NCBI GenBank assembly: GCA_041659205.1
Contig: JBAZYS010000001.1
Coordinates: 123,166 to 187,165 of the forward strand
Length of the DNA stretch: 64,000 nt
From: Minisyncoccota bacterium
Lineage (GTDB): Bacteria; Patescibacteriota; Minisyncoccia; Phycocordibacterales; UBA9973
Direction: 5' to 3'
Part shown: one piece after another, positions 1-64,000 of the stretch
How the letters are laid out: every line of letters begins with the position of its first letter
How positions within the stretch are numbered: position 1 is the first letter of the stretch
Position numbers and translations under genes: made by a program
The notes under the pieces: generated by a model
What the model was told of the DNA's origin: nothing
The model's database searches: none
What the model saw: only the letters and a program-made list of their open reading frames with translations

Positions 1-3000
1 CTCTCGCAATATTTTTTGTTGGTATTAGTGGAATTTTTTTATTTAGTAAAATTACAGAAGCTGCCGCTGCAACTTTCATTCAGTCATCCTGGGCAGGAGG
101 TATCACCGTAAATGTTGCTGCCGATCCTACTGATCAAACTGGATGGACAGAATATGATTCGGCAAATGGAGTTACAGCAGGAGCTACGGTTACTCTCGGT
201 CCAGTGACAAAAAGTTTTATTGACGGTTCTCCTATTACAGCAAATGGAAACCCACCAACTGGTGGGGGATTTTCAAGTGGATTATTCTCTTCTTCAAAAT
301 TTCACGGTGTAAATGGAGAGGGTGGCTGGGTAGGAGCCTTGAATGTGACACTTTTTTCTGGTACTAGTTATGCAGTCGGAGGTTCTCCAAAAAATATTGC
401 TTTTGATTCTATAAATAATGCAGTCTGGGTTACAAATAATAGTAACGGAACGGTAATTAAACTTAATGCAAGTACTGGTTTTCCTATTGGTGTTTATCCG
501 GTTGGTGCTAATCCTCAAGGTATTGCTTTCGATTCTATAAATAATGCAATCTGGGTGACAAATACTTCGGCTAGCACGATTACAAAGGTAGATGGAATAA
601 CAGGCAACATTATAGGGACATATGTAGCTGGAACTACACCTTACGATATTGTATTTGATGCTCCTCAAAATGCAGTTTGGGTTACAGATACTACTGATAA
701 TACAGTAAGTGAATTTGACACAACAACAGGTAATCTTGTTGACACTATACCTGTTGGAAATAGTCCTCAAAGTATTACATACGATAGTACTCTTGGGGAT
801 GAATCTGTTTGGATTGCAAATTACTGGGATAACACTGTCAGCAAAATTAATACTACGACGGGAGTTGTTAGTGGAACTTATGCAGTCGGTGGAAATCCTA
901 CTGATATTGTTTTTGATGTAACAAATAGTTCAGTTTGGGTTTCGAACTATACTGATAGTACAGTTACTCAATTAAATGAATCCAGTGGTGTTCCTATCGG
1001 AACTTACCCAGTTGGGACAAATCCTTCTGGTATTATTTTTGACGTTACCAATAACGCAGTTTGGGTAACAAATAATACTAGTGGTACAGTTACAAAGTTA
1101 GATGCTACAAATGGTAACACTATTATAGGGACTTATTCTACAGGTACAAATCCTGAAGGTGTAGTTTTTGATATTACTAGTAATAGTGTTTGGATAGTAA
1201 ACAATAATAATGGAGTTGGTGATGGTAGTGTTACGAAATTAAATGCTTCAAATGGTAATAACATTGGTGGTCCTTTTGTAACTGGAGCTGGACCTTACGG
1301 TATAGCTTATGATGCGCCGCATAATGCAATTTGGGTAGCAAATAGTGGGGCAAATACTATTAGTGAATATGATGCTTCGACAAGTGTAATTATTGGTAGC
1401 CCTATTGCTACAGGAAATGGTCCTCAAGGTGTTGCATATGACGCAACTAATCATGCAGTGTGGACCCCAAATATAACTGATGGTACTGTTACTAAGATAG
1501 ATACTAATACCAGTACTGTTGTTGGAACGTATGCAGTTGGCACCCTTACTTCTTTTCCTCAAGATATAACTTTTGATGTTACTCAAAATGCTATTTGGGT
1601 TTCAAACCATGGAGATAATGCTGTTGTTAAACTTGATGCTGCGACTGGTGCACCAGTAGGTGCTCCAATTGCAGTAGGTAATTACCCTCAGGGTGTTGCT
1701 TTTGATGTTACCAACAATGCAATTTGGGTAGCAAACAATAGTGATGATACGATTACAAAAGTTGATGCAGCAACGGGTGTTGTTATTGGTAGTCCAATTG
1801 CCGTGGACGTTGGTCCTATGCGTGTTGCTTATGATATTACTCAAAATGCCGTTTGGGTAACAAGCACTAATTCAGTTAGTAAAATTGATGCTACTACAGG
1901 TGTCTTAATTGGTTCCCCAATTTCAGTTGCATTTGCTCCTAGGGGTATCGCATTTGATATTACTAATAATACAATCTTGGTTACAAACAATGGAAATACA
2001 GTTACTAGAATTAATGCTGCCACGGGTGTGATTATGGGGGGACTAATTCCTATGTCTAGTACTTATCCTGAAAATATTGCTTACGATATTACTAATAATG
2101 TTTTTTGGGTGACGGATGTAAGTGGTAATAAAATTTTTAAAATTAAACCCATCGATGGTTCTTATATAACATCTGCTGGGTCTTTTGTTTCTGCTGTTAT
2201 AGATTTTACTGAAGTATCACAATTTACGACATTCGCATTTACAGCAACAACACCCATAAATACAGGAATTACAATGGACGTGCGTGGTTCTGTAGATAAT
2301 ATTACCTGGACATCATGGATAACAAATGTTTCAAATGGAGGAAGCATAAGTGCTCTTACGGGTAATAGATATATTCAATATCGTGCAAATCTTACTTCTA
2401 CAGATGCAACAGTTACCCCTACTCTTAGTGATGTAAGTGTTAGTTCTGCTTCTTGGACATTTATAGACGATGAGCCGACGAGCACCACTCCAGTACCTCC
2501 TTCGGCAAGTGGGGGTGATTTTACTAATGGTACTAATTCTGGCACATCAGCTTCTTGGTATGTTTATCTTACTCCTGGAATAGCCGCTGGAACAAGGACT
2601 GATTATTCTTTAGCTTCAGGGTTTAATCCGATAGGTGTTGCTTTTGATAATGTTACAAATTCAGTATGGGTAGCAATGCATGGTAGTGGTTGGATTGAAA
2701 AAATGGATATTAATACAGGTACAAAAGTTGATTATCCAATGACTGGACATTATTATCTTTCACCGTGGGCAATGGCTTTTGATAATGTTACTAACTCTAT
2801 TTGGGTGACAGAATATTACGAAGGACAAGTTAGTAAAGTAAATGTAAATGATGGCACCTTTGTGGATTATAATGTCGGAGCATTTCCTCAGGCTATTGCG
2901 TTTGATAATGTTACAAATTCAGTATGGGTTACGAATTCTTCTGACAACACAGTGAGTAAGGTAGATATTACTGCAGGTACTAAAGTGGATTATGCAACTG

Positions 3001-4589
3001 GCACTGAACCAATAGGTGTGGCTTTTGATAATTTTACTAATTCTGTGTGGGTGGCAAATTTTGCAGGTGGTGCTGGTAACACTGTAAGTAAAATAAATAT
3101 TAATACTGGTACCAAGGTTGATTACAGTACAGGGACAGGGCCATATGGTGTAGCTTTTGATAATGTTACTAACTCAGTATGGGTGACAAATATGGTTGAT
3201 AATACAGTTACTAAAATTAATGCCACTACTGGTGCCACCATAGGTACTTATGGTGTTGGCTCAGATCCACGTGCAGCTACTTTTGATAATGTTACCAATT
3301 CTATTTGGGTGACAAGCTACAATGCGAATAGTGTAAATAAGATAAACGTAAATACGGGCACAAGCGTTAGCTATGGTGTAGGATGGCAACCTTGGGGTAT
3401 TGCTTTTGATAATGTTACTAACTCAGTATGGGTAGGAAATTATGATAGTTTTGCTAATCATCCGCCAACAAGAATAAGTAAAGTAAAAATTATGAATGAT
3501 CCTTATGTCTCACCTGGTACTTTTACTTCGGCTGTTATAGATTTTGGTGCAGCTGCATTTTTGAATACAATTTCTTTTAGTACAGCTTTGCCCGCGAATA
3601 CAAATATTACTATAGACTTACGAGCTGGTAATGTGGCAGTTCCTGATGGATCTTGGACAGATTGGGCGATAAATACAGATGTTGCAAATGGGGGAGACAT
3701 TAGTGCACTTTCTAGTAATCGATATATTCAGTATCGTGCAAATCTTACGACTACGGATGGAATAAATACACCGGATCTTTATAGTGTTACTTTTAATTAT
3801 TATTTTTCATTACAAAGACAATTAAGTGGTGATCTTACTTCTTCTGTGTATGATGCAGGTTCTGCTGACAATACAATTACGAAGATAGCTTGGAGTGCCA
3901 CGGGAACTTCACCTTCAGAGATTGTTAAATTTCAAGTACGTTCATCTCCTGATGGTGCGACATGGTCCAACTGGTGTGGACCGAGCGTTACTTGCGATGG
4001 TACAGATTATTTCCTTGATGTAAATAATGATGTTGCCCTTGATTCTGGTCATCCACTTAGAAATGGTGCTGATGATGAATTTTTTCAGTATAAAGTATTT
4101 CTTGCTGGAGATGGAAGTGCGACGCCCACTCTCACCTCAGTAACTATTTCATATGATGTAACTCCTGTTACACCTCCTCCCGGCGGAGGTGGAGGCTCAT
4201 TTGCAGTTGGCCCTACTTCAGTTTCTGGAGCGGCTACTTCTGTCACTGTTACTAATGCAATCTTAAATGGAACAGTAAATGCAAATGGGGCAACTGATAC
4301 AATGCGTTATTTTGAGTGGGGAACAGCTCCTGATGTATTGAGCAATCAGACACCACACATAGCCCATACGAATATTCCATCTGGAACCACTGCCACACTT
4401 TCTTGGTCAAACATAAATGGAGCGACATTATGCAAAATAAATGGAGGACAATATGTAGACAAGGTCGTATCGTGTACGGGGGGAAGTCTTATCACAGATA
4501 CACTTACAACAAATACAACTTACATTCTTATGGCTTCAAATGGTTATGGAGGAGAAGTGACGAAGAGTTTGAGTGTAATTGTGCCGTAG
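1..4589 (+). CDS. Giant secreted YVTN-family beta-propeller repeat protein, 5'-partial (the frame is open from nt 3 and the start lies upstream of the window). It has about 20 ~40-aa repeats of the form GIAFD..NNAVWVTN....TV(T/S)K(L/I)(D/N)A.TG..IGTY.VG.NP, two copies of a ~100-aa domain ending NRYIQYRANL, and a C-terminal FN3/Ig-like module with an (R)YFEWGT motif.
   Basis: The ORF at 204..4589 extends in-frame to nt 3, and the upstream translation LAIFFVGISGIFLFSKITEAAAATFIQSSWAGGIT aligns with the N-terminus of the paralog at 9350. The repeat consensus matches the YVTN 40-residue beta-propeller repeat. This is family-level recognition from sequence, with no database search. Confidence 0.75.
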   Translation, partial: LAIFFVGISGIFLFSKITEAAAATFIQSSWAGGITVNVAADPTDQTGWTEYDSANGVTAGATVTLGPVTKSFIDGSPITANGNPPTGGGFSSGLFSSSKFHGVNGEGGWVGALNVTLFSGTSYAVGGSPKNIAFDSINNAVWVTNNSNGTVIKLNASTGFPIGVYPVGANPQGIAFDSINNAIWVTNTSASTITKVDGITGNIIGTYVAGTTPYDIVFDAPQNAVWVTDTTDNTVSEFDTTTGNLVDTIPVGNSPQSITYDSTLGDESVWIANYWDNTVSKINTTTGVVSGTYAVGGNPTDIVFDVTNSSVWVSNYTDSTVTQLNESSGVPIGTYPVGTNPSGIIFDVTNNAVWVTNNTSGTVTKLDATNGNTIIGTYSTGTNPEGVVFDITSNSVWIVNNNNGVGDGSVTKLNASNGNNIGGPFVTGAGPYGIAYDAPHNAIWVANSGANTISEYDASTSVIIGSPIATGNGPQGVAYDATNHAVWTPNITDGTVTKIDTNTSTVVGTYAVGTLTSFPQDITFDVTQNAIWVSNHGDNAVVKLDAATGAPVGAPIAVGNYPQGVAFDVTNNAIWVANNSDDTITKVDAATGVVIGSPIAVDVGPMRVAYDITQNAVWVTSTNSVSKIDATTGVLIGSPISVAFAPRGIAFDITNNTILVTNNGNTVTRINAATGVIMGGLIPMSSTYPENIAYDITNNVFWVTDVSGNKIFKIKPIDGSYITSAGSFVSAVIDFTEVSQFTTFAFTATTPINTGITMDVRGSVDNITWTSWITNVSNGGSISALTGNRYIQYRANLTSTDATVTPTLSDVSVSSASWTFIDDEPTSTTPVPPSASGGDFTNGTNSGTSASWYVYLTPGIAAGTRTDYSLASGFNPIGVAFDNVTNSVWVAMHGSGWIEKMDINTGTKVDYPMTGHYYLSPWAMAFDNVTNSIWVTEYYEGQVSKVNVNDGTFVDYNVGAFPQAIAFDNVTNSVWVTNSSDNTVSKVDITAGTKVDYATGTEPIGVAFDNFTNSVWVANFAGGAGNTVSKININTGTKVDYSTGTGPYGVAFDNVTNSVWVTNMVDNTVTKINATTGATIGTYGVGSDPRAATFDNVTNSIWVTSYNANSVNKINVNTGTSVSYGVGWQPWGIAFDNVTNSVWVGNYDSFANHPPTRISKVKIMNDPYVSPGTFTSAVIDFGAAAFLNTISFSTALPANTNITIDLRAGNVAVPDGSWTDWAINTDVANGGDISALSSNRYIQYRANLTTTDGINTPDLYSVTFNYYFSLQRQLSGDLTSSVYDAGSADNTITKIAWSATGTSPSEIVKFQVRSSPDGATWSNWCGPSVTCDGTDYFLDVNNDVALDSGHPLRNGADDEFFQYKVFLAGDGSATPTLTSVTISYDVTPVTPPPGGGGGSFAVGPTSVSGAATSVTVTNAILNGTVNANGATDTMRYFEWGTAPDVLSNQTPHIAHTNIPSGTTATLSWSNINGATLCKINGGQYVDKVVSCTGGSLITDTLTTNTTYILMASNGYGGEVTKSLSVIVP

Positions 4590-4643
4590 TTATTTTTAAT
4601 TATTATTAACATTTATATTATTATCAGTAGGGAAATTAAATAC

Positions 4644-7600
4644 ATGAAATACAAATCTTATAAAATTATTATTCTTGCAGTTTTAGTAATAGGTTTTCTC
4701 TTTATGAGTAGAGCTTTTGTATCTGCAGTGGCGCTTGATTTTAGGGCTGAAAGTAATCCAACGTTAACATCAGGCCCCATCTATGCTGGAAGTTCAGCTT
4801 CTTTTAAAGCTCAGATTGGAGGAACATATTCTACTGCATCTCTTGTTCCTTCTTTTTGGAGATTGGCTTGGACAACTAATTCAGCAGATTATAACAATAC
4901 TCCTCAGCCAGGCAATTCTTGGACAATTACTCAATATTCTTCTAGTCCATCAACTTCCAACCTAGATAGTAGTGTTGCTAGTTCTAGATATATTTATTCT
5001 TCCCCGATTCCTTTTAGTCAGCCAAATTCAAGTGGGTATAGATATCTTATTATGGGCTGTGTAAATGGAACTTCTCCTGTAAATCCATATTCTAATGCAA
5101 ACGGACCTGATTATACTTCGTATGTAGGTCCTATGAATGGTGTCACCAACGGGGAAACAAATACGCTCGATAATTGTACTTTTTGGACGAGTTTAAATGT
5201 AAATGCTGGTTGTACTAACGGAGCGAATAATCCTCCTTCTTGTAATGCTTGTACTGCACCATTAACTTGGGATGGAAATAATTGTACTCTCCCTGTTATG
5301 TCTGGCACACTTACTCCTGCAAATTCTACTTGTACAATTGCATCAGGGGCAAGTAAGTGTAGTAGAGTTTTAACATGGACAACAGCAAATCCCGTTGGGA
5401 CATCTGCTGTCACAAACGGAAGTGGAGCAACTCCTAATCCTAGTGCAAGTAGTAATAATACTTTTCAAACTTTTTTTATTCCATACAACAATGGCACACC
5501 CATTACTTTTTATCTTTATAATAATGCAGTGAACCTTGCAACAGCAACCGTCACTCCAGTTTGTGTAAATGGTACTGCCTGGGATGGAAGTAAATGCCAG
5601 ACTATTCCCACTCCTGTAAATGGAGTCTGTGGTGCTACTCATTATGTATGTACCGTGGGAACAAGTGCCAGTAATGTAAGTAGTACTTATGCTTGGAATT
5701 GGACCTGTAATGGTTCTGGTGGTGGATTAGATGCATTCTGTAAAGAAAACAAACCCGCAATGTCTGGCACACTTACTCCTGCAACTTCTAGTTGTACGAT
5801 TGCCCTTGGTGCAAGTACTTGTATAAAACTTTTAACTTGGACGACCACAAATCCTGTTGGTACTTCTGCTGTCACTAACGGAAATGGTGCAACTCCAAAT
5901 CCTAGCCCAAGTGCAAATAATAGTTCGAAAACTTTTACCATTCCTTATGGTAGTGGAGCAGGTACAACATTTTATCTTTATAACAATGCGGTGAACCTTG
6001 CGACAGCCAATGTGACACCGAGCTGTGCCACGGGAAGCACCTGGAACGGAAGTATTTGTATTTCTAATACTTGTGACAATGGAGCAAGTAATTATCCTAC
6101 TTGTACTAATTGTCCAGCATCACAAGTTTTGAATAATGCTACAGCAACTTGTGTTCCTCCACTTTCTATTTCATTAGGTTCAACAAATTATTCTGCAACA
6201 TTACCTAATCATACAATTTCAGGAATTTATACTCTCACAAATGGGACATCTTCTAATACGACTTGTAGGTTATTAGATGGTTCTGGTACACCACTTACTA
6301 CATACGCACCATGCACGGGAAGTATTTCAGTTGTTGCCCCATCTTCTGCTGGTTCTTATGGGTATTCTATCCAAGCATTTAAAGCTTCAACCGGAGAAAC
6401 AAAAGTTAGTAATGCATTCACTGTGAATATTATTATTCCTTTTGCAACTCCACCTGCACCAGTAATAACTATTTCTGCAAATCCTGCAGTAATTACATCC
6501 GGGGGAACATCAACGATTAGCTGGTCAGCTCTTAACGTCACTCAAGGTTGTACAGCATCTGGAGCTTGGTCTGGCGCGCAACAAGAAATAGGGACAATTG
6601 GAACGGGAGCACTAACTACGGGGACATATACATACACTCTTACATGTACTGGTGGCCTTGGTAGAAGTGGAAGTGGAAGTGCGACAGTTACCGTAAATCC
6701 TGTAGTAGTTACTAGTTGTACAAATGGTACAAATAATCCTCCTGCATGTAATATTTGCACAGGAGCATTTTCCTGGAATGGTTCCACTTGTGTTGCTAAC
6801 CCTGTAATTGGAACTTTTTCTTCCACTCTTAATACTGGAAATCTTCCTGGTTCATTTTCAGAAATAATTTCTAATCTTTCAAAAAATACTACCTATTATT
6901 TCCGCGCAGTAGCACAAAATTCACAAGGGACATCAAATGGGCAGACTCTTAGTTTTACAACTCTAGATACTCCACCTGCATTAGTTCTTCCATCTGTTAC
7001 TACAGAGAGTGCGACAGCTGTTGCAAATACGTCTGCAACATTTAATGGAAATGTAGACCCTAATGGCACAACTGATACAACTCGATATTTTGAATGGGGA
7101 ACATCTGCATTGAGTTTAAGTAATCAAACGACACACACCAGTCAAGGTCCCACCCTTGGTACTTTCTCGGATACTGTTTCTAGTTTTGCAAAAGATACTA
7201 CCTATTATTTCCGCGCAGTAGCTACAAATTCTAATGGAACAGTATATGGCCAGGTATCTTCTTTTAAAACTACAAATGTTATTGATTTAGAGATACCACT
7301 CGCTCCAGTTGTAACTATTTCTGCTTCACCTAAAACTGTTGTAGTTGATGGAACATCAGTAATTACATATACAGTTAAAAATGTAACTCAAGGTTGTGTT
7401 AAAACAGGAGATTGGTCAGGAGCAACTGAAGGCTCTGGAACATATACAACAGATGCACTTCCTGCTGGTTTATATACATATACTCTCACGTGTACGGGCG
7501 GCCTTGGGATAACAGGAAGTGGAAGTGTGGCAGTGACATCAAGAGAAAAAGTTCCAAATGTGCTTGCTCCTACTGTTACTACGAGTAGTGTGGGATCTAT

Positions 7601-9350
7601 CACTAAGACAGAGGCAGCACTGAGTGGATATTTAAATCCAAATGGTCTTACTGATATGGTTCGTTATTTTGAATGGGGAACATCTGCATCAAGTTTAAGT
7701 AATCAAACTACTCACTATAATCATGGTGCGACAGCAGACGGCTTTTCCGAAAATATTTCTGGTCTTACATCTAATACTCCATATTATTTCCGCGCGGTAG
7801 CAGAGAATTCAAGTGGTACAATTTATGGAACTGTTCTTCCGTTTATTACAGATTCAGATGTTGTAGATTTACAAAATCCTCCTGCTCCCGTAGTTGCAAT
7901 TGCAGCTTCACCAACATTGGTTGCTGCGGGTGATACTTCAGAGATTACTTGGACAACTGCAAACGTTACTCAGGGTTGTGTTTCTTCAGGTGGTTGGTCT
8001 GGAACGAGAGCAGATTCAGGTACACATACTACAATTCCTCTTTCTTCCGGAGAACATACATTTACTCTTACATGTACGGGTGGTCAAAATAGAACTGGAA
8101 GTGCAAGTGTCTTAGTAACAGCAGAATCTCTTGTTGGTCCTGGTGGTACGGGTGGTGGAGGCTCTGGTGGGGGGAATGGAGGTTCTGATACGAACAGCGG
8201 CGGTGGAGGTTTTGGTACTGGAGGAAGTGCGAGTGGTGGTGCAGGTAGTACAGGCACTAGCGGAGGTACAGGTGGGGGAAATACTATTACGGAAGCGATT
8301 GGGAATACATTGTCAGAAATTCTTGCTCCTGTTATTACGCCTGAAGTTAAGAAAATAATTACTACAACTAGAAAAAATATTGCTGAGTATTCAGACACAC
8401 CAGCTGGGGCTGTTACCACGACGACCGTCACCGCTCTCGGTGCAGGAGGAGGAAGTGCCATTGCGCTTGTTTCCGCAGGTGGAACCGTTACTTCTCTAGC
8501 AGATATTCCACTGCTTGCATTACGCTTATGGAGCATGTTGCTCGTGTCTCTGGGACTAAGAAAGAAACGTGCACCTTGGGGAACAGTTTATGATAGTGTC
8601 ACAAAACAACCACTTGATCCAGTGTATGTAATTTTAAATGATCAAGCAGGAAAAGAAATTAAAACAGCAATCACTGACCTAGATGGGCGTTTCGGTTTTC
8701 TTGTACCACCTGGTTCTTACCAAATCACAACGAAGAAAACAAATTACCAAGCTCCATCAACCAAACTTGCTGGTAAAAACAGTGATGAGCTTTATGATAA
8801 TTTGTATTTCGGTGGGGAAGTTGTTCTAGGAGAGGATGCAGTTATCACAAAAAATATTCCGATGGACCCACTTGCTTTCGACTGGAACGAATTTGCAAAA
8901 CGTGATAAAAAACTCATGACTTTCTATTCTAAAAATACTCGCATTCTTTCCATTGTTCTGAACGCTCTCTTTTACGTTGGGCTATTGTCAGTTATTATTC
9001 TTTTTATTGCAAAACCAGATAAGCTTAACCTTGCAATACTTATAGTTTACGGTATTCTTCTTGTTCTTCATTTACTAGGATTTAAACCTAAAACCTTCGG
9101 TACAATTATTGACACTGCAACAAAAGAGCCTCTATCCTTCGCTGTTGTTCGTGTCTTTAGAAAAGGTTTTCCTCAAGAACTCTTCCATCGTGTGGCAGAT
9201 AAATATGGACACTATTATTGTTTACTCGCGAAAGGTGAATATTATGTCACTATCGACAAAAAGAATGTAGATGAATCTTATACCACTATCTTTACTTCAG
9301 AATTAATTAATGCAAAAAAAGGAATTATTAACGAGAACTTCACTGTGTAA
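4644..9350 (+). CDS. Large multi-module membrane/surface protein of 1568 aa. It has an N-terminal signal/TM segment, Cys-rich repeats, three ~95-aa modules ending TYTYTLTCTGG, three FN3-like modules with a RYFEWGTS motif, a Gly-rich linker, several TM helices, and two carboxypeptidase-regulatory-like (CarboxypepD_reg-type) beta-sandwich domains.
   Basis: The ORF has internal triplicated modules (PPAPVITISA...TCTGGLG x3; TDTTRYFEWGTSALSLSNQTTH...YYFRAVA x3). A low-complexity GPGGTGGGGSGGGNGG stretch lies at about 8140-8290. Hydrophobic helices lie at about 8490-8560 and 8950-9090. WGTVYDSVTKQPLDPVYVILNDQAGKEIKTAITDLDGRFGF matches the CarboxypepD_reg pattern. The stop overlaps the next start (TAATG). 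Confidence 0.7.
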   Translation: MKYKSYKIIILAVLVIGFLFMSRAFVSAVALDFRAESNPTLTSGPIYAGSSASFKAQIGGTYSTASLVPSFWRLAWTTNSADYNNTPQPGNSWTITQYSSSPSTSNLDSSVASSRYIYSSPIPFSQPNSSGYRYLIMGCVNGTSPVNPYSNANGPDYTSYVGPMNGVTNGETNTLDNCTFWTSLNVNAGCTNGANNPPSCNACTAPLTWDGNNCTLPVMSGTLTPANSTCTIASGASKCSRVLTWTTANPVGTSAVTNGSGATPNPSASSNNTFQTFFIPYNNGTPITFYLYNNAVNLATATVTPVCVNGTAWDGSKCQTIPTPVNGVCGATHYVCTVGTSASNVSSTYAWNWTCNGSGGGLDAFCKENKPAMSGTLTPATSSCTIALGASTCIKLLTWTTTNPVGTSAVTNGNGATPNPSPSANNSSKTFTIPYGSGAGTTFYLYNNAVNLATANVTPSCATGSTWNGSICISNTCDNGASNYPTCTNCPASQVLNNATATCVPPLSISLGSTNYSATLPNHTISGIYTLTNGTSSNTTCRLLDGSGTPLTTYAPCTGSISVVAPSSAGSYGYSIQAFKASTGETKVSNAFTVNIIIPFATPPAPVITISANPAVITSGGTSTISWSALNVTQGCTASGAWSGAQQEIGTIGTGALTTGTYTYTLTCTGGLGRSGSGSATVTVNPVVVTSCTNGTNNPPACNICTGAFSWNGSTCVANPVIGTFSSTLNTGNLPGSFSEIISNLSKNTTYYFRAVAQNSQGTSNGQTLSFTTLDTPPALVLPSVTTESATAVANTSATFNGNVDPNGTTDTTRYFEWGTSALSLSNQTTHTSQGPTLGTFSDTVSSFAKDTTYYFRAVATNSNGTVYGQVSSFKTTNVIDLEIPLAPVVTISASPKTVVVDGTSVITYTVKNVTQGCVKTGDWSGATEGSGTYTTDALPAGLYTYTLTCTGGLGITGSGSVAVTSREKVPNVLAPTVTTSSVGSITKTEAALSGYLNPNGLTDMVRYFEWGTSASSLSNQTTHYNHGATADGFSENISGLTSNTPYYFRAVAENSSGTIYGTVLPFITDSDVVDLQNPPAPVVAIAASPTLVAAGDTSEITWTTANVTQGCVSSGGWSGTRADSGTHTTIPLSSGEHTFTLTCTGGQNRTGSASVLVTAESLVGPGGTGGGGSGGGNGGSDTNSGGGGFGTGGSASGGAGSTGTSGGTGGGNTITEAIGNTLSEILAPVITPEVKKIITTTRKNIAEYSDTPAGAVTTTTVTALGAGGGSAIALVSAGGTVTSLADIPLLALRLWSMLLVSLGLRKKRAPWGTVYDSVTKQPLDPVYVILNDQAGKEIKTAITDLDGRFGFLVPPGSYQITTKKTNYQAPSTKLAGKNSDELYDNLYFGGEVVLGEDAVITKNIPMDPLAFDWNEFAKRDKKLMTFYSKNTRILSIVLNALFYVGLLSVIILFIAKPDKLNLAILIVYGILLVLHLLGFKPKTFGTIIDTATKEPLSFAVVRVFRKGFPQELFHRVADKYGHYYCLLAKGEYYVTIDKKNVDESYTTIFTSELINAKKGIINENFTV

Positions 9351-12300
9351 TGAAAAGAGAAAATAAAAAAAAGGGAGGGCATGCTTCAATAAAATTTATT
9401 CTTACAACTTGTGCAATAATCTTTGTTGGTATGAGTGGACTTTTTCTCTATGGAAAATTTGTTCAAGCTGCACCTTTTACATTCGTTCAATCTTCATGGG
9501 CGGGTGGAATTACTGCAAATACAGCAGTTCATGCAAGTAACCAAACAGGGTGGACGGAATATTCTCTAAAGAATGATATGACTGCTGGAGGTACCTTGAC
9601 TCTTCCTGTTTCTAGTAAAAATTTTACGGATGATGGAGTGGTTACTACTATTGGAGGATTTGAGCCAATAATTAATGGATTTTTTAATGGGATAGATTCC
9701 GGTACAACTGTTTACGAAAATTTTGATAAGTCTGCTTATGTTGGGCTAGGCACCCCACTTTATTCTGTAGGTAACAATCCACAAGGCGTTGCTTTTGATG
9801 TCACAAATAATGCAACATGGGTGACAAATAGTGCTAGTAATACAGTTACAAAATTAGATGCTGCAACTGGGGCAGTTATTGGTACTTATGCTGTTGGAAA
9901 TAGTCCACGGGGTGTTGTTTTTGATATTACAAATAATGCAGTTTGGATAGCTAATAGTTTGGATAGTACAGTTACAAAATTAAACGCTGCAACTGGAGCA
10001 GTTATTGGTACATATTCGGCAGGGAATCCTCGAGGTATTGCTTTTGATGTTACAAACAATGCAGTGTGGGTGGTTGATGGACTAAATTTAGTTACAAAAT
10101 TAGATGCTACTACTGGTGCCACAATAGGTTCTTATGCTGTTGGTACAAATCCTTGGGAAGTAACGTTTGATATCACAAATAATGCAGTATGGGTAACAAA
10201 TTCTGATGATAATACAGTTTCAAAATTAGATGCTGTATCTGGTGCTAATATAGGAACTTATTCCACCGGGGGAATTTATCCGCTTGGTGTTGTTTTTGAT
10301 ATTACAAATAATGCAACATGGGTGACTAATGCCAACGATAATACTCTTACTAAATTAAATGCTTCTACTGGAGCTATTGTTGGTACTTATTCAACAGGAA
10401 TTAATCCAGGAGGTATTGATTATGATATTACAAGTAATGTTATTTGGGTTAGAGTTAGTGAAAAAAATAGTGTTGATAAATATAATGCTACTACTGGCGT
10501 TCGTATAAGTAGTTATACATTGAGCAGCAATAGGGGGTCTGCTTATCAAGGTGTTGCGTTTGATATTACAAATAATGCTGTATGGTCCGATATTTTTTTT
10601 GATAATAAAGTTAGTAAAATAGATGCAACTAGTTTGAGATATGTTAGTACTGGAATATTTACTGCTGATGTTGTTGATTATGGTGAATCTACGGTATTTA
10701 ACACTTTGTCATACGACAAATCAACACCCGTAGATACTACTTTAACAATAGATGTAAGAGCAGGAAATGTGGCAGTACCTGATGGTACTTGGACAGCATG
10801 GAGTACTAATATTACAAATGGGGGAGATATTAGCGTAATGAGCGGTAATCAATATATTCAATATCGGGCAAATTTTGCGACGACAAACACTGCAATCTCA
10901 CCCGTCCTTTATGATATAACTATTAGTTCTAATTATTGGACATCTGTAGATGATGGTACTCCCTCTACTCAAGGAGGATCTCTTCCTTCTGGTGGATTTT
11001 TTGCTGGAGGTACTAATTTAAACACGATAGTTTCTGGTTCTGGGGCTGGTGCGAGTGTTGTGCTTGGTGAGGCACCAAGTGTTCCGTATGGTGTGGGTAG
11101 TAATCCAGGTGGTATTGCTTTTGATGTTACAAATAATGCTTTATGGGTATTAAGAGGAGGTGTGAATATTGTAACAAAATTAAATGCAACCACTGGTGCA
11201 GTAATAGGTAATTATTCTTTGGTTGATTCCCCCGGGGGCATTGCTTTTGATGTTACAAATAATGCTATATGGGTAACAAATCAACTTATTAATTCTGTTA
11301 CAAAAATAAATGCAGCGACTGGTGCAATTATCGGTACATATAGTGCTGGTATTAGTGCAGGCCCGAATTATATTACATATGATATTACAAACAACGCAGT
11401 TTGGATTATCAATGGGGATAGCACTGTCTCAAAATTAAATGCTACTACTGGTGCACCAATTGGGGGTTTTATTATGATGGGCTCATTTGGAGTAGATACT
11501 GTTTACGATGTTACAAATAATGTGGTTTGGGTTGTTACTAATAATTCCACAACCTTAACAAAGATTAATGCTACCACTGGTGCATTAATTGGTAGTCCAA
11601 TTTCTGTTGGATTTACTATTGGTGGAATTGCTTTTGATGTTACTAATAACCTTTTGTGGGTTGAAAATTATTTCGCTGGAAGTGTTTATAGATATAATGC
11701 AACTACTAATATTGCTGTCGGGTCTCCTGTGCCAATTGGTGTTCATCCGCAAGGAATAGCATTCGATGTTAGTAATAATATGATCTGGGCTTCAAATCGA
11801 GGAAGTAATAATGTTTTTAAAATTGATGCTTCTACTGGTGTATTGGTGGGGATGTCTATTGCAGTAGGAATTTCACCAATGAATGTTGCTTTTGATATTA
11901 CAAATAATTCAGTTTGGGTGACAAACACTGGTGACACTACTGTCAGTAAAATAAATGCCATACCTGTTTACGCAGCTTCCGGTACCTTCACCTCCTCCAT
12001 CATCGATCTTGGAGCTCTTTCTACACTAAATACACTTTCATATAATGTTACGACTCCAATAAATACTAATATTACAATGGACATAAGAGGATCAGTAGAT
12101 AATATTACTTGGGGTGCTTGGGTTACGGGAGTGTCAAATGGAGGATCAGTAGCAGCCCTATCAGGGAACAGATATATACAATATAAAGCAAACTTAAGCA
12201 CTACAGATACAGCAGTAACTCCATCATTGGACGATGTTACTATCAGTTACTCCCAATATCAATCAAGTGGATCTCTTACATCTTCAGTTTTTGATTCAGC

Positions 12301-13030
12301 ATCAGCAGGAAATTTAATTGATAAACTAGCTTGGATAGATAGTGGAACAAGCGTAACAGAGACATTGAGTTTCCAAATTCGTTCTTCTCCTGATGGTTTT
12401 AGTTGGTCAGATTGGTGTGGCCCAACAGTTTTGTGTGATGGCACTAGTAATTTTCTTTCTGTAGACAATGGTGTAGCTTTTGTTTCAGGTCATCCACTTA
12501 AAACAGGAGGAAATGATAGATATTTTCAATATAAAGCCTTCCTTTTTTCAGGTGGATATTTAACGCCAACTCTTTCTTCGGTAACTATTACCTATGATGT
12601 CACTTCAGGTTCACCACCACCTCCATCCGGCGGCGGTTCATTTGCAAGTAGTCCTTCAGCTCTTACTGTGGCAGCATCATCTGTGGCAAACGTTAATGCA
12701 ATATTAAATGGAACAGTAAATTCAAACGGTATTGCTGGTACGACACGTTGGTTTGAGTGGGGGACATCTGCCCTTGGATTAATTAATCAAACGATCCATA
12801 TGCCTCACACAGATACTCCTTCTGGTACAACAGCGACATTATCATGGTCTGGTGTAAAAGGAGCGACAGAATGTAAATTAAATGGAGGACAATATGTAAA
12901 CAAGGTTGTGTCATGTGCGGGAGGAAGCATTACGACAGATGTTCTTACTGTAAATACAACTTATACCCTTACGGCTTCAAATGGGTTTGGACCGGATGTG
13001 ACGAAGAGTTTGAACGTGGTGTTACCCTAG
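9350..13030 (+). CDS. Giant secreted YVTN-family beta-propeller repeat protein, a paralog of the first gene. It has a signal/TM N-terminus, YVTN repeats, two NRYIQY(R/K)ANL domains and a C-terminal FN3-like module with RWFEWGT.
   Basis: It has the same architecture and repeat consensus as gene 1, and its N-terminal 35 aa are alignable to the upstream-extended frame of gene 1. Its ATG overlaps the previous stop, which suggests translational coupling. Confidence 0.75.
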   Translation: MKRENKKKGGHASIKFILTTCAIIFVGMSGLFLYGKFVQAAPFTFVQSSWAGGITANTAVHASNQTGWTEYSLKNDMTAGGTLTLPVSSKNFTDDGVVTTIGGFEPIINGFFNGIDSGTTVYENFDKSAYVGLGTPLYSVGNNPQGVAFDVTNNATWVTNSASNTVTKLDAATGAVIGTYAVGNSPRGVVFDITNNAVWIANSLDSTVTKLNAATGAVIGTYSAGNPRGIAFDVTNNAVWVVDGLNLVTKLDATTGATIGSYAVGTNPWEVTFDITNNAVWVTNSDDNTVSKLDAVSGANIGTYSTGGIYPLGVVFDITNNATWVTNANDNTLTKLNASTGAIVGTYSTGINPGGIDYDITSNVIWVRVSEKNSVDKYNATTGVRISSYTLSSNRGSAYQGVAFDITNNAVWSDIFFDNKVSKIDATSLRYVSTGIFTADVVDYGESTVFNTLSYDKSTPVDTTLTIDVRAGNVAVPDGTWTAWSTNITNGGDISVMSGNQYIQYRANFATTNTAISPVLYDITISSNYWTSVDDGTPSTQGGSLPSGGFFAGGTNLNTIVSGSGAGASVVLGEAPSVPYGVGSNPGGIAFDVTNNALWVLRGGVNIVTKLNATTGAVIGNYSLVDSPGGIAFDVTNNAIWVTNQLINSVTKINAATGAIIGTYSAGISAGPNYITYDITNNAVWIINGDSTVSKLNATTGAPIGGFIMMGSFGVDTVYDVTNNVVWVVTNNSTTLTKINATTGALIGSPISVGFTIGGIAFDVTNNLLWVENYFAGSVYRYNATTNIAVGSPVPIGVHPQGIAFDVSNNMIWASNRGSNNVFKIDASTGVLVGMSIAVGISPMNVAFDITNNSVWVTNTGDTTVSKINAIPVYAASGTFTSSIIDLGALSTLNTLSYNVTTPINTNITMDIRGSVDNITWGAWVTGVSNGGSVAALSGNRYIQYKANLSTTDTAVTPSLDDVTISYSQYQSSGSLTSSVFDSASAGNLIDKLAWIDSGTSVTETLSFQIRSSPDGFSWSDWCGPTVLCDGTSNFLSVDNGVAFVSGHPLKTGGNDRYFQYKAFLFSGGYLTPTLSSVTITYDVTSGSPPPPSGGGSFASSPSALTVAASSVANVNAILNGTVNSNGIAGTTRWFEWGTSALGLINQTIHMPHTDTPSGTTATLSWSGVKGATECKLNGGQYVNKVVSCAGGSITTDVLTVNTTYTLTASNGFGPDVTKSLNVVLP

Positions 13031-13129
13031 AAATAGAGATAATTTAATTTCCTAGTTGGAAGTTAGATTTTCTTTGCATTTTTTTGACAAATTGTTATAC
13101 TTGTCGTTACTTAAATACAAACAAAAAAA

Positions 13130-14521
13130 ATGAAAAAAATAAAAAAACTTGGTAAAAATTGGAAAAAGTTTTGGAAGCTCGGAGCGGATGAATTCAACAC
13201 GCAGTTTTTCGGCGTGAACAAAGATGGTGAGCTCACTGCAACCGAAGGTCACCATATATATAATTTGAGCGACATGGCTCATAAGTATGGCACACCCCTA
13301 CAAGTAATATTTCCTTTTATTATTGAAGACAGACTTAAGGACCTTTTGGGATATTTTCAAGCCTATATGAAAATTTATGGGTATAAAGGTAAATTCTTTT
13401 ACCACTATCCAATGAAAGTAAATCAAAATAAAGAATTTATTCTTCCGATTTTATCTGAGGGAGCGAACCTTGAAGTAACTTCTGCCAACGAACTCTGGAT
13501 AGTAAAAAATCTCTGGGAAAGAGAGAAGTTTAATAGTAAAATTCGGGTATTCTGTAATGGTCCTAAAACTGATCAATATCTTGATTTGATTGAAGAATTG
13601 CGTGCAAAGGGGATGAGTATTGTTCCTATCATCGAGAGTTTAGATGAAGTGGATAGAATTTCTAAGTATAAAGGAGATGTCGGAGTGCGGGTGGATTTAA
13701 ATATTAAAGCAGATACACATTGGGATAAAAAGTTTGATCGTTTTGGGCTTTCTGAAAATGATGCACTTGATTTAAGCAAAATAAAAAATTTAAAGATATT
13801 ACATTATCACCTCGGTTCTCAAATAAAAACTCAAAAAAGTATTTTGGACGGAGTAAAACATGCATTTAGTATTTATGTTCAACTTCAAAAAACACATCCA
13901 TCACTCGACACGCTCGACATTGGTGGTGGTTTTGGTGTGCCTTATGAAAAGAAGAAGTTCTACACTGCCAAGGGTGTCTCTAGTAAAATCATTAAAGTAT
14001 TAAAAAGTTTGTCCGATAAAGCAGGAATTAAACATCCAAACTTGGCTGTGGAGTGGGGTCAATATATTGCTGCACCTGCACAAATTACTATGTATAAAGT
14101 TCTTTCAAAAAAGGCTATTCCAAAAGCAAATGCAAAGGCTTGGTATATTATAGATGGTAGTTTTATGAATGATTTAAAGGATACTTGGGCTATTCATCAA
14201 AAATGGCATGTTATACCAGCAAACAATATGCATAGTGTCCTGAAGACTGTATGGCTCGCAGGGAGCACTTGTGACTCAGATGATAAATATACTGCAGGGG
14301 GGAACTATATTATGATGCCCAAGCTTCATGACAATAATGATGCTCAATTAATAGCAGTTCTTGATACTGGAGCATACCAAGATGGGCTCTCTTCTCACCA
14401 TTGTCTACTTGCTGCACCACTTAAAATTGTTGCTCAAGATGGTATGGTTAAAGTTGCTCGAAAGCGCGAAAATGCAGATTCCATCGGTAAGCTTTTTGGT
14501 TGGAATGGAGATAATAAATAA
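13130..14521 (+). CDS. PLP-dependent decarboxylase of the Orn/DAP/Arg decarboxylase family (alanine-racemase-like fold); most similar in motif to biosynthetic arginine decarboxylase.
   Basis: The motifs HYHLGSQ, DIGGGFGVPY and C-terminal AGSTCDSDD are typical of fold-type III decarboxylases (the SpeA-like H.HLGSQ and CDSxD). The assignment rests on motifs alone. Confidence 0.6.
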   Translation: MKKIKKLGKNWKKFWKLGADEFNTQFFGVNKDGELTATEGHHIYNLSDMAHKYGTPLQVIFPFIIEDRLKDLLGYFQAYMKIYGYKGKFFYHYPMKVNQNKEFILPILSEGANLEVTSANELWIVKNLWEREKFNSKIRVFCNGPKTDQYLDLIEELRAKGMSIVPIIESLDEVDRISKYKGDVGVRVDLNIKADTHWDKKFDRFGLSENDALDLSKIKNLKILHYHLGSQIKTQKSILDGVKHAFSIYVQLQKTHPSLDTLDIGGGFGVPYEKKKFYTAKGVSSKIIKVLKSLSDKAGIKHPNLAVEWGQYIAAPAQITMYKVLSKKAIPKANAKAWYIIDGSFMNDLKDTWAIHQKWHVIPANNMHSVLKTVWLAGSTCDSDDKYTAGGNYIMMPKLHDNNDAQLIAVLDTGAYQDGLSSHHCLLAAPLKIVAQDGMVKVARKRENADSIGKLFGWNGDNK

Positions 14522-14524
14522 TTT

Positions 14525-15037
14525 ATGGAGGAAAATAAAATTAATAAAAAATTTTCTCGGGTCCTCGGAAAAAATCCCCAGACCACTTTAAAATATTTTA
14601 TCAATTTTATTTTATTGTTTGTTTTTTTTATTGGTGGATTTTTTTTACTTAAAGATTTTTCAAAAAATTTAGTAATTGAAGATGTTAAACAAATAGTAAT
14701 CGGTGGGCAGACATTGAATGTGGACCTTGCATTAACCCCTCTGGGGCAGACACAAGGACTTTCAGGAAGAAGTGAATTAAGAGAAAATGAGGGAATGTTA
14801 TTTGTTTTTGAGCAGCCAGGGAAATATTCCTTTTGGATGAAGGATATGAAGTTTCCTTTAGATATTATTTGGATAGGTGAAGATATGAATGTAATTTATA
14901 TACAGAAAAATGCCTCACCTGAATCATATCCAGAAAGTTTTGTCTCAGAAAAAAATGCTAAATATGTTCTAGAGGTTTTTGCAGGTTTTGCAGATAAAAA
15001 TAATTTAAAAGAAGGGGATAAGGTGGAGTATAAATAA
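14525..15037 (+). CDS. DUF192-family protein (COG1430-like) with an N-terminal TM anchor.
   Basis: The core MLFVF...FWMKDMKFPLDIIW...YVLEV resembles the conserved DUF192 core, and there is an N-terminal hydrophobic helix. It is tightly linked (4-nt gap) to the decarboxylase. Confidence 0.55.
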   Translation: MEENKINKKFSRVLGKNPQTTLKYFINFILLFVFFIGGFFLLKDFSKNLVIEDVKQIVIGGQTLNVDLALTPLGQTQGLSGRSELRENEGMLFVFEQPGKYSFWMKDMKFPLDIIWIGEDMNVIYIQKNASPESYPESFVSEKNAKYVLEVFAGFADKNNLKEGDKVEYK

Positions 15038-15064
15038 TAAAATAAGTTTCAAATTTAGATAAAG

Positions 15065-15100
15065 AAAATCCTCCGCTTTTGGCAGAGGATTTTCGTTTTT
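15065..15100. terminator. Bidirectional Rho-independent terminator shared by the DUF192 operon (+) and rnpB (-).
   Basis: The hairpin is aaaatcctccgc-tttt-gcagaggatttt. A T-run follows on the + strand and U-rich sequence follows on the - strand. Confidence 0.6.
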
Positions 15101-15102
15101 GT

Positions 15103-15448
15103 GCAGGTAACTATAAGCCGAATTTTGTGGCCCGACCGAAGTCGAGCGATAGCAATTTATCTAGGCTCTAAATTACTCTAGAGCTCAAGCGATTCTTCCG
15201 CCTCATCGGCGGACACGATCTTGCACAGGAGTAAGGGTTTAGCCGTTTCACTCTGACGTTTCCGTCAGACTATTCCGCAGATTGCTCTATGGAACCCTAG
15301 CCTTTTGGCATTGGCGTCTCTGCTCGCACCTATGTATTGCTACACACGGGTATTACCCGCTACCTGTTTTTCGCCCCGCCGAGGCGGGGTAAACTGTGTT
15401 CGGACTTTCCTCTCCGACCTTACGTCGGAGTAGCTATCCATTGCCTGC
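15103..15448 (-). ncRNA. rnpB: RNase P RNA (bacterial type, about 346 nt).
   Basis: The minus-strand sequence contains the universally conserved P4 strands GAGGAAAGTCCGAAC and ACAAAATTCGGCTTATAG (compare AGGAAAGUCCGGGC / ACAGAACCCGGCUUA). It also contains GUGAAACGGC, and a P1 pairing between gcaggcaa (5') and ttacctgc (3'). The GC-rich structured segment sits in an AT-rich genome. Confidence 0.75.
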
Positions 15449-15520
15449 TTTTATACTATAACATATTTATCATTGTATTTCAATGGGTAATTGTGTAGTG
15501 TCTTTTGCGCGATGGGGGGC

Positions 15521-15549
15521 TTGCTTTTTTTATACATGTATGATATACT
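15521..15549 (+). promoter_or_regulatory. Sigma70-like promoter TTGCTT-17-TGaTATACT, positioned to drive a short transcript that would end at the 15609..15635 terminator.
   Basis: The -35 ttgctt (15521-15526), a 17-nt spacer and the extended -10 tgaTATACT (15541-15549) are all read directly from the sequence. Confidence 0.4.
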
Positions 15550-15608
15550 CTTCTTGTGGGTGTGAGGTAAAATTCACATTTATCGTAAACAACATAAGTG
15601 CCGCAAAA

Positions 15609-15635
15609 GCCCGCCGAAAGGTGGGTTTTTGTTTT
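15609..15635 (+). terminator. Strand-specific intrinsic terminator (its G-U wobble pairs form only in the + sense).
   Basis: The hairpin is gcccgcc-gaaa-ggtgggt followed by ttttgtttt. The reverse strand would carry A-C mismatches in the stem. Confidence 0.45.
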
Positions 15636-15683
15636 GCCCTTTTTTGCTATTCTAGCTATAATAATAGGGAATAGGTCAAGGGC

Positions 15684-15712
15684 TTGCTTTTATTAGATTA
15701 GTGTGATATAAT
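15684..15712 (+). promoter_or_regulatory. Promoter TTGCTT-17-TGaTATAAT that ends 6 nt before the ATG at 15719 (leaderless transcript predicted).
   Basis: The -35 lies at 15684-15689 and the extended -10 tgaTATAAT has its hexamer at 15707-15712. The ATG at 15719 coincides with the expected +1. Confidence 0.5.
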
Positions 15713-15718
15713 ATACTT

Positions 15719-16111
15719 ATGAAAAATGAAAATTTATATGTAGGGGAGGGTCCTTTTAAAGGTAGCTACGAAGGTTTCAAAACGAAGATTTCTGTTCAAC
15801 CTGATGATATAAAAAGAGTTCGCGCTGAAGCTAAATCTCGCGGTCAAGATGAAGATTTGGCTGAAAAAACGTATAGAGAAAAAATCGAAAAAGCTAATGT
15901 AAGAATTAGCGGTAAAGAAATTACTCCTGAACAAAAAGTGGAAATGGATAATTTGGCCAATATGATATTGGCAAAGCAGGCAGAGCAGCAGGCAAAGCAA
16001 GCAGAAAGAAATAAAAAGGAATCAGAAAATTTGCAAGATAGAAAAGATAGATTGCTTGAAATATTAGCAGAGAGAAATGGTCCACGAGATGGTCAGAATA
16101 CTCAACATTAA
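15719..16111 (+). CDS. Hypothetical charged, coiled-coil-rich protein (130 aa).
   Basis: It has a clean ORF, its own promoter, and a downstream hairpin (16122-16143). It has no recognisable motifs. Confidence 0.5.
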   Translation: MKNENLYVGEGPFKGSYEGFKTKISVQPDDIKRVRAEAKSRGQDEDLAEKTYREKIEKANVRISGKEITPEQKVEMDNLANMILAKQAEQQAKQAERNKKESENLQDRKDRLLEILAERNGPRDGQNTQH

Positions 16112-16121
16112 TTAAAACACT

Positions 16122-16143
16122 AAAGTCCCCGAAAGGGGACTTT
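16122..16143. terminator. Hairpin terminator aaagtcccc-gaaa-ggggacttt.
   Basis: It is a perfect 9-bp stem with a GAAA loop, located between convergent units (the + CDS and the - strand tRNA-Ala). Confidence 0.5.
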
Positions 16144-16219
16144 AGTGTTGATTTCATGAATCCTAAACCTAATAGCTTTCACAAAAAAAAGCCTAGCGTG
16201 CGCCAGGCTTTTTTCCTCG

Positions 16220-16292
16220 TGGACCGTACAGGACTCGAACCTGCCACCCCCTCATTGCAAATGAGGTGCTCTACCAGATGAGCTAACGGCCC
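16220..16292 (-). tRNA. tRNA-Ala (anticodon TGC).
   Basis: The reverse complement folds as a cloverleaf with acceptor gggccgt/acggtcc, including the diagnostic G3:U70 pair. The anticodon loop is tttgcaa and the T-loop is ttcgagt. No CCA is encoded. Confidence 0.85.
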
Positions 16293-16346
16293 GTGCATAC
16301 ATTAAAACTTACTTCTCTCTCAATTCTGTATTGCTTTTACTAGGCG

Positions 16347-16367
16347 CTACAGATGAGCTAACGGCCC
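16347..16367 (-). repeat. Duplicated 5' fragment (about 19-21 nt) of the tRNA-Ala gene, 54 bp upstream of the intact copy.
   Basis: ctacagatgagctaacggccc matches tRNA-Ala positions 16272-16292 (gggccgttagctcatctg in tRNA sense). Downstream of the match it diverges (..tagcgcc). Confidence 0.6.
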
Positions 16368-16498
16368 AAACAACCTAAACCAATAAACCCTATATGTACA
16401 AAGATATTCTATCTTATTTTAACAATAATGCAAATTTTGGTGTTGTTTTTTATTAAATTTCTGTTAATATAAAGAAGTTGTTTGAAAAACAACTGAAC

Positions 16499-16570
16499 TC
16501 TGGGGTAGCTCAGCGGTAGAGCGGTCGCCTGTTAAGCGATTGGTCGTAGGTTCGATCCCTACCCCCAGAG
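16499..16570 (+). tRNA. tRNA-Asn (anticodon GTT).
   Basis: The cloverleaf has acceptor tctgggg/ccccaga, D-arm gctc-agcggta-gagc, anticodon loop ctgttaa and T-loop ttcgatc. Confidence 0.85.
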
Positions 16571-16839
16571 CATCGTAAAAACAATATTAAAATAGCCACC
16601 GCCCCTTTTGGGGCGACGGCTTTTTTGGTTTTCTTTTTGACCACATAGAGCGTGAGCCAAAAAGTAATGTCGGCTGTAAGACTTCCTAGAACAGAGCCAA
16701 TAGTTATACCGAAAGCTAGAGAGCTTAGGTAGATAAATAATGGGCGAAGAAAGAATACATCCAGGCAGTCTGCAATTCCTAGGGTCAGGGAGACCACTTT
16801 GATTGCTTCAAAGTAACCTCCGACCATTTCTAATTTCAT
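16510..16839 (-). pseudogene. Doubtful or degenerate ORF for a small hydrophobic peptide. Its frame runs through the terminator hairpin and the tRNA-Asn gene before reaching a stop.
   Basis: The N-terminal ~65 aa (MKLEMVGGYFEAIKVVSLTLGIADCLDVFFLRPLFIYLSSLAFGITIGSVLG..) are TM-like, but the C-terminal third overlaps tRNA-Asn. It overlaps the upstream ORF 16808..17017 out of frame, which suggests a frameshifted or decayed gene. Confidence 0.25.
16595..16627 (+). terminator. Intrinsic terminator after tRNA-Asn.
   Basis: The hairpin is gccaccgcccc-tttt-ggggcgacggc followed by tttttt. Confidence 0.6.
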
Positions 16840-17017
16840 GCCATATTAATAACCCCCATAAAGGAAGACTTTCAGCAATTGCCACAATGGGGGCACTGAA
16901 AGAAGGTGAAAGGGAAAGATTTCCCATGGCCCAGCCAGTAGTGGGGCCAAATACGTTTCCTAGAGCTTCTGCTTGCAGTATGGGGTGCCTGACGAGGCAC
17001 TTTAAGCTAATAGACAT
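16808..17017 (-). CDS. Small hypothetical membrane peptide (70 aa) with a strong Shine-Dalgarno site.
   Basis: The ATG at 17017 is preceded by AGGAGG (rc of 17024-17029) with a 6-nt spacer. The product has hydrophobic segments (PIVAIAESLPLWGLLIW). The locus is higher in GC than its surroundings. Confidence 0.35.
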   Translation of the reverse strand: MSISLKCLVRHPILQAEALGNVFGPTTGWAMGNLSLSPSFSAPIVAIAESLPLWGLLIWHEIRNGRRLL

Positions 17018-17099
17018 AAATAACCTCCTTAGATATTTTACTACAATTAAATAAAAAAAGTAGCAAGTTTTAGGCTCGCTACTCTTCTGCTGATGGATC

Positions 17100-17378
17100 C
17101 TATGATTTAATGCGAAGTTTGCGAAGAAACTCTTCATCTTCTTGTTGTTTCTTTTTAGTTAAGGATGCAGCTTTTTCTTTGCTCGCTTTTATGTCAGCCG
17201 ATTGGGCCAGATGATTTAGAGTCTCCCTTGAGGGTGTCCAAGAACAACCCTTTTTACAGTATGGACAGAAGGCAAAAAAACGACGTCCATCTTTTGCATT
17301 ATATTCAGCCCTGTTAACCGGTAGTTCTTCCTTGCAATATGGGCAAGGGATGTTTACTGCCCACCACTGGCTTTCCAT
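17100..17378 (-). CDS. Small zinc-ribbon protein (CPYC...CPYC) with a Lys/Glu-rich tail; it has a strong SD.
   Basis: Two CxxC pairs (CPYCKEE, CPYCKKGC) sit 22 aa apart. AAGGAGG lies 5 nt upstream of the ATG (rc of 17384-17389). Confidence 0.5.
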   Translation of the reverse strand: MESQWWAVNIPCPYCKEELPVNRAEYNAKDGRRFFAFCPYCKKGCSWTPSRETLNHLAQSADIKASKEKAASLTKKKQQEDEEFLRKLRIKS

Positions 17379-17486
17379 ATCGTCCTCCTTTCAAGGAACT
17401 AGGGTTATGTCGTAAGTATACCTATCTCTTCAAAAATTGCTATAATTAACAGTAGGGTAATTATTATTAACTTTTCATAAAAAAGT

Positions 17487-17675
17487 ATGCAAATATTTAA
17501 AACACGAAGTTTTGAATGGTGGCAAATGGGTTTAATAAAAGTTTGTCTTATTTCTTTGGGTATTTTGTTAGGCTTATATTTTTATGATTATCTTTTAGAG
17601 TTTTTGTGGCTTTGGTGGGGCTTGTTTGTAATCATTGGAATTTATTTTATTGTTAGATTCTTCCGGGGGCAATAA
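17487..17675 (+). CDS. Hypothetical small two-TM membrane protein (62 aa).
   Basis: Its hydrophobic helices are LIKVCLISLGILLGLYFY and LWLWWGLFVIIGIYFIV. No homolog is recognisable. Confidence 0.3.
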   Translation: MQIFKTRSFEWWQMGLIKVCLISLGILLGLYFYDYLLEFLWLWWGLFVIIGIYFIVRFFRGQ

Positions 17676-17778
17676 AATTATATTGACTCTTAATACTTAA
17701 TACTATTTGTGTTTATAAAAAGATAGTAATAACTATGCTATAATAGCAACATTATTAATTTAGTTTTAAGTAGATTAT

Positions 17779-18072
17779 ATGGATAGACTTACTCACAAAA
17801 ATCTTCAAGAAAATCTTAAAGAAAAAATTGGGAATGTAGCATGGGAATCTGCAACTAGCGTAGCGGGACATCTTGTAGATTTGAAAAGGATAGATCTAGC
17901 TAAAAAACATTTAAAAAAAGTAATCGAAAATGGTGAATCGGATGGAAAAGATATAAAAGTTAAACTTAATGGATGGTTGGAAGGTTTGAAAAAAACGGAA
18001 AAGGATGAGGAAAAATTAGACATAATCATTGAATTACTAAGATGGTTAAAAGCCGAAGGAGGGGAAGAATAG
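17779..18072 (+). CDS. Hypothetical acidic/charged protein (97 aa).
   Basis: It is a clean ORF with no motifs. Confidence 0.4.
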   Translation: MDRLTHKNLQENLKEKIGNVAWESATSVAGHLVDLKRIDLAKKHLKKVIENGESDGKDIKVKLNGWLEGLKKTEKDEEKLDIIIELLRWLKAEGGEE

Positions 18073-18148
18073 AACCAACTTCATTGAATTTTTAATGAAT
18101 TTAAAGTATACTAGAAAAAAGCTTATTAATAATGAATAATCAATATAT

Positions 18149-18280
18149 ATGGCAAAAAGATCAACCACGTTGAGTCCAAAAACTAAATCAAGACATTCTC
18201 ACAAGACTGCAAAAAGACTTGCAGTTAAGAGTATCATGCTTACGAAAAAAGCAGCTAGAAACAAAACAAAGTTCGCGTAA
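18149..18280 (+). CDS. Small, highly basic 43-aa ORF (MAKRSTTLSPKTKSRHSHKTAKRLAVKSIMLTKKAARNKTKFA). It could be a ribosomal-protein-like or leader peptide. It is not in the supplied ORF track because it is under 60 aa.
   Basis: It is read directly from the sequence and is 28% K/R. It lies in an intergenic gap upstream of the MFS transporter. Confidence 0.3.
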   Translation: MAKRSTTLSPKTKSRHSHKTAKRLAVKSIMLTKKAARNKTKFA

Positions 18281-18303
18281 ATTACTAACTTATCTAATTT
18301 CTA

Positions 18304-19473
18304 ATGGAGAAAAGATTTTCAAATATTCACCCTGATGTCTTCAAATTAGGTCTTGTGAGCTTTTTAACTGATATTAGCTCAGAGGCCATCTTTTCAGTTT
18401 TTTCTGTGTTTTTCACTGTGATAGTTGGAGCTCCAGCATCGCTTCTAGGTGTGGTGGAGGGTATTTCTGACTTTTCTGCATCTTCCTTAGATTATTTTGC
18501 AGGCTGGCTTTCAGATAAAACGGGTAAAAGAAAACAATTAGCAATTTTTGGTTATGGTTTTTCTACGGTCGCAAAAGTTATTCTTTTGGTAGGAAGTTCA
18601 GTGGCAACGCTTGCATCATTTAGAATTATTGAGCGTGTGGGTAAAAGCTTTCGTGGTCCACCTAGAGATGCTTGGCTTTCTGCTGTTGCCCTTGAGTCAA
18701 ATAGAGGATATACCTTTGGTCTGCATAAAGCGATGGATAAAGCAGGCGCTATATTGGGTCCGCTCGTTGCATATTTTTTACTTTTATATTTAGGGACAAA
18801 TAGAAATACTTTTCATATTATTTTCGTTGTGGCAATATTTGGCGCACTTGGGGCAGTGCTTGTTTTGGCTCTTATGAAGGATCGTCCTGGAATTCCACAC
18901 GAACGAGAAAATATTTTTAAAGCTTGGGGGACATTGAGCCCAGCTTTTAAACTCTTTCTTATTCCTGCTGGTATTTTTTCATTAGCATATTTTAGTTTTG
19001 GTTTTTTACTCCTTCGAGCATATTCTGTCGGTTTTGCTATTAAAGATGTAGTTTTACTCTATGCGCTTTTTAACATTTCATTTGTTTTTATATCTATTCC
19101 AGTAGGGAAGCTTGGTGATTTTATTGGGCGAAGATATATTATTATTCTAGGATATTTGACTTATATTATCATGTCCCTAGGTTTCATTTTTGCAAAAGAA
19201 AAATGGGAAATAATTGCCCTATTTATTTTATTTGGTATTTTCTACAGTATTGATGAAGCTCAGAGTAAAGCATTTATTTCCGACATTGAAAAGGACAGGA
19301 GAGCGACAGCCATTGGTGCCTATAATTTTACTACCGGTTTAATTTATCTTCTTTCTTCTTTAATTGCAGGGGTTCTTTGGGTTTTGAACCCTGTTTATGC
19401 TTTTGTCTTTGCGGCTTCTGTTGCTTTTGCTGCAATGAGTGTATTTATCTATCTTTTTAAGAGAATTGTTTAA
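18304..19473 (+). CDS. Major facilitator superfamily transporter.
   Basis: It has about 12 predicted TM helices. The MFS loop-2/3 signature GKRKQ..IERVGKSFRGPPRDAW (a D-R-x-G-R-[KR]-like motif) is present. Confidence 0.8.
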   Translation: MEKRFSNIHPDVFKLGLVSFLTDISSEAIFSVFSVFFTVIVGAPASLLGVVEGISDFSASSLDYFAGWLSDKTGKRKQLAIFGYGFSTVAKVILLVGSSVATLASFRIIERVGKSFRGPPRDAWLSAVALESNRGYTFGLHKAMDKAGAILGPLVAYFLLLYLGTNRNTFHIIFVVAIFGALGAVLVLALMKDRPGIPHERENIFKAWGTLSPAFKLFLIPAGIFSLAYFSFGFLLLRAYSVGFAIKDVVLLYALFNISFVFISIPVGKLGDFIGRRYIIILGYLTYIIMSLGFIFAKEKWEIIALFILFGIFYSIDEAQSKAFISDIEKDRRATAIGAYNFTTGLIYLLSSLIAGVLWVLNPVYAFVFAASVAFAAMSVFIYLFKRIV

Positions 19474-19491
19474 CTTTTACTTTTTTTAGGT

Positions 19492-19497
19492 TATAAT
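19492..19497 (+). promoter_or_regulatory. -10 box TATAAT 6 nt upstream of the ATG at 19504 (leaderless).
   Basis: The context is ggtTATAATaaaaatATG. Confidence 0.4.
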
Positions 19498-19503
19498 AAA
19501 AAT

Positions 19504-20178
19504 ATGGAAAATATAAAAAATCATGGTATTTGGGTTATTGGTGCAGTATTATTAGTGTTTTCTTTTCTCTCTTTTGCGGCTGCTCAGAATTTTTCTAAGC
19601 AACAGTCTTATGTAGAGGTGAAAGGTTTATCAGAAAAAATTGTTAAAGCGGATGTTGCTATTTGGTCAATTAATTTTGATGTTAAGTCAAATAACATAGA
19701 TTCTCTCTATGCAGATATTGAAAAAAATACTTCTGCGATAAATTCATTTCTTTTAGCTAAAGGATTTGAGGCATCAGAAATAAATGTTGCTCCAGTAAAC
19801 ATTTATCAGGATACATATAAAGATGCTTTATTTAGGTATAATGCGACTACTCAACTGTCAGTTTACACAAAGAAAGTTGATACAGTTCGTTCTGCTTCCA
19901 AGGATACTTTGATTTTAGTAAAACAAGGTGTTACTTTAAATCAAAATTCAATTGCTTTTGAATTTTCTGATATAAACAGTGTTAAACCAGAAATGCTTGC
20001 AGAAGCTATAAAGAATGCAAAAGATGCAGCCGCTCAGTTTGCAAAAGAGTCGGGATCACATTTGGGTGGTGTTTCTCGGGGGAATCAAGGTGTGTTTGAT
20101 ATTACCGATAAGGATCCTGGTTCTCCTGAATACAAGAAGATTCGTGTAGTTTCTACTCTTAGGTTCCTTTTAAAATAA
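19504..20178 (+). CDS. SIMPL-domain (DUF541/YggE-like) secreted protein.
   Basis: It has an N-terminal signal/TM segment. Its overall pattern, with an oxidative-stress-like beta-rich core, matches the SIMPL family. The assignment is from family sequence features alone. Confidence 0.65.
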   Translation: MENIKNHGIWVIGAVLLVFSFLSFAAAQNFSKQQSYVEVKGLSEKIVKADVAIWSINFDVKSNNIDSLYADIEKNTSAINSFLLAKGFEASEINVAPVNIYQDTYKDALFRYNATTQLSVYTKKVDTVRSASKDTLILVKQGVTLNQNSIAFEFSDINSVKPEMLAEAIKNAKDAAAQFAKESGSHLGGVSRGNQGVFDITDKDPGSPEYKKIRVVSTLRFLLK

Positions 20179-20203
20179 TATTAAATAGAAAGTAGCTCAC
20201 TAA

Positions 20204-20232
20204 AAAAAAGCCGTATTATTCGGCTTTTTTTT
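20204..20232 (+). terminator. Intrinsic terminator aaaaaaaagccg-tattatt-cggctttttttt.
   Basis: The hairpin with flanking A and T runs lies between the SIMPL gene and the ATPase gene. Confidence 0.6.
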
Positions 20233-20250
20233 AGTAGAATTGTATATTAA

Positions 20251-20259
20251 TGTTATAAT
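20251..20259 (+). promoter_or_regulatory. Extended -10 TGtTATAAT 7 nt upstream of the ATG at 20267 (leaderless).
   Basis: The context is tgtTATAATacgagatATG. Confidence 0.5.
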
Positions 20260-20266
20260 ACGAGAT

Positions 20267-22897
20267 ATGAATTGGTTCAAACACATTTTTACAAAAAGTA
20301 ATAAAGATAATGAACTGATAGACTCTCTTAAGAAAAATCTTTTTGAAAAATTATACAAATTTGCACAAAATGAACCCAATTTTGCTTTTAATGAATTAAA
20401 TTCAAGAGCAGAGGGATTAAGCAATATTGAGGTAAAAAATAGATTAAAAATATATGGTTCTAATGATATTGCTGATGAAAAAAAGACAAATCATTTTTTG
20501 AAACTATTAAATATTTTAAAAGGACCTTTAAATTTACTACTTTTAGCTTTAGCCCTAGTTTCTTTTTTTGTTGGAGACATGAAGTCTTTTTGGGTAATCA
20601 TTCTAATGGTTTCCCTGAGTGTTGTTTTAAATTTTTATCAAGAAACAAAAGCTGCAATTGCTTCTGATAAGTTAAAACTAATTACGCATACTAAAACTAC
20701 TGTAATTAGAAACAATCTAAAACAGGAGATTCTATTGAGAAACGTTGTCCCGGGTGACGTTATTTATTTGTATTCAGGGACAATTATTCCAGGTGACGTG
20801 AGGTTAATCTCCTCTAAGGATTTATTTATCAATCAAGCGATGCTTACGGGTGAATCATTACCAGTAGAAAAACATGTCGTTGATTCTCTTTTGGACGAGA
20901 AAGGGGCATTAGAATTTTGTAATTTATGTTTTCTTGGTACGAGTGTCGAGTCAGGGGTAGCTACGGCTTTAGTTCTCGCTACAGGCAAAAATACATACTT
21001 GGGAAGTATTGCAACGGACATTGATAAGAATGATAACGTTTCAGATTTTAATAAAGAATTAAAACAATTTGTAATTTTGATTTTGAAATTCATGATAATT
21101 ATGGTGCCAGCTGTTTTCCTTTTAAATGGATTTTTTAAGGGTGATTGGTTTGAAGCATTTATTTTTGCGATTGCCGTCGCTGTCGGGGTTGCTCCTGAGA
21201 TGATACCGACAATCGTGGCTGTAAATTTATCTAAAGGAGCACTGGTTTTGTCAAAAAATAAAGTAATTGTAAAACACTTAGATTCAATAGAAAATCTGGG
21301 TGTGATGGATACATTATGTACAGATAAAACAGGGACACTCACAGAAGGAAAAATAATTTTGGAAAAACATCTAGATATTTATGGAAAAGAGAGTGAAGAA
21401 TCTTTACATTATGCTTTTATAAACAGTTATTTCCAGACAGGAGTTGAAAATATTATAAATGAAGCTATTTTAAAGCATGATGAAGCAAAAGAAAAACTAG
21501 AAATAGTAAATTATTCAAAAATAGATGAAATACCTTTTGATTTCAATAGGAGGAAAATGTCTGTAATCGTTAAAGACAATAAAAAAAATAAATCATTGTT
21601 AGTTTGTACGGGGGCAGTAGAGGAAATTGTTGCGTCTTGTGTAAATGTATTAGTCGATGGGAAAGTTAGTTCTTTGAAGGATTTTAGCAATGAAAAGAAA
21701 TTGTTTATAGAAAAAGAATTAAACGAAGAAGGTTTTCGGGTAGTAGCGGTAGCTTATAAAGAAACAGATATTAATAAAAAAGTATTTAATAAGGGGGATG
21801 AAGAGGACCTTACCTTTGTTGGTTTTTTAGCTTTTTTTGACCCCCCAAAACAAAGCGTTAAAGAGACGATTAAAGAATTGGAAGAAATAGGAGTAAGGGT
21901 AAAGATTCTAACTGGAGACAATGAAATAGTCACTAAAAAAATTTGTGAAGAAGTTGGTATAAAAGTTTCTAAAATACTCCTTGGTAAAGATATTGAAAAA
22001 CTAAGTGATGAAGATCTGGGGAAAGTTGTAGAAGATGTTGTCATTTTTGCAAAATTGTCTCCTTATGATAAAGAAAGAATAATAAAGGGTTTAAGAAATA
22101 GAAATCATGTGGTTGGATTTTTGGGTGATGGAATCAATGACTCTCTTTCTCTTATTGCGGCTGATATCGGTATTTCTGTTGATACTGCAGCTGACATAGC
22201 AAAAGAATCATCAGATTTAATTTTGCTTGAGAAAAGTTTACTTGTTTTAAAAGATGGAATAATTGAGGGAAGGAGAATTTTTGATAATATAATTAAATAT
22301 ATAAAAATGGCTGCTAGCTCAAACTTTGGAAATATGTTTAGCGTGGTGGGTGGAAGTATATTTCTTCCTTTTCTGCCAATGTTGCCAATACAAATTCTTA
22401 CAAATAATATGCTTTACGATTTTTCTCAAATGACGATACCCACAGATAATGTCGATGAAGATCATTTATTAAAGCCAAAAAAGTGGAATTTTAAAAACAT
22501 TAAGCGTTTTATTTTATTTTTCGGTCCAATTAGTTCACTTTTTGATTATGCTACATTTTTTGTTATGCTTTATGTTTTTAATGCCTGGACCAATCCTGAT
22601 CTTTTCCATACTGGGTGGTTCGTGGAATCTCTTCTTACTCAGACTTTGATTGTACATATTATTAGAACTAGTAAAATTCCTATTTTCCAGAGTATGGCGA
22701 GCTGGCCACTTATTGTATCTACATTAAGCGTAATAGGAATAGGAATTTATTTACCATTTTCATCATTTGCAGGAGCGTTTAAATTCTTGCCTTTGCCGCC
22801 ACTTTATTTCGTGTTATTATTTATAGGACTCTTACTATACTTTATAATTACTCAATTCCTTAAAATGTATTTTATTAAAAAATATGAGTGGATTTAG
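20267..22897 (+). CDS. P-type cation-transporting ATPase, MgtA-like (type IIIB, Mg2+-importing) architecture.
   Basis: The phosphorylation motif CTDKTGTLT, the hinge GDGINDS and TGES-type actuator region are present, with 10 TM helices. The track start at 20240 is a TTG; the ATG at 20267 fits the promoter. Confidence 0.85.
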   Translation: MNWFKHIFTKSNKDNELIDSLKKNLFEKLYKFAQNEPNFAFNELNSRAEGLSNIEVKNRLKIYGSNDIADEKKTNHFLKLLNILKGPLNLLLLALALVSFFVGDMKSFWVIILMVSLSVVLNFYQETKAAIASDKLKLITHTKTTVIRNNLKQEILLRNVVPGDVIYLYSGTIIPGDVRLISSKDLFINQAMLTGESLPVEKHVVDSLLDEKGALEFCNLCFLGTSVESGVATALVLATGKNTYLGSIATDIDKNDNVSDFNKELKQFVILILKFMIIMVPAVFLLNGFFKGDWFEAFIFAIAVAVGVAPEMIPTIVAVNLSKGALVLSKNKVIVKHLDSIENLGVMDTLCTDKTGTLTEGKIILEKHLDIYGKESEESLHYAFINSYFQTGVENIINEAILKHDEAKEKLEIVNYSKIDEIPFDFNRRKMSVIVKDNKKNKSLLVCTGAVEEIVASCVNVLVDGKVSSLKDFSNEKKLFIEKELNEEGFRVVAVAYKETDINKKVFNKGDEEDLTFVGFLAFFDPPKQSVKETIKELEEIGVRVKILTGDNEIVTKKICEEVGIKVSKILLGKDIEKLSDEDLGKVVEDVVIFAKLSPYDKERIIKGLRNRNHVVGFLGDGINDSLSLIAADIGISVDTAADIAKESSDLILLEKSLLVLKDGIIEGRRIFDNIIKYIKMAASSNFGNMFSVVGGSIFLPFLPMLPIQILTNNMLYDFSQMTIPTDNVDEDHLLKPKKWNFKNIKRFILFFGPISSLFDYATFFVMLYVFNAWTNPDLFHTGWFVESLLTQTLIVHIIRTSKIPIFQSMASWPLIVSTLSVIGIGIYLPFSSFAGAFKFLPLPPLYFVLLFIGLLLYFIITQFLKMYFIKKYEWI

Positions 22898-22927
22898 TTG
22901 TTTAATTATTAAGACATACTTTTTGTT

Positions 22928-23428
22928 ATGAAGAAAAAAACTTTATTGAGAAAAAAAAAGAAATTAGTAATGGTCAGTGGTGGTTTTGATCCTATGCATA
23001 TTGGTCATGTGCGTATGTTTAATGAAGCAAAAAAATTAGGAACGGAGCTCGTTGTGGTTTTAAATAATGATAATTGGCTGCATTTAAAAAAGGGATATGT
23101 CTTTATGCCTCAACATGAAAGAAAAGAGATAATAGAGGCTCTAGAGGCAGTAGATAAGGTAATAATAACAGGGCATCCACCAGAAACTAAAGATATAAGT
23201 GTTTGTGAGGAATTACGAAAAATTAAGCCCCATGTTTTTGCAAATGGAGGAGATCGAAAACCTGACTGGGATCCTGTGCCTGAAGTAATGGTATGCAAAG
23301 AGCTTGGCATTGAAATGGTATATAATGTAGGTCATGGTGGAAAAGTTAGAAGTTCCTCAGATTTAGTTAAAGAAGCAAAAATTAAAGCAGCTGCTAAAAA
23401 GAAAGCTAAGCGTAGCGGTAAAAAATAA
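22928..23428 (+). CDS. Cytidylyl/adenylyltransferase-like nucleotidyltransferase with a HxGH motif, plus a Lys-rich C-terminal tail.
   Basis: SGGFDPMHIGH matches the (T/H)xGH signature of the cytidylyltransferase/RfaE-domain-II/TagD superfamily. Confidence 0.7.
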   Translation: MKKKTLLRKKKKLVMVSGGFDPMHIGHVRMFNEAKKLGTELVVVLNNDNWLHLKKGYVFMPQHERKEIIEALEAVDKVIITGHPPETKDISVCEELRKIKPHVFANGGDRKPDWDPVPEVMVCKELGIEMVYNVGHGGKVRSSSDLVKEAKIKAAAKKKAKRSGKK

Positions 23429-23429
23429 A

Positions 23430-24191
23430 ATGAAACCTTTAAGTGAATTTTCAAAAAAAGATTTTAGTAAAATAAAAATGATAGTTTTTGACGTGGATGG
23501 TGTTCTTGTCCCAAGAGGGACAAAAATAAAACAAAAAGGGAATACTACTACCTTAGAAACAAAAGTAATTCATGCAAAACAAATAGAGCAAATAAAAAAA
23601 CTTTATGAGTATGGATTGTTGATAAATATTAGCTCTGGTAGAGGGCTTTACATGCTTCAAGAAATGTTCAGAGATATTCTACCCTTTGTTAGTCTTACTT
23701 ATGAGAATGGTAGTGCTACTTGGTATAAAGGGCGTGTTTATCAACATGTGAATAGTTTTGAGTACATAAAAGATATTTTTCCTAAATTAAAAAAAGTAGT
23801 AAATAAAAATAAAAAAGTAAAAGGCTTTGAACCCAAAGAATTTATCATTACAATTCATTGTAATGAAAGAGTACCTGAAATTGAAAAAATTGTAAAAAAT
23901 GAAGGAGGTCTTGTTACTGTGTGGAATGGTGAGGCTTATGATATTTTAATAAATAGAAAACAAACAAAAGCAGTAGGGTTGAGGCATGCAATGGAGATTT
24001 TTAAACTGAAAAAAGAAAACGTAATGGCGATAGGAGATAATTATAATGACCAAGAGCTTCTAAGAGAGAGTGGAATGCCTATATCAGCAGATAAAAGCAG
24101 AGTTAAGGGTAAATTTTATGTTCCTCTTAAAGGTAAATTTCTTCCGGCAGATGAGTTAATGCAAAAAATATTAGCTTTAAAAAAATCATGA
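23430..24191 (+). CDS. HAD-superfamily hydrolase (Cof/HAD-IIB-like sugar-phosphate phosphatase).
   Basis: Motif I FDVDGVL and motif IV IGDNYND are present, with a cap insertion between them. Confidence 0.75.
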   Translation: MKPLSEFSKKDFSKIKMIVFDVDGVLVPRGTKIKQKGNTTTLETKVIHAKQIEQIKKLYEYGLLINISSGRGLYMLQEMFRDILPFVSLTYENGSATWYKGRVYQHVNSFEYIKDIFPKLKKVVNKNKKVKGFEPKEFIITIHCNERVPEIEKIVKNEGGLVTVWNGEAYDILINRKQTKAVGLRHAMEIFKLKKENVMAIGDNYNDQELLRESGMPISADKSRVKGKFYVPLKGKFLPADELMQKILALKKS

Positions 24192-24529
24192 AAACTCTTA
24201 TTGTAAAAAAACCCTGGGGTCAGTTTGATCAGTTTACTCATAATGAATTGACAACTGTTAAAATCCTTTCGGTTAATCAAGGTAGCTCTTTGAGCTTACA
24301 ACAACATAACCATAGAACAGAATTTTGGCGGGTTATTTCAGGGCATCCTCAGGTAACCGTCGGAAATGATACAATAATTGCAAATCCCGGGGATGAGTTT
24401 ATAATTGAAGTATTACAATTACATAGATTAGAGGCGCGAGAGGATGACGTCCAAGTCCTAGAAATCGCTTTTGGTGATTTTGATGAAAGTGATATTATAA
24501 GGATAAAGGATAAATATGGCCGCGCCTAA
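24188..24529 (+). CDS. Cupin-domain protein of the mannose-6-phosphate isomerase type II (ManC C-terminal domain-like) class.
   Basis: KPWGQFDQF...LSLQQHNHRTEFWRVISG matches the EKPWG...LSLQ.H.HR.E.W..V.G signature of PMI-type cupins. Confidence 0.65.
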   Translation: MKTLIVKKPWGQFDQFTHNELTTVKILSVNQGSSLSLQQHNHRTEFWRVISGHPQVTVGNDTIIANPGDEFIIEVLQLHRLEAREDDVQVLEIAFGDFDESDIIRIKDKYGRA

Positions 24530-25739
24530 AAAAAAGAAAACAATACAGAAAGTAGTTAAAAAAACTATCAAAAAGGTTATTGTCAAAAAAAAGACAATAA
24601 TAAAAAAATCTGCCGCAAAAATAAAAAAACTTACTAAAAAGACTACTCGTAAAACAAAAAGTAAAACTAATCGTACCCCGAAGACCTTAAAACTCTCCAG
24701 ATCATTTAATAATCCAATCATCGGGCCTAGATCTTATTCTTGGGAATCTCAAGCTGTATTTAATCCAGCTGTTGTATCTTTGGGTGGGAGGATACATCTT
24801 TTTTACAGAGCGCTTGGTGATGATGGAGTTTCACGTATTGGTTATGCTTCTAGTAAAGACGGAATAAATTTTGATGACAGACTTCTCTATCCAGTATATT
24901 TTCTGAAGAATGTGGAGGAGATAAAAGAGCACTGGCCCTTTACTTCTCCATCACGTCCTGTTTATGACACGATGCTTTATGCTTCAGGTGGTGGGTGGGG
25001 TGGCTGTGAAGACCCTCGAGCTGTGGTTATGGATGGTTACGTTTATATGACCTTTAATGTTTTTAGTGGGTGGAATACTATGCGCGTAGCGGTGACTTCA
25101 ATTAAGGAGGAAGATTTACTTGATAAAAAATGGGACTGGAAAAATTTTGCATATCTTACTCGTCCCGGTGATAGACAGAAAAATTGGGTTTTATTTCCTG
25201 AAAAAATAAATGGTAAGTTTGCGATTTTTCATAATTTAGATAAAGGTGATAGTTCAAAAGTTGCAGTAGCTTATGTAAATAAACTTGATTATTCAGAGAC
25301 ACCAGATATCAAAGATGCACCCGATCCCCAAGTATTGCCAGACCATGTGGTCGCTTGGCATAAACGTACCCGTAGCGCTGCTTCACCACCAATAAAAACC
25401 AAGGAAGGCTGGCTTCTTTTATATCATGCGATGGATAAAGAAGATGGTAATCGTTACAAACTAGGAGCATTATTGCTTGATTTAAAAGACCCTGAAAAAG
25501 TTCTTTATAGAGCAGCTCATCCTATTTTTGAACCAGATGCCTGGTACGAAAATGATTGGAAGCCAGGAATTATTTATGCAAGTGGGGCAATCGTGATAAA
25601 AGATAAACTTTTTGTTTATTATGGTGGTGGAGATAAGTATATTGGGGTAGCTTCTGTTTCACTTAATGATTTGATAGATAGTATGAAAAAGAAAGGTTCG
25701 ATAAAATTAGAAAAAAATAAATCACTGAAGTTTGAATAA
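24516..25739 (+). CDS. GH130-family (DUF377) glycoside phosphorylase-like protein with an unusual ~60-aa Lys-rich N-terminal extension.
   Basis: GGGWGGCEDPRAVVMDGYVYMTF contains the GH130 CEDPR motif. The N-terminal MAAPKKKKTIQKVVKKTIKKVIVKKKTIIKKSAAKIKKLTKK has no alternative ATG before the catalytic domain. Confidence 0.75.
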   Translation: MAAPKKKKTIQKVVKKTIKKVIVKKKTIIKKSAAKIKKLTKKTTRKTKSKTNRTPKTLKLSRSFNNPIIGPRSYSWESQAVFNPAVVSLGGRIHLFYRALGDDGVSRIGYASSKDGINFDDRLLYPVYFLKNVEEIKEHWPFTSPSRPVYDTMLYASGGGWGGCEDPRAVVMDGYVYMTFNVFSGWNTMRVAVTSIKEEDLLDKKWDWKNFAYLTRPGDRQKNWVLFPEKINGKFAIFHNLDKGDSSKVAVAYVNKLDYSETPDIKDAPDPQVLPDHVVAWHKRTRSAASPPIKTKEGWLLLYHAMDKEDGNRYKLGALLLDLKDPEKVLYRAAHPIFEPDAWYENDWKPGIIYASGAIVIKDKLFVYYGGGDKYIGVASVSLNDLIDSMKKKGSIKLEKNKSLKFE

Positions 25740-25744
25740 TATCT

Positions 25745-27676
25745 ATGTATGTAGCAAAAAGATCTCACCATAATCCAATCCTTACACCCTATAGAGATAA
25801 CTATTGGGAATCTTTTGCGACCTTTAATATGAGCGTCATTAAAAAAGGTAAAACTTTTTATGGTGTTTATCGTGCTATCGGAGCAGAAGATAAATTACTT
25901 ACACCTAGCCAAATTTCTATAATAGGTATTGGAAAATCAAAAGATGGTAGACATTTCGAAGACCGTATTCCTTTTATTACACCAAAAGAGGAGTGGGAAA
26001 AATACGGCTGTGAAGATCCAAGAATTACATTTTTTGAGGGTAAATATTATACTTTTTATACCGCGCTTTCGAAATTTCCTTTTGAGGCGAGTGGAATCAA
26101 GGTAGCGGTAGCAATTTCAAAGGATTTAAAAAAAGTAAGTGAACGTCATTTGGTGACACCTTTTAATGCAAAAGCGATGACGCTTTTTCCAGAACGTATA
26201 AATGGAAAGATTACAGTTATTGTGACAGTAAATACAGACATGCCTCCTACAAAAATTGCCGTAGCTCAAGTTAATAAAATAGAAGAATTATGGAATCAAA
26301 AATTTTGGGATAAATGGTATGCAAAAATTGATGAACATGTAATTGATTTAAAAAGGGTCCCTACTGATCATACAGAAATTGGTGCTCCTCCGATAAAAAC
26401 CACCCACGGCTGGCTTATTTTATATTCTCATATACAGCACTATTTTTATTCACCTGATAATCATGACCGTATTTTTGGAATTGAGGCAGTCCTTCTCGAT
26501 TTTGAGAATCCTTTGAAGATACTGGGACGCACTCGTGGTCCGATATTAGTACCCAGTGAGGCATACGAACTTCTAGGTCATGTTCCGAATATAGTGTTTC
26601 CTTCTGGGGCTATTTTGGACAAGGATGTTCTCTCTATTTATTATGGAGCGGCAGATACTACTACTTGTCTTGCGCATGTAAATATTATTGACCTTGTTTC
26701 AACTATGCGCCCACAAACAAGTACAAGGTGGCACTTCTTACGTTCTTTGAATAATCCAATTATAAAACCTGATAAAACACATCCATGGGAGGCGCAAGCG
26801 ACTTTCAATCCTGCCGCTTTACGTATTCGAAATACAACTCATATATTGTATAGAGCACTTTCGGCAGACAATACTTCTACTGTTGGTTACGCATCAACTA
26901 AGGATGGTTTTTTTATTAATGAAAGATTGGTTGATCCTGTGTATATTCCAAGAGAAGGTTTTGAATTAAAAAAAATAGCTGGGGGGAATTCAGGATGTGA
27001 AGATCCCAGGCTGACAAAGATAGGGAAGACTATTTATATGTGCTATACCGCTTTTGACGGCATTGGTCCACCACGAGTAGCAGTTACTTCTATCTCAGAG
27101 AAAAATTTTCTTGCAAAAAAGTGGCAATGGGAAAAACCAATTCTAATTACCCCTGCTGGTTTTGACGACAAAGATACTTGTATTTTGTCTGAAAAAACAA
27201 AAGGAAAATATTTTGTTCTTCACCGGGTGGGTGGAGAAGTTTGTGGAGATTATTTAAAATCGCTTAATTTTACAACAGATACTATTAGGAAATGTATTAG
27301 AATTATTGGACCAAGAAAAAATAAATGGGACAGTGAAAAAGTTGGTATTTCTGCGCCACCCCTGAAGACAAAATACGGATGGCTGCTTCTTTATCATGGG
27401 ATATCTAAAAATCACCATACCTATCGCGTTGGGGCGGCACTCCTTGATATAAATGATCCAGCAATAGTGCTCGCTCGTATTTCTGATCCAATATTTGAAC
27501 CAGAAGAATCATATGAGAAAAGTGGGGTAGTTAATGATGTAGTTTTTCCATGTGGAATGGCGGAAAAAGATGGGATACTCTTTATTTATTATGGTGGAGC
27601 AGATACCGTCGTTGGGGTAGCGACAATAGAGCTCGATATTCTCCTTCGTGCTCTTACTCGAGACATAAAAAAGTGA
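25745..27676 (+). CDS. Tandem double GH130-family glycoside phosphorylase-like protein (two DUF377/GH130 domains).
   Basis: There are two CEDPR motifs (YGCEDPRITFFEGKYY and SGCEDPRLTKIGKTIY), and each domain is about 300 aa. Confidence 0.75.
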   Translation: MYVAKRSHHNPILTPYRDNYWESFATFNMSVIKKGKTFYGVYRAIGAEDKLLTPSQISIIGIGKSKDGRHFEDRIPFITPKEEWEKYGCEDPRITFFEGKYYTFYTALSKFPFEASGIKVAVAISKDLKKVSERHLVTPFNAKAMTLFPERINGKITVIVTVNTDMPPTKIAVAQVNKIEELWNQKFWDKWYAKIDEHVIDLKRVPTDHTEIGAPPIKTTHGWLILYSHIQHYFYSPDNHDRIFGIEAVLLDFENPLKILGRTRGPILVPSEAYELLGHVPNIVFPSGAILDKDVLSIYYGAADTTTCLAHVNIIDLVSTMRPQTSTRWHFLRSLNNPIIKPDKTHPWEAQATFNPAALRIRNTTHILYRALSADNTSTVGYASTKDGFFINERLVDPVYIPREGFELKKIAGGNSGCEDPRLTKIGKTIYMCYTAFDGIGPPRVAVTSISEKNFLAKKWQWEKPILITPAGFDDKDTCILSEKTKGKYFVLHRVGGEVCGDYLKSLNFTTDTIRKCIRIIGPRKNKWDSEKVGISAPPLKTKYGWLLLYHGISKNHHTYRVGAALLDINDPAIVLARISDPIFEPEESYEKSGVVNDVVFPCGMAEKDGILFIYYGGADTVVGVATIELDILLRALTRDIKK

Positions 27677-27717
27677 TATAGTAAAAATATGCTTCTTTTG
27701 GTTGCAATGAATATATA

Positions 27718-30700
27718 ATGAAAAAATTATTACTGACTCGTATTTTAATTGTTAGTACTTTCTTGTTTTGTCTCTTTTTTTCGAGAACAGCTTTTGCGGC
27801 TACTTTAACATTGGGAACTACTGGAGCACTTCCTTTTGATTTAGTAGTGGACGGGGCTGGGAACATATATACAGCGAATTATGTTGCCAGCAATGTTTCG
27901 AAAATTACTCCAGCTGGAGTTTCCACTGTGTTGGGGGTGACGGGTACGAGCCCAGTCGCCATAACTATAGATGCTGCGGGAAATGTGTACACTGCAAATT
28001 CAGGCTCAAATAATGTTTCTAAAATTACCCCAGCGGGAGTGTCAACAATTTTAGGTACTACTGGTTCAAGTCCTTACGGTATAACAATAGACGGAGCAGG
28101 CAATGTGTATACAGCGAATATTGGCTCAAACGATATTTCTAAAATTACTCCAGCAGGGGTGTCTACGATATTTGCAACAACTGGTACTAGTGCACCTTAT
28201 GACATCATTTTGGATGGCGCTGGGAATTTGTATACAGCAAATCCTGGGACGCAAGAGATTTGGAAAATTACCCCCGCTGGTGTCGCTTCTGTTTTAGGCA
28301 CCACTGCGAGTAACGCATACAACTTAGTAATGGATAGTGCCGGTAATATCTACGCGCCAAACTCTAATCCCTCATATACTATTTCTAAAATTACACCAGC
28401 GGGGGCATCTTCCATCTTCGCAGCGGTGACTGCTGACTCTAGTAATATTACAATAGACAGCATCGACAATTTATATATCTCGAATTCCTTTTTGAATAAT
28501 GTTGAGAAGATCACGCCCCTTGGTGTGCTCACGGTTGTGGGTACAACTGGTCTCTATCCGCGTTCTGTTGCGGTGGACGCCACAGGCAATATTTACACAG
28601 GAGACAGCGATTCTAACACTATAACGAAAATTACAAATCCAGCTATCACTGAAACAATACCGGTTCCTAACCCGACAACAACAGATGGTCTATTTTACAC
28701 TTTTGACTCCAATAGTGATGGAGTGATCACTTATGGAGGTTCTTGCAGTTCTGCAACAACGAATGCAGTAGTGGGGAGCAACACAATCACCTTTAATACT
28801 CTTGCAATCGGTACGTACTCTAACTGTTCAATATTTATTACCGACGGGTTTGGCCAGAGCAATACACTCAGTCTCGGATTATTTTATGTAGGTGGAAGTC
28901 ATAACGCTACCGTTTCATCTACGTCTTACACTGTCAGTGTCGGTGGTACGCCGACTGAGACGATAAGTAATGTACCTTACGGAACATCTAAAGCTACATT
29001 TCTTGCAAACTTAACTCCAAACTATGTCGTTCAAACATGGAACGATATTGGTGTTCATGACCCAGTAATTAATGGTGACACTTTGATTATTACTGCAGAA
29101 GATGGCACCACTATAGTGACTTATGATATTTCTGTAATACCTCCAAGTGCTGATGCTACAATTACATCTGCAACATATACCGTGACTGCAGGTGGGACAG
29201 CAAATGAAACTATAAGTAATGTTATGTTTGGAACATCCAAAGCTACTTTTCTTGCAAATTTAAGTCAAGGCTATCCTGTGCAGACATTGAATGATATTGG
29301 GATACATGACCCAGTGGTAAATGGTGACATACTAGTGGTAACTGCAGAAGATGGAATTACAATAGTTACCTACACAGTAGCAGTAAATCCTCAATTAGTT
29401 GGTCCGGCGTCTCTAATAGAATTAGATATTGATATTGCAGGTACAGCTAGTTTTAATTCATATGCTTATGGTCCTAAAAATAATATTTCACTAGATAATA
29501 GATATGTAGTTTTTTCTTCATCTGCAGAAAATCTTGTATTGGATGATACTAATTTAGTAACAGATATTTTTCTAAGAGATACTCAAACAAATACTACAAC
29601 TCGTGTGTCGGTAGCTACTGATGGGGCAGAAGGAAATGCGAGTTCTTATAATACTGCGATTTCTTCTGATGGAAGGTACGTAGTTTTCCAGTCAGATGCC
29701 ACTAATCTTGTATTGGATGATATTAATGGAATGACAGATATTTTTTTAAGAGATACTCAAACAAATACTACAACTCGTGTGTCAGTAGCCACCGATGGGG
29801 CAGAAGGAAATGCGAGTTCTTATAATACTGCGATTTCTTCTGATGGAAGGTACGTAGTTTTCCAATCAGATGCGACCAACTTTGTATTGGATGATACTAA
29901 TTTAGTAACAGATATTTTTCTAAGAGATACTCAAACAAATACTACAACTCGTGTGTCAGTAGCCACCGATGGAACAGAGGGAAATGATTATTCGACAGCA
30001 TCTTTTATATCTTCTGATGGAAGATATGTCGTTTTTGAATCAGTTGCGACTAACCTTGTATTGGATGATACTAATTTAACAACGGATATTTTTCTAAGAG
30101 ATACTCAAACAAATACTACAACTCGTGTGTCGGTAGCTACTGATGGAACCGAAGGGAATAATACTTCCGCTTACTCTGCTATTTCAGGGGATGGTAAATA
30201 TATTGCTTTTCGATCATATGCCACAAACCTTGTAACTGGAGATACAAATAACCAAAGAGATATTTTCTTACGGAATTTGCAAAATAATACTACTACTCGT
30301 GTCTCAGTTTCTTCTTCTGGCGTAGAAGGGGATGGTGCTTCTTATGCTCCTTCCATTTCATCTGACGGAAGATATGTAGCTTTTAGATCGCTTGCCACAA
30401 ATCTTGTAACGGGGGACATAAATAGTTTGTCTGACATTTTTGTACGAGATATTTTAAATAATATCACTACTCGTATATCACTTTCTGTGGACGGGCTAGA
30501 GTCAAACAGTAGTTCTGATTATCCTACTATTTCTGCTGATGGAAAATATGTTGCTTTTCAGTCAAATGCTACAAATCTTATTCCTGATATTCCAGGTTCT
30601 GGCCAGGGTAATTATTATTTAGCTAGAGTTAGAGATCCCATTATTGTCACCCCTGTTCCACAAGATAGTGGTCCGGTTATATTAACTTATGCAGGTAGAG

Positions 30701-31056
30701 TAATGCCTATACTCATTACTCCCATTATTTCAATTACTCCCATTATTCCAATTTCTCCGGTTTTTCAAATGACAGAAACTGTTTGTAGAATAGGAGAAAA
30801 ATTTAGCACAAATACAGGCTTACCCTGTACGTCTTATCAAAATCCTCCAGTATTAAATTGCCCTATTACTCTTACTTTAAGACTTGGCAGTAAGGGAGTT
30901 CAAGTTAAATGCTTGCAGATTGGCCTTAATATATCATCTGATGGTAGTTTTGGCTTAAAAACTAAAGCAGCAGTCATTGTATTTCAAAAGAGTAAAAACT
31001 TAGTACCAGATGGAATTTTTGGGCCTAAATCTAGAGCATTGTGGGACAAGAATTAA
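27718..31056 (+). CDS. Secreted beta-propeller repeat protein. It has an N-terminal repeat region (SKITPAGVSTxxG), six or seven PD40/TolB-like repeats (SSDGRYVVFQSDATNLV..DIFLRD) and a C-terminal peptidoglycan-binding (PG_binding_1-like) domain.
   Basis: Signal peptide MKKLLLTRILIVSTFLFCLFFSRTAFAA is present. The ~58-aa repeats are near-identical. The C-terminus LRLGSKGVQVKCLQIGLNISSDGSFGLKTKAAVIVFQKSKNLVPDGIFGPKSRALW fits the PGBD consensus. Confidence 0.75.
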   Translation: MKKLLLTRILIVSTFLFCLFFSRTAFAATLTLGTTGALPFDLVVDGAGNIYTANYVASNVSKITPAGVSTVLGVTGTSPVAITIDAAGNVYTANSGSNNVSKITPAGVSTILGTTGSSPYGITIDGAGNVYTANIGSNDISKITPAGVSTIFATTGTSAPYDIILDGAGNLYTANPGTQEIWKITPAGVASVLGTTASNAYNLVMDSAGNIYAPNSNPSYTISKITPAGASSIFAAVTADSSNITIDSIDNLYISNSFLNNVEKITPLGVLTVVGTTGLYPRSVAVDATGNIYTGDSDSNTITKITNPAITETIPVPNPTTTDGLFYTFDSNSDGVITYGGSCSSATTNAVVGSNTITFNTLAIGTYSNCSIFITDGFGQSNTLSLGLFYVGGSHNATVSSTSYTVSVGGTPTETISNVPYGTSKATFLANLTPNYVVQTWNDIGVHDPVINGDTLIITAEDGTTIVTYDISVIPPSADATITSATYTVTAGGTANETISNVMFGTSKATFLANLSQGYPVQTLNDIGIHDPVVNGDILVVTAEDGITIVTYTVAVNPQLVGPASLIELDIDIAGTASFNSYAYGPKNNISLDNRYVVFSSSAENLVLDDTNLVTDIFLRDTQTNTTTRVSVATDGAEGNASSYNTAISSDGRYVVFQSDATNLVLDDINGMTDIFLRDTQTNTTTRVSVATDGAEGNASSYNTAISSDGRYVVFQSDATNFVLDDTNLVTDIFLRDTQTNTTTRVSVATDGTEGNDYSTASFISSDGRYVVFESVATNLVLDDTNLTTDIFLRDTQTNTTTRVSVATDGTEGNNTSAYSAISGDGKYIAFRSYATNLVTGDTNNQRDIFLRNLQNNTTTRVSVSSSGVEGDGASYAPSISSDGRYVAFRSLATNLVTGDINSLSDIFVRDILNNITTRISLSVDGLESNSSSDYPTISADGKYVAFQSNATNLIPDIPGSGQGNYYLARVRDPIIVTPVPQDSGPVILTYAGRVMPILITPIISITPIIPISPVFQMTETVCRIGEKFSTNTGLPCTSYQNPPVLNCPITLTLRLGSKGVQVKCLQIGLNISSDGSFGLKTKAAVIVFQKSKNLVPDGIFGPKSRALWDKN
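29530..30580 (+). repeat. Tandem 174-bp coding repeats (six units; the first four are over 90% identical at DNA level) inside the 27718 gene.
   Basis: Unit starts fall at about 29530, 29704, 29878, 30052, 30226 and 30400. Long identical strings such as gatatttttctaagagatactcaaacaaatactacaactcgtgtgtc recur. Confidence 0.8.
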
Positions 31057-31061
31057 AATTG

Positions 31062-31070
31062 TGATATAAT
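31062..31070 (+). promoter_or_regulatory. Extended -10 TGaTATAAT 6 nt upstream of the hpf ATG (leaderless).
   Basis: The context is gtgaTATAATtttaatATG. Confidence 0.5.
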
Positions 31071-31076
31071 TTTAAT

Positions 31077-31472
31077 ATGCAAATAAATTTACAAGGAAAG
31101 GGAATGGAATTAACAGAAGCTATTAAAGATTATGTCTTAAAAAGAGTTACTAATTTAGATAAATTACTTTCTGGTATTGAGAAAAGGGGAGGAGAGGTAA
31201 ATGCAAATTTTGAAGTTGTTAAAACTACAAATCATCACAAAGCCGGTGAGATTTTTCACGCAAGTTGCAAAATTAATCTAGATGGTAAAAGTTTTTTTGG
31301 TGAAAGTGATCATGAAGATTTATATAGTGCAATTGATGAGGTGAAAGAAACCCTTTTTAGTGAAATAAGTAAAAGTAAAGACCGCAAACAAACACTTTTT
31401 AAACGTGGAGCCTCGAGTGTTAAGAAAATGTTAAAAGGTCTCTCCAATAGGAATCCTTTTACTTCTAAGTAG
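31077..31472 (+). CDS. hpf: Ribosome hibernation promoting factor / RaiA family protein.
   Basis: The N-terminus MQINLQGKGMELTEAIKDYV matches the HPF/YfiA consensus (M.I.I.G....T.A...YV), and the length is typical of a short HPF. Confidence 0.75.
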   Translation: MQINLQGKGMELTEAIKDYVLKRVTNLDKLLSGIEKRGGEVNANFEVVKTTNHHKAGEIFHASCKINLDGKSFFGESDHEDLYSAIDEVKETLFSEISKSKDRKQTLFKRGASSVKKMLKGLSNRNPFTSK

Positions 31473-32382
31473 AAGATCTTAGAAAGTCTTCATATTTTAT
31501 CTCTTTTTTACCTTCAGGTAATACTTTTTTTATTATGAATTGTCCGTTTTCTAATGTGGCATCCGTGATGATGATTCTCTTATCATTATGAAAAAAGAAA
31601 GTGCGGGGCCAAGCTGCATAAGCCCTAAATTTATTGTAATTTTTTATAGCATCAGCTTTTAAATCTATTAAACCATCTTCTTTTTTAATTTTTTTACAAA
31701 AGGTTGCTTTTTTTTCATCTTGGATTATTTCTTCGGTATCTCCATTTATATATACAGGTAAAGTTTTTACTAAAAGGTCACCACCCAACTTTATTAAACG
31801 TTTGCGTAATTCTATAGCTTTCTCGTCAGGGAAGATGTTTACTTTTTCTTCACTTATAATAGGACCAGAATCCATCTGGTATTCCATTTTTTGTATAGTA
31901 ATGCCTGTTTCTGTGTCACCGTTTAAAATGGCTGACTCTACAGGTGAGGCACCACGATACTTAGGAAGTAGAGAATAATGTATATTTATGGAGCCCAATT
32001 TAGGAATATTTAAAATATTTTCAGGTATTATTTTTCCATAAGCAACAACCAAGAAGAGCTGGATATTACTTTTATCACCACACATATTTTCCTGCTGGAA
32101 AATTGCTCTTCTCGCCTCGTCAGGCTGCGAAAGGGTTCTAAAAGCAATATCCAGCTCTTCTTTTGTGAGTTTCGCTGGTTGAATGTATGGAATATTATTT
32201 TTTTGAGCCCAGACCTTTACGGGCGGTGGGGTGATAATCATTTTGCGTCCTTGGGGTTTGTCAGGGGAGGTAACAATAAGAGATGGAATATATCCATTTT
32301 CCTTTAAAATTTCTAAAGTTTCCTCAGCTACGTCCGGTGTACCCCAAAATACAAAATTTAAATTATTGTTTTGTGTATCCAT
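31465..32382 (-). CDS. fmt: Methionyl-tRNA formyltransferase.
   Basis: VFWGTPDVA, HYSLLPKYRGASPV and the formyltransferase N- and C-domains are present. It is the last gene of the lepB-hisS-def-fmt operon. Confidence 0.9.
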   Translation of the reverse strand: MDTQNNNLNFVFWGTPDVAEETLEILKENGYIPSLIVTSPDKPQGRKMIITPPPVKVWAQKNNIPYIQPAKLTKEELDIAFRTLSQPDEARRAIFQQENMCGDKSNIQLFLVVAYGKIIPENILNIPKLGSINIHYSLLPKYRGASPVESAILNGDTETGITIQKMEYQMDSGPIISEEKVNIFPDEKAIELRKRLIKLGGDLLVKTLPVYINGDTEEIIQDEKKATFCKKIKKEDGLIDLKADAIKNYNKFRAYAAWPRTFFFHNDKRIIITDATLENGQFIIKKVLPEGKKEIKYEDFLRSST

Positions 32383-32385
32383 AAT

Positions 32386-32946
32386 TTATTTTCTCGCTGG
32401 AAGTTCTTCCTTGATATCTTTAGCATGGTCGATAAAAAGTATACCGTTTAGGTGGTCAGTTTCATGTTGAAAAATTTGAGCAAGAAGCCCGGAGGCACCT
32501 CTTTGGAATTTCTTTCCATTTTCATCGTAAGCCGTGATTATAACCTTTTTGGATCTAAAAGTTTTTCCATAGAGCCATCTGACTGAAAGGCAGCCTTCTG
32601 GTAGCCATTCTTTTTCACGGGAAAGCTTTGAAATTTTTGGGTTGATAAATATTAAATCTTTTAGTATTTCTTTTTTGGGAGCTGGTTTTGCAATATTTTC
32701 ATTTAGAAATTCCTCTTCTCTAGTTTTAGCGAAATCTTTAGCAAATATTTTGCCTGATACGACAAAAATACGTAGTTTGTACCCTATCTGAGGAGCAGCG
32801 ATGGCTACTCCGTCGTCTTGGCTTTTGAGAGAAATCGACATGTCTTTTAGGACATTTTGTATTTTTTTTGTTTTGATATCAGAAATACTCACCTCTTCTG
32901 CTATTTGGTGTAGAACTTTTTCTTTTTGTTGAAGAATTTTCTTCAT
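32386..32946 (-). CDS. def: Peptide deformylase.
   Basis: Motifs GVAIAAPQIG, EGCLS and QHETDHLNG (HExxH) are present. Confidence 0.9.
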   Translation of the reverse strand: MKKILQQKEKVLHQIAEEVSISDIKTKKIQNVLKDMSISLKSQDDGVAIAAPQIGYKLRIFVVSGKIFAKDFAKTREEEFLNENIAKPAPKKEILKDLIFINPKISKLSREKEWLPEGCLSVRWLYGKTFRSKKVIITAYDENGKKFQRGASGLLAQIFQHETDHLNGILFIDHAKDIKEELPARK

Positions 32947-32952
32947 TTGTTT

Positions 32953-34260
32953 TTATTTTAGTTCTTTTAAATATTCTAGAAGTTTAGACATTTTTACTGT
33001 GTCTTGTGATCTGTTTGACATATCTCTAACGATAACAGAATTATCGAGAGCCTCTTTTAATCCGAAGATTATTGAGTAGGGAATAGCGAGTTTTTCAGCA
33101 ATTGCTAATTGAGATCCTAGGCTATCCTTGGACAGAGATTGAGCAATGGGGATGTGGGCTTTACGTAATATTTCTATTATATTTAAGCTTTTTAATTTTG
33201 CTTCAGAGCCTAGTTGAATAAAGTAAATTTTTGGTTTCTTTAGGATACGAGGTGAAAGTTTTTTATACCATTTTGATTCTACTATTCTATCTACTCCCAT
33301 AGAAAATCCAACAGCTGGAACATCTTTTTTGCCTCCAAGTTGTTTTGCAAGATAATCATATCTTCCACCAGAGGCGACTTGAACAGGTAACCCACCTTCT
33401 TCTTCATTTTCCGTGTAAACTTCAAAAACAGTTCGGGTGTAATAAGAAAGTCCACGAACTAAATTTTTATTTACATTATAAGAAATACCCATTTCTTCCA
33501 AGTATTCTAATACTTCTTTGAAGTGTTTTTTACATGAAGGACAAAGAAAAGATACAGAATCTGGAGCATTCATGTTTATTTCTTTTGTTTTTTCTTCTTT
33601 TGAATCGAGAATACGAAGTGGATTTATTTTTAATCTTTCACGATCTATTGCTGGCAAACTACTAATGTGTTTTCTGTAATAATTTGTAAGCTCTTTGAGG
33701 TAGGAATTTCTGCATTCTTTATCACCAAGAGAGTTAATCTCTACAGAAAGATTTTCTGCTCCAGCTTCTTCGAGAATGGTCATACCTGTTTTTATAACAA
33801 GCGCATCCATGATACTCTTCTCATTTCCCAAACAATCTAAATCAAACTGCCAAAACTGTCGGTATCGTCCGCGTTGAGGTTTATCGTGTCTGAATACTGG
33901 ACCATATTGATAAAACATAACAGGCTGAGGCATCGTCTGCATTCCATGCTCTATATAAGCACGCATAAGGGGAGCAGTGTGTTCTGGGCGAAGGGCTAAA
34001 TGATCTCCACCTTTAGTTTTCAAGTTGTACATTTCTTTATCTATGATGTCTGTACCTTCTCCGATAGTAGTGGTAAATATCTCTTCTTGTTCAAGGATTG
34101 GAGTATCGATTGGCTTGAAGCCATAATAGACTGCCACTTCTTGTGCTTTCTCGAAAAAACCTTGAAAACAATAATAGTCTTCATTCATTAAATCACGCAT
34201 TCCTTTTGGTGAGGATATATCTGAGATTTTAGCTTTATTTGTACCTGATGATTTTTTCAT
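32953..34260 (-). CDS. hisS: Histidyl-tRNA synthetase.
   Basis: Class II motifs, GGRYD, GFSMGVDRI and a C-terminal anticodon-binding domain are present. Confidence 0.9.
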   Translation of the reverse strand: MKKSSGTNKAKISDISSPKGMRDLMNEDYYCFQGFFEKAQEVAVYYGFKPIDTPILEQEEIFTTTIGEGTDIIDKEMYNLKTKGGDHLALRPEHTAPLMRAYIEHGMQTMPQPVMFYQYGPVFRHDKPQRGRYRQFWQFDLDCLGNEKSIMDALVIKTGMTILEEAGAENLSVEINSLGDKECRNSYLKELTNYYRKHISSLPAIDRERLKINPLRILDSKEEKTKEINMNAPDSVSFLCPSCKKHFKEVLEYLEEMGISYNVNKNLVRGLSYYTRTVFEVYTENEEEGGLPVQVASGGRYDYLAKQLGGKKDVPAVGFSMGVDRIVESKWYKKLSPRILKKPKIYFIQLGSEAKLKSLNIIEILRKAHIPIAQSLSKDSLGSQLAIAEKLAIPYSIIFGLKEALDNSVIVRDMSNRSQDTVKMSKLLEYLKELK

Positions 34261-34290
34261 ATATTTACTTGTCCCGTAGTGAGTTTTGCT

Positions 34291-34899
34291 CTACTGCTGG
34301 ATTTCTGTTTGCTTATAATTACCTGGTAAAATATCTATTTTATTTATTGGTAGTAGGCGAATGAAAGCTCTTCCGGTGAGAAGATTCCTTTTAACAGCTC
34401 CCCAGTATCTAGAATCGGAGCTCGCTCCTCTGTTGTCACCCATGACGAAATATTCATCATTTTTTAATTCAAAGTGAGTTTCATTATTTGCGGGATTTTT
34501 TACGAAAGGTTGGTCGATTTTTAAAATTGTTGTTTTATCTTCTTTTGTTATTGTTACATCATTGCCTTTTATGTCCACTGTCTCATTCGGAAGACCGATA
34601 ATTCTTTTAATAAAGAATTTTGTTGTGTCGCCTGGATATCGGAAAACCACCACATCATCTCTTTTTGGATCACCTAATTTATAAGATACTTTATCTACAA
34701 TTAAATAATCTCCATTTGCAAACGTTGGTACCATCGAGCTTCCTGAAACAATAAATGGCTCAGCGATGAAAACACGTATTGGGACTACGACGATTAATGC
34801 TATAAATGCAAAGCGTACGAGCTCCCAAAACGATTGCATTTTTGTTTTTTCCTTTACTGATTGTATAGGAAAATCTATTTTTTCTTGTTCCATCGTCAT
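34291..34899 (-). CDS. lepB: Signal peptidase I.
   Basis: SGSSMVPTF (catalytic Ser), GDNRGASSDSRYWG and an N-terminal TM are present. A TGcTATACT box abuts the first ATG, so translation probably starts at the ATG at 34893 (leaderless). Confidence 0.85.
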   Translation of the reverse strand: MTMEQEKIDFPIQSVKEKTKMQSFWELVRFAFIALIVVVPIRVFIAEPFIVSGSSMVPTFANGDYLIVDKVSYKLGDPKRDDVVVFRYPGDTTKFFIKRIIGLPNETVDIKGNDVTITKEDKTTILKIDQPFVKNPANNETHFELKNDEYFVMGDNRGASSDSRYWGAVKRNLLTGRAFIRLLPINKIDILPGNYKQTEIQQ

Positions 34900-34982
34900 A
34901 GTATAGCAGATAAAATCCTTGACAGGTTACTTATATTTGTTTTCTAATAAATTAGAAAAATCTTTAAAGTATAATTTTTTTT

Positions 34983-35046
34983 GGTACGGATTTTTTGAAG
35001 CTTAAAAAATCCTGAAATTCTCGGCTCGTCAGCCTCGAAACCCCGC
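34983..35046 (+). repeat. Left copy of a 64-bp inverted-repeat element. It contains an internal palindrome, ggattttttgaagcttaaaaaatcc.
   Basis: It is the reverse complement of 44735..44798 with 63/64 identity. It lies in the divergent lepB/pth promoter region. Confidence 0.85.
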
Positions 35047-35087
35047 AAAAACTATACTTTTAAGATTTTTTATTAAATGCGATAGTG

Positions 35088-35096
35088 TGTTATTAT
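35088..35096 (+). promoter_or_regulatory. Extended -10 TGtTATTAT 7 nt upstream of the pth ATG (leaderless).
   Basis: The context is gtgtgtTATTATatgaaatATG. Confidence 0.45.
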
Positions 35097-35103
35097 ATGA
35101 AAT

Positions 35104-35643
35104 ATGAAATTAGTTGTTGGTTTAGGAAATCCTGGGAAAGAGTATGAGAATACAAGGCATAATGCTGGACGGATTTTAGTGGGCTTAATTGAGATGAAAT
35201 TCGAAAAAGAGGGTGAAAAAAAGAAAATCAAATTTCTTACCCCTGATACTTTTATGAATAATTCTGGTAAAGCTGTTGCTCCTCTGATAAAAGCGAAAAA
35301 AGATTTGAAAGAGTTGATTGTAGTTTACGATGATATTGATTTGCCACTCGGGAAGATAAAAATTTCTTTTAATCGTTCTTCGGGGGGACATAATGGCCTT
35401 GCCTCTGTTATTAAGTCTGTAAAGAGTGAAGAATTTTTAAGAATAAGAATAGGCATCACGCCAGCCACAGCAAATGGTAGATTGAAAAAACCGAGAGGGG
35501 AGAAAGATGTTTTGAAATTTTTGCTTGGTGAATTTAGAAAACCAGAACTAGAAATACTGAAGAAATTATCTAAAAAAGTCGCTGATGCTGTTGAAACTAT
35601 CTTTGCTGAAGGTAAAGATAAAGCAATGAGTTTGTATAATTAA
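35104..35643 (+). CDS. pth: Peptidyl-tRNA hydrolase.
   Basis: MKLVVGLGNPGKEYENTRHNAG is the canonical Pth N-terminus, with the catalytic His in HNAG. Confidence 0.9.
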   Translation: MKLVVGLGNPGKEYENTRHNAGRILVGLIEMKFEKEGEKKKIKFLTPDTFMNNSGKAVAPLIKAKKDLKELIVVYDDIDLPLGKIKISFNRSSGGHNGLASVIKSVKSEEFLRIRIGITPATANGRLKKPRGEKDVLKFLLGEFRKPELEILKKLSKKVADAVETIFAEGKDKAMSLYN

Positions 35644-35648
35644 TCCTA

Positions 35649-35676
35649 TTGACTTTTTTGTAATATTATATATAAT
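35649..35676 (+). promoter_or_regulatory. Canonical promoter TTGACT-16-TATAAT upstream of the SD-bearing small ORF at 35699.
   Basis: ttgact lies at 35649-35654 and tataat at 35671-35676. AAAGGAGG lies at 35686-35693, 5 nt before the ATG. Confidence 0.45.
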
Positions 35677-35698
35677 AATAAGTTGAAAGGAGGCTCCT

Positions 35699-35941
35699 AT
35701 GCTTCTATGGTTGATGGTCGTCGTGCAGATGATCGTGTGGGGATGGTTCTCGTTTAATGGAGGCAAGCTGAGTGATCGAGCGTTCTTGGTGTTCACTCTC
35801 GGCATGCTTCTTGGACAGCTTGGTGCTGGGGTCGAAACCTATCATCTGGCTGCCTGGAGGGCCTTCGTTATCCAAGTTTACTTTTTCCTCTTCACAGCAC
35901 TCGGCGGGATTCAGCGTATCCGTCAAATGCGTAAGAGTTGA
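35699..35941 (+). CDS. Small (80 aa) GC-rich membrane protein of unknown function. It has a canonical promoter and a strong SD, and it is compositionally atypical for the region.
   Basis: GC content is about 52% against about 33% for the neighbours. It has two or three hydrophobic helices (MLLWLMVVVQMIVWGWFSF.., FLVFTLGMLLGQLGAGV, FVIQVYFFLFTALGG). A terminator-like hairpin follows at about 35957-35990. Confidence 0.45.
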   Translation: MLLWLMVVVQMIVWGWFSFNGGKLSDRAFLVFTLGMLLGQLGAGVETYHLAAWRAFVIQVYFFLFTALGGIQRIRQMRKS

Positions 35942-36015
35942 ACATCCGCCCGTGCAAGGAGATCGCTCCGAGCCGGGCGATCTTTTTTTATATATACAGA
36001 TCAAGTAATATTTTT

Positions 36016-39000
36016 CTAAATCTCTTTTACTGCTTCGATGATGATACTTTTTTCGCCATTCTTGAGAGAGACCTTTCCAGAAAGGGCAATACATTTTTCA
36101 GCTACTAATATATCTACGCAATCTTTAAAGATAGAAGGGAAGCAGACCGCTTCGATGGAATCAGTTAAGTCAGCAATTTTTAGGAAAGCCATGCGTTCGT
36201 TATTTTTTGTTACAACTTGTCTTGTATTTTCTATTATTCCAGCGATAGTTACAGGCATGCCATTGCCGAGTTCTTCTTTGATTTTTTTAATATTTATATC
36301 TCGTTTTTCAAGTTTCTCGCGTATGCGGTCGAGTGGATGTCCTGAAATATAGAGGCCGAGAAGCTCTTTTTCCCAAAGCAATTTTTCTGCTTGGTTTGCA
36401 GCTTTTCCTATTTGGAGTTTGAATTCAGGAGCTTTAATTGTAGATATTCCACCGAAGAGAGAAACTTGGTTTTCATTTTGTTTAGAGTTCTCGTGATTGT
36501 ATTCGAGCATTCCTTCAAGGTTTTGAAGTAGAACTCCTCTATCTTCCCAATCATCCATACAGCCAGACTTAATTAAAGCATCCATTGATTTCTTATTTAA
36601 ATTTTTATGTTTGATTCTGTCTAGAAAATTTGTAATTGAGGTAAATTTTCCATTAAGTTTTCTTTCGGCAATGATTGAGTCAGAGATATCTGTTCCTAGA
36701 TTTTTAATAGTATAAAATCCAAATCTAATTTTTTCACTTTTATTTTTATTATTTATTTCTGTATCTTTTTCATGTGGAAGACAAGTAAAGCCCCCATAAC
36801 TTTCATTAATGTTTGGAGGGAGAATCGGAATATTCATTTTTTTACATTCTTCGATTATCTCAGAAATCTTTTCTACATCGCCTGACTCAGCGGTGAGAAT
36901 TGCTGTCATATACTCCACAGGATAATGGGCTTTCATATAAGCAGTATTGTAGGCGACTTTACCATATGAAGCGGCATGTGCTTTGTTGAAACCATAAGCC
37001 TGGAAAGGTTCGAAGAGTTTCCAGAGTTTTTCGGCGAATTCAGGTGTCTGGCCATTGGTGATTATGCCTTTAGTAAATTTCTCTCTTTGGGCAGCCATTT
37101 CTTTCGGAATTTTTTTACCGACAGCTTTACGGAATTTATCCGCTTCTTCCCAGTTGTATCCAGCTAGATCTATTGCACAAAATAGTAGATCATCTTGGTA
37201 AACGATAAGCCCATAAGATTCACCGAGGAATTTTTTCATTCTTGGGTCTAAATATTTTACGAGTCTTGGGTTTTGTTTGCGTTTAATATATTCAGGTATT
37301 GACTCCATCGGGCCTGGACGATAAAGAGCGACCATAGCATTGATGTCGTGAATAGAAGTAGGTTTTAGTTCTTTTAAGTATCTCGTCATTCCACTACCAT
37401 TCAATTGAAATAAACCTTCTGTTTGGCCATTCGCTAAGAGTTCGAAAGTTTTCTTATCGTCAAGGGGGATACGATCTATGTCTATGTTTACGTTGTAGAA
37501 TTTTTTAACTAAATTTATTGCGTCAGAAAGAATTGCTAAATTTCTGATACCTAGAAAATCGAATTTAAGTAATCCTGCGTCTTCGGCACTATACATGTCG
37601 TACTGAGTAATTATTTTCCCCCCCTTGGGGTCTAGTTGAGTCGGCATATATTCATAGATTGGTCTAGGAGCGATGACGACTCCAGCCGCATGGACAGAGA
37701 TGTGTCTAACACAGCCCTCGAGCTTTTTTGCCAGGTCTATTATTTCTCGTGTGTCTTTTTCTTTTTCATATGCATCCTTTAACTCTGGGACAATTTCCAT
37801 CGCATGGTCTATAGTCATTGGCATTCCTTGAGAACCAAGTGGTATCATCTTTGAGATTCTGTCTCCAATAGTGTATGGGTGAGCGAGCGCTCGAGCGACG
37901 TCACGTACAGCACCCTTGGCCATCATTGTTCCGAAAGTTCCAATCTGTGCAACCTTGTCTTCGCCGTATTTACTTTTTACATATTCAATCATTTCATCGC
38001 GTCTGTTGTCGGCATAGTCCATGTCGATATCAGGTGGCGAAGGACGAAATGGGTTTAAGAATCTTTCGAAGGGAAGTTTGTATTCAATAGGATTTATATT
38101 TGTAATTCCTAAAAGGTAAGTAACCATTGATCCTGCGACTGAGCCTCTAATGGCACTTAAAATTCCGTTTTCTTTAGCAAAACGCAGAAGGTCACCCACA
38201 ACCAAGAAATATGGAGAATATCCTTTATCACAAATAACTTTTAGCTCATATTCTACTCTTTCCTTGATTTCGGGAGTTTCTTTTAACCCGAGTCTTTCAA
38301 AACCTGCATATGCAAGTTCACGAAGTTTTTCGTCGGGAGTTTTTCCTCCTTCTATTTTGAAATCAGGAAAAACCCAGCGACCAAGTTCTATTTCCACATC
38401 ACACATATCCGCAATTTTTGCAGTATTGGTCACAGCTTCCGGAGTATCTTTAAAAAGTTCTTTTGCCTTTTTTGTATCGATGAATGAATAATCATCATCT
38501 CCGAAAGAGAATTTATTTTCGTCTTTGATGTCAGAATTTGTTTGGATAGCGAGCAGAGTTTCATGCGCTTTGTTGTCATCGACACAAGGGTAGTGTGAAT
38601 CAATTGTAGCAACGAGTGGAATATTAAATTTCTTTCCAAGTTTAATAATTTCTGTTCGGACTTCTTCATCACCTGGCACGGTGCTGTGTTTCATTATTTC
38701 TAAGAAATAATTTTCCTTACCGAAAATTTCTTGATGTTCTATTATTATTTTTTCAGCAGACTCGATATTTTTATTAGCTAGCGCCCGAGATAATTCTCCT
38801 CCGAGGCAGCCAGAGAGAGCGATGATTCCTTCACCGTATGTTTTCAATATTTCTTTATCCATTCGTGGTTTATAATAAAAACCTTCTAGATTAGAAATAG
38901 TTACGAGTCGCATTAGGTTTTTATAACCAGTTAGATTTTTTGCAAGTAGGGTAAGGTGATATCTTTTATTATCTATTCCTGGGTCTTTGTTGAGTCTGCT

Positions 39001-39231
39001 ACGATTTGCTACATATGCTTCCACTCCGATGATAGGTTTGATACCAGCTTTTTTGGCTAATTTATAAAACTCTATAGCTCCGTACATATTGCCATGGTCA
39101 GTGATGGCTATTGCCGGCATTTCGAATTTTTTGGCTAGGTCAACCAAATTTTCGAGCTTGGAAAGCCCATCCAATAGTGAGTAGTGGCTGTGGGTATGGA
39201 GATGTATGAATTTAGGTTCTTCTGCCGGCAT
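36016..39231 (-). CDS. dnaE: DNA polymerase III alpha subunit.
   Basis: The N-terminal PHP domain ([14 protein letters not shown]), the polymerase core and an OB-fold C-terminus are present, total 1071 aa. Confidence 0.9.
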
Positions 39232-39237
39232 TTTTCT

Positions 39238-39246
39238 ATAATAGCA
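39238..39246 (-). promoter_or_regulatory. Extended -10 TGcTATTAT 6 nt upstream of the dnaE ATG (leaderless).
   Basis: The reverse complement of 39238-39246 is tgcTATTAT, and the spacer is agaaaa. Confidence 0.5.
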
Positions 39247-39274
39247 TATTTTCTTTTGTTGTTTTATTTACTTT

Positions 39275-39283
39275 TGCTATAAT
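39275..39283 (+). promoter_or_regulatory. Extended -10 TGcTATAAT 6 nt upstream of the gap ATG (leaderless). It sits back-to-back with the dnaE promoter.
   Basis: The context is tgcTATAATgtaaatATG. Confidence 0.5.
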
Positions 39284-39289
39284 GTAAAT

Positions 39290-40333
39290 ATGAAAAAAAT
39301 ACGAGTTGGAATTAATGGTTTCGGCAGAATAGGAAGAGCTTTTTTAAAGATTGCTTATGAGCGTCCCGAAATTGAGGTGGTGGCAGTAAATGACCTTGGT
39401 GATATTGAGAACATGGCTTATTTGCTTAAATATGACACGGTTTACAGGCAGTGGAACCATGATATTAAAGTTGAAGGAGATGGTGTTGTCATTGATGGTA
39501 AAAAAGTAAAAGTTCTAGCGCAAAAAGATCCAACGCTTCTTCCTTGGAAAGATTTAGACATTGATGTGGTTGTAGAGTCCACTGGACTTTTTACTTCTTA
39601 TGACAAAGCGAAAGTTCACTTGGATGCTGGAGCAAAAAAAGTCGTTATCTCTGCACCCGCGAAAGACGGAGACCTGCCTGCGCAGGCAGGTGGAACGGTA
39701 TCAGGGGAAACAATCTTGATGGGCGTAAATGAAGAAAAGTTCGGCACTTGTGATATTTCTTCGAATGGATCTTGCACTACTAATGCTACTAGTCCGCTTA
39801 TGGCAATACTTCATGAGGCAATAGGAATTGAAAAAGCTATGTTGAATACAACTCATTCTTATACAGGAACTCAGGGTATCGTCGATGGGCCAAATAAAAA
39901 AGATTTTCGTGAAGGACGCGCAGCAGCGCAGAATCTTGTGCCTGCTTCGACGGGCGCTGCTATATCTGTTACCAAGGCAATATCTGAATTAGCTGGTAAA
40001 TTTGATGGAGTAGCCGTGAGAGTTCCTACTGTTTGCGGTTCAATAAATAATGTAACTTTTATTTCAAAGAGAGACACCACAGTTGAAGAGGTAAATGATA
40101 TATTACGAAAAGCAGCGAAAGATTCTCGTTGGAAAAATGTTTTTGATGTGGTGGAAGAACCAGTCGTTTCCAGTGACATGCTGGGCAACACTCATGCTTC
40201 AGTAGCTGACCTTCTTTTGACAAAGGTTATTGATGGAAATCTAGTAAGTGTAATGGCTTGGTATGACAACGAAATGGGGTATACTTATACTCTAGTAGAT
40301 CATGTTATTAAAACAGGAAATACGATAAAATAA
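39290..40333 (+). CDS. gap: Glyceraldehyde-3-phosphate dehydrogenase (type I).
   Basis: RVGINGFGRIGR (NAD binding) and SNGSCTTN (the active-site Cys region) are present. Confidence 0.9.
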   Translation: MKKIRVGINGFGRIGRAFLKIAYERPEIEVVAVNDLGDIENMAYLLKYDTVYRQWNHDIKVEGDGVVIDGKKVKVLAQKDPTLLPWKDLDIDVVVESTGLFTSYDKAKVHLDAGAKKVVISAPAKDGDLPAQAGGTVSGETILMGVNEEKFGTCDISSNGSCTTNATSPLMAILHEAIGIEKAMLNTTHSYTGTQGIVDGPNKKDFREGRAAAQNLVPASTGAAISVTKAISELAGKFDGVAVRVPTVCGSINNVTFISKRDTTVEEVNDILRKAAKDSRWKNVFDVVEEPVVSSDMLGNTHASVADLLLTKVIDGNLVSVMAWYDNEMGYTYTLVDHVIKTGNTIK

Positions 40334-40351
40334 AATTTTAAAACTGAAATT

Positions 40352-40386
40352 AAAAAAGCCGCAGAGTGAATCGTACGGCTTTTGGG
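40352..40386 (+). terminator. Hairpin with a T-run after gap.
   Basis: The hairpin is aaaaaagccg-(14 nt loop)-cggcttttg. Confidence 0.45.
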
Positions 40387-40403
40387 TGAAGCAGGGTCGC
40401 GTC

Positions 40404-40559
40404 CTACTTCGAGATTGTCTGCTCTTGTTTGGTGGGAGGTTTCGATGCTGGCATGTACTTCTTCGGGAAGTAGTACAGGAAAAGACATGCGGCGATAAAA
40501 AGGACCACCCCTACGAAAATGAGCTGCGCTTGAAATTCATCCTCTTCTTTAGTGTTCAT
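40404..40559 (-). CDS. Small (51 aa) single-TM peptide with a strong SD (AGGGAG 5 nt upstream). It is GC-richer than its surroundings and is not in the ORF track.
   Basis: The product is MNTKEEDEFQAQLIFVGVVLFIAACLFLYYFPKKYMPASKPPTKQEQTISK, read from the minus strand. The SD is rc of 40565-40570. Confidence 0.35.
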   Translation of the reverse strand: MNTKEEDEFQAQLIFVGVVLFIAACLFLYYFPKKYMPASKPPTKQEQTISK

Positions 40560-40702
40560 AGGAACTCCCTATTTTTATTGGTGAGACAAATGGTTCTCTT
40601 GGCGAGATTGCCAAGGAATCATATTTATCGAAGAATCGTTGCTATCCAAGTAAAATAGTACCGTTTTTTACAGATTTGTCAATACAAAAGATAAAGAAAT
40701 AT

Positions 40703-41506
40703 TTACTTCATTTCTCCTTTAAATACACACACAGCAGGACCAGTGAGCCAGATGTTTTCGTAAGTCCCATTTTTATTTTTTTCAAATTCTACCTTGAGGT
40801 CTCCTCCAGGCATTTTAATATGACAAATATTATCTTTCAAAATTCCCAAGTGGTGGGAAGCGACAGCTACAGAGCAAGCTCCTGTTCCACAAGCTAAAGT
40901 TTCATCTTCTACTCCGCGTTCATATGTACGGACATGAAAAACTCCATCCTTATGTTCTACATAATTTATGTTTACTCCTTTTGGATTTTTTCCATTGTCA
41001 CGAATTTTTTGTGCTTCTGTGCAGACAGGGTAATTTTCAATGTTTTCTATGTATTGGATATGGTGAGGGGTTGTGCCTGAATGTAAAAAGGTTAAATCGT
41101 TCTGGATACTAATCTCGGATACATCTTGCATTTTTAGCTTTATGAGTCCACTTTTTAATATTTCTGCTTCGTGTTCGCCGTCTATGGCAATGAATTTTAT
41201 TTTTTTAGGATTCCCGCCATGGCGAGCAGGTTTAATAATTTTTAAAATATTATTGGCAAAGTGCACAAGACAGCGTCCACCATTGCCGCACATGGGGCCC
41301 ATCGAACCATCATTATTTATAAAAACCATTTTGAAGTCATAACCTTTTTGTTTCTCTAGGAGTATTATACCATCAGCCCCCACACCAAAACGTCTATGGC
41401 ACAGTAGCTTTATTTTTTCCACATCATAAATATCAAACTTTTTATCACGATTATCTATCATGACAAAGTCATTTCCGGCACCATGATATTTGTAAAATTT
41501 AAGCAT
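40703..41506 (-). CDS. dapF: Diaminopimelate epimerase.
   Basis: HGAGNDFV, the two catalytic-Cys regions (MCGNGGRC and ACGTGACS) are present. A leaderless TATAAT box lies at 41513-41518 (rc). Confidence 0.85.
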   Translation of the reverse strand: MLKFYKYHGAGNDFVMIDNRDKKFDIYDVEKIKLLCHRRFGVGADGIILLEKQKGYDFKMVFINNDGSMGPMCGNGGRCLVHFANNILKIIKPARHGGNPKKIKFIAIDGEHEAEILKSGLIKLKMQDVSEISIQNDLTFLHSGTTPHHIQYIENIENYPVCTEAQKIRDNGKNPKGVNINYVEHKDGVFHVRTYERGVEDETLACGTGACSVAVASHHLGILKDNICHIKMPGGDLKVEFEKNKNGTYENIWLTGPAVCVFKGEMK

Positions 41507-41582
41507 GTTTTGATTATACCCCGTAGTAAAATTTTTCTCAAAATTTACTACTGGGCAGGCTATATTTATTCTTTTTTAAAAA

Positions 41583-41591
41583 TGTTATTAT
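41583..41591 (+). promoter_or_regulatory. Extended -10 TGtTATTAT 7 nt upstream of the rpiB ATG (leaderless).
   Basis: The context is tgtTATTATattagatATG. Confidence 0.45.
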
Positions 41592-41598
41592 ATTAGAT

Positions 41599-42081
41599 AT
41601 GAAGATATATATTGGCTCGGATCATGTAGGGTATGAACTAAAAGAAAAACTTAAAATATACTTTAGTGAGCTTGGTAATGCCGTAGAAGATAAAGGTGCT
41701 CTTAATTATGATGAAAATGATGATTATCCGGACTTTATAACTCCTGTAGCGCAAGCTGTTGCGGGGGAAGCTCTGAGCTTCGGAATTATATTGGGTGGTT
41801 CAGGTCAAGGCGAAGCAATGTGTGCTAATAGAGTGCATGGTGCACGAGCTGCTGTATTTTATGGAGAAGCCTTACCGAAGGACACTATCGATATAAAAGG
41901 TAAAAAAAGCATAGACCCTTTTGAAATTATAAAACTTGCTCGCATTCACAACAATGCAAATATCTTATCTTTAGCGGTGCGATTCTTGTCTGAAGATGAA
42001 ATAAAATTTGCGATAGAACTTTTTATGTCTACAAAATTTGAAGGTGAAGAAAGACACGTTCGAAGAATTAATAAATTTTAA
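41599..42081 (+). CDS. rpiB: Ribose-5-phosphate isomerase B (RpiB/LacAB family).
   Basis: The N-terminus MKIYIGSDHVGYELK and GGSGQGEAMCANRVHGARAA are present. Confidence 0.85.
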   Translation: MKIYIGSDHVGYELKEKLKIYFSELGNAVEDKGALNYDENDDYPDFITPVAQAVAGEALSFGIILGGSGQGEAMCANRVHGARAAVFYGEALPKDTIDIKGKKSIDPFEIIKLARIHNNANILSLAVRFLSEDEIKFAIELFMSTKFEGEERHVRRINKF

Positions 42082-42084
42082 TAT

Positions 42085-42783
42085 ATGGCTGAAATAACTC
42101 CAGCGATTTTAGAAAAAGATTATGGCGAAATAAAGAACAAGCTTACTTTTTTGCGTGGGCGAGTGAAAACCGTGCAGCTTGATATTTGTGACGGTATTTT
42201 TGTTGAAAATCAAACTTGGCCTTTTGCAACGGGCGGTTTTGATGACCATGATTTTGTTAAAATTTTAAATGAAGAAGAGGGTTTGCCATTTTGGACTGAT
42301 TTTGATTTTGAGTTTGATTTAATGGTAGCAGATGCTGTAGAAAATTTTGAAACTTATATGAAGCTCGGACCCAAAAGAATGATTTTTCATTTAAGCGCCC
42401 AGAAGGATTTGAAAGAATTCGAGGATTTCTTGGAAGGATTGGATATGTATATACGAGATAACGTGGAAATAGGGCTTGCTTTCAAACCTAGTGATGATTT
42501 GAGTATTGTTTCTAAATTCTCACATAAGGTTGATTTCTTGCAGTGTATGGGTTCTGACAAGATAGGTCACCAAGGTGAAGTATTTTCTATTAAAGCATTA
42601 GAAAATATAAAATATTTTAAAACAAATTTTCCTGGAATTGTAATGTCTGTAGATATAGGAATTAATTTAAAAAATGCGGAAGAGTTGCTTGATGCTGGTG
42701 TGGACAGGCTTACAGTAGGTTCTGGTATTTGGAAAAGTTCTGATCCGATTGACGCTTTAGAAAATTTTCAAAGCTTGGTATAG
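42085..42783 (+). CDS. Ribulose-phosphate 3-epimerase-like TIM-barrel protein (divergent).
   Basis: The pattern ITPAIL..D......VQLDICDGIFV.N.T..., FDLMV and a C-terminal VDIG...AGVDRLTVGSGIW parallels the RPE consensus. The sequence is divergent, so this is a family-level call only. Confidence 0.55.
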   Translation: MAEITPAILEKDYGEIKNKLTFLRGRVKTVQLDICDGIFVENQTWPFATGGFDDHDFVKILNEEEGLPFWTDFDFEFDLMVADAVENFETYMKLGPKRMIFHLSAQKDLKEFEDFLEGLDMYIRDNVEIGLAFKPSDDLSIVSKFSHKVDFLQCMGSDKIGHQGEVFSIKALENIKYFKTNFPGIVMSVDIGINLKNAEELLDAGVDRLTVGSGIWKSSDPIDALENFQSLV

Positions 42784-42864
42784 TATAATTAATACAATGC
42801 TTTTAACTGAAGATAACCCCGAAGGAAAGCAAAGCTTCCTACGGGGCAAGAATTTTAGAATATT

Positions 42865-43710
42865 ATGTCTTACTTAACAGATGAACAAATAAAAGATTTA
42901 GAGAAAAAAGCGAATGATATTCGTATATCTATTATTGAAATGCTTGTAGAAGCAAAGTCTGGACATACCGCAGGGCCACTCGGTATGGCAGATATTTTTA
43001 CACTTTTTTATTTCCACATTCTAAAACATGACCCAAAGAATCCATCTTGGGAAGAGCGTGACAGGTTAGTGCTTTCAAATGGACACATTTGTCCGGTACT
43101 TTATTCCACGATGGCGCATGCTGGATATTTTCCCGTAAAAGAATTAATGACTTTAAGAAAATTCGGCACTAGACTTCAAGGACATCCTCACAGAGAATAT
43201 TTGCCTTATGTTGAGAATTCTTCCGGGCCTCTGGGCTCTGGGCTTTCACAGGCTGTGGGTATGGCGCTCGCTGATAAAATGGATAAAAAAGAAAATGATA
43301 GATATATATATTGTTTTATGTCTGATGGAGAAATGGATGAAGGGAATACCTGGGAAGCAATAATGCTTGCGGGGAAACATAAATTACATAATTTGATTGC
43401 AGTTGTTGATAGAAACAATATTCAAATAGAGGGAGTCACCGAAGACATTATGCCCCTTGAACCTTTTCATGCAAAATGGAAATCTTTTAATTGGCATGTG
43501 ATAGAAGTTTCTGGACATGATTTTAGGTCATTAAATGAAGTAATAGAAGAAGCTCAAGCAGTCTATGAGAAGCCAACAGTTATCATTGCGCATACAATAC
43601 CAGGGAAAGGCGTAAAAGAATTTGAGAAAAATTATAAATGGCATGGTAAACCACCAACAAAAGAAGAAGGGAAAATGGCATTAAAAGAATTAAGAAATAA
43701 TAGATACTAA
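42865..43710 (+). CDS. Transketolase N-terminal (thiamine-diphosphate-binding) subunit of a split transketolase.
   Basis: GHTAGPLGMADIF, the ThDP motif GDGEMDEG (here SDGEMDEGNTWEA) and NNIQIEG are present. It is a separate gene from the C-terminal part. Confidence 0.85.
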   Translation: MSYLTDEQIKDLEKKANDIRISIIEMLVEAKSGHTAGPLGMADIFTLFYFHILKHDPKNPSWEERDRLVLSNGHICPVLYSTMAHAGYFPVKELMTLRKFGTRLQGHPHREYLPYVENSSGPLGSGLSQAVGMALADKMDKKENDRYIYCFMSDGEMDEGNTWEAIMLAGKHKLHNLIAVVDRNNIQIEGVTEDIMPLEPFHAKWKSFNWHVIEVSGHDFRSLNEVIEEAQAVYEKPTVIIAHTIPGKGVKEFEKNYKWHGKPPTKEEGKMALKELRNNRY

Positions 43711-43711
43711 A

Positions 43712-44722
43712 GTGTTAAATCCAAAATTAAAATTAAATCCAAAAATTTTCAACGATGCAGGAGAAAATGCATGCGAGCAAGTTCCGATCCGAAAAGGTTT
43801 CGGGCAAGGCTTACTTGCGGCCGGCGAGGCTGATGTGAATGTCGTAGGGCTTTGCGCTGATCTTACAGAAAGCACACAGATGAATTTATTTGCCGATAAA
43901 TTTCCAAATCGGTTTATTCAAGTTGGAGTGGCTGAGCAGAATCTAGCGACAGTTGCGTCCGGGATGGCTGCTATGGGGAAGATTCCATTCTGTTCTTCTT
44001 ATGCGATGTTTTCTCCAGGAAGAAATTGGGAACAAATAAGAACGACAATTGCTTATAATGATAGGAAAGTTGTAATCGTTGGTTCACATTCTGGTATTTC
44101 TGTAGGTCCTGATGGAGGTACACATCAAGCATTAGAAGATATTGCTCTTATGCGGGTAATTCCTAATATGGATGTCATTTCTCCTTGCGATGCGATAGAA
44201 GCGAAAAAGGCTACACTTGCGCTCGTGAAAACTACTCGGCCTGCTTACTTGCGTTTAGTTCGTGAGAAGACACCGATAATAACCACAGAGGAAACTCCTT
44301 TTGATATAAATAAAGCAGAAATTTATTGGATGCCAGATGTAGGATTTGCTCAAGTGGGAATAATTGCAACGGGTGGACTTTTACATCGAGCTATTCTTGC
44401 TGCAAAAGAACTTGAAGCTGAGGGTATAAAAAGTAAAGTAATGAACTTGGCTACCATCAAGCCCATAGATAGTGATGCAATAATTGCTCTCGCAAAAGAA
44501 ACTAAAGCAGTTGTGACAATAGAGGAACATCAAATAAATGGGGGTATGGGTTCGGCTGTGGCAGAAGTACTCGCACAAAATTTCTCAGTACCCATAGAAT
44601 TTATTGGAATAAAAGATAAATTTGGTCAGTCAGGCACACCCGATGAACTCATCGAACATTATGGTATGGGAAAAAATTCTATAAAAGAAGCAGTTAAAAA
44701 AGTGATAGCTAGAAAAATATAA
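43712..44722 (+). CDS. Transketolase C-terminal (pyrimidine-binding plus C-terminal domain) subunit of a split transketolase.
   Basis: FGQGLLAAGEAD...IQVGVAEQNLATVASGMAAMGKIPF is present. It starts 2 nt after the N-terminal subunit's stop. Confidence 0.85.
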   Translation: MLNPKLKLNPKIFNDAGENACEQVPIRKGFGQGLLAAGEADVNVVGLCADLTESTQMNLFADKFPNRFIQVGVAEQNLATVASGMAAMGKIPFCSSYAMFSPGRNWEQIRTTIAYNDRKVVIVGSHSGISVGPDGGTHQALEDIALMRVIPNMDVISPCDAIEAKKATLALVKTTRPAYLRLVREKTPIITTEETPFDINKAEIYWMPDVGFAQVGIIATGGLLHRAILAAKELEAEGIKSKVMNLATIKPIDSDAIIALAKETKAVVTIEEHQINGGMGSAVAEVLAQNFSVPIEFIGIKDKFGQSGTPDELIEHYGMGKNSIKEAVKKVIARKI

Positions 44723-44734
44723 AATAAGCTTTTT

Positions 44735-44798
44735 GAGGGGTTTCGAGGCTGACGAGCCGAGAATTTCAGGATTTTTTAAGCTTCAAAAAATCCGTACC
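44735..44798 (-). repeat. Right copy of the 64-bp inverted-repeat element, between convergent tktC and the PfkB kinase.
   Basis: It is the reverse complement of 34983..35046 with a single mismatch. The internal palindrome ggattttttaagcttcaaaaaatcc may also terminate both convergent genes. Confidence 0.85.
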
Positions 44799-44812
44799 GG
44801 TAAAAGTTTATT

Positions 44813-45808
44813 TTAGAGTTTTTCTGCTTTGTAGCTTTCAGGAGCCTTAGACAAATATTCCTCTAGTTTTTCTTTTGAAAGGAGTCCTTTTTGAGCACCA
44901 ATTTCTTGAACCACAGACATAGAATTTATGGGTGCCCAAGCGAAGGCTTCAAGTGGAGTTTTACCTAAAGCTAGTGCTGCAGTAAATGTGGAAGAAAAAG
45001 CATCTCCAGCCCCAGTACGGTCTAGAGGAGGAGCGATGTCAGGATATACTGGCATGTGATAGAGTTCATCATTCAAATACAGATAAGCACCATTTGGCCC
45101 GTCAGAAATTACAACTATTTTAGGACCTAAAGCTTGCATCCCTTTCGATAAAGTTAAGATGTCATTGCTGGGTATACCAAGAATCTTTTCAGCTTCTTCC
45201 ATATTACAGAAAAATATTTCGGTTCTACTATAAATGTCTTTTAATTTTTCTGCACCTAGTTTTATCTGGAAAGTTCCTGGTTGGAAAGCGAGCTTTGTTT
45301 CGGGATGATTTTTTAAATATTCTGCTATTTCTAAATGGTAATCTAGGGAATTTTCTGCGAGGGAACTCAAGTATATCCAGCCAACTTTTTCTATTTTTGG
45401 GAATTTATAATTAAATTTTTCATGTTTGATTAATATTGTACGGTCAACATTGTACCAGAGTACATAATGATAGTTTGTATTTTTATCTTTTTCGATTGTG
45501 ACATAGTCGGTGATGACATTGTCATTTTTTAAACTAACTATGCAATCTTCTCCATTTTTATCATTTCCGATATTTGTAATGACGGCGGAGCGCAGACCAA
45601 GTCTAGCAGCTGACACAGCAGCATTTGGACTATTTCCTACTGCGGGAACAATGGTGACAGATTCATAAGGAACCTTGTCTCCGAAACGGACACAAAGTTC
45701 ACGTGTGCCGTGGTCCAACATTTCTTCTGCATCTTTTAGTCGTATAAAAGCATCTATGACAATATCCCCAATTGCTAGGAAATCTATTTTATTTTCATTA
45801 GTAGTCAT
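44813..45808 (-). CDS. PfkB-family (ribokinase-like) carbohydrate kinase.
   Basis: The C-terminal GAGDAF motif and the N-terminal di-glycine region LAIGDIVIDAF are present. A leaderless TGcTACAAT box lies at 45815-45823 (rc). Confidence 0.8.
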   Translation of the reverse strand: MTTNENKIDFLAIGDIVIDAFIRLKDAEEMLDHGTRELCVRFGDKVPYESVTIVPAVGNSPNAAVSAARLGLRSAVITNIGNDKNGEDCIVSLKNDNVITDYVTIEKDKNTNYHYVLWYNVDRTILIKHEKFNYKFPKIEKVGWIYLSSLAENSLDYHLEIAEYLKNHPETKLAFQPGTFQIKLGAEKLKDIYSRTEIFFCNMEEAEKILGIPSNDILTLSKGMQALGPKIVVISDGPNGAYLYLNDELYHMPVYPDIAPPLDRTGAGDAFSSTFTAALALGKTPLEAFAWAPINSMSVVQEIGAQKGLLSKEKLEEYLSKAPESYKAEKL

Positions 45809-45851
45809 GATAATATTGTAGCATATTATAAAATATTAAAAAATTTTCATA

Positions 45852-47297
45852 ATGAAGAAATCAATTTCGGTTTTTGTGTTGGTTTTTTTCTTTTTAGTGG
45901 TTCATCCAGCTTTTGCTAGTTTAAGTATTAATGAGATAAATTATGATTTATCTGGTTCGGATTCTACGAGTAGCAAGGCTCGAGAATGGGTGGAAATTTA
46001 TAATCCTGGTCCCACAGATGTTTCCATTGATGCTACTAAATGGAGATTTTATGATGGAGGAGGGAATAGGACAATAAACGGTGAAGTAGATTTTTCTATT
46101 CCTGCTAATAGTTATGTTATTTTTGCTGGAGACAAAGATACATTTCTTGCGGATCATTCTGGTTTTGGAGGATTAGTTTATGATACTGGCTTTACAAGTT
46201 TAAATAATACAGGGGCGACACTAAAAATTTTAGACCAAGATGGAAATTCTGTCGATGAAGTTAGTTATACATCTTCACAGGGCGGAGCAGGAGATGGAAA
46301 TACTTTGCAAAAAATATCAGGTTCATGGGGTGGCGCAATACCGACACCTGGAATAGCAAATGAAGCTGTCTCTACACCACCCCCTGCTTCTTCTTCAGGT
46401 GGTGGCGGAAGTTCTAACTTATCTACTGCCAATACATCCACAACAGAAACAAAAATAAAAGTAGTTGAAATTCCTAAAATTAAAACTCAAATATTCACCC
46501 AAAATCTTGGTTATGTTAATTTGCCAATTGTTTTTGATGTGATGACTTTAGGATACAGTGGGGAGCAATTACATTATGGAAAATATTATTGGAATTTTGG
46601 CGATGGTGATTCTAAAGAAATACAATTAAATAATAGTAGCAAATTTGCCCATACTTATTTTTATCCTGGAGATTACGTTGTTTCTCTTTCTTATTATTCA
46701 AATTATTACTCAGACAACATAGACGCCTCAGCGCAAAGTACTATAAAAATAGTTGAAGCTGATGTTGTGATATCTAGAGTGGGCGATGAAAAAGATTTTT
46801 TTATTGAGCTATCAAACAATACTGACTACAGTGCTGATCTTTCAAATTGGTCTCTATCGTCTGATAATAAAAGTTTTACAATTCCACGAAATACTATTTT
46901 GGCATCGAAAAAGAAAATGATTATTTCTCCAAAAATTACTGGTTTTATTATAACCGATAAAGATAGTTTAAAATTAATAAATTCAAATATGGAAGTCGTG
47001 TTTGATCATGCTGTTCCTTTAGTTAGGCAAGATTTAATAGTAACTGCAAAAACGGACGTTGGACGTCCGACTGTAATTTCTACGGTAGAAGATATTGCTT
47101 CACCAATTGTTCCATTAGAAAATCTTGGAGCCAATGTATTGCAGAGTGATGCATTGGAAAATAATTCAGATAACACATATTGGCCTATAATTTTTACAGT
47201 TATTTTGGCGGGAGTTGGAGCGGGAGGAGTTTATTTTATCCGTCAGAAAAGGGTTATTCCTGGAGAGGGGGAAGATTTTGAAATTTTAGATGAGTAG
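45852..47297 (+). CDS. Secreted lamin-tail-domain (LTD) plus PKD-domain protein with a C-terminal TM anchor.
   Basis: It has a signal peptide. INEINYD...EWVEIYNPG..V.I..W matches the LTD pattern and YYWNFGDGDS matches the PKD WxFGDG motif. The C-terminal helix is YWPIIFTVILAGVGAGGVYFIRQKR. Confidence 0.7.
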   Translation: MKKSISVFVLVFFFLVVHPAFASLSINEINYDLSGSDSTSSKAREWVEIYNPGPTDVSIDATKWRFYDGGGNRTINGEVDFSIPANSYVIFAGDKDTFLADHSGFGGLVYDTGFTSLNNTGATLKILDQDGNSVDEVSYTSSQGGAGDGNTLQKISGSWGGAIPTPGIANEAVSTPPPASSSGGGGSSNLSTANTSTTETKIKVVEIPKIKTQIFTQNLGYVNLPIVFDVMTLGYSGEQLHYGKYYWNFGDGDSKEIQLNNSSKFAHTYFYPGDYVVSLSYYSNYYSDNIDASAQSTIKIVEADVVISRVGDEKDFFIELSNNTDYSADLSNWSLSSDNKSFTIPRNTILASKKKMIISPKITGFIITDKDSLKLINSNMEVVFDHAVPLVRQDLIVTAKTDVGRPTVISTVEDIASPIVPLENLGANVLQSDALENNSDNTYWPIIFTVILAGVGAGGVYFIRQKRVIPGEGEDFEILDE

Positions 47298-47372
47298 CAG
47301 CATTTTACTATATTAGTTATCCACATAGATATATTTTTCTAGGGTGTTTTTTGATATAATACAATAGTTATC

Positions 47373-50300
47373 GTGAATAAAATGTTAAACAAAAAGACTT
47401 TTAGTTTATTTCTAAAAAAGTTGTTACTTTTAGGTTTTTCTGTGTTTGTAATTTTCTCATTTGCTACTCCTACTTTTGCATTTAATCCTTTTACATATAT
47501 TATCGATACTATAAGTAATTTTATAAATCCTCCAGCCCCTACAGTTCCTATCACTCCTCCTATCTCAAAGCCAGCAGTTAAATCGACAACTGTAAAAAAA
47601 GTTACACCTCCAGTTGTAGTTCCTCCTTCAGAGATAAATACACCACCAGTAAGAACAATAACAGTGCAAGGTCCCGCAGGTCCAAGAGGTCCAGCTGGTC
47701 CACAGGGTGCACAAGGTCCAGCCGGACCAGCAGGACAAACGATAATGTCTCAACCTTCTAGTTACACACCTATACCTGTCAGCTATGCAAATATCGGTAT
47801 TATTCAAGCTAACCCAGCGACCAACTTCGGTGGTAGTAGTATTTTTTCTGCGACAGATTTATCTTCAAGTCACTTCACTACCAATACTGCAAAAGTGACA
47901 GATCTAACTGTAACCGGGAGTTCAACCTTAGGAGCTTTAAATATTGTTGGAAATTCCACTCTCACGGGTAATTTAAATGTTACTGGAAATTCCATTCTTA
48001 CTGGAAACTTAAATGTAACTGGTGCAATCACTGGTTCAATTAACCCAAGTCTTACCCTCGGTTCGGTTTATTTTCAAGGAGCAAGTGGAATGACCGAAGA
48101 TAATGCAAACTTTTTTTATGATGAGACGAACCATAGATTAGGGTTGGGAACAGTTACCCCGACTTCTAAATTGGAAATAAATAGTACAGCAGCACCAACA
48201 GGTGCTGAGCTCATTACGAATGGAACATTTACTGGAGGTACAACGGGGTGGACGTTAGGAACTGACGTTGCTTATGGAACAAATAATGTCATAAGTACAT
48301 ATAATGGAGGTGATCCAAGTATTTCTACTACTTTTGATACAGTTTCAGGAAATACATATATTTTTACATTTGTAGTATCGAATGCGAATACTTCAGGACA
48401 AATATATTTTAGCAACAATACAAGTCCTTCTAGTAATATTTTTGTAAATGGAACATACAGTGTTATTTTTCAAGCTAATTTTACAGGTACAGATACTGTA
48501 AATTTTAATGATATTAGTTTTGTTGTCGGAGATACTTGGACAATTGATAATGTTTCGATAAAGCAAACAAATATATCTCCTGCGCTAAAAATTATTGGTT
48601 ATGATGGGGCTACTTGGTTTTCTTTGGGTTCAGATATATTAGGCAATATTGCGTTGGGTAGTTCAGCGCTTTCTTCTAATACTGTAGGTTATGGGAATAC
48701 AGCTACTGGATATCAATCTCTTTTTTCTAATACAACAGGACGTGACAATACAGCTTTAGGGAATAAAGCACTTTATTCTAACACTACAGGTATTAGAAAT
48801 ACAGCAATCGGACAGAATTCCTTAACTTTCAATACAACAGGTCAAGACAATACTGCAACAGGAAGGGAAACTTTAAAATATAACACAACAGGGAGGTATA
48901 ATACTGCAAATGGTTTGTATGCTCTTACTTTCAACACAACTGGTCAAAACAATACTGCAGTTGGTATTCATGCTCTTTATTCAAATACGATAGGTTCTAA
49001 CAATACTGCTAGTGGTAATTCTACGCTTAACTCAAATACTACTGGATATTACAATACTGCCCAGGGTTCCTTGGCCCTTTATGATTTAACTGGTGAGGCT
49101 GCTGTGACTGCTGGGTCATTTAATGTTGGAACAGAATACACAATTGAAACTTTAGGAGATACAGATTTTACTCTTGTTGGTGCTGGAATTAATGCTGTTG
49201 GAGAAATATTTACAGCTACCGATGTTGGTTCTGGTACAGGTACGGCTACTTTAAATACTGGAAATAACACTGCGCTTGGTTACAATACAGGAAGAGGAAT
49301 TGTTACCGGAATAAACAATACAATAATCGGAGCAAATGTTACGGGGCTTGATGCTGCTCTTTCTGGTAATATTATTATTGCTGACGGTCAAGGAAATAGA
49401 AGAATAAATGTGGATAGTTTAGGTAAAGTAGGTATCGGTACAACAACACCTACTGCTAAATTGGAAATAAGTGGTACAGCAACACCAACAGGTGCTGAGC
49501 TCATTACGAATGGAACATTTACAGGGAGCGCAGTTGGGTGGACATTAGGAACTGATGTTGTGTTTAACGCAGGGACTGATAATGTAACGAGTACTTATGC
49601 AGGTGGTGATCCAAATATTTCCACGACATTTGAAACTGTAGCAGGAAATACATATCTTCTTACTTTTACAGTCTCAAGTGCAAATGCTCCAATGTATTTT
49701 TTCCTTAGTAATTTCTTTAATTATTTTTCAGGTCCATTCGTAAATGGTACACATACTGTTGCTTTTCAGACTGATTTTACCGGGACAGAGACAATAAACT
49801 TTTCTAATTCCAATAATGTTGTAACTGATGCTTTTACGCTTGATGATGTTTCAATCAGACAAACAACCCTATTGTCTCCTGGTTTAAAAGTTATTGGTTA
49901 TGATGGGAATACATGGCTTTCTGTTGGTGGGGATATTTTAGGGAATACTGCGTTAGGTAATTCATCATTAACTTCTAACACCACGGGTAAAAATAATACT
50001 GCAAATGGTTTACGGGCCCTTTATTCTAATACTATTGGTGATTTTAATACTGCGAATGGTAAGGACGCCCTTTTTTCTAACACCGATGGTTCTGACAACA
50101 CAGCTACCGGTTTATCTGCTTTAAGATTTAATACTAATGGCTCCCAAAATACTGCCAATGGTGCGTATGCATTAAATTTTAATGATAGTGGTGGTGACAA
50201 TACTGCTAATGGTTTTGCTGCTCTCTATCGTAATACTGGAGGTGTTAATAACACCGCGAGTGGTGCTTCAGCCCTTTATTCAAATTTAGGTAGTGAAGTA

Positions 50301-52403
50301 TATCATTGGCAAACAGATTCTTATACATATACAGGTTCTTCTAACACAGCAAATGGTTCTACTGCTCTCTACTTAAATACTACAGGAAACAATAATACAG
50401 CAATTGGTGCAAATGCTCTTTCAGTAAATAGTGTTGGTTCTAGCAATGTTGCTTTGGGATATGCGGCTGGTTCATTCGAAACAGGCTCTAATGCTTTTTA
50501 TGTAAATAATATTCAACAAACTTCTTTATCTAATGATCAAAACTTTTCGCTTCTATATGGAAAATTTTCTGGAGTAGCTGGTTCTACGGTAGGTCAGCAA
50601 CTTGTAATTAACGGTAACGTTGGAATTGGGACACCAACGCCTAATAATCTTTTACAAGTAGCAGGTTTGATTGATTTTAATAATACTGATTTTGATACAA
50701 AGCTTGGATATCAGGCAGGAAATAATATTGTAGTTGGAGCTCAATATAATACTTTTGCTGGCTATCAGGCTGGATTATCTAGTGCAACGCTTAGTACGAA
50801 TGCGGCTGATTATAATAGTGCTTTTGGTTACCAAGCTTTATTTTCCAATACCACTGGTTTACTCAATACAACTATTGGTGCTTTTTCTCTTACTGCCAAT
50901 ACTTCTGGTATATCCAATACGGCAAGTGGCGTAAACTCGCTTTTAGCTAATACCACAGGTTCTTCCAACGTAGCTTATGGTAAAGATTCATTTAGAAATA
51001 ACACTACTGGTTCAAGCAATACTGTTATTGGTTATAATTCAGGATTAGGAATTACAACCGGTGATAACAATACGATTATTGGTGCCAACGTAGGTCAGCT
51101 TTTAGCTGGGCTTTCTAATAATATTATTATTGCTGACGGTCAAGGAAATAGAAGAATAAATGTAAATAGTGTAGGGAATGTCGGTATTGGTAATATAAAT
51201 TCAGCAACTCTTTTTTCCGTTACTCCTACTCAGTATAGTACAGGTACGGCTGGGCAATCTCTAACTACAATTACAGGCATAGGAACGACATTTACTTCTG
51301 CGATGGTGGGCTCACAGTTTGTTTTTGCTGACGGCACAAATGCAGGTACGATTACAGCATTTACTGATACGACCCATCTCACTGTTTCTACTTCCCAAAC
51401 AGTTTCATCATTTCAGGCTTTTAAAATTGGATATACTGGTTTACAAGTAGGGAGTACAGGAAATATCGGTATTGGAACGACGTCTCCATCCAACGTCCTT
51501 CATGTCACAGGGGCACCAGCTACTGGCACAGCAGTTGCGAGAATAGCAAATACTCTTGCAGGAACAACTCAAAATAATGGACTTTTAATTTTAGCCGGAA
51601 ATGACACAGGCGTAGCTGCTTCAGAATTAATTACTTTTCAGAGGCCTGATGCTACTGTTATCGGAAGTATTTCTCAAACTGCAGCTGCTGCAATTGCGTA
51701 TAACTCAGGTTCAGATCTACGAATTAAAGATAACATTGTACCTACAGTCTATGGTCTATCAGACTTAATGAAAATAAAAGTAGACGACTTTACTTTTATC
51801 AGTGATATAAACAAACAAAAGATGACAGGTTTCATCGCTCAGGAATTAAAAGATATTTATCCTGGAGCTGTTACCACTAACGGTGACAATGGTACAGATG
51901 CGCTTGCCCTTGGCATGACTCCATGGATGATAGATTATTCCAAGCTTACTCCGCTCATCGTGAAAGCAGTACAAGATTTAAATCTAAGCATAGATGCAGT
52001 TACAGGAACTGTCACTCCAGTTACTGGCTCACCAGCAGAAACTTTTATGACAGCATTCTTTAATAATATTTATTCCAAGGTAGGAGCATGGCTTGCAGAT
52101 GCAGGGAATAGTGTCACAGATATTTTCGCAAATACATTTCATGCTAAAGATAAATTGTGTATCAACAATACTTGTGTGACTGAAGCAGAACTGCAAGCAC
52201 TTTTACAAAATTATGGAACGTCGGCATCTACTCCTACTCCTGCACCCGTAGTTCCAACTTGTACAACTACTCAAACTTTGGTAAATAATGTTTGCGTGGA
52301 TTCTGCACCTGCACCTATGCCAGCCCCAGACCCAATTCCAGCACCGGCTCCTGACCCAGTTCCTGCTCCCACACCTGACCCTACTCCTGCCCCAGTTATT
52401 TAG
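47373..52403 (+). CDS. Giant (1676 aa) secreted collagen-like / tail-fibre-like protein with a C-terminal peptidase-S74 intramolecular-chaperone auto-processing domain.
   Basis: It has a signal peptide, a Pro-rich spacer and a collagen G-X-Y run (GPAGPRGPAGPQGAQGPAGPAGQ, about 47671-47736). NTA(T/N)G..AL..NTTG repeats are present. An internal ~400-aa duplicated lectin/CBM-like module (ELITNGTFTG..GWTLGTDV) occurs twice. The C-terminus SDLRIKDNIVP...MTGFIAQELKDIYPGAV (about 51705-52000) matches the S74 consensus S-D-x-R-x-K...GFIAQE. The protein ends in a Pro-rich tail. The track start at 47373 is GTG and the first ATG is at 47382. The extended -10 tgaTATAAT lies at 47352-47360. Confidence 0.75.
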   Translation: MNKMLNKKTFSLFLKKLLLLGFSVFVIFSFATPTFAFNPFTYIIDTISNFINPPAPTVPITPPISKPAVKSTTVKKVTPPVVVPPSEINTPPVRTITVQGPAGPRGPAGPQGAQGPAGPAGQTIMSQPSSYTPIPVSYANIGIIQANPATNFGGSSIFSATDLSSSHFTTNTAKVTDLTVTGSSTLGALNIVGNSTLTGNLNVTGNSILTGNLNVTGAITGSINPSLTLGSVYFQGASGMTEDNANFFYDETNHRLGLGTVTPTSKLEINSTAAPTGAELITNGTFTGGTTGWTLGTDVAYGTNNVISTYNGGDPSISTTFDTVSGNTYIFTFVVSNANTSGQIYFSNNTSPSSNIFVNGTYSVIFQANFTGTDTVNFNDISFVVGDTWTIDNVSIKQTNISPALKIIGYDGATWFSLGSDILGNIALGSSALSSNTVGYGNTATGYQSLFSNTTGRDNTALGNKALYSNTTGIRNTAIGQNSLTFNTTGQDNTATGRETLKYNTTGRYNTANGLYALTFNTTGQNNTAVGIHALYSNTIGSNNTASGNSTLNSNTTGYYNTAQGSLALYDLTGEAAVTAGSFNVGTEYTIETLGDTDFTLVGAGINAVGEIFTATDVGSGTGTATLNTGNNTALGYNTGRGIVTGINNTIIGANVTGLDAALSGNIIIADGQGNRRINVDSLGKVGIGTTTPTAKLEISGTATPTGAELITNGTFTGSAVGWTLGTDVVFNAGTDNVTSTYAGGDPNISTTFETVAGNTYLLTFTVSSANAPMYFFLSNFFNYFSGPFVNGTHTVAFQTDFTGTETINFSNSNNVVTDAFTLDDVSIRQTTLLSPGLKVIGYDGNTWLSVGGDILGNTALGNSSLTSNTTGKNNTANGLRALYSNTIGDFNTANGKDALFSNTDGSDNTATGLSALRFNTNGSQNTANGAYALNFNDSGGDNTANGFAALYRNTGGVNNTASGASALYSNLGSEVYHWQTDSYTYTGSSNTANGSTALYLNTTGNNNTAIGANALSVNSVGSSNVALGYAAGSFETGSNAFYVNNIQQTSLSNDQNFSLLYGKFSGVAGSTVGQQLVINGNVGIGTPTPNNLLQVAGLIDFNNTDFDTKLGYQAGNNIVVGAQYNTFAGYQAGLSSATLSTNAADYNSAFGYQALFSNTTGLLNTTIGAFSLTANTSGISNTASGVNSLLANTTGSSNVAYGKDSFRNNTTGSSNTVIGYNSGLGITTGDNNTIIGANVGQLLAGLSNNIIIADGQGNRRINVNSVGNVGIGNINSATLFSVTPTQYSTGTAGQSLTTITGIGTTFTSAMVGSQFVFADGTNAGTITAFTDTTHLTVSTSQTVSSFQAFKIGYTGLQVGSTGNIGIGTTSPSNVLHVTGAPATGTAVARIANTLAGTTQNNGLLILAGNDTGVAASELITFQRPDATVIGSISQTAAAAIAYNSGSDLRIKDNIVPTVYGLSDLMKIKVDDFTFISDINKQKMTGFIAQELKDIYPGAVTTNGDNGTDALALGMTPWMIDYSKLTPLIVKAVQDLNLSIDAVTGTVTPVTGSPAETFMTAFFNNIYSKVGAWLADAGNSVTDIFANTFHAKDKLCINNTCVTEAELQALLQNYGTSASTPTPAPVVPTCTTTQTLVNNVCVDSAPAPMPAPDPIPAPAPDPVPAPTPDPTPAPVI

Positions 52404-52457
52404 GGCAACATAACTAATTTTAATATTCAATTAAGGCTTTGAAATAAGGGTTTTTTG

Positions 52458-52466
52458 TGTTATAAT
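52458..52466 (+). promoter_or_regulatory. Extended -10 TGtTATAAT 6 nt upstream of the ATG at 52473 (leaderless). This supports 52473 rather than 52455 as the ABC gene start.
   Basis: The context is tgtTATAATtgcgaaATG. Confidence 0.5.
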
Positions 52467-52472
52467 TGCGAA

Positions 52473-54230
52473 ATGTTCGTGAAAAAGCTTTTTCATCATA
52501 TTTGGCCACAGATTAATAAATACAAATGGTCTTTTTATCTGACATTTGTTTTTTATGCTATTAGAATATTTTTTGGATCTGTTCTTAATGTTTATTTTTT
52601 CAAGAAAATAATTGATGTCATGTCCAATCCTTCTTTTTCGAGGGAGGTTTTAGCTGCGCAGCTTATTTATCTTGTTATTTTAAATATTTTGATAATGGTT
52701 GGTGGAAATATTTTTTCTCGTCTTGGAGCTTGGAGTATTGTTTATTTTCAGAGCAATATGATGCGAGAACTTTCGGATTATTCTTTTAGACAAATAATAA
52801 AGAATTCTTACGGTTTTTTTTCTAATAATTTTTCTGGTAGCCTAGTGACCAAGTCTAGGCGCTTTGTGCGGGCCTTTGAGGTAATGCATGATACGCTTAT
52901 TTTTAATTTTTGGGGAACATTTATTGTATTAACGGGTGTTTTTATGGTTCTTTTTACGCAGGCACCATTTATTGCTTCAATCTTTTTATCCTGGGTTTTT
53001 GTTTACATTATAATTGTCTCCTTTTTCATCAAAAAAAGAATGAGCTACGATATTGCTAAGGCTGCTGCCGACTCAAGGGTTGGGGGGAGACTAGCTGATG
53101 TTTTTTCAAATGTATTTGCTCTAAAGGTTTTTTCTGCGGGAGAAAAAGAAAAAGTTTCTTTTGGTGAAGTTACTCGCAATGAAGAAGAACATCGAAATAA
53201 TTCTTGGTATTTTGGAAACAAACAAGATACTTTACAAGCAGGACTAATGACAATAATCCAAGCTTTTGTTTTGTATCTAATTATAAAACTTTGGATTGCT
53301 GGTTCTATGAATACAGGTACTGTTGTTCTGATTCAAACTTATATGATAATGATTTTTGAGAGATTGTGGGACCTTGGTAAAGCAACGACAAAATTTATGG
53401 AATCTGCTGCTGATATGAAGGAAGTCATAGATATTTTTGAAATTGTGCCAGATATTAAGGACCCAGAAGTTCCTGAGCCACTGAGGATGAAAACCGGGAA
53501 TATTGAGTTTAAAGATGTTTCTTTTGTTTATGCTTCTGGCCAACATGTTTTTAATAATTTTAATTTGAAAATAAAACCTGGGGAAAGGGTTGGTATTGTT
53601 GGTCATTCTGGTGCTGGAAAGACAACAGTTACTAAATTACTTTTAAGGTTTATCGATGTATCTTCTGGTGTGATAGAAATCGATGGACAGGATGTCCGTA
53701 CAGTTTTACAAGATGATTTAAGAAGAGTAATTTCTTATGTTCCCCAAGAGCCAATTTTATTTCACAGAAGTATTAGAGAAAATATTGCTTATGGTGAACC
53801 CGACGCCACCATCGAACAAATAATTGAGGCTGCTCAAAAAGCGCATGCGGATGAGTTTATAAAGAATTTTAAATACGGATATGATACTCTTGTCGGTGAG
53901 CGGGGAGTAAAACTTTCTGGTGGAGAAAGACAGAGAATAATAATTGCTCGTGCAATGTTGAAAAATTCTCCCGTGCTTGTGTTAGATGAAGCTACTAGTT
54001 CACTTGATAGTATTAGTGAGTCATATATCCAAAATGCTTTTAGTGAATTGATGAAAGGTAAGACAACCATTGTGATTGCCCATCGTCTTTCTACTGTGCA
54101 AAAAATGGACAGAATAATTGTCCTTGATGAAGGTGTGATTGTAGAAGATGGAACACATAAGGAATTATTAGAAAAAGGTGGTGTTTATGCCAATTTATGG
54201 AATCACCAAACAGGCGGATTTTTAAATTAA
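52473..54230 (+). CDS. ABC exporter with fused transmembrane and ATPase domains (MsbA-like half-transporter).
   Basis: There are six N-terminal TM helices. Walker A GHSGAGKTT, the signature LSGGERQR, and Walker B VLVLDEATS are all present. Confidence 0.85.
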   Translation: MFVKKLFHHIWPQINKYKWSFYLTFVFYAIRIFFGSVLNVYFFKKIIDVMSNPSFSREVLAAQLIYLVILNILIMVGGNIFSRLGAWSIVYFQSNMMRELSDYSFRQIIKNSYGFFSNNFSGSLVTKSRRFVRAFEVMHDTLIFNFWGTFIVLTGVFMVLFTQAPFIASIFLSWVFVYIIIVSFFIKKRMSYDIAKAAADSRVGGRLADVFSNVFALKVFSAGEKEKVSFGEVTRNEEEHRNNSWYFGNKQDTLQAGLMTIIQAFVLYLIIKLWIAGSMNTGTVVLIQTYMIMIFERLWDLGKATTKFMESAADMKEVIDIFEIVPDIKDPEVPEPLRMKTGNIEFKDVSFVYASGQHVFNNFNLKIKPGERVGIVGHSGAGKTTVTKLLLRFIDVSSGVIEIDGQDVRTVLQDDLRRVISYVPQEPILFHRSIRENIAYGEPDATIEQIIEAAQKAHADEFIKNFKYGYDTLVGERGVKLSGGERQRIIIARAMLKNSPVLVLDEATSSLDSISESYIQNAFSELMKGKTTIVIAHRLSTVQKMDRIIVLDEGVIVEDGTHKELLEKGGVYANLWNHQTGGFLN

Positions 54231-54244
54231 ATATTAAATAATTT

Positions 54245-56050
54245 ATGGATTTGAAACATATTAGAAATTTTTCTATCATCGCTCACATTGATCACGGTAA
54301 GAGTACATTGGCGGACAGAATGCTTGAGATTACGCACACTATCGAGGTGCGTAAAATGCGTGACCAGGTTCTCGATTCTATGGACATTGAAAGAGAAAGG
54401 GGAATTACTATTAAAATGCAGCCCGTCAGAATGGAATACTCTACCGGTAATGAAAAGTATATATTGAACCTTATTGATACACCTGGGCACATAGATTTTT
54501 CATATGAAGTATCTCGAGCTTTAAAGGCCGTAGAGGGGTCCATTTTATTAGTAGACTCAACTCAGGGTGTGCAGGCACAAACCCTTACTACGCTTGCTAT
54601 GGCTCGTTCTGGGGGCCTTAAAATCATTCCTGTGCTCTCAAAAATTGACTCACCTTTGTCTAGGGTGTCTGAAATAAAAGAGGAAGTTGTGAATCTTCTA
54701 GATTGTAGCCCAGAAGATGTTTTATTGGTTTCTGGACGTACGGGGGATGGGGTAGAAAATCTTTTGCAAGAAGTTGTAAAACGTATTCCAGCTCCAATTG
54801 AAAAATATCAAGGTGATAATAATTTACGTGCTCTTGTTTTTGATTTTAAATATTCAAATCATCGAGGGGTGATAGTGTTCGTTCGTGTATTTGACGGAAA
54901 AGTCGCAAAGGGTGATAGTTTAGTTTTCGCAGTTTCTGGCGAGAAATTTACCGCTCTTGAAGTTGGGACTTTCTCTCCGGAAGAGACTCCTCGCGATTTT
55001 CTTTCTCCTGGAGATACGGGTTACATTGTCACTGGGATAAAAAAGCCAGGCATTGCATCTGTCGGTGACACTATCACAATGTCTAAAAATCCATTACCTG
55101 CTTTCTCAGGTTATATGCAACCTTTACCGGTAGTGTGGGCTTCAGTCTTTCCTGAGGATGCAGATGATTTCTCGGAATTAAAACTTTCATTGGGGAAATT
55201 GAAACTCTCTGATTCAGCTTTTTCATATGAAGAAGAATCTTCTGGGTCCCTGGGTCGAGGTTTTAGATGTGGGTTTTTAGGAATGCTCCATTTGGAAATT
55301 ATTACTGAGAGATTAAAAAGAGAATTTAATCTAGAGTTAGTGATTACAATGCCTTCAATCACCTATGAAGTTATATTAAAAAATGGCAAGAAAGAAAAAG
55401 TTTATTCTCCATACCATTTTCCAGATGATGGAAATATTGAGACAGTGTATGAGCCATGGGTAAAATTAAAAATAATTACTCCTGTGCAGTATGTCGGTAA
55501 TATCATGCAACTTCTTTTTGATCACGAAGGAGAGGTGGGTGATACTGAAAACTTTGGAGACAATCGTTCCACCATCTCTGTACAGATGCCACTGCGTGAA
55601 TTAATGCGAAACTTTTTTGATGAATTGAAAAGTACTTCTTCGGGTTATGGTTCTATCTCATATGAAATAGGTGATATGCGGGTTGCGGATGTAACGAGGC
55701 TTGATATTATCGTGGCAGATGAAATAGTGCCAGCTTTTTCTAGAGTTGTTTCGAGAAAGAGAGCGGAGGGTGAAGCAGAAGAAGCGGTAAAAAAACTTGC
55801 AGACATATTGCCACGCCAGATGTTTTCTTTAAAAATTCAAGGCCAGGCCCTCGGACGGATTATATCTTCAAAATCACTTTCAGGGATGAAAAAGGACGTC
55901 ACTCAGCATATGTATGGTGGGGACATCACTCGTAAAATGAAACTTCGTGAAAAACAAAAGAAAGGGAAAAAGAAAATGAAGGAAAGGGGGCGGGTAAATA
56001 TTCCTCAAGATGTTTTTTTGAAGATGATGCGGACAGGAGATAATAATTAA
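54245..56050 (+). CDS. lepA: Translation elongation factor 4 (LepA).
   Basis: NFSIIAHIDHGKSTLADR, DTPGHIDF and the LepA-specific C-terminal domain are present. The length is 601 aa. Confidence 0.9.
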   Translation: MDLKHIRNFSIIAHIDHGKSTLADRMLEITHTIEVRKMRDQVLDSMDIERERGITIKMQPVRMEYSTGNEKYILNLIDTPGHIDFSYEVSRALKAVEGSILLVDSTQGVQAQTLTTLAMARSGGLKIIPVLSKIDSPLSRVSEIKEEVVNLLDCSPEDVLLVSGRTGDGVENLLQEVVKRIPAPIEKYQGDNNLRALVFDFKYSNHRGVIVFVRVFDGKVAKGDSLVFAVSGEKFTALEVGTFSPEETPRDFLSPGDTGYIVTGIKKPGIASVGDTITMSKNPLPAFSGYMQPLPVVWASVFPEDADDFSELKLSLGKLKLSDSAFSYEEESSGSLGRGFRCGFLGMLHLEIITERLKREFNLELVITMPSITYEVILKNGKKEKVYSPYHFPDDGNIETVYEPWVKLKIITPVQYVGNIMQLLFDHEGEVGDTENFGDNRSTISVQMPLRELMRNFFDELKSTSSGYGSISYEIGDMRVADVTRLDIIVADEIVPAFSRVVSRKRAEGEAEEAVKKLADILPRQMFSLKIQGQALGRIISSKSLSGMKKDVTQHMYGGDITRKMKLREKQKKGKKKMKERGRVNIPQDVFLKMMRTGDNN

Positions 56051-56051
56051 T

Positions 56052-56324
56052 TTGATAAATAAAGAAATATCTTTTCGAGGATACAGATTTTTGATTCTGC
56101 GGAATCATGTCGCACAAGTCGTTCTGGTGCGACCAAAAAATTCGTACCCTAAAAGAGTATTTCTTTATTTATTGCCTAAAGATTGGAGAATAGAGGAGGA
56201 GCATACTGACAATGATGAGTACGCTGACTACTGCCCAGACTATTTGAATTCTCTTTTGATGTTTTTTATTGAAAAGCATACAATGAGCATAGCATACTAT
56301 GAGAAATTTTCAAGAAAAAAGTAG
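56052..56324 (+). CDS. Doubtful hypothetical ORF (90 aa). The region also contains two adjacent hairpins and an SD-preceded 11-codon mini-ORF.
   Basis: It has no motifs, and it overlaps the start of the next gene. Confidence 0.2.
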   Translation: MINKEISFRGYRFLILRNHVAQVVLVRPKNSYPKRVFLYLLPKDWRIEEEHTDNDEYADYCPDYLNSLLMFFIEKHTMSIAYYEKFSRKK

Positions 56325-56673
56325 CTGGAGACACATTGTGGAATCAAAACCATTTTTAATACTTTTCAGTATTATAATATTGTTTTTTGCTTGGAATGTT
56401 TTTAGCTTTTTGAATAAGATGTTAGATACTAGTAAAAATATGAAAATTGCTGAAGAGAAGGTGGCGACTCTTAAACAGCAAAAAGAAAACATTTCTAATG
56501 AGATTAATAGTTTGAATACAGACGAGGGTAAAGAGAAATTTTTTAGAGAGAATCTAGGTTTAGTGAAGGACGGAGAAGGTCTGACGGTAGTAGTAGAAGA
56601 TAAAAATCCACCCACAACTCCTAAACCAGAATCTTCAGGCTTTTGGTCATTTTTAACAAGTTGGTTTAAATAA
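56299..56673 (+). CDS. Septum-formation-initiator family (FtsB/DivIC-like) cell-division protein.
   Basis: A single N-terminal TM is followed by a coiled coil and the family motif FRENLGLVKDGE (compare AREELGMVKPGE). Confidence 0.55.
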   Translation: MRNFQEKSSWRHIVESKPFLILFSIIILFFAWNVFSFLNKMLDTSKNMKIAEEKVATLKQQKENISNEINSLNTDEGKEKFFRENLGLVKDGEGLTVVVEDKNPPTTPKPESSGFWSFLTSWFK

Positions 56674-56738
56674 CTTTATTTTGGCCCCCTGCGAGGACTG
56701 CGATTTTAACAGCTTTTGCAAAGCTAAAAAATCGGGAG

Positions 56739-56744
56739 TATAAT
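56739..56744 (+). promoter_or_regulatory. TATAAT box 6 nt upstream of the ATG at 56751 (leaderless).
   Basis: The context is gggagTATAATaaagctATG. Confidence 0.4.
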
Positions 56745-56750
56745 AAAGCT

Positions 56751-57758
56751 ATGAAAATAGTCTTTTTTGAGGTGTCAAAAGCAGAGCAGTCATTTTTTGC
56801 AGAGTCACTTGGTGGTGCGGAAGTTTCTTTTTTTGAAGAAAAATTAAATGAAAATAGTATAGAGAAAGCAAAAGATGCTGACGTTGTCTGTATCTTTGTT
56901 GTTTCTTTGGTAAATAAAAATGTTATCGATGCATTACCTAATTTAAAATTTATTGCTACTCGTTCGACGGGTTTTGACCACATTGATCATGCCTATGCAG
57001 AAACAAAAGGAATAAAAGTTTCTAACGTGCCTGCTTATGGTTCTCATACAGTAGCTGAGTTTGCTTTTACGTTGATGTTAAGTCTCTCAAGAAAAATCAT
57101 TAAAGCAAATAATCATATTACGGAAGAACTAGATTTTAATTATTCAAAGGATATGGAAGGTTTTGATTTACATGGAAAGATTTTGGGAGTCGTCGGTACA
57201 GGGAAAATTGGCAAAAATGTTGTAAAAATTGCTAAAGGTTTTGAAATGGAGGTAATTGCTTATGATTTGTATCCAGACTTAGCTTTCGCTAAAGAAAATA
57301 ATTTTACATATAAAAGTTTAACAGACGTCGTCTCTCTGGCAGATATTATCACTCTGCATGCTCCTTGTTGTATGGAAAATATTCACTTAATTAATAAAGA
57401 AAATATTTCTTTGATGAAAAAAGGAGTTTATCTGATTAATACAGCTCGGGGAGAACTCGTTGATACAGAAGCATTAATCTGGGGTTTGAAAGAGGGAATT
57501 ATCGCAGGAGCGGGAATAGATGTTTTGGAAAATGAAAAACAACTCAAAGATGAAAAGAGCTTTTTAACTAGCGGTAAGGCTACCGAAGAAGAAAAAACAA
57601 GTATTTTAATTAACCACGAATTGATGAAAATGCCCAACGTCATTGTTACTCCCCATATTGCCTTTGATACAAAGGAAGCCATAGCTTTAATTTTAAAAAC
57701 AACTGCAGATAATATCCAAGGTTTTTTAAGCAATATTCCAATAAATTTAATTAAATAA
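56751..57758 (+). CDS. D-isomer-specific 2-hydroxyacid dehydrogenase (glycerate/hydroxypyruvate-reductase or D-lactate dehydrogenase-like).
   Basis: The NAD-binding GKILGVVGTGKIGKNV...D motif and the catalytic R/E/H arrangement typical of the D-2-hydroxyacid dehydrogenase family are present. It is adjacent to glycerate kinase. Confidence 0.8.
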   Translation: MKIVFFEVSKAEQSFFAESLGGAEVSFFEEKLNENSIEKAKDADVVCIFVVSLVNKNVIDALPNLKFIATRSTGFDHIDHAYAETKGIKVSNVPAYGSHTVAEFAFTLMLSLSRKIIKANNHITEELDFNYSKDMEGFDLHGKILGVVGTGKIGKNVVKIAKGFEMEVIAYDLYPDLAFAKENNFTYKSLTDVVSLADIITLHAPCCMENIHLINKENISLMKKGVYLINTARGELVDTEALIWGLKEGIIAGAGIDVLENEKQLKDEKSFLTSGKATEEEKTSILINHELMKMPNVIVTPHIAFDTKEAIALILKTTADNIQGFLSNIPINLIK

Positions 57759-57760
57759 AT

Positions 57761-59053
57761 ATGCAAAAAAGTTGGATTAAAAACCTTGACGAATTAGCCA
57801 CGACTCCCAACAGAAAAAATGCACTAAAAATAGTTGAGGCTGGTTTCAATGCTATAAACACTGAAGAAGTAGTAAAAAGTAAAATAAAATTTCAGAATAA
57901 TATTTTGACTATAAATCATGAGCATTTTGATTTAAATAAATTTAAGAATATATATGTCGTTGGCTTTGGTAAGTCTTCTTGTGATGCAGCCTTAGCACTA
58001 GAGGAAATTTTGGGTTCTAGAATTACAAAAGGTATTGTCATTGGTCTTTCAAGGGTTGATTGTAAATATATTGAGACTTTTGCTGGTACTCATCCAAGGC
58101 CTAGTGAGGTGAATGCCCTTCCTGGTAAAAAGATATATGAAATGCTCAATGATTCCAGTGTGGACGATTTGGTTATCGTACTTGTCTCAGGTGGTGGTTC
58201 GGCTCTACTTTGTTATCCAGAGAGCGAATGGAGAGATGGTGCAAGGCTTTATGACGCTTTTTTAGAATCTGGCAAAACAATATCTGAAATTAATACAGTA
58301 AGAAAACATTTGTCTTTATTAAAAGGGGGCGGATTAGCAAAAATTGCTTTTCCTGCGACAGTTGTCGGTCTTATTTTTTCTGATGTCCCTGGAGATATCT
58401 TTAAAGATGTTGCCTCTGGACCAACCTACAAAGATGAAACCACTATAAGTGATGTTAATAAAATTATTTTAGAGAATAACCTAGGTGAATTTGATTTAAT
58501 TGAAACACCCAAGGAAGATAAGTTTTTTGAAAAAGTTTATAATTTTGTTTTAGTTTCAAATAAAACTGCTGTAGAAGCAATGGCAGAAAAAGCACAAGAA
58601 TTAAATTTTAATGCGAACATTGTTTCGACAAATCTTTATGATGAAGATGAAAAAGCAATTAATAAAATATTTTCTGTGAAAAAAGAAGATTCTGTTGTTC
58701 TTGCCGCGGGTGAGCCAAAGATTATAATTATGAAAAAAGGAGGAAAGGGTGGAAGGAATTTACATATGGGGCTAGAAGTAATAAAAGATAAAATGATTGC
58801 AAAAGAAAATCCTAGTGATTTTGTTTTTATTTCTTTTGCTAGTGATGGGATGGACAACAGTGACGTGGCTGGAGCAGTTGTAGACAAAACTACTCTTGAA
58901 AAAGTGGCTAAATTAAATTTAGATGTAGACGATTATTTAGGACGCTTTGATTCTTACGATTTTTTCCAAAAAACAGGTGATACAATTATTACTGGGCCCA
59001 CGGGGGCGAATGTTTCTGATTTAATGATTTTATTAACTAAAAATAATGAATAA
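57761..59053 (+). CDS. Glycerate 2-kinase of the MOFRL family (DUF4147 plus MOFRL domains).
   Basis: VLVSGGGSALL and LKGGGLAKIA are typical of the MOFRL/GckA glycerate kinase family. The length is 430 aa. Confidence 0.7.
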   Translation: MQKSWIKNLDELATTPNRKNALKIVEAGFNAINTEEVVKSKIKFQNNILTINHEHFDLNKFKNIYVVGFGKSSCDAALALEEILGSRITKGIVIGLSRVDCKYIETFAGTHPRPSEVNALPGKKIYEMLNDSSVDDLVIVLVSGGGSALLCYPESEWRDGARLYDAFLESGKTISEINTVRKHLSLLKGGGLAKIAFPATVVGLIFSDVPGDIFKDVASGPTYKDETTISDVNKIILENNLGEFDLIETPKEDKFFEKVYNFVLVSNKTAVEAMAEKAQELNFNANIVSTNLYDEDEKAINKIFSVKKEDSVVLAAGEPKIIIMKKGGKGGRNLHMGLEVIKDKMIAKENPSDFVFISFASDGMDNSDVAGAVVDKTTLEKVAKLNLDVDDYLGRFDSYDFFQKTGDTIITGPTGANVSDLMILLTKNNE

Positions 59054-60284
59054 TATTACAAAAATTTTAGCAGAAGAAATCAAGGATTCAAGGGGGAATC
59101 CGACTGTAAAGGTGACAGTCTCTGTTGGGGAGGCCTCAGCAAGTTTTTCGGTGCCGTCTGGGGCCTCTACGGGCGCTCATGAGGCACATGAACTGCGGGA
59201 TGCTGATGGGAAGGGGGTAAAGAGTGCAATAGAAAAAATAAATAATGATATTGCGAAGGCTTTGCTTGGAAAAGACATTTTAAATCAAAAAGAAATAGAC
59301 AGAATTATGATTGAGCTAGATGGTACATACAATAAGGATAACCTTGGAGGTAATTCTATGATTGGGGTGAGCATCGCTTGTGCAAAAGTTGCAGCTAAGG
59401 TTACTAATCAAGAAACATATGAATATTTGCAAACACTTGCAGAAATTAAACCTTCCCGAAAAGTTCCTTTTTTATATATGAATTTGATAAACGGGGGAAA
59501 GCATGCAAAAAATGATTTAGCTTTTCAGGAATATCATATTGTCCCAGATACAGAAGATATAAAGGAAGCTGTAGAAATAGGAATAACAATCCAAAATACT
59601 CTTAAAGAAATAATTTTGAAAGATTTAGGTGAAGAATCTGTGGCTCTCGGGGACGAAGGAGGTTTTGCACCAAAAATAAGTGATATCAAGCAACCACTTT
59701 TTTATCTAAGGGCAGCAATAAAACAAAATGATTTAGAGGGCAAGGTTCGTCTTGCGCTCGACGTAGCTTCCTCTTCTTTTTATGAAAATCCTGCCCGCAC
59801 TGGCGGGGGAATTTATAAAGTTGACGGTAAGGATATTTCGAAAGAGGAATTGATGGATATATATCTTTCTTTCGTGAAAGAATTTAATTTACTATCTATC
59901 GAAGATCCTTTTGACGAGGAAGATTTTGATAGCTTTAAAAAGTTGAAAGAAAATAATGAAGTAATAGTAGTTGGGGATGATTTAACTGTCACTAATAAGA
60001 TTTTGTTAAAAGAAGCGATAGACAAAGGGAGTATTAGTGCGATGATAATTAAACCGAACCAAATAGGCACTCTGACTGAGACATTGGAAACCATGAAACT
60101 GGCTCGGGAGAATGATATAGAGCTCATCGTTAGTCACCGAAGTGGAGAAACAGATGATGATTTTATTGCAGACCTTGCTTTTGCTTTTAATTGTTTTGGA
60201 ATGAAGGCTGGTTCTCCACAAAAAGCTGAAAGAATGGTAAAGTATCAAAGGCTAATAAAGATTAGCAATTTATTATTAATGTAA
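59046..60284 (+). CDS. eno: Enolase.
   Basis: KILAEEIKDSRGNPTVKV, SGASTGAHEA and SHRSGETDD are present. It overlaps the glycerate kinase stop by 8 nt. Confidence 0.9.
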   Translation: MNNITKILAEEIKDSRGNPTVKVTVSVGEASASFSVPSGASTGAHEAHELRDADGKGVKSAIEKINNDIAKALLGKDILNQKEIDRIMIELDGTYNKDNLGGNSMIGVSIACAKVAAKVTNQETYEYLQTLAEIKPSRKVPFLYMNLINGGKHAKNDLAFQEYHIVPDTEDIKEAVEIGITIQNTLKEIILKDLGEESVALGDEGGFAPKISDIKQPLFYLRAAIKQNDLEGKVRLALDVASSSFYENPARTGGGIYKVDGKDISKEELMDIYLSFVKEFNLLSIEDPFDEEDFDSFKKLKENNEVIVVGDDLTVTNKILLKEAIDKGSISAMIIKPNQIGTLTETLETMKLARENDIELIVSHRSGETDDDFIADLAFAFNCFGMKAGSPQKAERMVKYQRLIKISNLLLM

Positions 60285-60297
60285 AAAAAAGTTATTT

Positions 60298-62712
60298 ATG
60301 ACAGAAAATTTTGTAAAGTGGTTTAATGAGGTAGGTATTGATGATGTTTCTGTTGTGGGGGGTAAAAATGCTGCACTTGGAGAAATGTATTCTAACCTTG
60401 TACCGCTTGGTGTGAATGTTCCAGATGGCTTTGCTATTACGGCTGATGCTTATCGTCATTTTTTTAAAAAAACTGGTTTAGATGAAAAAATTAAAGAAAT
60501 TCTTGCAGATTTAAATACAAAAGACATTCGTAATTTGCAGGTCCGTGCTAAAAAGTGCCGCGAGGCAATATTGAAAGCTACTTTGCCTCAAGATTTACAA
60601 AACACGATTACAGAATCATATAAAAAATTAGGTGAAAAGTATGGAAAGAACACTGTTGTTGCTGTTCGTTCATCGGCAACAGCGGAAGACCTCCCTGGAG
60701 CTTCTTTTGCTGGACAGCAAGAAACATACTTAAATGTTCACGGTATTGAAAACATTCTCACTTCGACAAAGAAATGTATTGCTTCACTCTTTACTGATAG
60801 AGCTGTTTCCTATCGTGCGGATAAAGGATTCTCACATTTTGATGCTGCTTTGTCTGTCGGTATTCAGCTAATGGTGCGTTCAGATATTTCTTCTTCAGGG
60901 GTGGCATTTACTATCGATACTGAAACAGGTTTTGATAAAGTTATTGTTGTTACAGGAATATATGGTCTCGGAGAATTTATTGTCCAGGGTAAAGTTATTC
61001 CAGATGAATTTATTATTTTTAAACCAAGTCTAGATAATAATAGTAAAAATCCTATAATTGGTAGAAATATAGGAAAGAAAAACATAAAGCTTGTTTATGC
61101 AAAAGATGGAACAAAAGAAGAAAAAGTTTCAACATTGGATCAGCAAAAATTCTCTATTACAAACGAGGAGGCAGTAAAACTTGCAAAATGGTGTTACCAA
61201 ATAGAGAAATATTTTTCTAAGAAACATAACCGTTATCAGCCAATGGATATCGAATGGGCCAAAGATGGAAAAACAGGAGAACTTTTCATTGTGCAGGCTC
61301 GCCCAGAAACAGTTGTTTCCGGACAAGATAAGAATGTTTTAAAAGAATATAAATTAAAGAAAACGAGCAAAGTTTTAGTAAGTGGTATTGCCGTCGGTTC
61401 AAAAATAGGAAGTGGAAAGGTCCGCGTTTTGCATAATGCAAAAAGTATAAACTCCTTCCAAAAAGGAGAAGTACTTGTGACTGAGATTACTGATCCTGAT
61501 TGGGAGCCAATTATGAAGATTGCGAGTGCCATAGTCACAGATAAAGGTGGACGTACTTCTCATGCGGCTATTGTGTCTCGTGAACTTGGTATACCTTGTA
61601 TCGTCGGTTCAAACAATGCGACTAAGGTACTTAAAAATGGCAAGGATGTGACTGTAGACTCTTCAGGAGGTCAGGTAGGGAATGTATATGAGGGGATTAT
61701 TCCTTTTGAAATTATTGAACATCATTTAGATAAGATTCCAAAAGTAGCGACAAAGATAATGGTGAATATTGGTTCTCCTGATGAAGCATTCAAAAATTAT
61801 AATCTTCCAGCACAAGGCGTCGGCCTAGGTAGACTCGAGTTTATTATTGCTTCACATATCGGGGTACATCCAAATGTGTTAATTGATTATAAAAAATTTA
61901 AAGGAGAAAAAAAGACTCCGGAGATAAATAAAGTTCTTAAAAAAATCGATGAACTAACTCCTCTATACAAAGATAAACCACAATTTTATGTTGACAACCT
62001 AGCACTCGGAATTGCGAAAATCGGGGCTACGTTTTATCCAGAAAAAGTTATTATTCGTTTTTCTGATTTTAAGACGAATGAATACCGCACACTCTTGGGT
62101 GGTGATATGTATGAACCGCAAGAGGAAAACCCAATGCTCGGATGGCGTGGAGCGTCTCGTTACTATGATCCTAAATTTAAAGAAGCATTTAGCCTCGAGT
62201 GTAAAGCAATGAAAATTGTACGTGAAGATATGGGGCTTACGAATGTCGTCCCAATGATTCCATTTTGCCGAACTCCAGAAGAAGGGAAGCAAGTAGTGGA
62301 AGTAATGAAAGAATTTGGCCTAGATAGAGCGAAAGATAAAGATCTTCATATCTATGTAATGTGCGAGATACCTTCAAACATTCTTCTCGCTGATGAATTT
62401 CTGGAAATCTTCGATGGTATGTCTATCGGTTCGAATGATTTAACTCAGCTTACCCTAGGGCTCGATCGAGATTCTGGAATAGTTACTCATATTGCAAATG
62501 AAAACAATTCTGCAGTTAAAAAACTTGTCGCTCAAATAATTCATAAATGTAAAGAAAAAGGGAAGTACATTGGTATTTGTGGCCAGGCGCCTTCAGACTA
62601 TCCAGAGTTCGCACAGTTCCTCGTAGACGAGGGTATTGAGAGTATGTCACTCAATCCTGATACAGTTATCAAGATTCTTACAGCGTTAGGGAAAAATCAA
62701 AAAAATAATTAA
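60298..62712 (+). CDS. ppsA: Phosphoenolpyruvate synthase (pyruvate, water dikinase).
   Basis: It has an N-terminal ATP-grasp domain (VGGKNAALGEM), a central phospho-His domain (GGRTSHAAIVSRELGIPCIVG) and a C-terminal PEP-utilising TIM barrel (GMSIGSNDLTQL). Confidence 0.85.
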   Translation: MTENFVKWFNEVGIDDVSVVGGKNAALGEMYSNLVPLGVNVPDGFAITADAYRHFFKKTGLDEKIKEILADLNTKDIRNLQVRAKKCREAILKATLPQDLQNTITESYKKLGEKYGKNTVVAVRSSATAEDLPGASFAGQQETYLNVHGIENILTSTKKCIASLFTDRAVSYRADKGFSHFDAALSVGIQLMVRSDISSSGVAFTIDTETGFDKVIVVTGIYGLGEFIVQGKVIPDEFIIFKPSLDNNSKNPIIGRNIGKKNIKLVYAKDGTKEEKVSTLDQQKFSITNEEAVKLAKWCYQIEKYFSKKHNRYQPMDIEWAKDGKTGELFIVQARPETVVSGQDKNVLKEYKLKKTSKVLVSGIAVGSKIGSGKVRVLHNAKSINSFQKGEVLVTEITDPDWEPIMKIASAIVTDKGGRTSHAAIVSRELGIPCIVGSNNATKVLKNGKDVTVDSSGGQVGNVYEGIIPFEIIEHHLDKIPKVATKIMVNIGSPDEAFKNYNLPAQGVGLGRLEFIIASHIGVHPNVLIDYKKFKGEKKTPEINKVLKKIDELTPLYKDKPQFYVDNLALGIAKIGATFYPEKVIIRFSDFKTNEYRTLLGGDMYEPQEENPMLGWRGASRYYDPKFKEAFSLECKAMKIVREDMGLTNVVPMIPFCRTPEEGKQVVEVMKEFGLDRAKDKDLHIYVMCEIPSNILLADEFLEIFDGMSIGSNDLTQLTLGLDRDSGIVTHIANENNSAVKKLVAQIIHKCKEKGKYIGICGQAPSDYPEFAQFLVDEGIESMSLNPDTVIKILTALGKNQKNN

Positions 62713-62716
62713 TCTG

Positions 62717-62787
62717 TGCGGGATGCGGGAATCGAACCCGCGTCTAATCCTTGGGAAGGATCCGTCATACCACTAAACTAATCCCGC
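62717..62787 (-). tRNA. tRNA-Gly (anticodon CCC).
   Basis: The reverse complement folds with acceptor gcgggat/atcccgc, anticodon loop ttcccaa and T-loop ttcgatt. It lies 5 nt after the ppsA stop. Confidence 0.8.
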
Positions 62788-62870
62788 TTGTTATTAAAAT
62801 ATAGCGTTATTTAAGACGCTTGACAAGTATGCTATAATTAGAATATTAAAAGATAATTTATAAAAAAAGT

Positions 62871-63104
62871 ATGCAAAATGTAACTATTTATTCAACCCCA
62901 ACCTGTCATTATTGCCACATGGCAAAAGATTTCTTTACTGCAAACAGTATTGTCTATACGGAATACGATGTAGCATCTGATCTTGAAAAAAGAAAAGAAA
63001 TGATGGAAAAAAGCGGACAAATGGGCGTGCCTGTAATTGTAATAGGGGACGAACTTACTGTTGGCTTCGATAAACCGAAGATAGCTCAGCTACTAGGTCT
63101 CTAA
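62871..63104 (+). CDS. Glutaredoxin-like protein (NrdH/YruB-type thioredoxin-fold protein).
   Basis: A CHYC redox motif lies near the N-terminus of a 77-aa thioredoxin-fold-sized protein, with a VPVIVIGDE..GF C-terminal motif. An extended -10 tgcTATAAT lies upstream at about 62832-62840. Confidence 0.7.
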   Translation: MQNVTIYSTPTCHYCHMAKDFFTANSIVYTEYDVASDLEKRKEMMEKSGQMGVPVIVIGDELTVGFDKPKIAQLLGL

Positions 63105-63125
63105 ATTGTAATTAGCACACAAACT

Positions 63126-63152
63126 AAAAAACATGCAGAAATGCATGTTTTT
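63126..63152. terminator. Bidirectional intrinsic terminator aaaaa-acatgca-gaaa-tgcatgt-tttt.
   Basis: It is a perfect 7-bp stem flanked by A and T runs, between the + strand gene and the - strand tRNA-Arg. Confidence 0.6.
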
Positions 63153-63161
63153 ATGTTTGTG

Positions 63162-63233
63162 TGCCCTCGGCAGGAATCGAACCTACATCTACTCCTTAGG
63201 ACGGAACTGTTCTATCCATTGAACTACGAGGGC
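63162..63233 (-). tRNA. tRNA-Arg (anticodon CCT).
   Basis: The reverse complement folds with acceptor gccctcg/cgagggc, D-arm gttc-aatggata-gaac, anticodon loop gtcctaa and T-loop ttcgatt. The anticodon stem has two G-U pairs. Confidence 0.7.
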
Positions 63234-63306
63234 TATGACTATAATCTAGCATACAAAAAGCCTATTTGGAATTGGTTTTTTTTATGTTTTATGCTAAATT
63301 ATAAAC

Positions 63307-63585
63307 ATGGATCCTGAGTCCAAAAAATTATTAGAAGATACTTTTGCCCTTGCGCAAGAGAATAATCATATGCTTCATAAGGTTAGAAATGTTCAGAAAT
63401 GGGCTACCTTTTGGCAAATGCTTAAAATATTTATAATAATTGGAGTTGCATTGGGTGCATTTTACTTTTTAGACCCTTATTTGAATAAGATTGTAGAAGT
63501 GTATAATTCAATTTCCGGTACAGGCCAAAAATTTAATGATACAAATAATTCATTTCAGGATTTTTTGAAAAAATTTCAAAATTAA
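63307..63585 (+). CDS. Hypothetical small protein with one TM helix (92 aa).
   Basis: It has a clean ORF and a hydrophobic helix, IFIIIGVALGAFYFL. It has no motifs. Confidence 0.4.
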   Translation: MDPESKKLLEDTFALAQENNHMLHKVRNVQKWATFWQMLKIFIIIGVALGAFYFLDPYLNKIVEVYNSISGTGQKFNDTNNSFQDFLKKFQN

Positions 63586-63656
63586 GCCGAGGTAGCTGTT
63601 TTGGTAAATATACGCAGTTAGTAAGGTGTAAATAAGTTTTAGTTAAGATATCGAAT

Positions 63657-63729
63657 GCCGAGGTAGCTCAGTTGGTAGAGCGCTCCCCTGAAGAGGGAGA
63701 TGTCACCAGTTCAACTCTGGTCCTCGGCA
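63657..63729 (+). tRNA. tRNA-Phe (anticodon GAA).
   Basis: The cloverleaf has acceptor gccgagg/cctcggc, anticodon stem ctccc/gggag and anticodon loop ctgaaga. Confidence 0.9.
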
Positions 63730-63732
63730 CAT

Positions 63733-63766
63733 AAAAACAAAACCCGCTTAGGCGGGTTTTGTTTTT
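63733..63766 (+). terminator. Intrinsic terminator aaaacccgc-ttag-gcgggtttt.
   Basis: The hairpin plus T-run follows tRNA-Phe. It also lies downstream of the convergent hsp20-like gene. Confidence 0.6.
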
Positions 63767-63767
63767 A

Positions 63768-64000
63768 TTAGATAGATTTTACTTTTACTGAATTCTTTTT
63801 TTCTTTGTCTACTTTTCTGATTTTGATAGTTACGAGGCCGTGTCTTTCTGTTGCTTCTACTTGTTCGGGTTCTACTTCCGCAGGAAGGGAGATAGTACGA
63901 GAAAATTTACCCCAGTAGAGTTCTTTTGTAAAATAATTCTCTTCATCTATATTTCTATTTTCTTCACGCTGTCCTCGGATGGTGATGATATCTCGAGCGA
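63768..64000 (-). CDS. Hsp20/alpha-crystallin-family small heat-shock protein, C-terminal part only (the N-terminus lies beyond the window end).
   Basis: The minus-strand translation ...GKFSRTISLPAEVEPEQVEATERHGLVTIKIRKVDKE matches the conserved sHSP C-terminal region (F.R.F.LP..VD...I.A.Y.NGVL.I.LPK). Confidence 0.7.
   Translation of the reverse strand, partial: ARDIITIRGQREENRNIDEENYFTKELYWGKFSRTISLPAEVEPEQVEATERHGLVTIKIRKVDKEKKNSVKVKSI

Follow-up and report, generated by a model that had tools for sequence, protein, structure and literature searches.

Results

Organization of the locus

The window analysed here is a 64,000-nt stretch of DNA from a MAG of an uncultured, ultrasmall Candidatus Paceibacterota (CPR) bacterium. 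Positions 1-13030 hold three giant genes, g1, g2 and g3, all on the plus strand, which occupy 20.4% of the window (13030/64000), in line with the original prediction of about 20%. The open reading frames run from 204 (GTG) to 4589, from 4644 to 9350 and from 9350 to 13030. The g1 frame is open to window base 1 and reads LAIFFVGISGIFLFSKITEAAAATFIQSSWAGG... from base 3; the database copy (P0002) gives a full length of 1565 aa, with 37 codons lying off-window. The three-gene surface locus first described at 1-13030 is thus real, but g1 is incomplete at the window edge and the cluster continues upstream with another paralog, P0003 (WC847_00520, 1801 aa). The genes are as follows:

1..4589, plus strand: g1, "head" protein (P0002 / WC847_00530), 5'-truncated at the window edge (ORF open to base 1; database copy; 45% identity to g3)
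4644..9350, plus strand: g2, "stalk-anchor" protein (P0121 / WC847_00535), 1568 aa, 35 Cys
9350..13030, plus strand: g3, "head" protein (P0001 / WC847_00540), 1226 aa, paralog of g1

The last base of g2 is also the first of g3 (TAATG at 9348-9352), and AGGGA precedes the g2 ATG. A terminator scan found no terminator-like hairpin in the g1-g2 or g2-g3 junction, and a promoter scan placed a promoter-like site only 3' of g3 (13073-13101), both scans giving results at background level. Judged from their spacing, g1-g3 are packed like an operon and may be co-transcribed. The operon with stop/start overlaps that had been proposed therefore held for the packing and for the g2/g3 junction, but not for g1/g2, where an AT-rich spacer of 54 nt lies between the genes. 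The window also includes a gene for signal peptidase I, and g1-g3 have several more large surface-protein genes in their vicinity.

g1 and g3 combine propellers with beta-sandwich domains

BLASTP aligned g1 with g3 at 45% identity over 1139 aa (E = 0), and their N-terminal alignment showed 39% identity over 963 columns, confirming them as paralogs with common N-termini. Both proteins start with a Sec-type signal peptide and a QSSWxGG N-domain and continue with propellers (three in g1, two in g3). A galactose-binding-like beta-sandwich of ~100 aa, referred to as the NRYIQYRANL domain, comes after each propeller region. Neither g1 nor g3 has a recognised membrane or wall anchor. Their features are as follows:

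3..62, plus strand: g1 signal-peptide h-region end and predicted cleavage site between ...SKITEA and AAATF (hydrophobic segment; conserved -3/-1 small-residue motif)
369..2147, plus strand: g1 propellers 1 and 2, ~14 YVTN/NHL blades, subtype A, FDVTNNAVWV (TIGR02276, NHL and Vgb_lyase matches; blade motifs; DNA repeat families D2-D10)
2169..2459, plus strand: g1 NRYIQYRANL beta-sandwich domain 1 (HMM built here, E 1e-33; motif)
2604..3506, plus strand: g1 propeller 3, 7 blades, subtype B, FDNVTNSVWV (identity matrix)
3507..4166, plus strand: g1 NRYIQYRANL domain 2 and a divergent third copy, FFQYKVFL (HMM 1.4e-41 and 4.7e-54)
4209..4586, plus strand: g1 C-terminal tail, N-terminal half of an FEWGT Fn3-like module and a Cys-pair Ig-like domain (alignment A3; z scores)
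9350..9469, plus strand: g3 signal peptide, predicted to end between ...LYGKFVQA and APFTF (sequence, hydrophobicity, family motif)
9755..10633, plus strand: g3 propeller 1, 7 blades, subtype A (PDB 1L0Q match, TIGR02276, blade motifs, identity matrix)
10643..10945, plus strand: g3 NQYIQYRANF beta-sandwich domain 1 (HMM 5.2e-38)
11081..11965, plus strand: g3 propeller 2, 7 blades, subtype A (blade motifs, identity matrix)
11972..12607, plus strand: g3 NRYIQYKANL domain 2 and DRYFQYKAFL domain, a modelled tandem beta-sandwich pair
12641..13027, plus strand: g3 C-terminal tail, half FEWGT module and Cys-pair Ig-like domain (alignment A3; low AF2 confidence)

The N-terminal hydrophobic segments of g1 and g3 are 19-22 residues long, and an A-x-A type site stands immediately before the conserved xFxQSSWxGG in about 15 relatives. 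Judged by eye from this motif rather than with a dedicated predictor, the signal peptides of g1 and g3 are probably cleaved. If they were retained as signal-anchors instead, g1 and g3 would each be tethered by themselves. Sec-type signal peptides with an A-x-A type motif in all three proteins and transmembrane (TM) helices in g2 bear out the surface or secreted nature claimed originally, and the sequences support the assignment of g1, g2 and g3 as secreted or surface proteins. All three are rich in T/S/G/N and poor in K/R/E.

The domain HMM search upheld the YVTN repeats of both paralogs, with TIGR02276 scoring 32.1 bits in g1 and 30.0 bits in g3, above the cutoff of 27.85. DNA repeat analysis found 32 copies of a 47-nt blade core with a period of 123-129 nt, and the blade motifs number ~21 in g1 and ~14 in g3, both multiples of 7. 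The best sequence match among solved structures, the 7-bladed 1L0Q, aligned to g3 aa 140-439 (300 aa, E 1.4e-17). The blades may form closed 7-bladed propellers. Propeller 3 of g1 was closer to the leading propeller of P0003 and of P0007, a gene of a related genome (47-48% identity), than to subtype-A propellers (38-42%).

Propellers of this kind could be catalytic, acting as lyase/lactonase-type enzymes (Vgb lyase / SMP-30 / YncE-like) on extracellular substrates, and PF24684 Vgb_lyase indeed matched g1 at 112 bits (cutoff 50), over five partial stretches, with weak Lactonase and SGL-type matches in g3 and relatives. However, these matches are scattered over the blades, as is typical of repeat-level similarity among 6-/7-bladed NHL/YVTN propellers; g3 fell below every enzyme-family cutoff and did not match PF24684, and NCBIfam equivalogs scored far below their cutoffs (YncE 96 vs 400). 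We regard an enzymatic role as highly improbable.

The NRYIQY[RK]AN motif occurs twice in each of g1 and g3, as had been stated, but a third, divergent copy of the domain is also present in each (FFQYKVFL in g1, DRYFQYKAFL in g3), and both domain HMMs cross-match. Structure prediction of the domain, a check suggested along with the original prediction, gave a beta-sandwich; in the AF2 model of the g3 NRYIQ/DRYFQ tandem, block-mean pLDDT was 72-94. The model resembles carbohydrate-binding or discoidin-type beta-sandwiches (CBM32, F5/8 type C, DDR1 DS-like domain, GOLD), with sequence identity of only 2-21%, and the domain had no Pfam match to F5_F8_type_C or any CBM family. Binding-site residues are not transferable from these domains.

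The FEWGT motif occurs once in g1 and once in g3. Alignment of the g1 tail with the first g2 Ig module gave z = 6.1, and with the second half of the Fn3 module z = -0.3 to 2.2. By these alignments, g1 and g3 carry just one half of the Fn3-like module of g2, fused to an Ig-like domain. The original prediction had recognised the shared C-terminal module from its motif but missed that it is a half.

g2 carries a disulfide-rich ectodomain

Behind its signal peptide, g2 has disulfide-rich Ig/Fn3 modules and a Gly-rich spacer, and it ends in a conserved C-terminal module of 330 aa. Its 35 Cys (2.2%), of which 34 lie in the ectodomain, its N-terminal signal peptide and its three C-terminal hydrophobic helices agree with the earlier description of a Cys-rich multi-domain membrane protein. 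Its features upstream of the C-terminal module are as follows:

4644..4727, plus strand: signal peptide MKYKSYKIIILAVLVIGFLFMSRAFVSA, followed by VALDF (sequence, hydrophobicity)
4728..6797, plus strand: N-terminal head and Cys-rich modules (Cys positions; DNA repeats D13, D20)
6798..8123, plus strand: alternating Fn3-like (FEWGT...YYFRAVA, three copies) and Cys-pair Ig-like modules (motifs; DNA repeats D14, D17-D19; alignment A3)
8124..8318, plus strand: Gly-rich low-complexity spacer (sequence)

The Cys-rich part contains two 4-Cys knots (aa 186-215 and 688-718) and two copies of a 3-Cys Ig-like module (aa 219-317 and 373-471). The triplication of the FEWGT module was reflected in three YYFRAVA motifs (aa 751, 854 and 1047), but only two exact FEWGT motifs are present (aa 816 and 1009), the first Fn3-like copy being without its N-terminal half. 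In the FN3 search, the only fn3-type Pfam match in g2 was FN3_DSCAM, below its cutoff (18.3 vs 39 bits); homologs with the FEWGT...YYFRAVA module carry precomputed PF00041 or PF16656 matches. AF2 models of the FEWGT module and of the g1-g3 tail region had low pLDDT. A K319L-like PKD match in g2 was sub-threshold (19 bits vs 27). No full-length homolog of g2 was found in the databases, where other matches cover at most 35% of the protein.

The C-terminal module of g2 belongs to a widespread anchor family

The original prediction had missed a functional split: g1 and g3 are anchorless, and g2 has a widely conserved C-terminal anchor. The anchor comprises the following:

8352..9347, plus strand: g2 C-terminal anchor module (phmmer, AF2 model, transthyretin matches, PF13715, positive-inside counts)
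~8496-8558, plus strand: TM1
8571-8918, plus strand: transthyretin-like domain 1
8937-9092, plus strand: TM2-TM3 hairpin
9111-9347, plus strand: transthyretin-like domain 2

An exhaustive phmmer search with the last 344 aa of g2 returned 3815 cluster representatives (930 at E<=1e-30), and all named members of the family are Patescibacteria. Identity of the g2 anchor to family members was 45-83% (E down to 1e-188), and an HMM built here placed g2 aa 1237-1568 in the family with E 6.9e-159. The family signature is a TM helix, a beta domain with WGTVYDSxTKQPxDP...TDxDGRxGF, a TM hairpin and a second beta domain; alignment A2 gives its invariant residues. The module is almost always at the extreme C-terminus (153 proteins, median tail 0 aa) of proteins of 271-3040 aa, and 116 of 135 full-length anchor proteins have an N-terminal hydrophobic segment. 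Their ectodomains vary widely, and that of g2 is without a full-length counterpart. The last ~330 aa of g2 belong with the patescibacterial "carboxypeptidase-like regulatory domain-containing protein" of NCBI MAG annotation, which has the same TM / beta / TM-TM / beta layout.

The CarboxypepD_reg search gave PF13715 on g2 aa 1313-1380 at 34.9 bits, above the cutoff of 32.2, and anchor homologs carry PF13715 and PF13620. The libraries searched hold no dedicated Pfam or NCBIfam model for the family beyond these partial matches, and no paper describing it was found in full-text literature searches. Foldseek with the AF2 anchor model, a mediocre one (pLDDT 65, TM1 ~50-56; pTM 0.35), returned transthyretin matches at E about 1e-3, with an SdrD structure also among the matches. 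K+R counts on the TM flanks were 3.9, 5.3 and 3.2 on the predicted cytoplasmic side vs 0.0 and 0.6 on the outer side. By the positive-inside rule, the transthyretin-like domains are predicted to face the cytoplasm, which is at odds with the usually extracytoplasmic location of transthyretin-like / CarboxypepD_reg domains.

Heads and anchors are fused in some relatives and split in others

Comparison with orthologous loci, also suggested originally, showed differing architecture and copy number: the syntenic locus of a related genome (L002) has one fused gene, P0007, vs at least four genes here, next to a flanking decarboxylase that is 94% identical. Fused forms, which the original prediction had also missed, combine head, NRYIQ domains and anchor in P0007, in the upstream paralog P0003 and in P0266. 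The anchors of P0003 and P0007 share 82-83% identity with that of g2, whereas head domains are at most 51% identical. The split head/anchor form recurs in two unrelated contigs, L011 and L013, whose propellers belong to other types (RCC1 and NHL, respectively); there, the genes are tightly packed or overlapping and each has its own signal peptide. The final beta-strand of the L011 DRYFQ domain lies in the following gene, immediately behind its signal peptide. The C-terminal tails of g1 and g3 had no detectable relation to the split-head tails of L011 and L013. Apart from their own paralogs, database searches found no close full-length relatives of g1, g2 or g3.

These comparisons bear on whether the three products belong together. 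Tandem paralogs commonly remain adjacent without interacting, many anchorless relatives of 1700-2100 aa have other C-termini, and no docking domain between g1/g3 and g2 was recognised; g1 and g3 could be soluble, or tethered by N-terminal hydrophobic segments serving as TM anchors, and linked to g2 only by module ancestry, their adjacency reflecting tandem duplication. We consider such independence rather unlikely, because the same N-terminal signal occurs in the C-terminally anchored P0003, P0007 and P0266, where cleavage is the simplest reading of it, because head/anchor adjacency recurs with the RCC1 and NHL propellers, and because one domain of L011 is divided between two genes.

Lattice formation has been proposed for Methanosarcina YVTN/PKD surface-layer proteins. 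The M. mazei structure (1L0Q) is reportedly associated with a 2002 paper by Jing and colleagues. The M. mazei protein is an extracellular envelope protein with a 7-bladed YVTN propeller of ~42-aa blades, as predicted for g1 and g3; it differs in being archaeal and in having PKD after the propeller, where g1 and g3 have the galactose-binding-like beta-sandwich, which bears no family name, and no HMM match to PKD. The two heads also differ from it in being multi-propeller proteins within a head/stalk-anchor gene set, and a lattice is not indicated. This structural match, the envelope-typical composition and the further large surface proteins close by could point to propeller proteins that self-assemble into an S-layer-like coat over the cell, but we regard this as very unlikely: HMM searches found no SLH, PKD (g1/g3) or other lattice or wall-binding domain, orthologs of an essential coat protein should occur in the related genome with the 94% identical flank, and multiple divergent paralogs suit adhesins better than a lattice.

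Cassette shuffling appears to be old

The claim that cassettes were shuffled between neighbouring giant genes was borne out, as the paralogs share modules in different orders: propeller subtype B occupies the third position in g1 but the first in P0003 and P0007. The further claim of an "actively diversifying" adhesin or surface-layer locus fits the differing module order and copy number, but is not supported by the DNA. The best identity between two cassette copies was 82% over 88 nt, other comparisons giving 60-75%. The whole window contains no repeat of >=80% identity and >98 nt, none of this kind links 1-13030 to the rest, and the repeat analysis found no TR/VR-like pair. Pfam searches of 51 window ORFs (of at least 120 aa) and the repeat analysis found no reverse transcriptase, recombinase, invertase or invertible/inverted repeats. 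Since no near-identical tracts, and no DGR or inversion machinery among the scanned ORFs, were found, the shuffling is old and not demonstrably ongoing.

A contingency locus, with ongoing recombination or gene conversion between cassettes producing antigenic or host-range variation, would account for the permuted modules, for an architecture and copy number unlike those of the syntenic locus despite its 94% identical flanking gene, and for heads that are far more divergent than anchors (<=51% vs 82-83% identity). It is nevertheless quite unlikely, given the lack of near-identical DNA tracts, the failure to find a DGR reverse transcriptase, TR/VR pair, invertase or flanking inverted repeats in the window, and the 100% identity of the sole other assembly of the locus (L001).

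Discussion

In this study, we analysed a cluster of three giant genes whose products, with slightly better than even confidence, we read as components of a single modular apparatus for binding at the cell surface of a Paceibacterota bacterium, encoded by a co-transcribed cluster. In this model, g1 and g3 would be exported via Sec, with signal peptides probably cleaved, and would serve as ligand-binding heads through their YVTN/NHL propellers and galactose-binding-like sandwiches. The g2 protein would be exported, held in the membrane by its C-terminal module of three TM helices and two transthyretin-like domains, and would project a disulfide-rich stalk built from Ig-like and Fn3-like modules. 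The anchorless heads would be displayed on, or act together with, anchored g2. We infer this cooperation because head, stalk and anchor form one polypeptide in other genomes and in the upstream paralog; the physical association of the heads with g2 is putative. The apparatus would likely act as a surface adhesin, with glycans or surface structures, on a host cell or on particles, as its likely targets.

The order of signal peptide, head, Ig-like stalk and C-terminal anchor is the same as in Gram-positive MSCRAMM / Sdr adhesins such as SdrD, with its CnaB / transthyretin-like B repeats, and the g2 anchor had a weak SdrD_B match (22.4 bits, below cutoff). Unlike those adhesins, g2 is anchored by an integral 3-TM module, and head and anchor are on separate polypeptides here; no LPxTG-like motif was found near any g1-g3 C-terminus, and no sortase among the scanned window ORFs. 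Head, stalk and anchor most likely make up one surface binding apparatus, with nothing unprecedented about it.

A bolder reading, which we hold to be unlikely, is that the anchor, with its three TM helices and two strongly conserved transthyretin-like domains predicted to be cytoplasmic, is a Patescibacteria-specific device that displays interchangeable ectodomains and couples them to the cell interior. Heads of the g1/g3 type would plug non-covalently into the stalk, in some lineages by beta-strand complementation of a split sandwich domain, an idea that derives from the split DRYFQ domain of L011. Inside the cell, such a device could be linked, for example, to signalling, to polar localisation or to a common assembly machine. 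If this reading is true, a modular "plug-in" adhesin system would underlie host attachment in CPR bacteria.

Organization of the giant-gene cluster

Window 1-13030 contains three long reading frames, all on the + strand, whose products are encoded on a 239-kb contig of a Candidatus Paceibacterota MAG. Database look-up assigned them as follows.

Giant genes of window 1-13030 with locus tag and product length (database look-up)
g1, + strand: WC847_00530, 1565 aa
g2, + strand: WC847_00535, 1568 aa
g3, + strand: WC847_00540, 1226 aa

Although g1 was listed from a GTG at position 204, its frame is open to base 1, and translation from base 3 starts with LAIFFVGISGIFLFSKITEAAAATFIQSSWAGG, which resembles the start of g3, CAIIFVGMSGLFLYGKFVQAAPFTFVQSSWAGG. 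Because WC847_00530 encodes 1565 aa, 37 codons of g1 lie outside the window. The original prediction described an operon with stop/start overlap. Such an overlap was found between g2 and g3, where it measures one base (TAATG), whereas a spacer of 54 nt, containing a Shine-Dalgarno-like AGGGA, separates g1 from g2. The promoter and terminator scan gave counts at shuffle background and is informative solely on the absence of hairpins at the junctions: it found no terminator-like hairpin at g1/g2 or g2/g3, and its only promoter-like site lay downstream of g3.

g1 and g3 are paralogs (45% identity across 1139 residues), and g2 encodes a Cys-rich membrane protein, both as predicted; the g2 product contains 35 cysteines, begins with a canonical signal peptide and has three hydrophobic helices in its C-terminal part. 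The earlier observations thus hold with small corrections. The remainder of the window is an ordinary neighbourhood of a small-genome bacterium, encoding DNA polymerase III alpha, HisRS, enolase, LepA, pentose-phosphate enzymes, signal peptidase I and five tRNAs; the GC content is 31-40%.

Propellers and beta-sandwich domains of g1 and g3

In both heads, as we term g1 and g3, a signal peptide is followed by a ~100-aa domain opening with xFxQSSWxGG and then by propellers. This opening is kept in about 20 CPR-metagenome relatives, each time right behind a small-x-Ala site, in agreement with the signal peptidase I rule (sites assigned by visual inspection). HMM searches placed both proteins above the TIGR02276 cutoff, in line with the YVTN repeats reported earlier. 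The blade core recurs 32 times with a period of ~126 nt, and we counted about 21 blades in g1 and about 14 in g3. They group into three predicted propellers in g1 (A-A, then B, denoting two sequence subtypes) and two in g3 (A, A). Among solved structures these come closest to 1L0Q, a YVTN propeller from the surface layer of Methanosarcina mazei (E 1.4e-17), followed by designed "Pizza" propellers and YncE.

An NRYIQ domain lies behind each propeller region, and a DRYFQ domain behind the last NRYIQ domain. The motif NRYIQY[RK]AN occurs twice in g1 and twice in g3, matching the predicted duplication, and a third, divergent copy of the domain follows the second (DRYFQYKAFL in g3, FFQYKVFL in g1). 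An AlphaFold2 model of g3 865-1226, based on 17 aligned sequences, gave block-mean pLDDT values of 72-94 over the NRYIQ and DRYFQ pair.

g1 and g3 end in a chimeric tail of ~125 residues. Of these, the first ~58 align to the N-terminal half of the g2 FEWGT module; the last ~70 are similar to the first Cys-pair Ig-like module of g2 (z about 6) and show no likeness to the second half of its Fn3-like module. The AlphaFold2 confidence of this tail is too low (block-mean pLDDT 25-41). Inspection of the C-termini revealed no LPXTG or other C-terminal sorting motif in either head. Anchorless g1/g3 relatives of 1700-2100 aa with the QSSWxGG start and the NRYIQ/DRYFQ pair (P0005, P0012-P0016, P0034 and P0063) share another conserved C-terminal motif, ...TIITPRQTESVLDIIVKNFEDTFKFLGAK, which may be an alternative retention signal.

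Putative stalk and C-terminal anchor of g2

The g2 product consists of a signal peptide, a ~160-aa N-terminal domain, 4-Cys knots with duplicated 3-Cys Ig-like modules, an Ig/Fn3 alternation, a Gly-rich spacer and a C-terminal module. In the alternation, three Cys-pair Ig-like modules are interleaved with Fn3-like FEWGT...YYFRAVA modules, and the gene carries internal DNA repeats (families D13-D20). The FEWGT module had been counted once in each paralog and three times in g2; the former count stands, whereas g2 has the FEWGT motif twice and YYFRAVA three times, so the first g2 copy is truncated at its N-terminal side. No full-length g2 ortholog was found among 5.8 billion proteins, the other matches covering at most 35% via shared modules, and a PDB sequence search with g2 returned nothing meaningful.

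The C-terminal module represents a large and conserved family. With the final 344 residues of g2 as query, exhaustive phmmer retrieved 3815 cluster representatives at E <= 1e-3, including 930 at E <= 1e-30, from proteins of 271-3040 aa. Almost every match reaches the final residue, with a median of 0 residues behind the module in 153 anchor-bearing proteins, and an N-terminal hydrophobic segment is present in 116 of the 135 full-length ones. All taxon-named members belong to Paceibacterota, Pacebacteria, Nomurabacteria or the "Patescibacteria group", and their usual database name is "carboxypeptidase-like regulatory domain-containing protein". The ectodomains fell largely into one single-linkage cluster (98/144), which probably arises via shared Ig/Fn3/Gly-rich modules and is therefore an unclean gauge of diversity.

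The anchor alignment contains 50 invariant residues, densest past the first helix (WGxVYDSxTKQPxDP...TDxDGRxGF). The AlphaFold2 model, mediocre overall (pLDDT 65), comprises a helix, a beta domain, a helical hairpin and a beta-sandwich; the last is well modelled, and Foldseek matched it to transthyretin and HIUase (E about 1e-3). A PF13715 (CarboxypepD_reg) HMM match in the g2 anchor agrees with this link. Across the alignment, mean Lys+Arg counts were 0.0 before TM1, 3.9 after TM1, 5.3 before TM2, 0.6 in the TM2-TM3 loop and 3.2 after TM3. From the positive-inside rule we infer that the g2 ectodomain would lie outside and both transthyretin-like domains in the cytoplasm, an unusual placement for this fold.

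Fused and split head/anchor arrangements

A fourth paralog, P0003 (WC847_00520, 1801 aa), lies off-window two locus tags upstream of g1, with one further gene (locus tag 00525) between them. Its first part has the g1/g3-type signal, N-domain, propeller B, NRYIQ, propeller A, NRLFQ and DRYFQ; its second part has Fn3, two Cys-pair Ig modules, a Gly/Ser-rich spacer and an anchor with 83% identity to that of g2. A genome scan located a syntenic locus, L002, in another Paceibacterota MAG, where a single 1282-aa gene, P0007, lies directly upstream of a decarboxylase gene (94% identity to the window's, 13130-14521) and a DUF192 gene. In P0007, a head (propeller B, NRYIQ, DRYFQ) is joined to Fn3, Ig, a Gly-rich spacer and an anchor. 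Its anchor shares 82% identity with the g2 anchor, its head only 47-49% with g1, g3 and P0003. Copy number therefore differs between the two loci, with one gene in the relative where the window genome has at least four. P0007 is collinear with the succession of g1 and g2, save for the extra Cys-rich N-terminal part of g2.

Other loci showed both forms. In L011 (ENA contig k141_1364133), three genes separated by 11 and 14 nt, all with signal peptides of their own, code for a head with an RCC1 propeller and NRYIQ domains, a 370-aa Fn3/Ig protein and an anchored protein of 1623 aa. In L013, which shares the gyrA flank of L011, a 747-aa NHL head gene overlaps that of a 1287-aa anchored protein by 11 nt. 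The fused RCC1 counterpart is P0266 (RCC1 propeller, NRYIQ and anchor; 2344 aa; L012 10001-17035), whose gene sits between those of EF-G and EF-Tu within an otherwise conserved str/S10 ribosomal-protein region. At L011 391-4946, the head stops inside its DRYFQ domain (...NRYFQYRIFLGAPMPVSIPINPS), and the missing last strand (SSVTITYD) lies behind the signal peptide of the next gene product, the 370-aa protein. This apparently split beta-sandwich hints at strand complementation between secreted partners. A common docking tail was rejected: the g1/g3 tail showed no similarity to the Cys-pair tails of the L011 and L013 split heads (z 0.1-1.5), which match one another (z 47.7).

Mainly because of these fusion and fission patterns, we propose that g1 and g3 act with g2, and we lean, by a modest degree, towards a surface binding apparatus. 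The three genes would be co-transcribed as one set, g2 would form a membrane-anchored stalk, and g1 and g3 would be secreted and then displayed together with it. The propellers and CBM-like sandwiches would bind the putative ligand, probably glycans or envelope structures of a host or of particles. Independent proteins, secreted or N-terminally tethered, are a possible reading of distinctly lower probability. We give surface enzymes very little credence.

Diversification of the locus

Subtype-A propellers are 40-51% identical among themselves, and subtype-B propellers (g1 third, P0003 first, P0007 first) 46-48% among themselves and 35-43% to subtype A. Module order is permuted between paralogs, and divergence is far greater in heads than in anchors or flanking genes. 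The sole other assembly of the locus, a 10-kb Logan contig, is identical to the window. No DNA repeat was found linking region 1-13030 with the remainder of the window, and the scanned window ORFs included no reverse transcriptase, recombinase or sortase. The highest pairwise DNA identity between cassette copies was 82% over 88 nt, on which basis recent gene conversion and a DGR were rejected. Of the active diversification originally predicted, sequence comparison thus supports past duplication, shuffling and fission together with fast-evolving heads, and leaves a current active cassette mechanism unsupported. A contingency locus, which the permuted modules would suit and the low repeat identities would not, is unlikely, and is compatible with the other readings.

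Other propeller and surface genes

Further genes and repeats of the window were recorded.

Additional features of the window
24516-27676, +: two GH130 (beta-1,4-mannooligosaccharide phosphorylase family) genes side by side
27718-31056, +: 1112-aa propeller protein with Vgb_lyase/NHL/PD40/Kelch-type blades and a C-terminal PG_binding_1 peptidoglycan-binding domain
~34983-35047, + and ~44734-44798, -: inverted identical copies of a ~65-nt intergenic stretch, GGTACGGATTTTTTGAAGCTTAAAAAATCCTGAAATTCTCGGCTCGTCAGCCTCGAAACCCC
45852-47297, +: 481-aa protein with Lamin Tail Domain and PKD matches, just upstream of the next gene
47373-52403, +: 1676-aa phage-tail-fibre-like protein with a Peptidase_S74 (endosialidase chaperone) domain

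The GH130 pair points to mannoside use by the organism and may be relevant to glycan ligands of the CBM-like domains. Given the PG_binding_1 domain of the 1112-aa protein, the genome also retains propeller proteins by wall binding. By blastn, the tail-fibre-like gene shares stretches of 72-79% identity with a 2005-aa gene at L002 3875-9892, directly upstream of P0007; both giant-gene families are therefore adjacent in L002 and 35 kb apart in the window. The intergenic copies sit inside a 98-nt match of 91% identity, had no Rfam match, and were not predicted to fold better than shuffles (z = -0.2).

The fourth-best g3 homolog, P0004 (ENA ERZ1426827, a 143-kb contig; 34% identity, 60% coverage), adjoins a 2312-aa Baseplate_J and Kelch protein, with DnaB, ClpP and RecA-like genes and many small ORFs nearby. 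This neighbourhood looks like a large phage, and propeller modules may be common to CPR surface proteins and phage tail proteins.

Comparison with known systems and implications

The g1-g3 system resembles Gram-positive modular adhesins in its head, stalk and anchor logic, and differs in having no LPXTG motif and no sortase in the scanned ORFs. With archaeal YVTN surface-layer proteins, g1 and g3 have a common propeller ancestry; here, however, there is no PKD domain and no known lattice. g1-g3 thus depart from both systems in defining traits, and an S-layer-like coat, for which the propeller ancestry would speak, appears improbable. Pfam and NCBIfam, as searched, held no dedicated model for the NRYIQ/DRYFQ sandwich, the QSSWxGG N-domain or the complete C-terminal module, and a full-text literature search found no published description of this protein family or anchor.

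The locus is real and well-defined. It encodes giant modular surface proteins, a kind of locus to be expected in a CPR bacterium, and a cluster of such paralogs is in itself expected biology. What is new is the split head/anchor organisation and the widespread, undescribed anchor family. A life attached to other cells is generally assumed for most Patescibacteria/CPR bacteria, and to our knowledge their attachment molecules are largely unknown, type IV pili excepted. The locus provides a concrete, testable parts list: propeller/CBM-like heads, a disulfide-rich stalk, and a very widespread C-terminal membrane module common to thousands of CPR surface proteins. Since head and anchor genes fuse and split repeatedly, they supply a genomic rule by which anchorless "orphan" giant proteins can be matched to their membrane partners. 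If the conserved domains of the anchor are truly cytoplasmic, the family may couple surface binding to intracellular events.

What the first reader, a model, noticed from the sequence alone, without database searches (positions are those of the whole stretch)
16220..17400. tRNA-associated islet containing SD-bearing zinc-ribbon and membrane-peptide ORFs, a decayed ORF running into tRNA-Asn, and a duplicated tRNA-Ala 5' fragment.
Between tRNA-Ala, tRNA-Asn and the next housekeeping genes there is an about 800-bp minus-strand block with higher GC. It has three ORFs, and two of them have perfect AGGAGG sites: the CPYC...CPYC zinc-ribbon protein and the 70-aa membrane peptide. The third ORF overlaps the second out of frame and has no stop until it has crossed the tRNA-Asn gene, which suggests decay. 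A 21-nt copy of the tRNA-Ala 5' end (16347-16367) sits 54 bp from the intact gene. tRNA genes are classic integration targets. Together these features look like the scar of a small mobile or integrative element, though no integrase remains.
Basis: partly seen in the sequence, partly recalled or inferred. Interest (0 to 1): 0.5.

Follow-up and report, generated by a model that had tools for sequence, protein, structure and literature searches.

The report
Orphan-gene islet beside tRNA integration hotspot
A 1.15-kb stretch of strain-specific DNA sits next to a tRNA gene pair that related bacteria use as a landing site for mobile islands, so it is probably an ordinary integrase-less remnant; the "duplicated tRNA fragment" is something else, a conserved pseudo-5'-half in the tRNA-Ala leader that always matches its own tRNA.

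Summary
The window has tRNA-Ala(UGC) 16219-16292(-), tRNA-Asn(GUU) 16499-16571(+), three minus-strand ORFs (two behind perfect AGGAGG sites), raised GC, and an exact 18-nt copy of the tRNA-Ala 5' end.

The genome is a Nomurabacteria/Paceibacterota (CPR) MAG. The block 16572-17722 has no counterpart in about 95 related loci. In the closest relative the same slot holds a 5.9-kb island whose large serine recombinase abuts tRNA-Ala. At least six other relatives carry such recombinases against tRNA-Ala or tRNA-Asn.

The zinc-ribbon ORF is a real gene. It belongs to a small uncharacterised family seen on phage-like contigs and in one viral protein. ORF2 and ORF3 are true orphans. The window has no integrase and no att repeats. 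"Remnant of a mobile island" is therefore plausible but unproven.

The tRNA fragment is not this islet's scar. It lies downstream of the tRNA-Ala promoter and begins a 40-nt pseudo-5'-half found in 16 distinct loci. Positions 5-7 match the cognate tRNA in 14 of 16 loci, across four sequence variants. Similar upstream copies precede tRNA-Thr, tRNA-Asn and the window's own tRNA-Phe. Why they are kept is unresolved.

The parts
16219..16292 (-). tRNA-Ala(UGC), intact
   Evidence: ARAGORN. Rfam 63.6 bits. 100% identical to the gene in L002, L005, L010 and others.
16293..16327 (-). Variable A/T-rich spacer between the pseudo-5'-half and the mature tRNA-Ala
   Evidence: Unalignable among 16 loci. No detectable similarity to the tRNA 3' half.
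16328..16367 (-). Psi-Ala: 40-nt pseudo-5'-half of tRNA-Ala. Positions 1-18 are identical to the gene; positions 19-40 are TAGCGCCTAGTAAAAGCAATAC.
   Evidence: Exact 18-nt repeat. Conserved core in 16 distinct loci. The motif occurs only here in the window. nhmmer finds it only in psi loci.
16406..16434 (-). tRNA-Ala promoter (TTTGCA-17-TAGAAT), 38 nt upstream of psi-Ala
   Evidence: Consensus scan. The same TTGCAT-N16/17-TAGAAT box is conserved in relatives, 9-18 nt before the tRNA start in most psi-less loci and 13-22 nt before psi in many psi loci.
16499..16571 (+). tRNA-Asn(GUU), intact and intronless, divergent from tRNA-Ala
   Evidence: ARAGORN. Rfam 70.1 bits. The intergenic promoter region 16405-16539 is 87.5% identical to L002.
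16594..16621 (.). Terminator hairpin after tRNA-Asn, read on both strands and lying inside ORF3
   Evidence: Terminator scan, both strands.
16572..17722 (.). Window-specific accessory block (ORF3, ORF2, zinc-ribbon gene, 62-aa membrane peptide gene)
   Evidence: No DNA or protein similarity to any of about 95 related loci. Bounded by homology to L002 at 16571 and 17723.
16510..16839 (-). ORF3: orphan ORF with two hydrophobic segments. It has no stop codon before the terminator and ends inside antisense tRNA-Asn.
   Evidence: The only database hits are antisense-tRNA tails.
16808..17029 (-). ORF2 (69 aa, ATG at 17017) with AGGAGG at 17024-17029; orphan
   Evidence: No homologue. No Pfam, PHROG, NCBIfam or PADLOC hit.
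17054..17088 (-). Intrinsic terminator after the zinc-ribbon gene
   Evidence: Terminator scan.
17100..17389 (-). Zinc-ribbon gene (92 aa, ATG at 17378) with AGGAGG at 17384-17389; a real gene of a small uncharacterised family
   Evidence: HMMER hits at E 1e-12 to 1e-4 to proteins of about 90-125 aa. Alignment A1. AlphaFold2 pLDDT 89. Viral structural and sequence match at E 2.6e-5.
17487..17675 (+). 62-aa two-helix membrane peptide ORF. It is window-specific but has host-like low GC.

Best explanation
Two separate things were merged in the finding.

(1) The islet. The divergent tRNA-Ala/tRNA-Asn pair is a conserved landmark in Nomurabacteria. DNA on the outer (3') side of either tRNA is lineage-specific, and in several relatives it is an island headed by a large serine recombinase. 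The window's block 16572-17722 occupies that slot. It is most likely the integrase-less remnant of horizontally acquired, probably phage-derived, DNA. The remnant keeps one working small gene: a zinc ribbon plus a long helix, with its own SD, a plausible promoter and a terminator. It also carries two orphan ORFs. ORF3 lost its stop at the junction with the tRNA-Asn terminator and is probably decaying.

(2) The tRNA-Ala 5' fragment. It is not an edge of that islet. It is the first 18 nt of a 40-nt pseudo-5'-half (psi-Ala) lying between the tRNA-Ala promoter and the mature tRNA, so it should be transcribed as part of the pre-tRNA leader. It came from an old partial duplication or insertion at the D-loop of the gene. 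Since then it has been kept matched to the cognate tRNA's acceptor strand.

Shown: the anatomy, uniqueness of the islet, the recombinase islands in relatives, the zinc-ribbon family, and conservation and co-variation of psi.

Inferred: the mobile origin of the islet, decay of ORF2 and ORF3, transcription of psi, and whatever force keeps psi matched to the tRNA.
For: Islet:
- It is unique among about 95 loci.
- L002 is collinear on both sides but has a 5.9-kb island in the same slot, with a serine recombinase, a Panacea antitoxin and a PD-(D/E)XK nuclease.
- Recombinases abut tRNA-Ala or tRNA-Asn in seven loci.
- Short 3'-end duplications of tRNA-Ala lie 100-250 nt downstream in six loci.
- GC and GC3 are raised, and the AGGAGG sites are atypical for this genome.
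- The zinc-ribbon family is rare and sits beside phage exonuclease, TROVE, primase and anti-repressor genes. Its best structural match is a marine-virus protein with 30% identity.

Psi-Ala:
- The promoter lies upstream of it.
- The 40-nt core is conserved while the adjacent spacer is scrambled.
- Positions 5-7 equal the cognate tRNA in 14 of 16 distinct loci across four variants (CGT, CCA, CCT, CTG). The search pattern left those positions free.
- A same-strand upstream copy of the tRNA's first 12 nt occurs at 21 of 92 tRNA genes, against 0 in three control searches.
Against: - The window has no integrase, no att repeats and no phage structural or replication genes.
- No empty site was recovered. 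No second strain is on record.
- The raised GC is moderate; other parts of the window reach 46%.
- Phage association of the zinc-ribbon family rests on two or three short contigs plus one viral protein. There is no hit in GenBank phages or in plasmids.
- Small orphan genes are common in CPR genomes, so a native origin cannot be excluded.
- For psi, no leader-specific helix with covariation was found. The psi-recombinase association is weak (p = 0.08, or 0.016 after removing a duplicate locus and a 19-aa fragment hit).
Confidence: 0.55

Rival explanations
1. The islet is native. It would be a cluster of fast-evolving, lineage-specific small genes of the kind common in CPR genomes, sitting next to tRNAs by chance and never part of a mobile element.
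For: - No integrase or att repeats.
- The flanking small genes p130 and p62 are equally unique yet have host-like GC.
- Synteny around the tRNA pair is generally poor in this clade.
Against: - GC3 and SD usage differ from host genes.
- The zinc-ribbon relatives occur only on unrelated, higher-GC contigs with phage-type neighbours, and never in about 95 related loci.
- The same slot holds a recombinase island in the nearest relative.
Confidence: 0.25
2. Psi-Ala is a functional cis-acting part of the pre-tRNA-Ala leader. Its 5' strand would be able to replace the true 5' strand in pairing with the tRNA's 3' acceptor and D-stem strands, or the released leader would act as a tRNA-half mimic. Selection would keep it matched to the tRNA.
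For: - Positions 1-40 are conserved next to a scrambled spacer.
- 99.4% of cells pair when psi 1-7 and 10-13 are set against the tRNA's 3' strands, with 14 double-sided changes and 0 of 500 shuffles reaching that value.
- Positions 19-40 are conserved yet differ from the tRNA, so homogenisation by the tRNA cannot explain them.
- Analogous elements precede tRNA-Thr, tRNA-Asn and tRNA-Phe.
Against: - Complementarity to the 3' strand cannot be distinguished from plain identity to the 5' strand.
- No independent covarying helix exists in the leader.
- Most relatives (about 80% of species sampled) lack psi and place the tRNA right after the same promoter.
- Psi has partly decayed in L021, L054 and the distal copy of L095.
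Confidence: 0.3
3. Psi-Ala is a neutral relic of a partial tandem duplication or a small insertion into the D-loop region. Short-tract gene conversion or unequal crossing-over with the adjacent gene keeps it identical to the tRNA over 18 nt.
For: - Direct repeats lie 67-76 nt apart.
- A tandem psi-psi-tRNA array with a 73-nt period occurs in L095, as expected from unequal crossing-over.
- Psi occupies the position relative to the promoter that the tRNA 5' end has in psi-less loci.
- Other tRNA-end duplications with small inserts are frequent in the clade, one carrying a GIY-YIG gene.
Against: - An 18-nt tract is short for recombination.
- This does not explain conservation of positions 19-40.
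- Flanks on the 5' side of the two copies are not homologous.
Confidence: 0.4
4. One reading: the tRNA-Ala 5' fragment and the islet are the two visible ends of one degraded integrative element.
For: Physical proximity only.
Against: - The fragment is shared by species that lack the islet, including L002 at 94% identity over 149 nt.
- It lies inside the tRNA-Ala transcription unit.
- An intact tRNA-Asn gene and both promoters separate it from the islet.
- Integration normally leaves the partial and complete copies at opposite ends of the element (PMC9897764).
Confidence: 0.03
5. The ORF2/ORF3 segment (16625-17035) is a structured non-coding RNA rather than coding sequence.
For: - Raised GC.
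- No protein homologues.
Against: - Folding z-scores are only -1.8 and -1.4.
- No Rfam hit at E up to 1.
- ORF2 has a perfect SD and ATG.
- The annotated frame scores best of the three for both ORFs.
Confidence: 0.05

Closest known systems
tRNA-targeted genomic islands and prophage remnants (Reiter 1989 and Williams 2002, as cited in PMC9897764)
   Same: The accessory DNA lies directly beside a tRNA gene. It is atypical in composition and absent from relatives. Relatives carry integrase-bearing islands at the same tRNAs.
   Different: The window has no integrase and no complete/partial tRNA pair flanking the islet. The only tRNA fragment is a 5' piece, 57 nt from its own gene and on the other side.
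Integrative elements with large serine recombinases (phiC31, Bxb1 and A118 type; from general knowledge)
   Same: Relatives' islands encode proteins with Resolvase and Recombinase domains (Zn_ribbon_recom also detected in two of the three tested) next to the junction.
   Different: Classical examples mostly target protein-coding genes. Here the recombinase ORFs run antisense into a tRNA gene, which supplies their stop codon. The att sites were not defined, and none is present in the window.
Partial tRNA gene copies left by integration (attR-type fragments; PMC9897764)
   Same: Psi-Ala is a partial copy of a tRNA gene in direct orientation next to a complete copy.
   Different: - It is a 5' part rather than a 3' part.
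- It is separated from the gene by 29-36 nt of spacer rather than a kilobase-scale element.
- It lies downstream of the promoter.
- It is conserved across species and co-varies with the tRNA.
Repeats carrying the tRNA 3' end in the E. coli tyrT locus (recalled from memory, not checked here)
   Same: Short copies of a tRNA terminus are repeated in tandem next to the gene and are prone to unequal crossing-over, as in the tandem psi of L095.
   Different: Those are 3'-end copies downstream of the gene, not a 5' copy in the leader.
Zinc ribbons of the NrdR N-terminal type
   Same: A four-cysteine ribbon of similar geometry (Foldseek TM about 0.37 over 40 residues).
   Different: There is no significant sequence or fold match (E > 0.1) and no ATP-cone. 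The family has its own WW..CPxC..YSADGE..CPxC core and an acidic-FLK..I tail.

Membership tests
tRNA-integrated genomic island / prophage remnant | An integrase or recombinase gene within the element | tested here: not met
   No recombinase domain in any ORF of 16572-17722. tblastn with relatives' recombinases gives no hit in the window.
tRNA-integrated genomic island / prophage remnant | Direct repeats (attL/attR) containing a piece of the target tRNA at both ends | tested here: not met
   There is no second copy of the tRNA-Asn 3' end with up to 3 mismatches in the window. No tRNA-derived match of 10 nt or more exists in 15000-20000 apart from psi-Ala.
tRNA-integrated genomic island / prophage remnant | Presence/absence polymorphism among relatives (empty site) | tested here: inconclusive
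   The block is absent from all related loci, and L002 has a different island in the slot. No relative shows tRNA-Asn joined directly to the right flank, and no second strain is on record.
tRNA-integrated genomic island / prophage remnant | Atypical composition and mobile-element-type cargo | tested here: met
   GC is 42.2% against 36.5%, and GC3 is 0.34-0.45 against 0.19-0.31. Zinc-ribbon relatives sit beside phage-type genes and include a viral protein.
Integration-derived partial tRNA copy (att fragment) | The fragment and the complete gene lie at opposite ends of the inserted element; the fragment is usually the 3' part | tested here: not met
   Psi-Ala is the 5' part, 57 nt from the gene, and nothing but a 35-nt spacer follows its 40-nt core.
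Uncharacterised zinc-ribbon family (alignment A1) | Two CxxC knuckles, an N-terminal WW..I.CP.C segment, a YSADGE-like turn, a conserved W/L..H.A..D helix start, a C-terminal acidic-FLK..I motif, and a length of about 90-125 aa | tested here: met
   phmmer E = 1.3e-12 to the nearest member, with 16 members at E < 1e-3. Invariant C12, C38, C41 and D81, with C15 nearly invariant. The profile recovers the window protein at 1.7e-28.
Group I intron-containing tRNA-Asn of Patescibacteria (PMC13011429) | A group I intron at anticodon-loop position 35/36 | tested here: not met
   The window's tRNA-Asn is contiguous. The relative L002 does carry the intron (Rfam Intron_gpI 75.9 bits).
Structured non-coding RNA (any Rfam family) in 16572-17400 | A covariance-model hit or exceptional folding energy | tested here: not met
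   No Rfam hit at E up to 1. z-scores are -1.8 and -1.4.

The most novel reading that the evidence does not exclude
Psi-leaders may be a previously undescribed feature of Nomurabacteria tRNA genes. Each is a roughly 40-nt pseudo-5'-half placed about one tRNA length upstream of tRNA-Ala, tRNA-Thr, tRNA-Phe or tRNA-Asn, transcribed with the tRNA and kept matched to its acceptor strand. Two readings are open. They could be a cis-acting element controlling pre-tRNA folding or processing. Or they could be the footprint of an unrecognised class of small insertions that target the D-loop region and carry a replacement 5' end. One such insertion, in L050, still encodes a GIY-YIG endonuclease.
Probability: 0.25. 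Interest if true: 0.7.

Novelty: new variant of a known kind. Interest (0 to 1): 0.4.

Why it matters
The islet itself is ordinary: one more small, integrase-less patch of accessory DNA at a tRNA hotspot.

It does document that in reduced CPR genomes the tRNA-Ala/tRNA-Asn pair is a preferred landing site for serine-recombinase islands. It also gives a first genomic context for a small zinc-ribbon family that has no annotation.

The more useful by-product is the psi-leader. A partial tRNA copy that is conserved, lies inside the transcription unit and co-varies with its tRNA in four sequence variants is not what integration scars look like. It recurs at several tRNA species.

If psi is functional, it would be a new kind of pre-tRNA leader element. 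If it is not, it is a clean natural case of concerted evolution over an 18-nt tract, and a warning for att-site and pseudo-tRNA callers.

Tried and rejected
- Homologues of ORF2 and ORF3. A word-indexed search of 5.8 billion proteins returned only antisense-tRNA-Asn artefacts. Pfam, PHROGs, NCBIfam and PADLOC returned nothing.
- Zinc-ribbon protein in GenBank phages and in plasmids. Nothing significant. Profile-to-DNA scans of viral contigs were not possible because no stretch was conserved enough.
- Psi motifs and the L002 recombinase in IMG/VR. No hits.
- Non-coding RNA reading of 16625-17035. Rejected.
- att repeats for the islet. None. att repeats for the L002 island could not be defined.
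- The idea that psi plus spacer is a full-length decayed tandem tRNA copy. The spacer shows no similarity to the tRNA 3' half (summed z = -1.0).
- The idea that an element-borne complete tRNA displaced a host 3' fragment. No 5'-truncated tRNA-Ala was found in recombinase loci.
- A leader-specific RNA structure. RNAalifold gives only invariant short helices.
- A second strain or empty site, by exact-protein look-up. Only the same sample turned up.
- An assembly error as the cause of ORF3's missing stop. The independent assembly is identical.
- The AFDB fold library was unavailable.
Full report
**Source and anatomy**

The zinc-ribbon protein is identical to a hypothetical protein of a Candidatus Paceibacterota MAG. 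Neighbouring genes are 80-94% identical to those of Nomurabacteria/Paceibacterota MAGs. The window is 36.5% GC.

Around the finding, the order is:
- a PLP-decarboxylase-like gene and a DUF192 gene;
- RNase P RNA, 15098-15449(-), 84 bits and below Rfam's cut-off;
- a small conserved transcription unit;
- a unique 130-aa gene;
- tRNA-Ala(UGC), 16219-16292(-);
- tRNA-Asn(GUU), 16499-16571(+);
- three minus-strand ORFs;
- a 62-aa membrane peptide gene, a 97-aa gene and a 43-aa gene;
- an MFS transporter.

**Checking the observation**

- The tRNA-Ala repeat is 18 nt exact, 16350-16367 = 16275-16292. It lies 57 nt from the gene.
- ORF3's stop lies inside tRNA-Asn. Its last 19 residues are just antisense tRNA, and that tail explains the only two database 'hits'.
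- Both AGGAGG sites are correctly spaced. They are unusual here: of 31 AGGAGG in 64 kb, only these two and one plus-strand site at 35688 precede free-standing ORFs of 60 aa or more, and two further plus-strand sites fall inside long ORFs.
- The block is 42.2% GC, in the top 2.7% of windows of its size.
- GC3 is 0.34-0.45 against 0.19-0.31 in long genes.
- An independent assembly is identical, so ORF3's missing stop is not an assembly frameshift.

**Are the ORFs genes?**

The zinc-ribbon ORF is a gene.
- Exhaustive HMMER against 1.84 billion representatives finds about 16 proteins of 92-125 aa (E from 1e-12 to 8e-4). They share WW..I.CP.C, a YSADGE-like turn, a second CxxC, a helix start L..H.AL..D and a C-terminal acidic-FLK..I motif.
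- AlphaFold2 gives a confident model (pLDDT 89): a zinc ribbon followed by a 37-residue helix.
- No solved structure matches significantly; the nearest are the NrdR ribbon and Cren7, at E > 0.1.
- The best predicted-viral match is an uncultured marine virus protein: E 2.6e-5, 30% identity, TM 0.59.

Members with usable context have phage-type neighbours.
- L082 carries exonuclease phrog_298, TROVE phrog_850, a DnaG-type primase ribbon and DUF6378.
- L083 carries the ORF6N anti-repressor phrog_4792 and an AbrB-like gene.
- Those contigs are 41-55% GC, so they are not close relatives of this genome.
- GenBank phages and PLSDB plasmids give nothing significant.

ORF2 and ORF3 have no homologue anywhere and no family hit. 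In both, the annotated frame scores best for host codon usage, but weakly. The segment shows no RNA-structure signal.

**Comparative context**

A scan of one genome per species, using the decarboxylase as query, returned 80 loci.
- A tRNA-Ala(UGC)/tRNA-Asn(GUU) pair lies downstream of decarboxylase-DUF192 in many of them. Orientation and spacing vary from 17 bp to 1.9 kb.
- None of about 95 loci contains anything similar to ORF3, ORF2, the zinc-ribbon gene, p62 or p130 at protein or DNA level.

The closest relative is L002 (decarboxylase 94% identical).
- It is collinear with window 13096-15636 and with 17723-19388.
- The tRNA block 16219-16571 is present but inverted as a unit.
- Between tRNA-Ala and the p97 homologue, L002 has 5.9 kb absent from the window. 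This carries a 520-aa large serine recombinase (Resolvase + Recombinase + Zn_ribbon_recom), zinc-ribbon membrane proteins, a Panacea-domain antitoxin and a PD-(D/E)XK nuclease.

Similar recombinases from three subfamilies abut the 3' end of a tRNA in other loci.
- They abut tRNA-Ala in L021, L092, L094 and L096, sit 450 nt away in L023, and abut tRNA-Asn in L011.
- Their ORFs run antisense into the tRNA, which supplies the stop codon.
- Six loci have 15-18-nt copies of the tRNA-Ala 3' end 100-250 nt downstream of the gene.

The pair is therefore a real integration hotspot, and the window's islet sits in the slot that islands occupy. That supports the mobile-remnant reading. However, the window has no recombinase and no repeat of either tRNA's 3' end. 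No empty site or second strain could be found.

**The tRNA-Ala fragment**

A consensus promoter (TTTGCA-17-TAGAAT, 16434-16406, minus strand) lies 38 nt upstream of the fragment.
- The same TTGCAT-N16/17-TAGAAT box is conserved in relatives.
- In most loci without the fragment, the mature tRNA starts 9-18 nt after the -10 box.
- In many loci with it, the fragment starts 13-22 nt after the -10 box.

The fragment therefore occupies the place of the tRNA 5' end and lies within the transcription unit.

Six of the species genomes carry it: L002, L007, L017, L021, L054 and L081. An exact-pattern metagenome scan that left positions 6-7 free, and position 5 free as C or T, added 11 contigs. Together with the window this gives 16 distinct sequences.

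The alignment shows a conserved 40-nt core, a 27-36-nt unalignable A/T-rich spacer, and then the tRNA.
- Positions 1-18 of the core equal the tRNA.
- Positions 19-40 (TAGCGYYTCGTRARAGCAAC) resemble tRNA positions 19-38 with indels. The element is therefore a pseudo-5'-half reaching the anticodon loop.
- Positions 5-7 equal the cognate tRNA in 14 of 16 sequences across four variants: CGT, CCA, CCT and CTG.
- L021 has three mismatches and L054 has one. L095 has two tandem copies with a 73-nt period, and the distal copy is decayed in positions 1-18 but intact in 19-40.

The fragment is also shared with L002, which lacks the islet.

**What keeps psi?**

- RNAalifold finds only short invariant helices in the leader.
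- Set against the tRNA's 3' acceptor and D-stem strands, psi pairs in 99.4% of cells with 14 double-sided changes. No shuffle of 500 reaches that value. This cannot be told apart from simple identity to the 5' strand.
- The spacer is not detectably a decayed tRNA 3' half.
- The 22-nt motif of the 19-40 part occurs nowhere else in the window or the loci, and not in viral contigs.
- Psi-bearing genes are somewhat more often next to a recombinase (5 of 15 against 2 of 25), but the association is weak.

Two forces remain possible and are not exclusive. One is short-tract conversion or unequal crossing-over between the repeats. The other is selection on a leader function. Conservation of positions 19-40, which differ from the tRNA, argues that conversion alone is not enough.

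**The phenomenon is general in this clade**

- A same-strand copy of the first 12 nt (up to 1 mismatch) lies 15-200 nt upstream of 21 of 92 tRNA genes. Three control searches (other strand, and downstream on both strands) gave none (Fisher p = 3e-7, or 3e-4 without the pattern-ascertained loci).
- The hits are tRNA-Ala (14), tRNA-Thr (4), tRNA-Asn (2) and the window's own tRNA-Phe.
- The window's tRNA-Phe is at 63657-63730, and its copy starts at 63586.
- Psi-Phe and several psi-Thr copies share a different post-acceptor motif, TAGCTGTTTTGG..ATATACGC.
- In L050 the insert between a pseudo-5'-half and an intact tRNA-Asn still encodes a GIY-YIG-like endonuclease ORF (read from the sequence; the related L008 ORF hits Pfam GIY-YIG at 9e-16).
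- In L005 and L088 the insert is a structured element of about 115 nt related to the inserts found between tRNA-Ala and its 3' copies. That element matches no Rfam family.

These cases suggest that small insertions bringing, or duplicating, a replacement tRNA end are a recurrent process here. Psi-Ala may be an old, stabilised product of that process.

**Verdict**

- The islet is plausibly an integrase-less remnant of acquired, phage-related DNA at a demonstrated hotspot. This is an ordinary kind of feature, held with moderate confidence and without proof of boundaries.
- The tRNA fragment is not its scar. It is a conserved, co-varying pseudo-5'-half in the tRNA-Ala leader. That is the unusual part, and its function is unknown.

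Noticed in passing
window 63586-63656 (+), upstream of tRNA-Phe 63657-63730: The window's tRNA-Phe(GAA) has its own upstream pseudo-5' copy (GCCGAGGTAGCT, exact 12 nt, 71 nt upstream). The copy starts right after the stop codon of ORF 63307-63585. It is followed by GTTTTGGTAAATATACGC, a motif shared with the pseudo-copies in front of tRNA-Thr in relatives L044, L047, L012 and L003.
   Followed up: partly
window 15517-15650 (+): A conserved small transcription unit lies between the RNase P RNA gene and p130. It has an extended -10-like promoter, a transcript of about 90 nt with a 5' hairpin, a conserved single-stranded stretch (ATCGTAAACAACATAAGTGCCGCAAAA) and an intrinsic terminator. It is homologous in L002, L003, L005 and L007. 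RNAalifold predicts 22 pairs, 5 with compensatory changes. No Rfam family matches. It is a candidate novel sRNA.
   Followed up: partly
window 15098-15449 (-): The RNase P RNA (bacterial class A) scores 84.4 bits, below Rfam's gathering score of 100. The genes in L002 (96.3 bits) and L005 (96.8 bits) are also below it, so this clade's RNase P RNA is divergent and would be missed at default thresholds.
   Followed up: no
L002 13082-13410 (-): In the closest relative, tRNA-Asn(GUU) is interrupted in the anticodon loop by a group I intron of about 250 nt (Rfam Intron_gpI 75.9 bits). ARAGORN missed the gene. This matches the recently described position-35/36 introns of Patescibacteria (PMC13011429). 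The window's tRNA-Asn is intronless.
   Followed up: yes
L002 13689-15251, L021 18993-20573, L092 5756-7390, L094 8619-10427, L096 464-2314, L011 18286-19770: Large serine recombinase ORFs have no stop codon of their own. They read antisense into the adjacent tRNA-Ala or tRNA-Asn gene. In L002, L021 and L092 they share the same frame and end in ..TPSLQMRCSTR. In L094 and L096 the ORF continues through the whole tRNA and the psi element.
   Followed up: partly
L050 14600-14998: A pseudo-5'-half of tRNA-Asn, with a 20-nt GC hairpin inserted in the D-loop, is followed by a GIY-YIG-like endonuclease ORF containing an in-frame stop, and then an intact tRNA-Asn. A related intact GIY-YIG gene directly follows tRNA-Asn in L008 (Pfam GIY-YIG 9e-16).
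   Followed up: partly
L005 6867-6987 and 8090-8221; L023, L050, L062, L071, L087, L088: A family of structured inserts of about 110-250 nt shares the motifs GGCGGAG, CGAGCYGGKG, an A/T hairpin, and GTGACC or GTCGARGGAGAG. They lie between a tRNA gene and a short duplicate of its end, 3' for tRNA-Ala and 5' for tRNA-Asn. No Rfam family matches. They may be small non-autonomous elements.
   Followed up: partly
window 15637-16218: The 130-aa lysine/glutamate-rich ORF (15719-16111, +) and its flanks, on the 3' side of tRNA-Ala, are also unique to this genome. L002 has an unrelated 135-aa ORF in the same place. Both outer flanks of the tRNA pair are therefore variable.
   Followed up: partly
protein P0004 (database hit, not in the window): The top HMMER hit of the zinc-ribbon protein is a 5140-aa protein with 54 matched stretches, the best of which matches query residues 43-69. 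It looks like a giant repeat protein built from a related helix or ribbon unit. It was not examined.
   Followed up: no

Follow-up and report, generated by a model that had tools for sequence, protein, structure and literature searches.

The five genes described here form a tightly packed operon, kept across small-genome Paceibacteria (Candidate Phyla Radiation, CPR), which links fructose-6-phosphate to mannose phosphates and beta-1,2-linked mannose chains, with activated mannose probably among the connected products. Judged from its residues, the GH130 set is one phosphorylase together with two variants whose nucleophile site appears remodelled, and since only one of the three GH130 domains has the phosphate site, the operon probably does more than scavenging. 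We propose, with a probability of about one half, that it encodes a cytoplasmic cycle for making and recycling a beta-1,2-mannoside of the cell's own, either a mannogen-like reserve or a glycan bound to the envelope. No description of such an operon was found in the literature searched, and we know of no report of a beta-1,2-mannan in CPR bacteria.

A conserved five-gene operon

In the window (the whole 64,000-nucleotide stretch of DNA that was analysed) the five co-directional genes listed in an earlier note were all found as plus-strand open reading frames (Table 1). Their spacing is, in order, +1, -4, -14 and +5 nt, so that two of the junctions overlap, as had been claimed for all of them, while two are near-abutting. 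The five family assignments stood, all proteins matching Pfam above the gathering score, and the quoted motifs (HIGH, KPWG and CEDPR three times) were all located; the reading as a mannose-phosphate and beta-mannoside operon is supported.

Table 1. Genes, domains and motifs of the operon in the window
Feature	Position	Strand	Extent	Evidence
Small nucleotidyltransferase, cytidylyl/adenylyltransferase fold	22928..23428	+	166 aa	PF01467 CTP_transf_like 50.4 bits (cut-off 21)
HAD-IIB (Cof/T6PP-like) phosphotransferase	23430..24191	+	253 aa	PF08282/PF00702 67.4 bits (cut-off 20.9); TIGR01484 HAD-IIB 53.7 (cut-off 41.8); AF2/Foldseek
Stand-alone type-II mannose-6-phosphate isomerase cupin	24188..24529	+	113 aa	PF01050 MannoseP_isomer 69.4 bits (cut-off 23.6)
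Single-domain GH130 protein (GH130A)	24516..25739	+	407 aa	PF04041 Glyco_hydro_130 125 bits
Lys-rich low-complexity N-terminal tail	24516..24692	+	~59 aa	K+R = 0.44
GH130 domain A	24693..25679	+	aa 60-388	PF04041 125 bits; PDB 9fj8 E = 1.9e-44
CEDPR motif, domain A	25005..25019	+		motif search
Two-domain GH130 protein (GH130NC)	25745..27676	+	643 aa	PF04041 310 bits in two stretches
GH130 domain N	25754..26701	+	aa 4-319	PDB 9fj8 E = 2.2e-38; alignments
CEDPR motif, domain N	26009..26023	+		motif search
GH130 domain C	26735..27649	+	aa 331-635	PDB 7fip 183 bits over aa 331-631
CEDPR motif, domain C	26996..27010	+		motif search

The identical gene order recurs in other Paceibacteria, at 26 loci from genomes and 13 from metagenomes, as shown by the synteny check that the earlier note had proposed, and the arrangement is therefore not due to chance. 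The core order cupin - GH130A - GH130NC is kept in loci of Nomura-, Taylor-, Vogel- and Moranii-bacteria, at identities as low as 47%, and the cupin adjoins the GH130 pair in 22 of 30 loci (L001-L030). Among the matches listed, the 643-aa protein (the window's own being P0001) shares 74-89% identity with the 119 other cluster representatives. Such conservation within the lineage bears out the view that the operon is a notable investment for a reduced genome. None of the window's five proteins has a predicted signal peptide or transmembrane segment, and they appear to be cytoplasmic. Glycolytic and pentose-phosphate genes lie elsewhere in the same window, and an MFS transporter gene is located two to three genes upstream in the window and in L001, L005 and L008, a linkage that is inconsistent among the loci.

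Phosphate sites of the three GH130 domains

In the CEDPR motif the Glu is, according to the literature, the beta-1,2 determinant and the Asp the proton donor. The R/E/K/D subsite signature of beta-1,2 linkages (Li et al. 2020) is present in domains A, N and C. In the residue framework of R47, E136, K184, R202 and R242 taken from Ladeveze et al. 2025 (PMC12814180), R47, E136, D137, K184 and D329 do not vary in any of the three domain types, contig-end-truncated sequences excepted. Among solved structures the beta-1,2 enzymes Teth514_1788 and Teth514_1789 are the most closely related, and the N-glycan or beta-1,4 substrates suggested earlier are thus unlikely.

While the catalytic Asp is retained in all three domains, the phosphate site is not. 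Domain C shows every element of the beta-1,2-mannoside phosphorylase signature, among them H493-R494 (nt 27221-27226), H551 and Y560, and this HRHY signature recurs in 119 of 120 protein clusters; the entire two-domain protein scores 403.5 bits against the beta-1,2-mannobiose phosphorylase family NF052550, the cut-off being 450. In the alignments domain A has kept the catalytic Asp, the residues of the beta-1,2 subsite and the phosphate-site His (LYHAM) and Tyr (RYKLGA), but has Asn in place of the phosphate Arg (H239-N240, nt 25230-25235). Domain N also retains the catalytic Asp and the subsite residues, and its phosphate site is gone, with V160-T161 for His-Arg (nt 26222-26227), S228 for His and F244 for Tyr; it has gained an invariant D208-H209-x-E211 motif (nt 26366-26377). 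This signature was seen in 29/29 distinct locus sequences and in ~116/120 clusters, the acidic residue showing no variation among 29 representatives of clusters formed at 50% identity. Among the locus sequences the complete Arg/His pair is thus found in domain C (27/27 complete sequences) but in neither domain N (0/29) nor domain A (0/28 distinct sequences), and the N and C patterns were seen again across the 120 clusters. Since the Asp is present in three domains but the pair in one, these are not three phosphorylases of differing substrate, as the earlier note had supposed; the phosphorylase assignment holds for domain C and not for A and N, and because the domains share the beta-1,2 signature and differ at the phosphate site, the difference is likely to be one of chemistry rather than of substrate.

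Conservation is as strong in domain N as in domain C (median identity 0.65 and 0.66, respectively), and domain N would therefore be functional; with an invariant Glu in place of the phosphate site it looks hydrolase-like. The Bacteroides GH130_3 beta-1,2-mannosidases BT3780 and BACOVA_03624 (Cuskin et al. 2015, PMC4599007) resemble it in keeping the catalytic Asp, the adjacent Glu and the Lys beta-1,2 determinant, and in holding a carboxylate in a pocket from which the basic phosphate ligands are gone. However, of the two glutamates of BT3780 (E227, E268), the first corresponds to Thr/Ser in domain N, and near the second domain N has a single invariant Glu. Furthermore, the sequence of domain N matches the Teth514 phosphorylases far better (135 bits) than it does BT3780-type structures (51-64 bits), so any conversion to a hydrolase would have been independent. 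Characterised GH130_3 members, BT3780 excepted, have signal peptides, whereas domain N is apparently cytoplasmic and fused to a phosphorylase.

It is rather unlikely that domains A and N are instead non-catalytic pseudo-enzymes, serving for chain binding or as a scaffold or forming a pseudo-heterodimer with the active phosphorylase domain, a role that could be combined with either direction of flux considered below. GH130 enzymes are known from the literature to work as dimers or higher oligomers, with a donor site that owes its shape to the dimer interface, and the retained R47, E136, D137, K184 and D329 bind the sugar besides acting in catalysis. Tandem and triple GH130 fusions are common among relatives, A-, N- and C-type domains being joined in the single 971-aa protein P0361, and in some other lineages the A-type protein bears an extra GH130-like domain that has lost EDPR and is clearly dead. 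Such truly dead domains, however, lack the Asp that A and N keep. The new acidic residue of domain N lies exactly in the former nucleophile pocket and resembles a catalytic residue or a ligand site rather than decay, and N-type proteins also exist on their own (320-335 aa).

The N-terminus of the A-type protein is variable, being a K-rich tail of 31-84 aa in some relatives and a single hydrophobic (putative transmembrane) helix in L020, L022 and L026. A published decision tree places short-L2 GH130/GT108 enzymes with three phosphate contacts only under "GT with no or weak GP", and in the literature loss of the Arg abolished GP activity in GT108 and lowered it 16-fold in Uhgb_MS, while GDP-mannose was accepted by all tested beta-1,2 GH130 phosphorylases. 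GH130 GT activity is nevertheless weak and possibly without a physiological role, and since R202 is predicted to help hold the GDP-mannose diphosphate (Ladeveze et al. 2025, PMC12814180), loss of the Arg might impair transfer along with phosphorolysis. Uhgb_MS and the other dual GP/GT enzymes of that study have the same fold and beta-1,2 signature as the window's domains, and a short or outward L2 loop like theirs is expected in domain C. They keep all phosphate ligands, GT being a side reaction of uncertain relevance, whereas the window has natural variants without one or all ligands, in an operon with a putative NDP-sugar-forming enzyme.

Candidate enzymes of the mannose phosphates

The cupin (motifs KPWG, aa 8-11, and QQHNHRTEFW) matches TIGR01479 GMP_PMI solely in the C-terminal PMI part, at profile positions 359-467 of 467. 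The bifunctional type-II PMI-GMP proteins of that family, ManC/AlgA/XanB, combine a nucleotidyltransferase and a C-terminal PF01050 PMI cupin in one chain; in the window the pair occupies separate genes of one operon, with the HAD gene between them, and in relatives it is fused in-frame in three independent clusters (P0195, P0198, P0225). The transferase module of ManC/AlgA/XanB has the PF00483 sugar-nucleotidyltransferase fold, whereas that of the window belongs to the HldC/TagD type, a PF01467 HIGH-motif fold of 150 aa.

We propose the nucleotidyltransferase (HIGH, aa 24-27; RSSS, aa 141-144; both termini Lys-rich) as a candidate mannose-1-phosphate nucleotidyltransferase, with no nucleotide assigned. 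Its best NCBIfam match is rfaE_dom_II, at 69 bits far under the cut-off of 181.5. By sequence it matches 3GLV, ECT, TagD and HldC in the PDB, and its AF2 model (pLDDT 84) retrieved TagD, HldC (rmsd 1.7 A) and 3GLV with Foldseek, all at ~1e-9. The closest sugar-1-phosphate member of PF01467, HldC/RfaE-II, uses the beta-anomer, and we know of no enzyme of the family that uses alpha-mannose-1-phosphate. In about one third of loci, moreover, the fetched neighbourhood lacks the transferase, which also speaks against the proposed cycle.

The HAD protein (DVDG, SSGR, K180, GDNYND) had been called a phosphatase. The HAD-IIB family is upheld, and the modelled fold (AF2, pLDDT 79.5) is closer to phosphatases than to mutases, the top Foldseek matches being PH1421, GK1056, SupH, T6PPs and TA0175, with PMM/alpha-PGM structures at rank 31 and lower. 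In most relatives, however, this slot holds a eukaryote-type phosphomannomutase (best PDB match 4BND, E = 2.5e-30; PF03332 54 bits), a PMM/alpha-PGM-type HAD being found in the slot or beside the GH130 pair in 19/26 genome loci and 9/9 metagenome loci. The PMM-type and Cof-type HADs are mutually exclusive among the loci examined, and a chimeric HAD gene in L038 indicates that the two types were swapped in place. We infer mutase activity for the window's HAD.

We consider it very improbable that the nucleotidyltransferase and the HAD are unrelated to mannose and merely co-transcribed with the cupin and GH130 module, for example as a RibL-like FAD synthetase or TagD-like glycerol-3-phosphate cytidylyltransferase with a generic sugar-phosphate or riboflavin-pathway phosphatase. 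Neither protein reaches an NCBIfam equivalog cut-off, weak matches to RibF-related and YcsE-related riboflavin-pathway families were seen, and the best PDB match of the transferase (3GLV) is an uncharacterised archaeal protein, with TagD and CCT equally close in fold. Against this reading stand the three fusions to the PMI cupin, the position of the transferase directly upstream of the PMM-type mutase in 8/8 metagenome loci with upstream sequence, its abutting GH130A in L030, the coupled start and stop codons in the window and the alternation of the HAD slot with a bona fide hexose-phosphate mutase family.

Synthesis and recycling, or salvage

In the cycle that we infer, including its enzymatic activities, direction of flux, use of a nucleotide and the polymer itself, the cupin PMI would interconvert fructose-6-phosphate and mannose-6-phosphate, the HAD-IIB slot enzyme mannose-6-phosphate and alpha-mannose-1-phosphate (Man1P), and the PF01467 enzyme would make NDP-mannose from Man1P and NTP. 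The candidate for transfer from NDP-mannose (or Man1P) to an acceptor, giving the beta-1,2-mannoside, is the 407-aa GH130 with its missing phosphate Arg and polybasic or membrane-anchoring N-terminus. Domain C, with the sole full phosphate site, would return alpha-Man1P from the mannoside and Pi, and the fused domain N probably hydrolyses what the phosphorylase cannot process.

A comparable cycle is that of Leishmania mannogen, run by the GT108 mannosyltransferase/phosphorylases MTP1-7 (Sernee 2019; Franceus 2024, PMC10913872). There, some of the paralogous five-bladed propellers are strict transferases using GDP-Man, their phosphate Arg having been replaced, and others are phosphorylases; a cytoplasmic beta-1,2-mannan is recycled via Man1P, PMM and PMI. 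The window's domains are GH130 rather than GT108, with no MTP structure among their PDB sequence matches at E <= 1e-3, and in them Asn, Ser or Thr takes the place of the Arg, which in Leishmania gives way to His; one domain has gained a Glu. The polymer is known in Leishmania, but none is known from these bacteria.

Pure salvage, as favoured in the earlier note, seems to us possible but the less probable course. Inside the cytoplasm, domain C as phosphorylase, with domain N and GH130A as hydrolase-like partners, would break down beta-1,2-mannooligosaccharides taken from a host or the environment, Man1P would pass through PMM and PMI to fructose-6-phosphate and fermentation, and the nucleotidyltransferase would supply NDP-mannose for glycosylation as a side branch. 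The closest characterised system, Teth514_1785-1796 of Thermoanaerobacter sp. X-514, has been interpreted likewise, and comprises two GH130 phosphorylases of beta-1,2-mannosides together with a mannose-1-phosphate guanylyltransferase (Chiku et al. 2014, PMC4264767). It shares with the window at least two adjacent GH130 paralogues of the beta-1,2 (GH130_6-like) type, its enzymes being 38-45% identical to the window's domains and their best PDB matches, as well as a nucleotidyltransferase alongside, cytoplasmic enzymes and Man1P as the hub. The canonical phosphorylase domain C, the glycolytic and pentose-phosphate genes, the upstream MFS gene and the host dependence supposed for CPR bacteria also agree with salvage, and the hydrolase-like Glu of domain N, recalling the GH130_3 mannosidases, points to catabolism and against a synthesis cycle.

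However, an ABC importer, a GH5 glycanase and a GT4 alpha-mannosyltransferase belong to the Thermoanaerobacter cluster, which lacks PMM and PMI, whereas the window's operon encodes no transporter, binding protein or secreted endo-glycanase and includes PMI and the PMM-slot enzyme; the MFS linkage is inconsistent. Both Teth514 GH130 enzymes are full phosphorylases, and the annotated guanylyltransferase contrasts with the PF01467 enzyme here. Although beta-1,2-mannans seldom occur in nature, nearly all of the lineage carries the operon, and giving up ATP-sparing phosphorolysis in two of three domains would be odd for pure energy salvage. The encoded route from fructose-6-phosphate to NDP-mannose fits endogenous synthesis and recycling at least as well as salvage, and the transferase-PMI fusions and the tight coupling of transferase and PMM suggest that flux runs towards NDP-mannose.

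Organisation and conservation of the operon

The five co-directional genes described in the earlier note were found as open reading frames exactly where it had placed them, and the motifs it had read from them (HIGH, KPWG, DVDG and three copies of CEDPR) were all present. They encode a nucleotidyltransferase (NT), a HAD protein, a cupin of the mannose-6-phosphate isomerase (PMI) type, a 407-aa protein with one GH130 domain (GH130A, domain A) and a 643-aa protein with two (GH130NC, domains N and C). The family assignments of the note were likewise borne out, with PF01467, HAD, PF01050 and PF04041 all matched above gathering thresholds. Since the junctions between the five genes measure +1, -4, -14 and +5 nt, co-transcription with some translational coupling is almost certain. 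A scan of 19400-31600 for promoters and terminators gave counts equal to the shuffled expectation; TTTATA-17-TATAAT at 22820-22848, upstream of the NT gene, was not significant. The Rfam scan of the window found only five tRNAs (16220-16570, 62717-63729), with no riboswitch or leader near the operon. In four relatives (L001, L005, L007 and L010) the stop codon of the MgtA-type ATPase gene overlaps the NT start, and this gene may therefore be co-transcribed with the operon. The MFS_1 transporter and SIMPL/DUF541 genes also precede the ATPase gene in several relatives.

Features of the operon and its surroundings, with positions in the window
Feature	Position	Strand	Matches and remarks
MFS_1 transporter	18304-19473		
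SIMPL/DUF541 protein	19504-20178		
MgtA-type Mg2+-translocating P-type ATPase	20240-22897	+	TIGR01524, 1078 bits; 30 nt before the operon
NT	22928-23428	+	PF01467 above gathering threshold
HAD	23430-24191	+	PF08282/PF00702 above gathering threshold
Cupin	24188-24529	+	PF01050 above gathering threshold
GH130A, 407 aa	24516-25739	+	PF04041 once
GH130NC, 643 aa	25745-27676	+	PF04041 twice
1112-aa protein	27718-31056	+	Hydrophobic N-terminus, NHL/Vgb-lyase-like and PD40 beta-propeller repeats
Ribosome hibernation factor	31077-31472		
Split transketolase	42865-44722		
PfkB-family sugar kinase	44813-45808	-	

No signal peptide or membrane helix was found in the five operon proteins, where the maximum Kyte-Doolittle value over 19 residues was at most 1.43, compared with 3.0 for the MFS protein nearby. 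All operon products are cytoplasmic.

The 643-aa protein has an identical copy in a 'Candidatus Paceibacterota' MAG and at least 119 other cluster representatives at 74-89% identity (615-665 aa), all of them from Paceibacteria/Nomurabacteria-type genomes or metagenomes. Scanning one genome per GTDB species yielded 26 loci at 47-89% identity, from Nomura-, Taylor-, Vogel- and Moranii-bacteria and unclassified Patescibacteria. The window proteins were compared with these and four metagenome loci (together L001-L030) by local phmmer and tblastn, covering 10-20 kb around each homologue. In this synteny check, which the earlier note had proposed, GH130A lay directly upstream of GH130NC wherever the loci offer sequence there; the PMI cupin was present in 22 of the 30 loci and an NT upstream in 18. 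Since this gene order recurs across the loci, the operon is a conserved lineage trait and not a chance juxtaposition. At one locus (L001, 5785-7860) a cassette of a 209-aa unknown gene, an N6/N4 DNA methyltransferase and an EcoO109I-type restriction enzyme is inserted between GH130A and GH130NC, and there is no cupin; the operon withstands interruption by a mobile restriction-modification cassette. Three operon-bearing records (L028, CAZBKB010000002.1; L008; L023) are labelled 'uncultured Gammaproteobacteria' or 'Saccharibacteria', probably because the source MAGs were wrongly binned or labelled.

Sugar subsites and phosphate sites of the GH130 domains

Assignment of these domains to a different family, which the earlier note had named as one point that would count against it, was not found. 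Instead, PF04041 (cut-off 26) scored 125 bits for the 407-aa protein and 310 bits over two stretches of the 643-aa protein, and phmmer against the PDB matched solved GH130 structures with E-values of 1e-38 to 1e-54. The best solved relatives of all three domains were the GH130_6-like beta-1,2-mannoside phosphorylases Teth514_1788 (9FJ8) and Teth514_1789 (7FIP) of Thermoanaerobacter, followed by Lin0857 and Uhgb_MS; beta-1,4 enzymes and BT3780-type hydrolases scored far lower, and no MTP (GT108) structure was among the PDB matches at E <= 1e-3. Pairwise identity is 36-41% among the three domains and 38-45% to the Teth514 enzymes, which points to old paralogues, and a five-bladed beta-propeller fold may be predicted for them from their 36-45% identity to solved GH130 enzymes. 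The model for beta-1,2-mannobiose phosphorylase (NF052550, cut-off 450) was missed, at 403.5 bits for the 643-aa protein (a two-domain sum) and 195 bits for the 407-aa protein.

Diagnostic residues followed a scheme drawn from Li et al. 2020, Cuskin et al. 2015 (PMC4599007) and Ladeveze et al. 2025 (PMC12814180). The proton-donor Asp (UhgbMP D104, BT3780 D142) lies in the xEDPR motif; R/E/K/D at the +1 subsite (UhgbMP positions 59, 103, 150 and 304) denotes a beta-1,2 linkage and R/Y/R/D a beta-1,4 linkage (Li et al. 2020); and the phosphate pair R168/H231 of UhgbMP corresponds to R202/H261 of Uhgb_MS. R47, E136, K184, R202 and R242 of Uhgb_MS are named in Ladeveze et al. 2025 (PMC12814180), while D137, H201, H261, Y269 and D329 were counted here from HMMER coordinates. 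The three domains were aligned with reference sequences rebuilt from HMMER output, with their termini absent, and the loci then supplied 85 distinct domain sequences for an HMM alignment.

CEDPR occurs in all three domains and the catalytic Asp is invariant in the 85 sequences. The REDKD signature is present in the three window domains and in all of the 85 that are complete, with R47, E136, D137, K184 and D329 invariant across the A, N and C types. The catalytic residues suggested for inspection in the earlier note thus gave a divided result, the Asp being kept in three of three domains but the phosphate Arg/His pair complete in only one. The note's idea of different substrate specificities did not hold, since the sugar subsites are identical and the difference lies at the nucleophile/leaving-group site. 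This argues that the paralogues would differ in chemistry and not in linkage specificity.

The complete phosphate-site signature belongs to domain C (H493-R494, H551, Y560), and HRHY (H201/R202/H261/Y269) recurs in 27/27 complete locus sequences and in 119 of 120 clusters. We predict that domain C is the one canonical beta-1,2-mannoside phosphorylase domain, and that domains A and N are conserved non-phosphorylase GH130 domains. In the 407-aa protein Asn240 replaces the phosphate Arg, but its partner His remains. None of the 28 A-type sequences has the whole pair, which is broken either by Arg to Ser/Asn or by His to Asn/Gln/Ser (HSHY 14, HNHY, the window's type, 3, HRNY 4, HRQY 3, HSQY 2, YNHY 1 and HRSY 1). 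In GT108 and Uhgb_MS, GP activity is abolished or reduced when the Arg is lost (PMC10913872; PMC12814180). The strict transferases of GT108 have His for the phosphate Arg, whereas window-type domains have Asn, Ser or Thr.

The A protein is also distinguished by its N-terminus. In the window this is a tail of about 59 aa (24516-24692) with a K+R fraction of 0.44, and relatives begin with 31-84 Lys-rich residues, with one hydrophobic helix that may span the membrane (L020, L022, L026) or with a further, clearly dead GH130-like domain that has lost EDPR. The polybasic tail or membrane helix suggests tethering of the A protein to the inner membrane face or to a polyanion. The NT termini are Lys-rich as well (22928-22966 at the N-terminus, 23377-23428 at the C-terminus).

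Domain N departs furthest from the canonical site, with V160-T161 for His-Arg, S228 for His and F244 for Tyr. The Arg/His pair is missing from 29/29 locus sequences and 120/120 clusters; the locus sequences all show V/L/F/I, then T/S/G, then S/C, then F, and the N and C phosphate-site patterns recur in these 120 further clusters. Domain N does not appear to be decaying, because its median identity to the window (0.65, compared with 0.66 for domain C, over 28-29 distinct sequences) and its number of invariant positions (31 versus 27) match those of domain C. A non-catalytic role of the atypical GH130 domains, which keep the invariant catalytic Asp, would fit either flux model discussed below, but in view of this conservation we think it improbable.

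Domain N has in addition gained a motif, D208-H209-x-E211-x-G, found in 29/29 N sequences, absent from the A and C domains, and inserted at the second phosphate ligand site of canonical enzymes (Uhgb_MS R242, 'ARVG'). A HMMER search with domain N against 1.8 billion cluster representatives returned 124 clusters at E <= 1e-30. The N-type signature was carried by 28 domains among the best 150 matches, which with the window's own made 29 aligned sequences, in tandem proteins and in stand-alone proteins of 320-335 aa. All 29 have an acidic residue two positions past the R242 equivalent (Glu in 28, Asp in 1); the His is not conserved. By alignment, E211 would be placed in the former phosphate pocket. 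A carboxylate in this pocket turns GH130 phosphorylases into the GH130_3 beta-1,2-mannosidases (Cuskin et al. 2015, PMC4599007), of which BT3780 has glutamates, E227 and E268, for both basic phosphate ligands (PMC4599007). Domain N differs in having Thr/Ser in place of the first of these and a single Glu, E211, from which E268 would lie within 1-2 residues judging by residue spacing. BT3780 (5A7V) was never among the five best PDB alignments of the GH130 domains, and domain N scored 51-64 bits with BT3780-type structures versus 135 bits with Teth514_1788. The GH130_3 model NF058598 gave 192 bits against a cut-off of 550, and there is no hydrophobic N-terminus. If domain N is a hydrolase, its much closer relation to the Teth514 phosphorylases and its one carboxylate point to a conversion independent of GH130_3. 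It may instead be a metal-dependent transferase or have a binding-only role. The N-type domains with Glu for phosphate ligands form a separate GH130 clade that may represent an independent phosphorylase-to-hydrolase conversion or some other chemistry.

Fusions join the A, N and C types in several ways, with all three in a single protein of 971 aa (P0361), a reversed tandem with C ahead of N (P0372, 645 aa) and an A + C tandem (P0405, 697 aa). The three types therefore work together. One further protein (P0452, 702 aa) fuses a LacI-family regulator to a canonical GH130 domain.

Putative enzymes of mannose activation

The HAD protein of the window is of the HAD-IIB class (TIGR01484, 53.7 bits against a cut-off of 41.8), with the motifs D21-x-D23, S68-S69, K180 and G202-D203-x-x-N206-D207 invariant in 31 homologues; 802 homologues were found at E <= 1e-5, the best 120 at 75-100% identity. 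It fails a test for phosphomannomutase (PMM), having no PF03332 match in Pfam and no PMM among its PDB sequence matches. In a Foldseek search with its AF2 model (pLDDT 79.5), PH1421, GK1056, SupH, trehalose-6-P phosphatases and TA0175 came ahead of PMM/alpha-PGM structures, which ranked 31 and lower behind many phosphatases. For both the HAD and NT models Foldseek confirmed the fold, leaving substrate, mutase versus phosphatase and nucleotide unseparated. A role as an MPGP-like phosphatase in a mannosylglycerate-type route was rejected, as MPGP matches reached 18-20 bits and GH130 makes beta-, not alpha-mannosides.

The relatives are more informative. In most of them the slot between NT and cupin holds a 255-aa HAD matching PF03332, 'eukaryotic phosphomannomutase', at 54 bits. 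The best PDB match of this PMM-type protein (L005 and other loci) is 4BND (E = 2.5e-30), the HAD-type alpha-phosphoglucomutase of Lactococcus, followed by PMM2 and PMM1. The PMM-type gene adjoins the GH130 genes, upstream or just downstream, in 19 of the 26 genome loci, and nine further loci from a metagenome scan with the PMM-type protein all have the order NT - PMM-type - [cupin] - GH130A - GH130NC. The Cof-type HAD of the window is shared by L001/2, L003/4, L012 and L016 and never occurs together with the PMM-type. Both types are intermixed among close relatives, L005 being PMM-type although its GH130NC is 89% identical to that of the window. In L038 (1777-2571) a PMM-type body follows about 16 Cof-type codons (MKPLEQLSKKELSKIK), joined at the shared DVDG, and this chimera is the recombination scar of an in-place HAD swap. 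Since most relatives have the PMM-type in the slot and the swap occurred in place, the function of the slot is most simply Man6P <-> Man1P, and we infer the same reaction for the Cof-type HAD. No PMM-type HAD was found elsewhere in the 64-kb window, and a Pfam scan of 10 other window ORFs revealed glycolytic and pentose-phosphate genes only, with no alpha-D-phosphohexomutase.

The NT belongs to PF01467 (50.4 bits against 21) as a member of the broad family only. It fails RfaE domain II/HldC, its best NCBIfam match (TIGR02199, 69.3 bits against a cut-off of 181.5), and is equidistant from 3GLV, TagD, HldC and CCT in PDB sequence and fold searches. To our knowledge HldC is the only sugar-1-P enzyme in this fold, and it uses the beta-anomer; GH130 chemistry needs the alpha-anomer. 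Gene context is what connects the NT with mannose: in-frame fusions to the PF01050 cupin occur in three independent clusters (P0195, P0198 and P0225, 269-272 aa), NT lies directly upstream of the PMM-type gene in 8/8 metagenome loci with upstream sequence, and in L030 it abuts GH130A. We therefore infer that NT is the mannose-1-P nucleotidyltransferase of the pathway. The NT-cupin fusions have the same architecture of transferase and PMI cupin as the classical bifunctional GMP-PMI enzymes, but the transferase fold differs. They also contradict the reading in which NT and HAD have no connection with mannose; the broad family matches of the two window proteins would allow it, and we consider it very improbable.

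The cupin, a putative isomerase, belongs to the type-II phosphomannose isomerase family (PF01050, 69.4 bits against 23.6), and its conserved cupin His/Glu motif is readable in LSLQQHNHRTEFW and LHRLE. Longer 'cupin' ORFs in L014, L025, L026 and L029 were rejected as fusions, because ORF calling had carried them upstream past the true RPWG start.

A possible mannoside cycle and its genomic setting

The GH130 domains are thus encoded alongside enzymes for mannose-1-P and, probably, NDP-mannose. We propose that the flux runs from F6P through M6P, M1P and NDP-Man to a beta-1,2-mannoside. The A protein would be the best transferase candidate because it keeps three of the four phosphate contacts, a state classed as 'GT with no or weak GP' in the decision tree of Ladeveze et al. 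2025 (PMC12814180). Breakdown would proceed by phosphorolysis in domain C, helped by a hydrolase-like domain N, and the Man1P so released would return to the pool. Formally this would be the Leishmania mannogen cycle assembled from GH130 parts, and with every enzyme activity in it a predicted one we give it roughly even odds (about 0.5). In mechanism the nearest known parallels are the Leishmania GT108 cycle and, where domain N is concerned, hydrolases of the BT3780 type; overall the closest known system is the Teth514_1785-1796 cluster of Thermoanaerobacter. The main rival, the salvage route favoured in the earlier note (see Chiku et al. 2014, PMC4264767), would make all three domains catabolic, with NT merely siphoning Man1P into glycosylation. 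The predicted phosphorylase in domain C suits this route too; the phosphate sites of A and N are incomplete, and the operon encodes no transporter or secreted glycanase. We regard salvage as possible, if somewhat unlikely.

A bolder form of the cycle, in which a beta-1,2-mannan is built inside Paceibacteria cells or close to their membrane by phosphate-site-less, NDP-mannose-dependent GH130 synthases, with NDP-mannose from the PF01467 NT and breakdown by a fused hydrolase-phosphorylase, is more doubtful still. If true, it would parallel Leishmania mannogen in bacteria, and would give GH130 enzymes their first physiological role as glycosyltransferases and CPR bacteria their first described storage-glycan cycle. 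It would also bear on the question raised by Ladeveze et al. 2025 (PMC12814180) of the physiological meaning of the GT side activity in beta-1,2 GH130 phosphorylases, for which the operon provides natural test cases, its three paralogous domains being alike in their sugar subsites but graded in their loss of the phosphate site. Since some 4.7 kb is strongly conserved in genomes stripped of most biosynthesis, mannoside metabolism is likely to be central to Paceibacteria, as a carbon/energy reserve or at the envelope/host interface.

Full-text searches for GH130 in CPR/Patescibacteria turned up nothing beyond a brief reference to two such genes in a genome from Microgenomates. It appears that the N-type clade (an invariant Glu in exchange for the phosphate site, and fusion to a phosphorylase), the A-type (Arg/His pair always incomplete, polybasic or membrane N-terminus), a PF01467 transferase in a ManC-like role and interchangeable Cof-type/PMM-type HADs are all undescribed. 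Current database names for the operon genes, 'Predicted GH43/DUF377 glycosyl hydrolase', 'HAD phosphatase' and 'heptose-1-P adenylyltransferase', are probably misleading.

Downstream, the gene of the 1112-aa protein lies between GH130NC and the ribosome hibernation factor gene. It looks like a lineage-specific insertion, because in L005, L001 and L007 the hibernation factor gene comes almost straight after the GH130 gene. Within the 1112-aa protein several internal repeats are nearly identical (FLRDTQTNTTTRVSVATDG...), and its C-terminus carries a peptidoglycan-binding domain. The PfkB-family kinase could phosphorylate free mannose from hydrolysis or mannobiose phosphorolysis. Central-carbon genes in 56751-60284 and 39290-45808 include a D-2-hydroxyacid dehydrogenase, a DUF4147/MOFRL (glycerate-kinase-type) protein, enolase and GAPDH. 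Four very large ORFs on the + strand (1461, 1568, 1226 and 1676 aa) occupy 204-13030 and 47373-52403.
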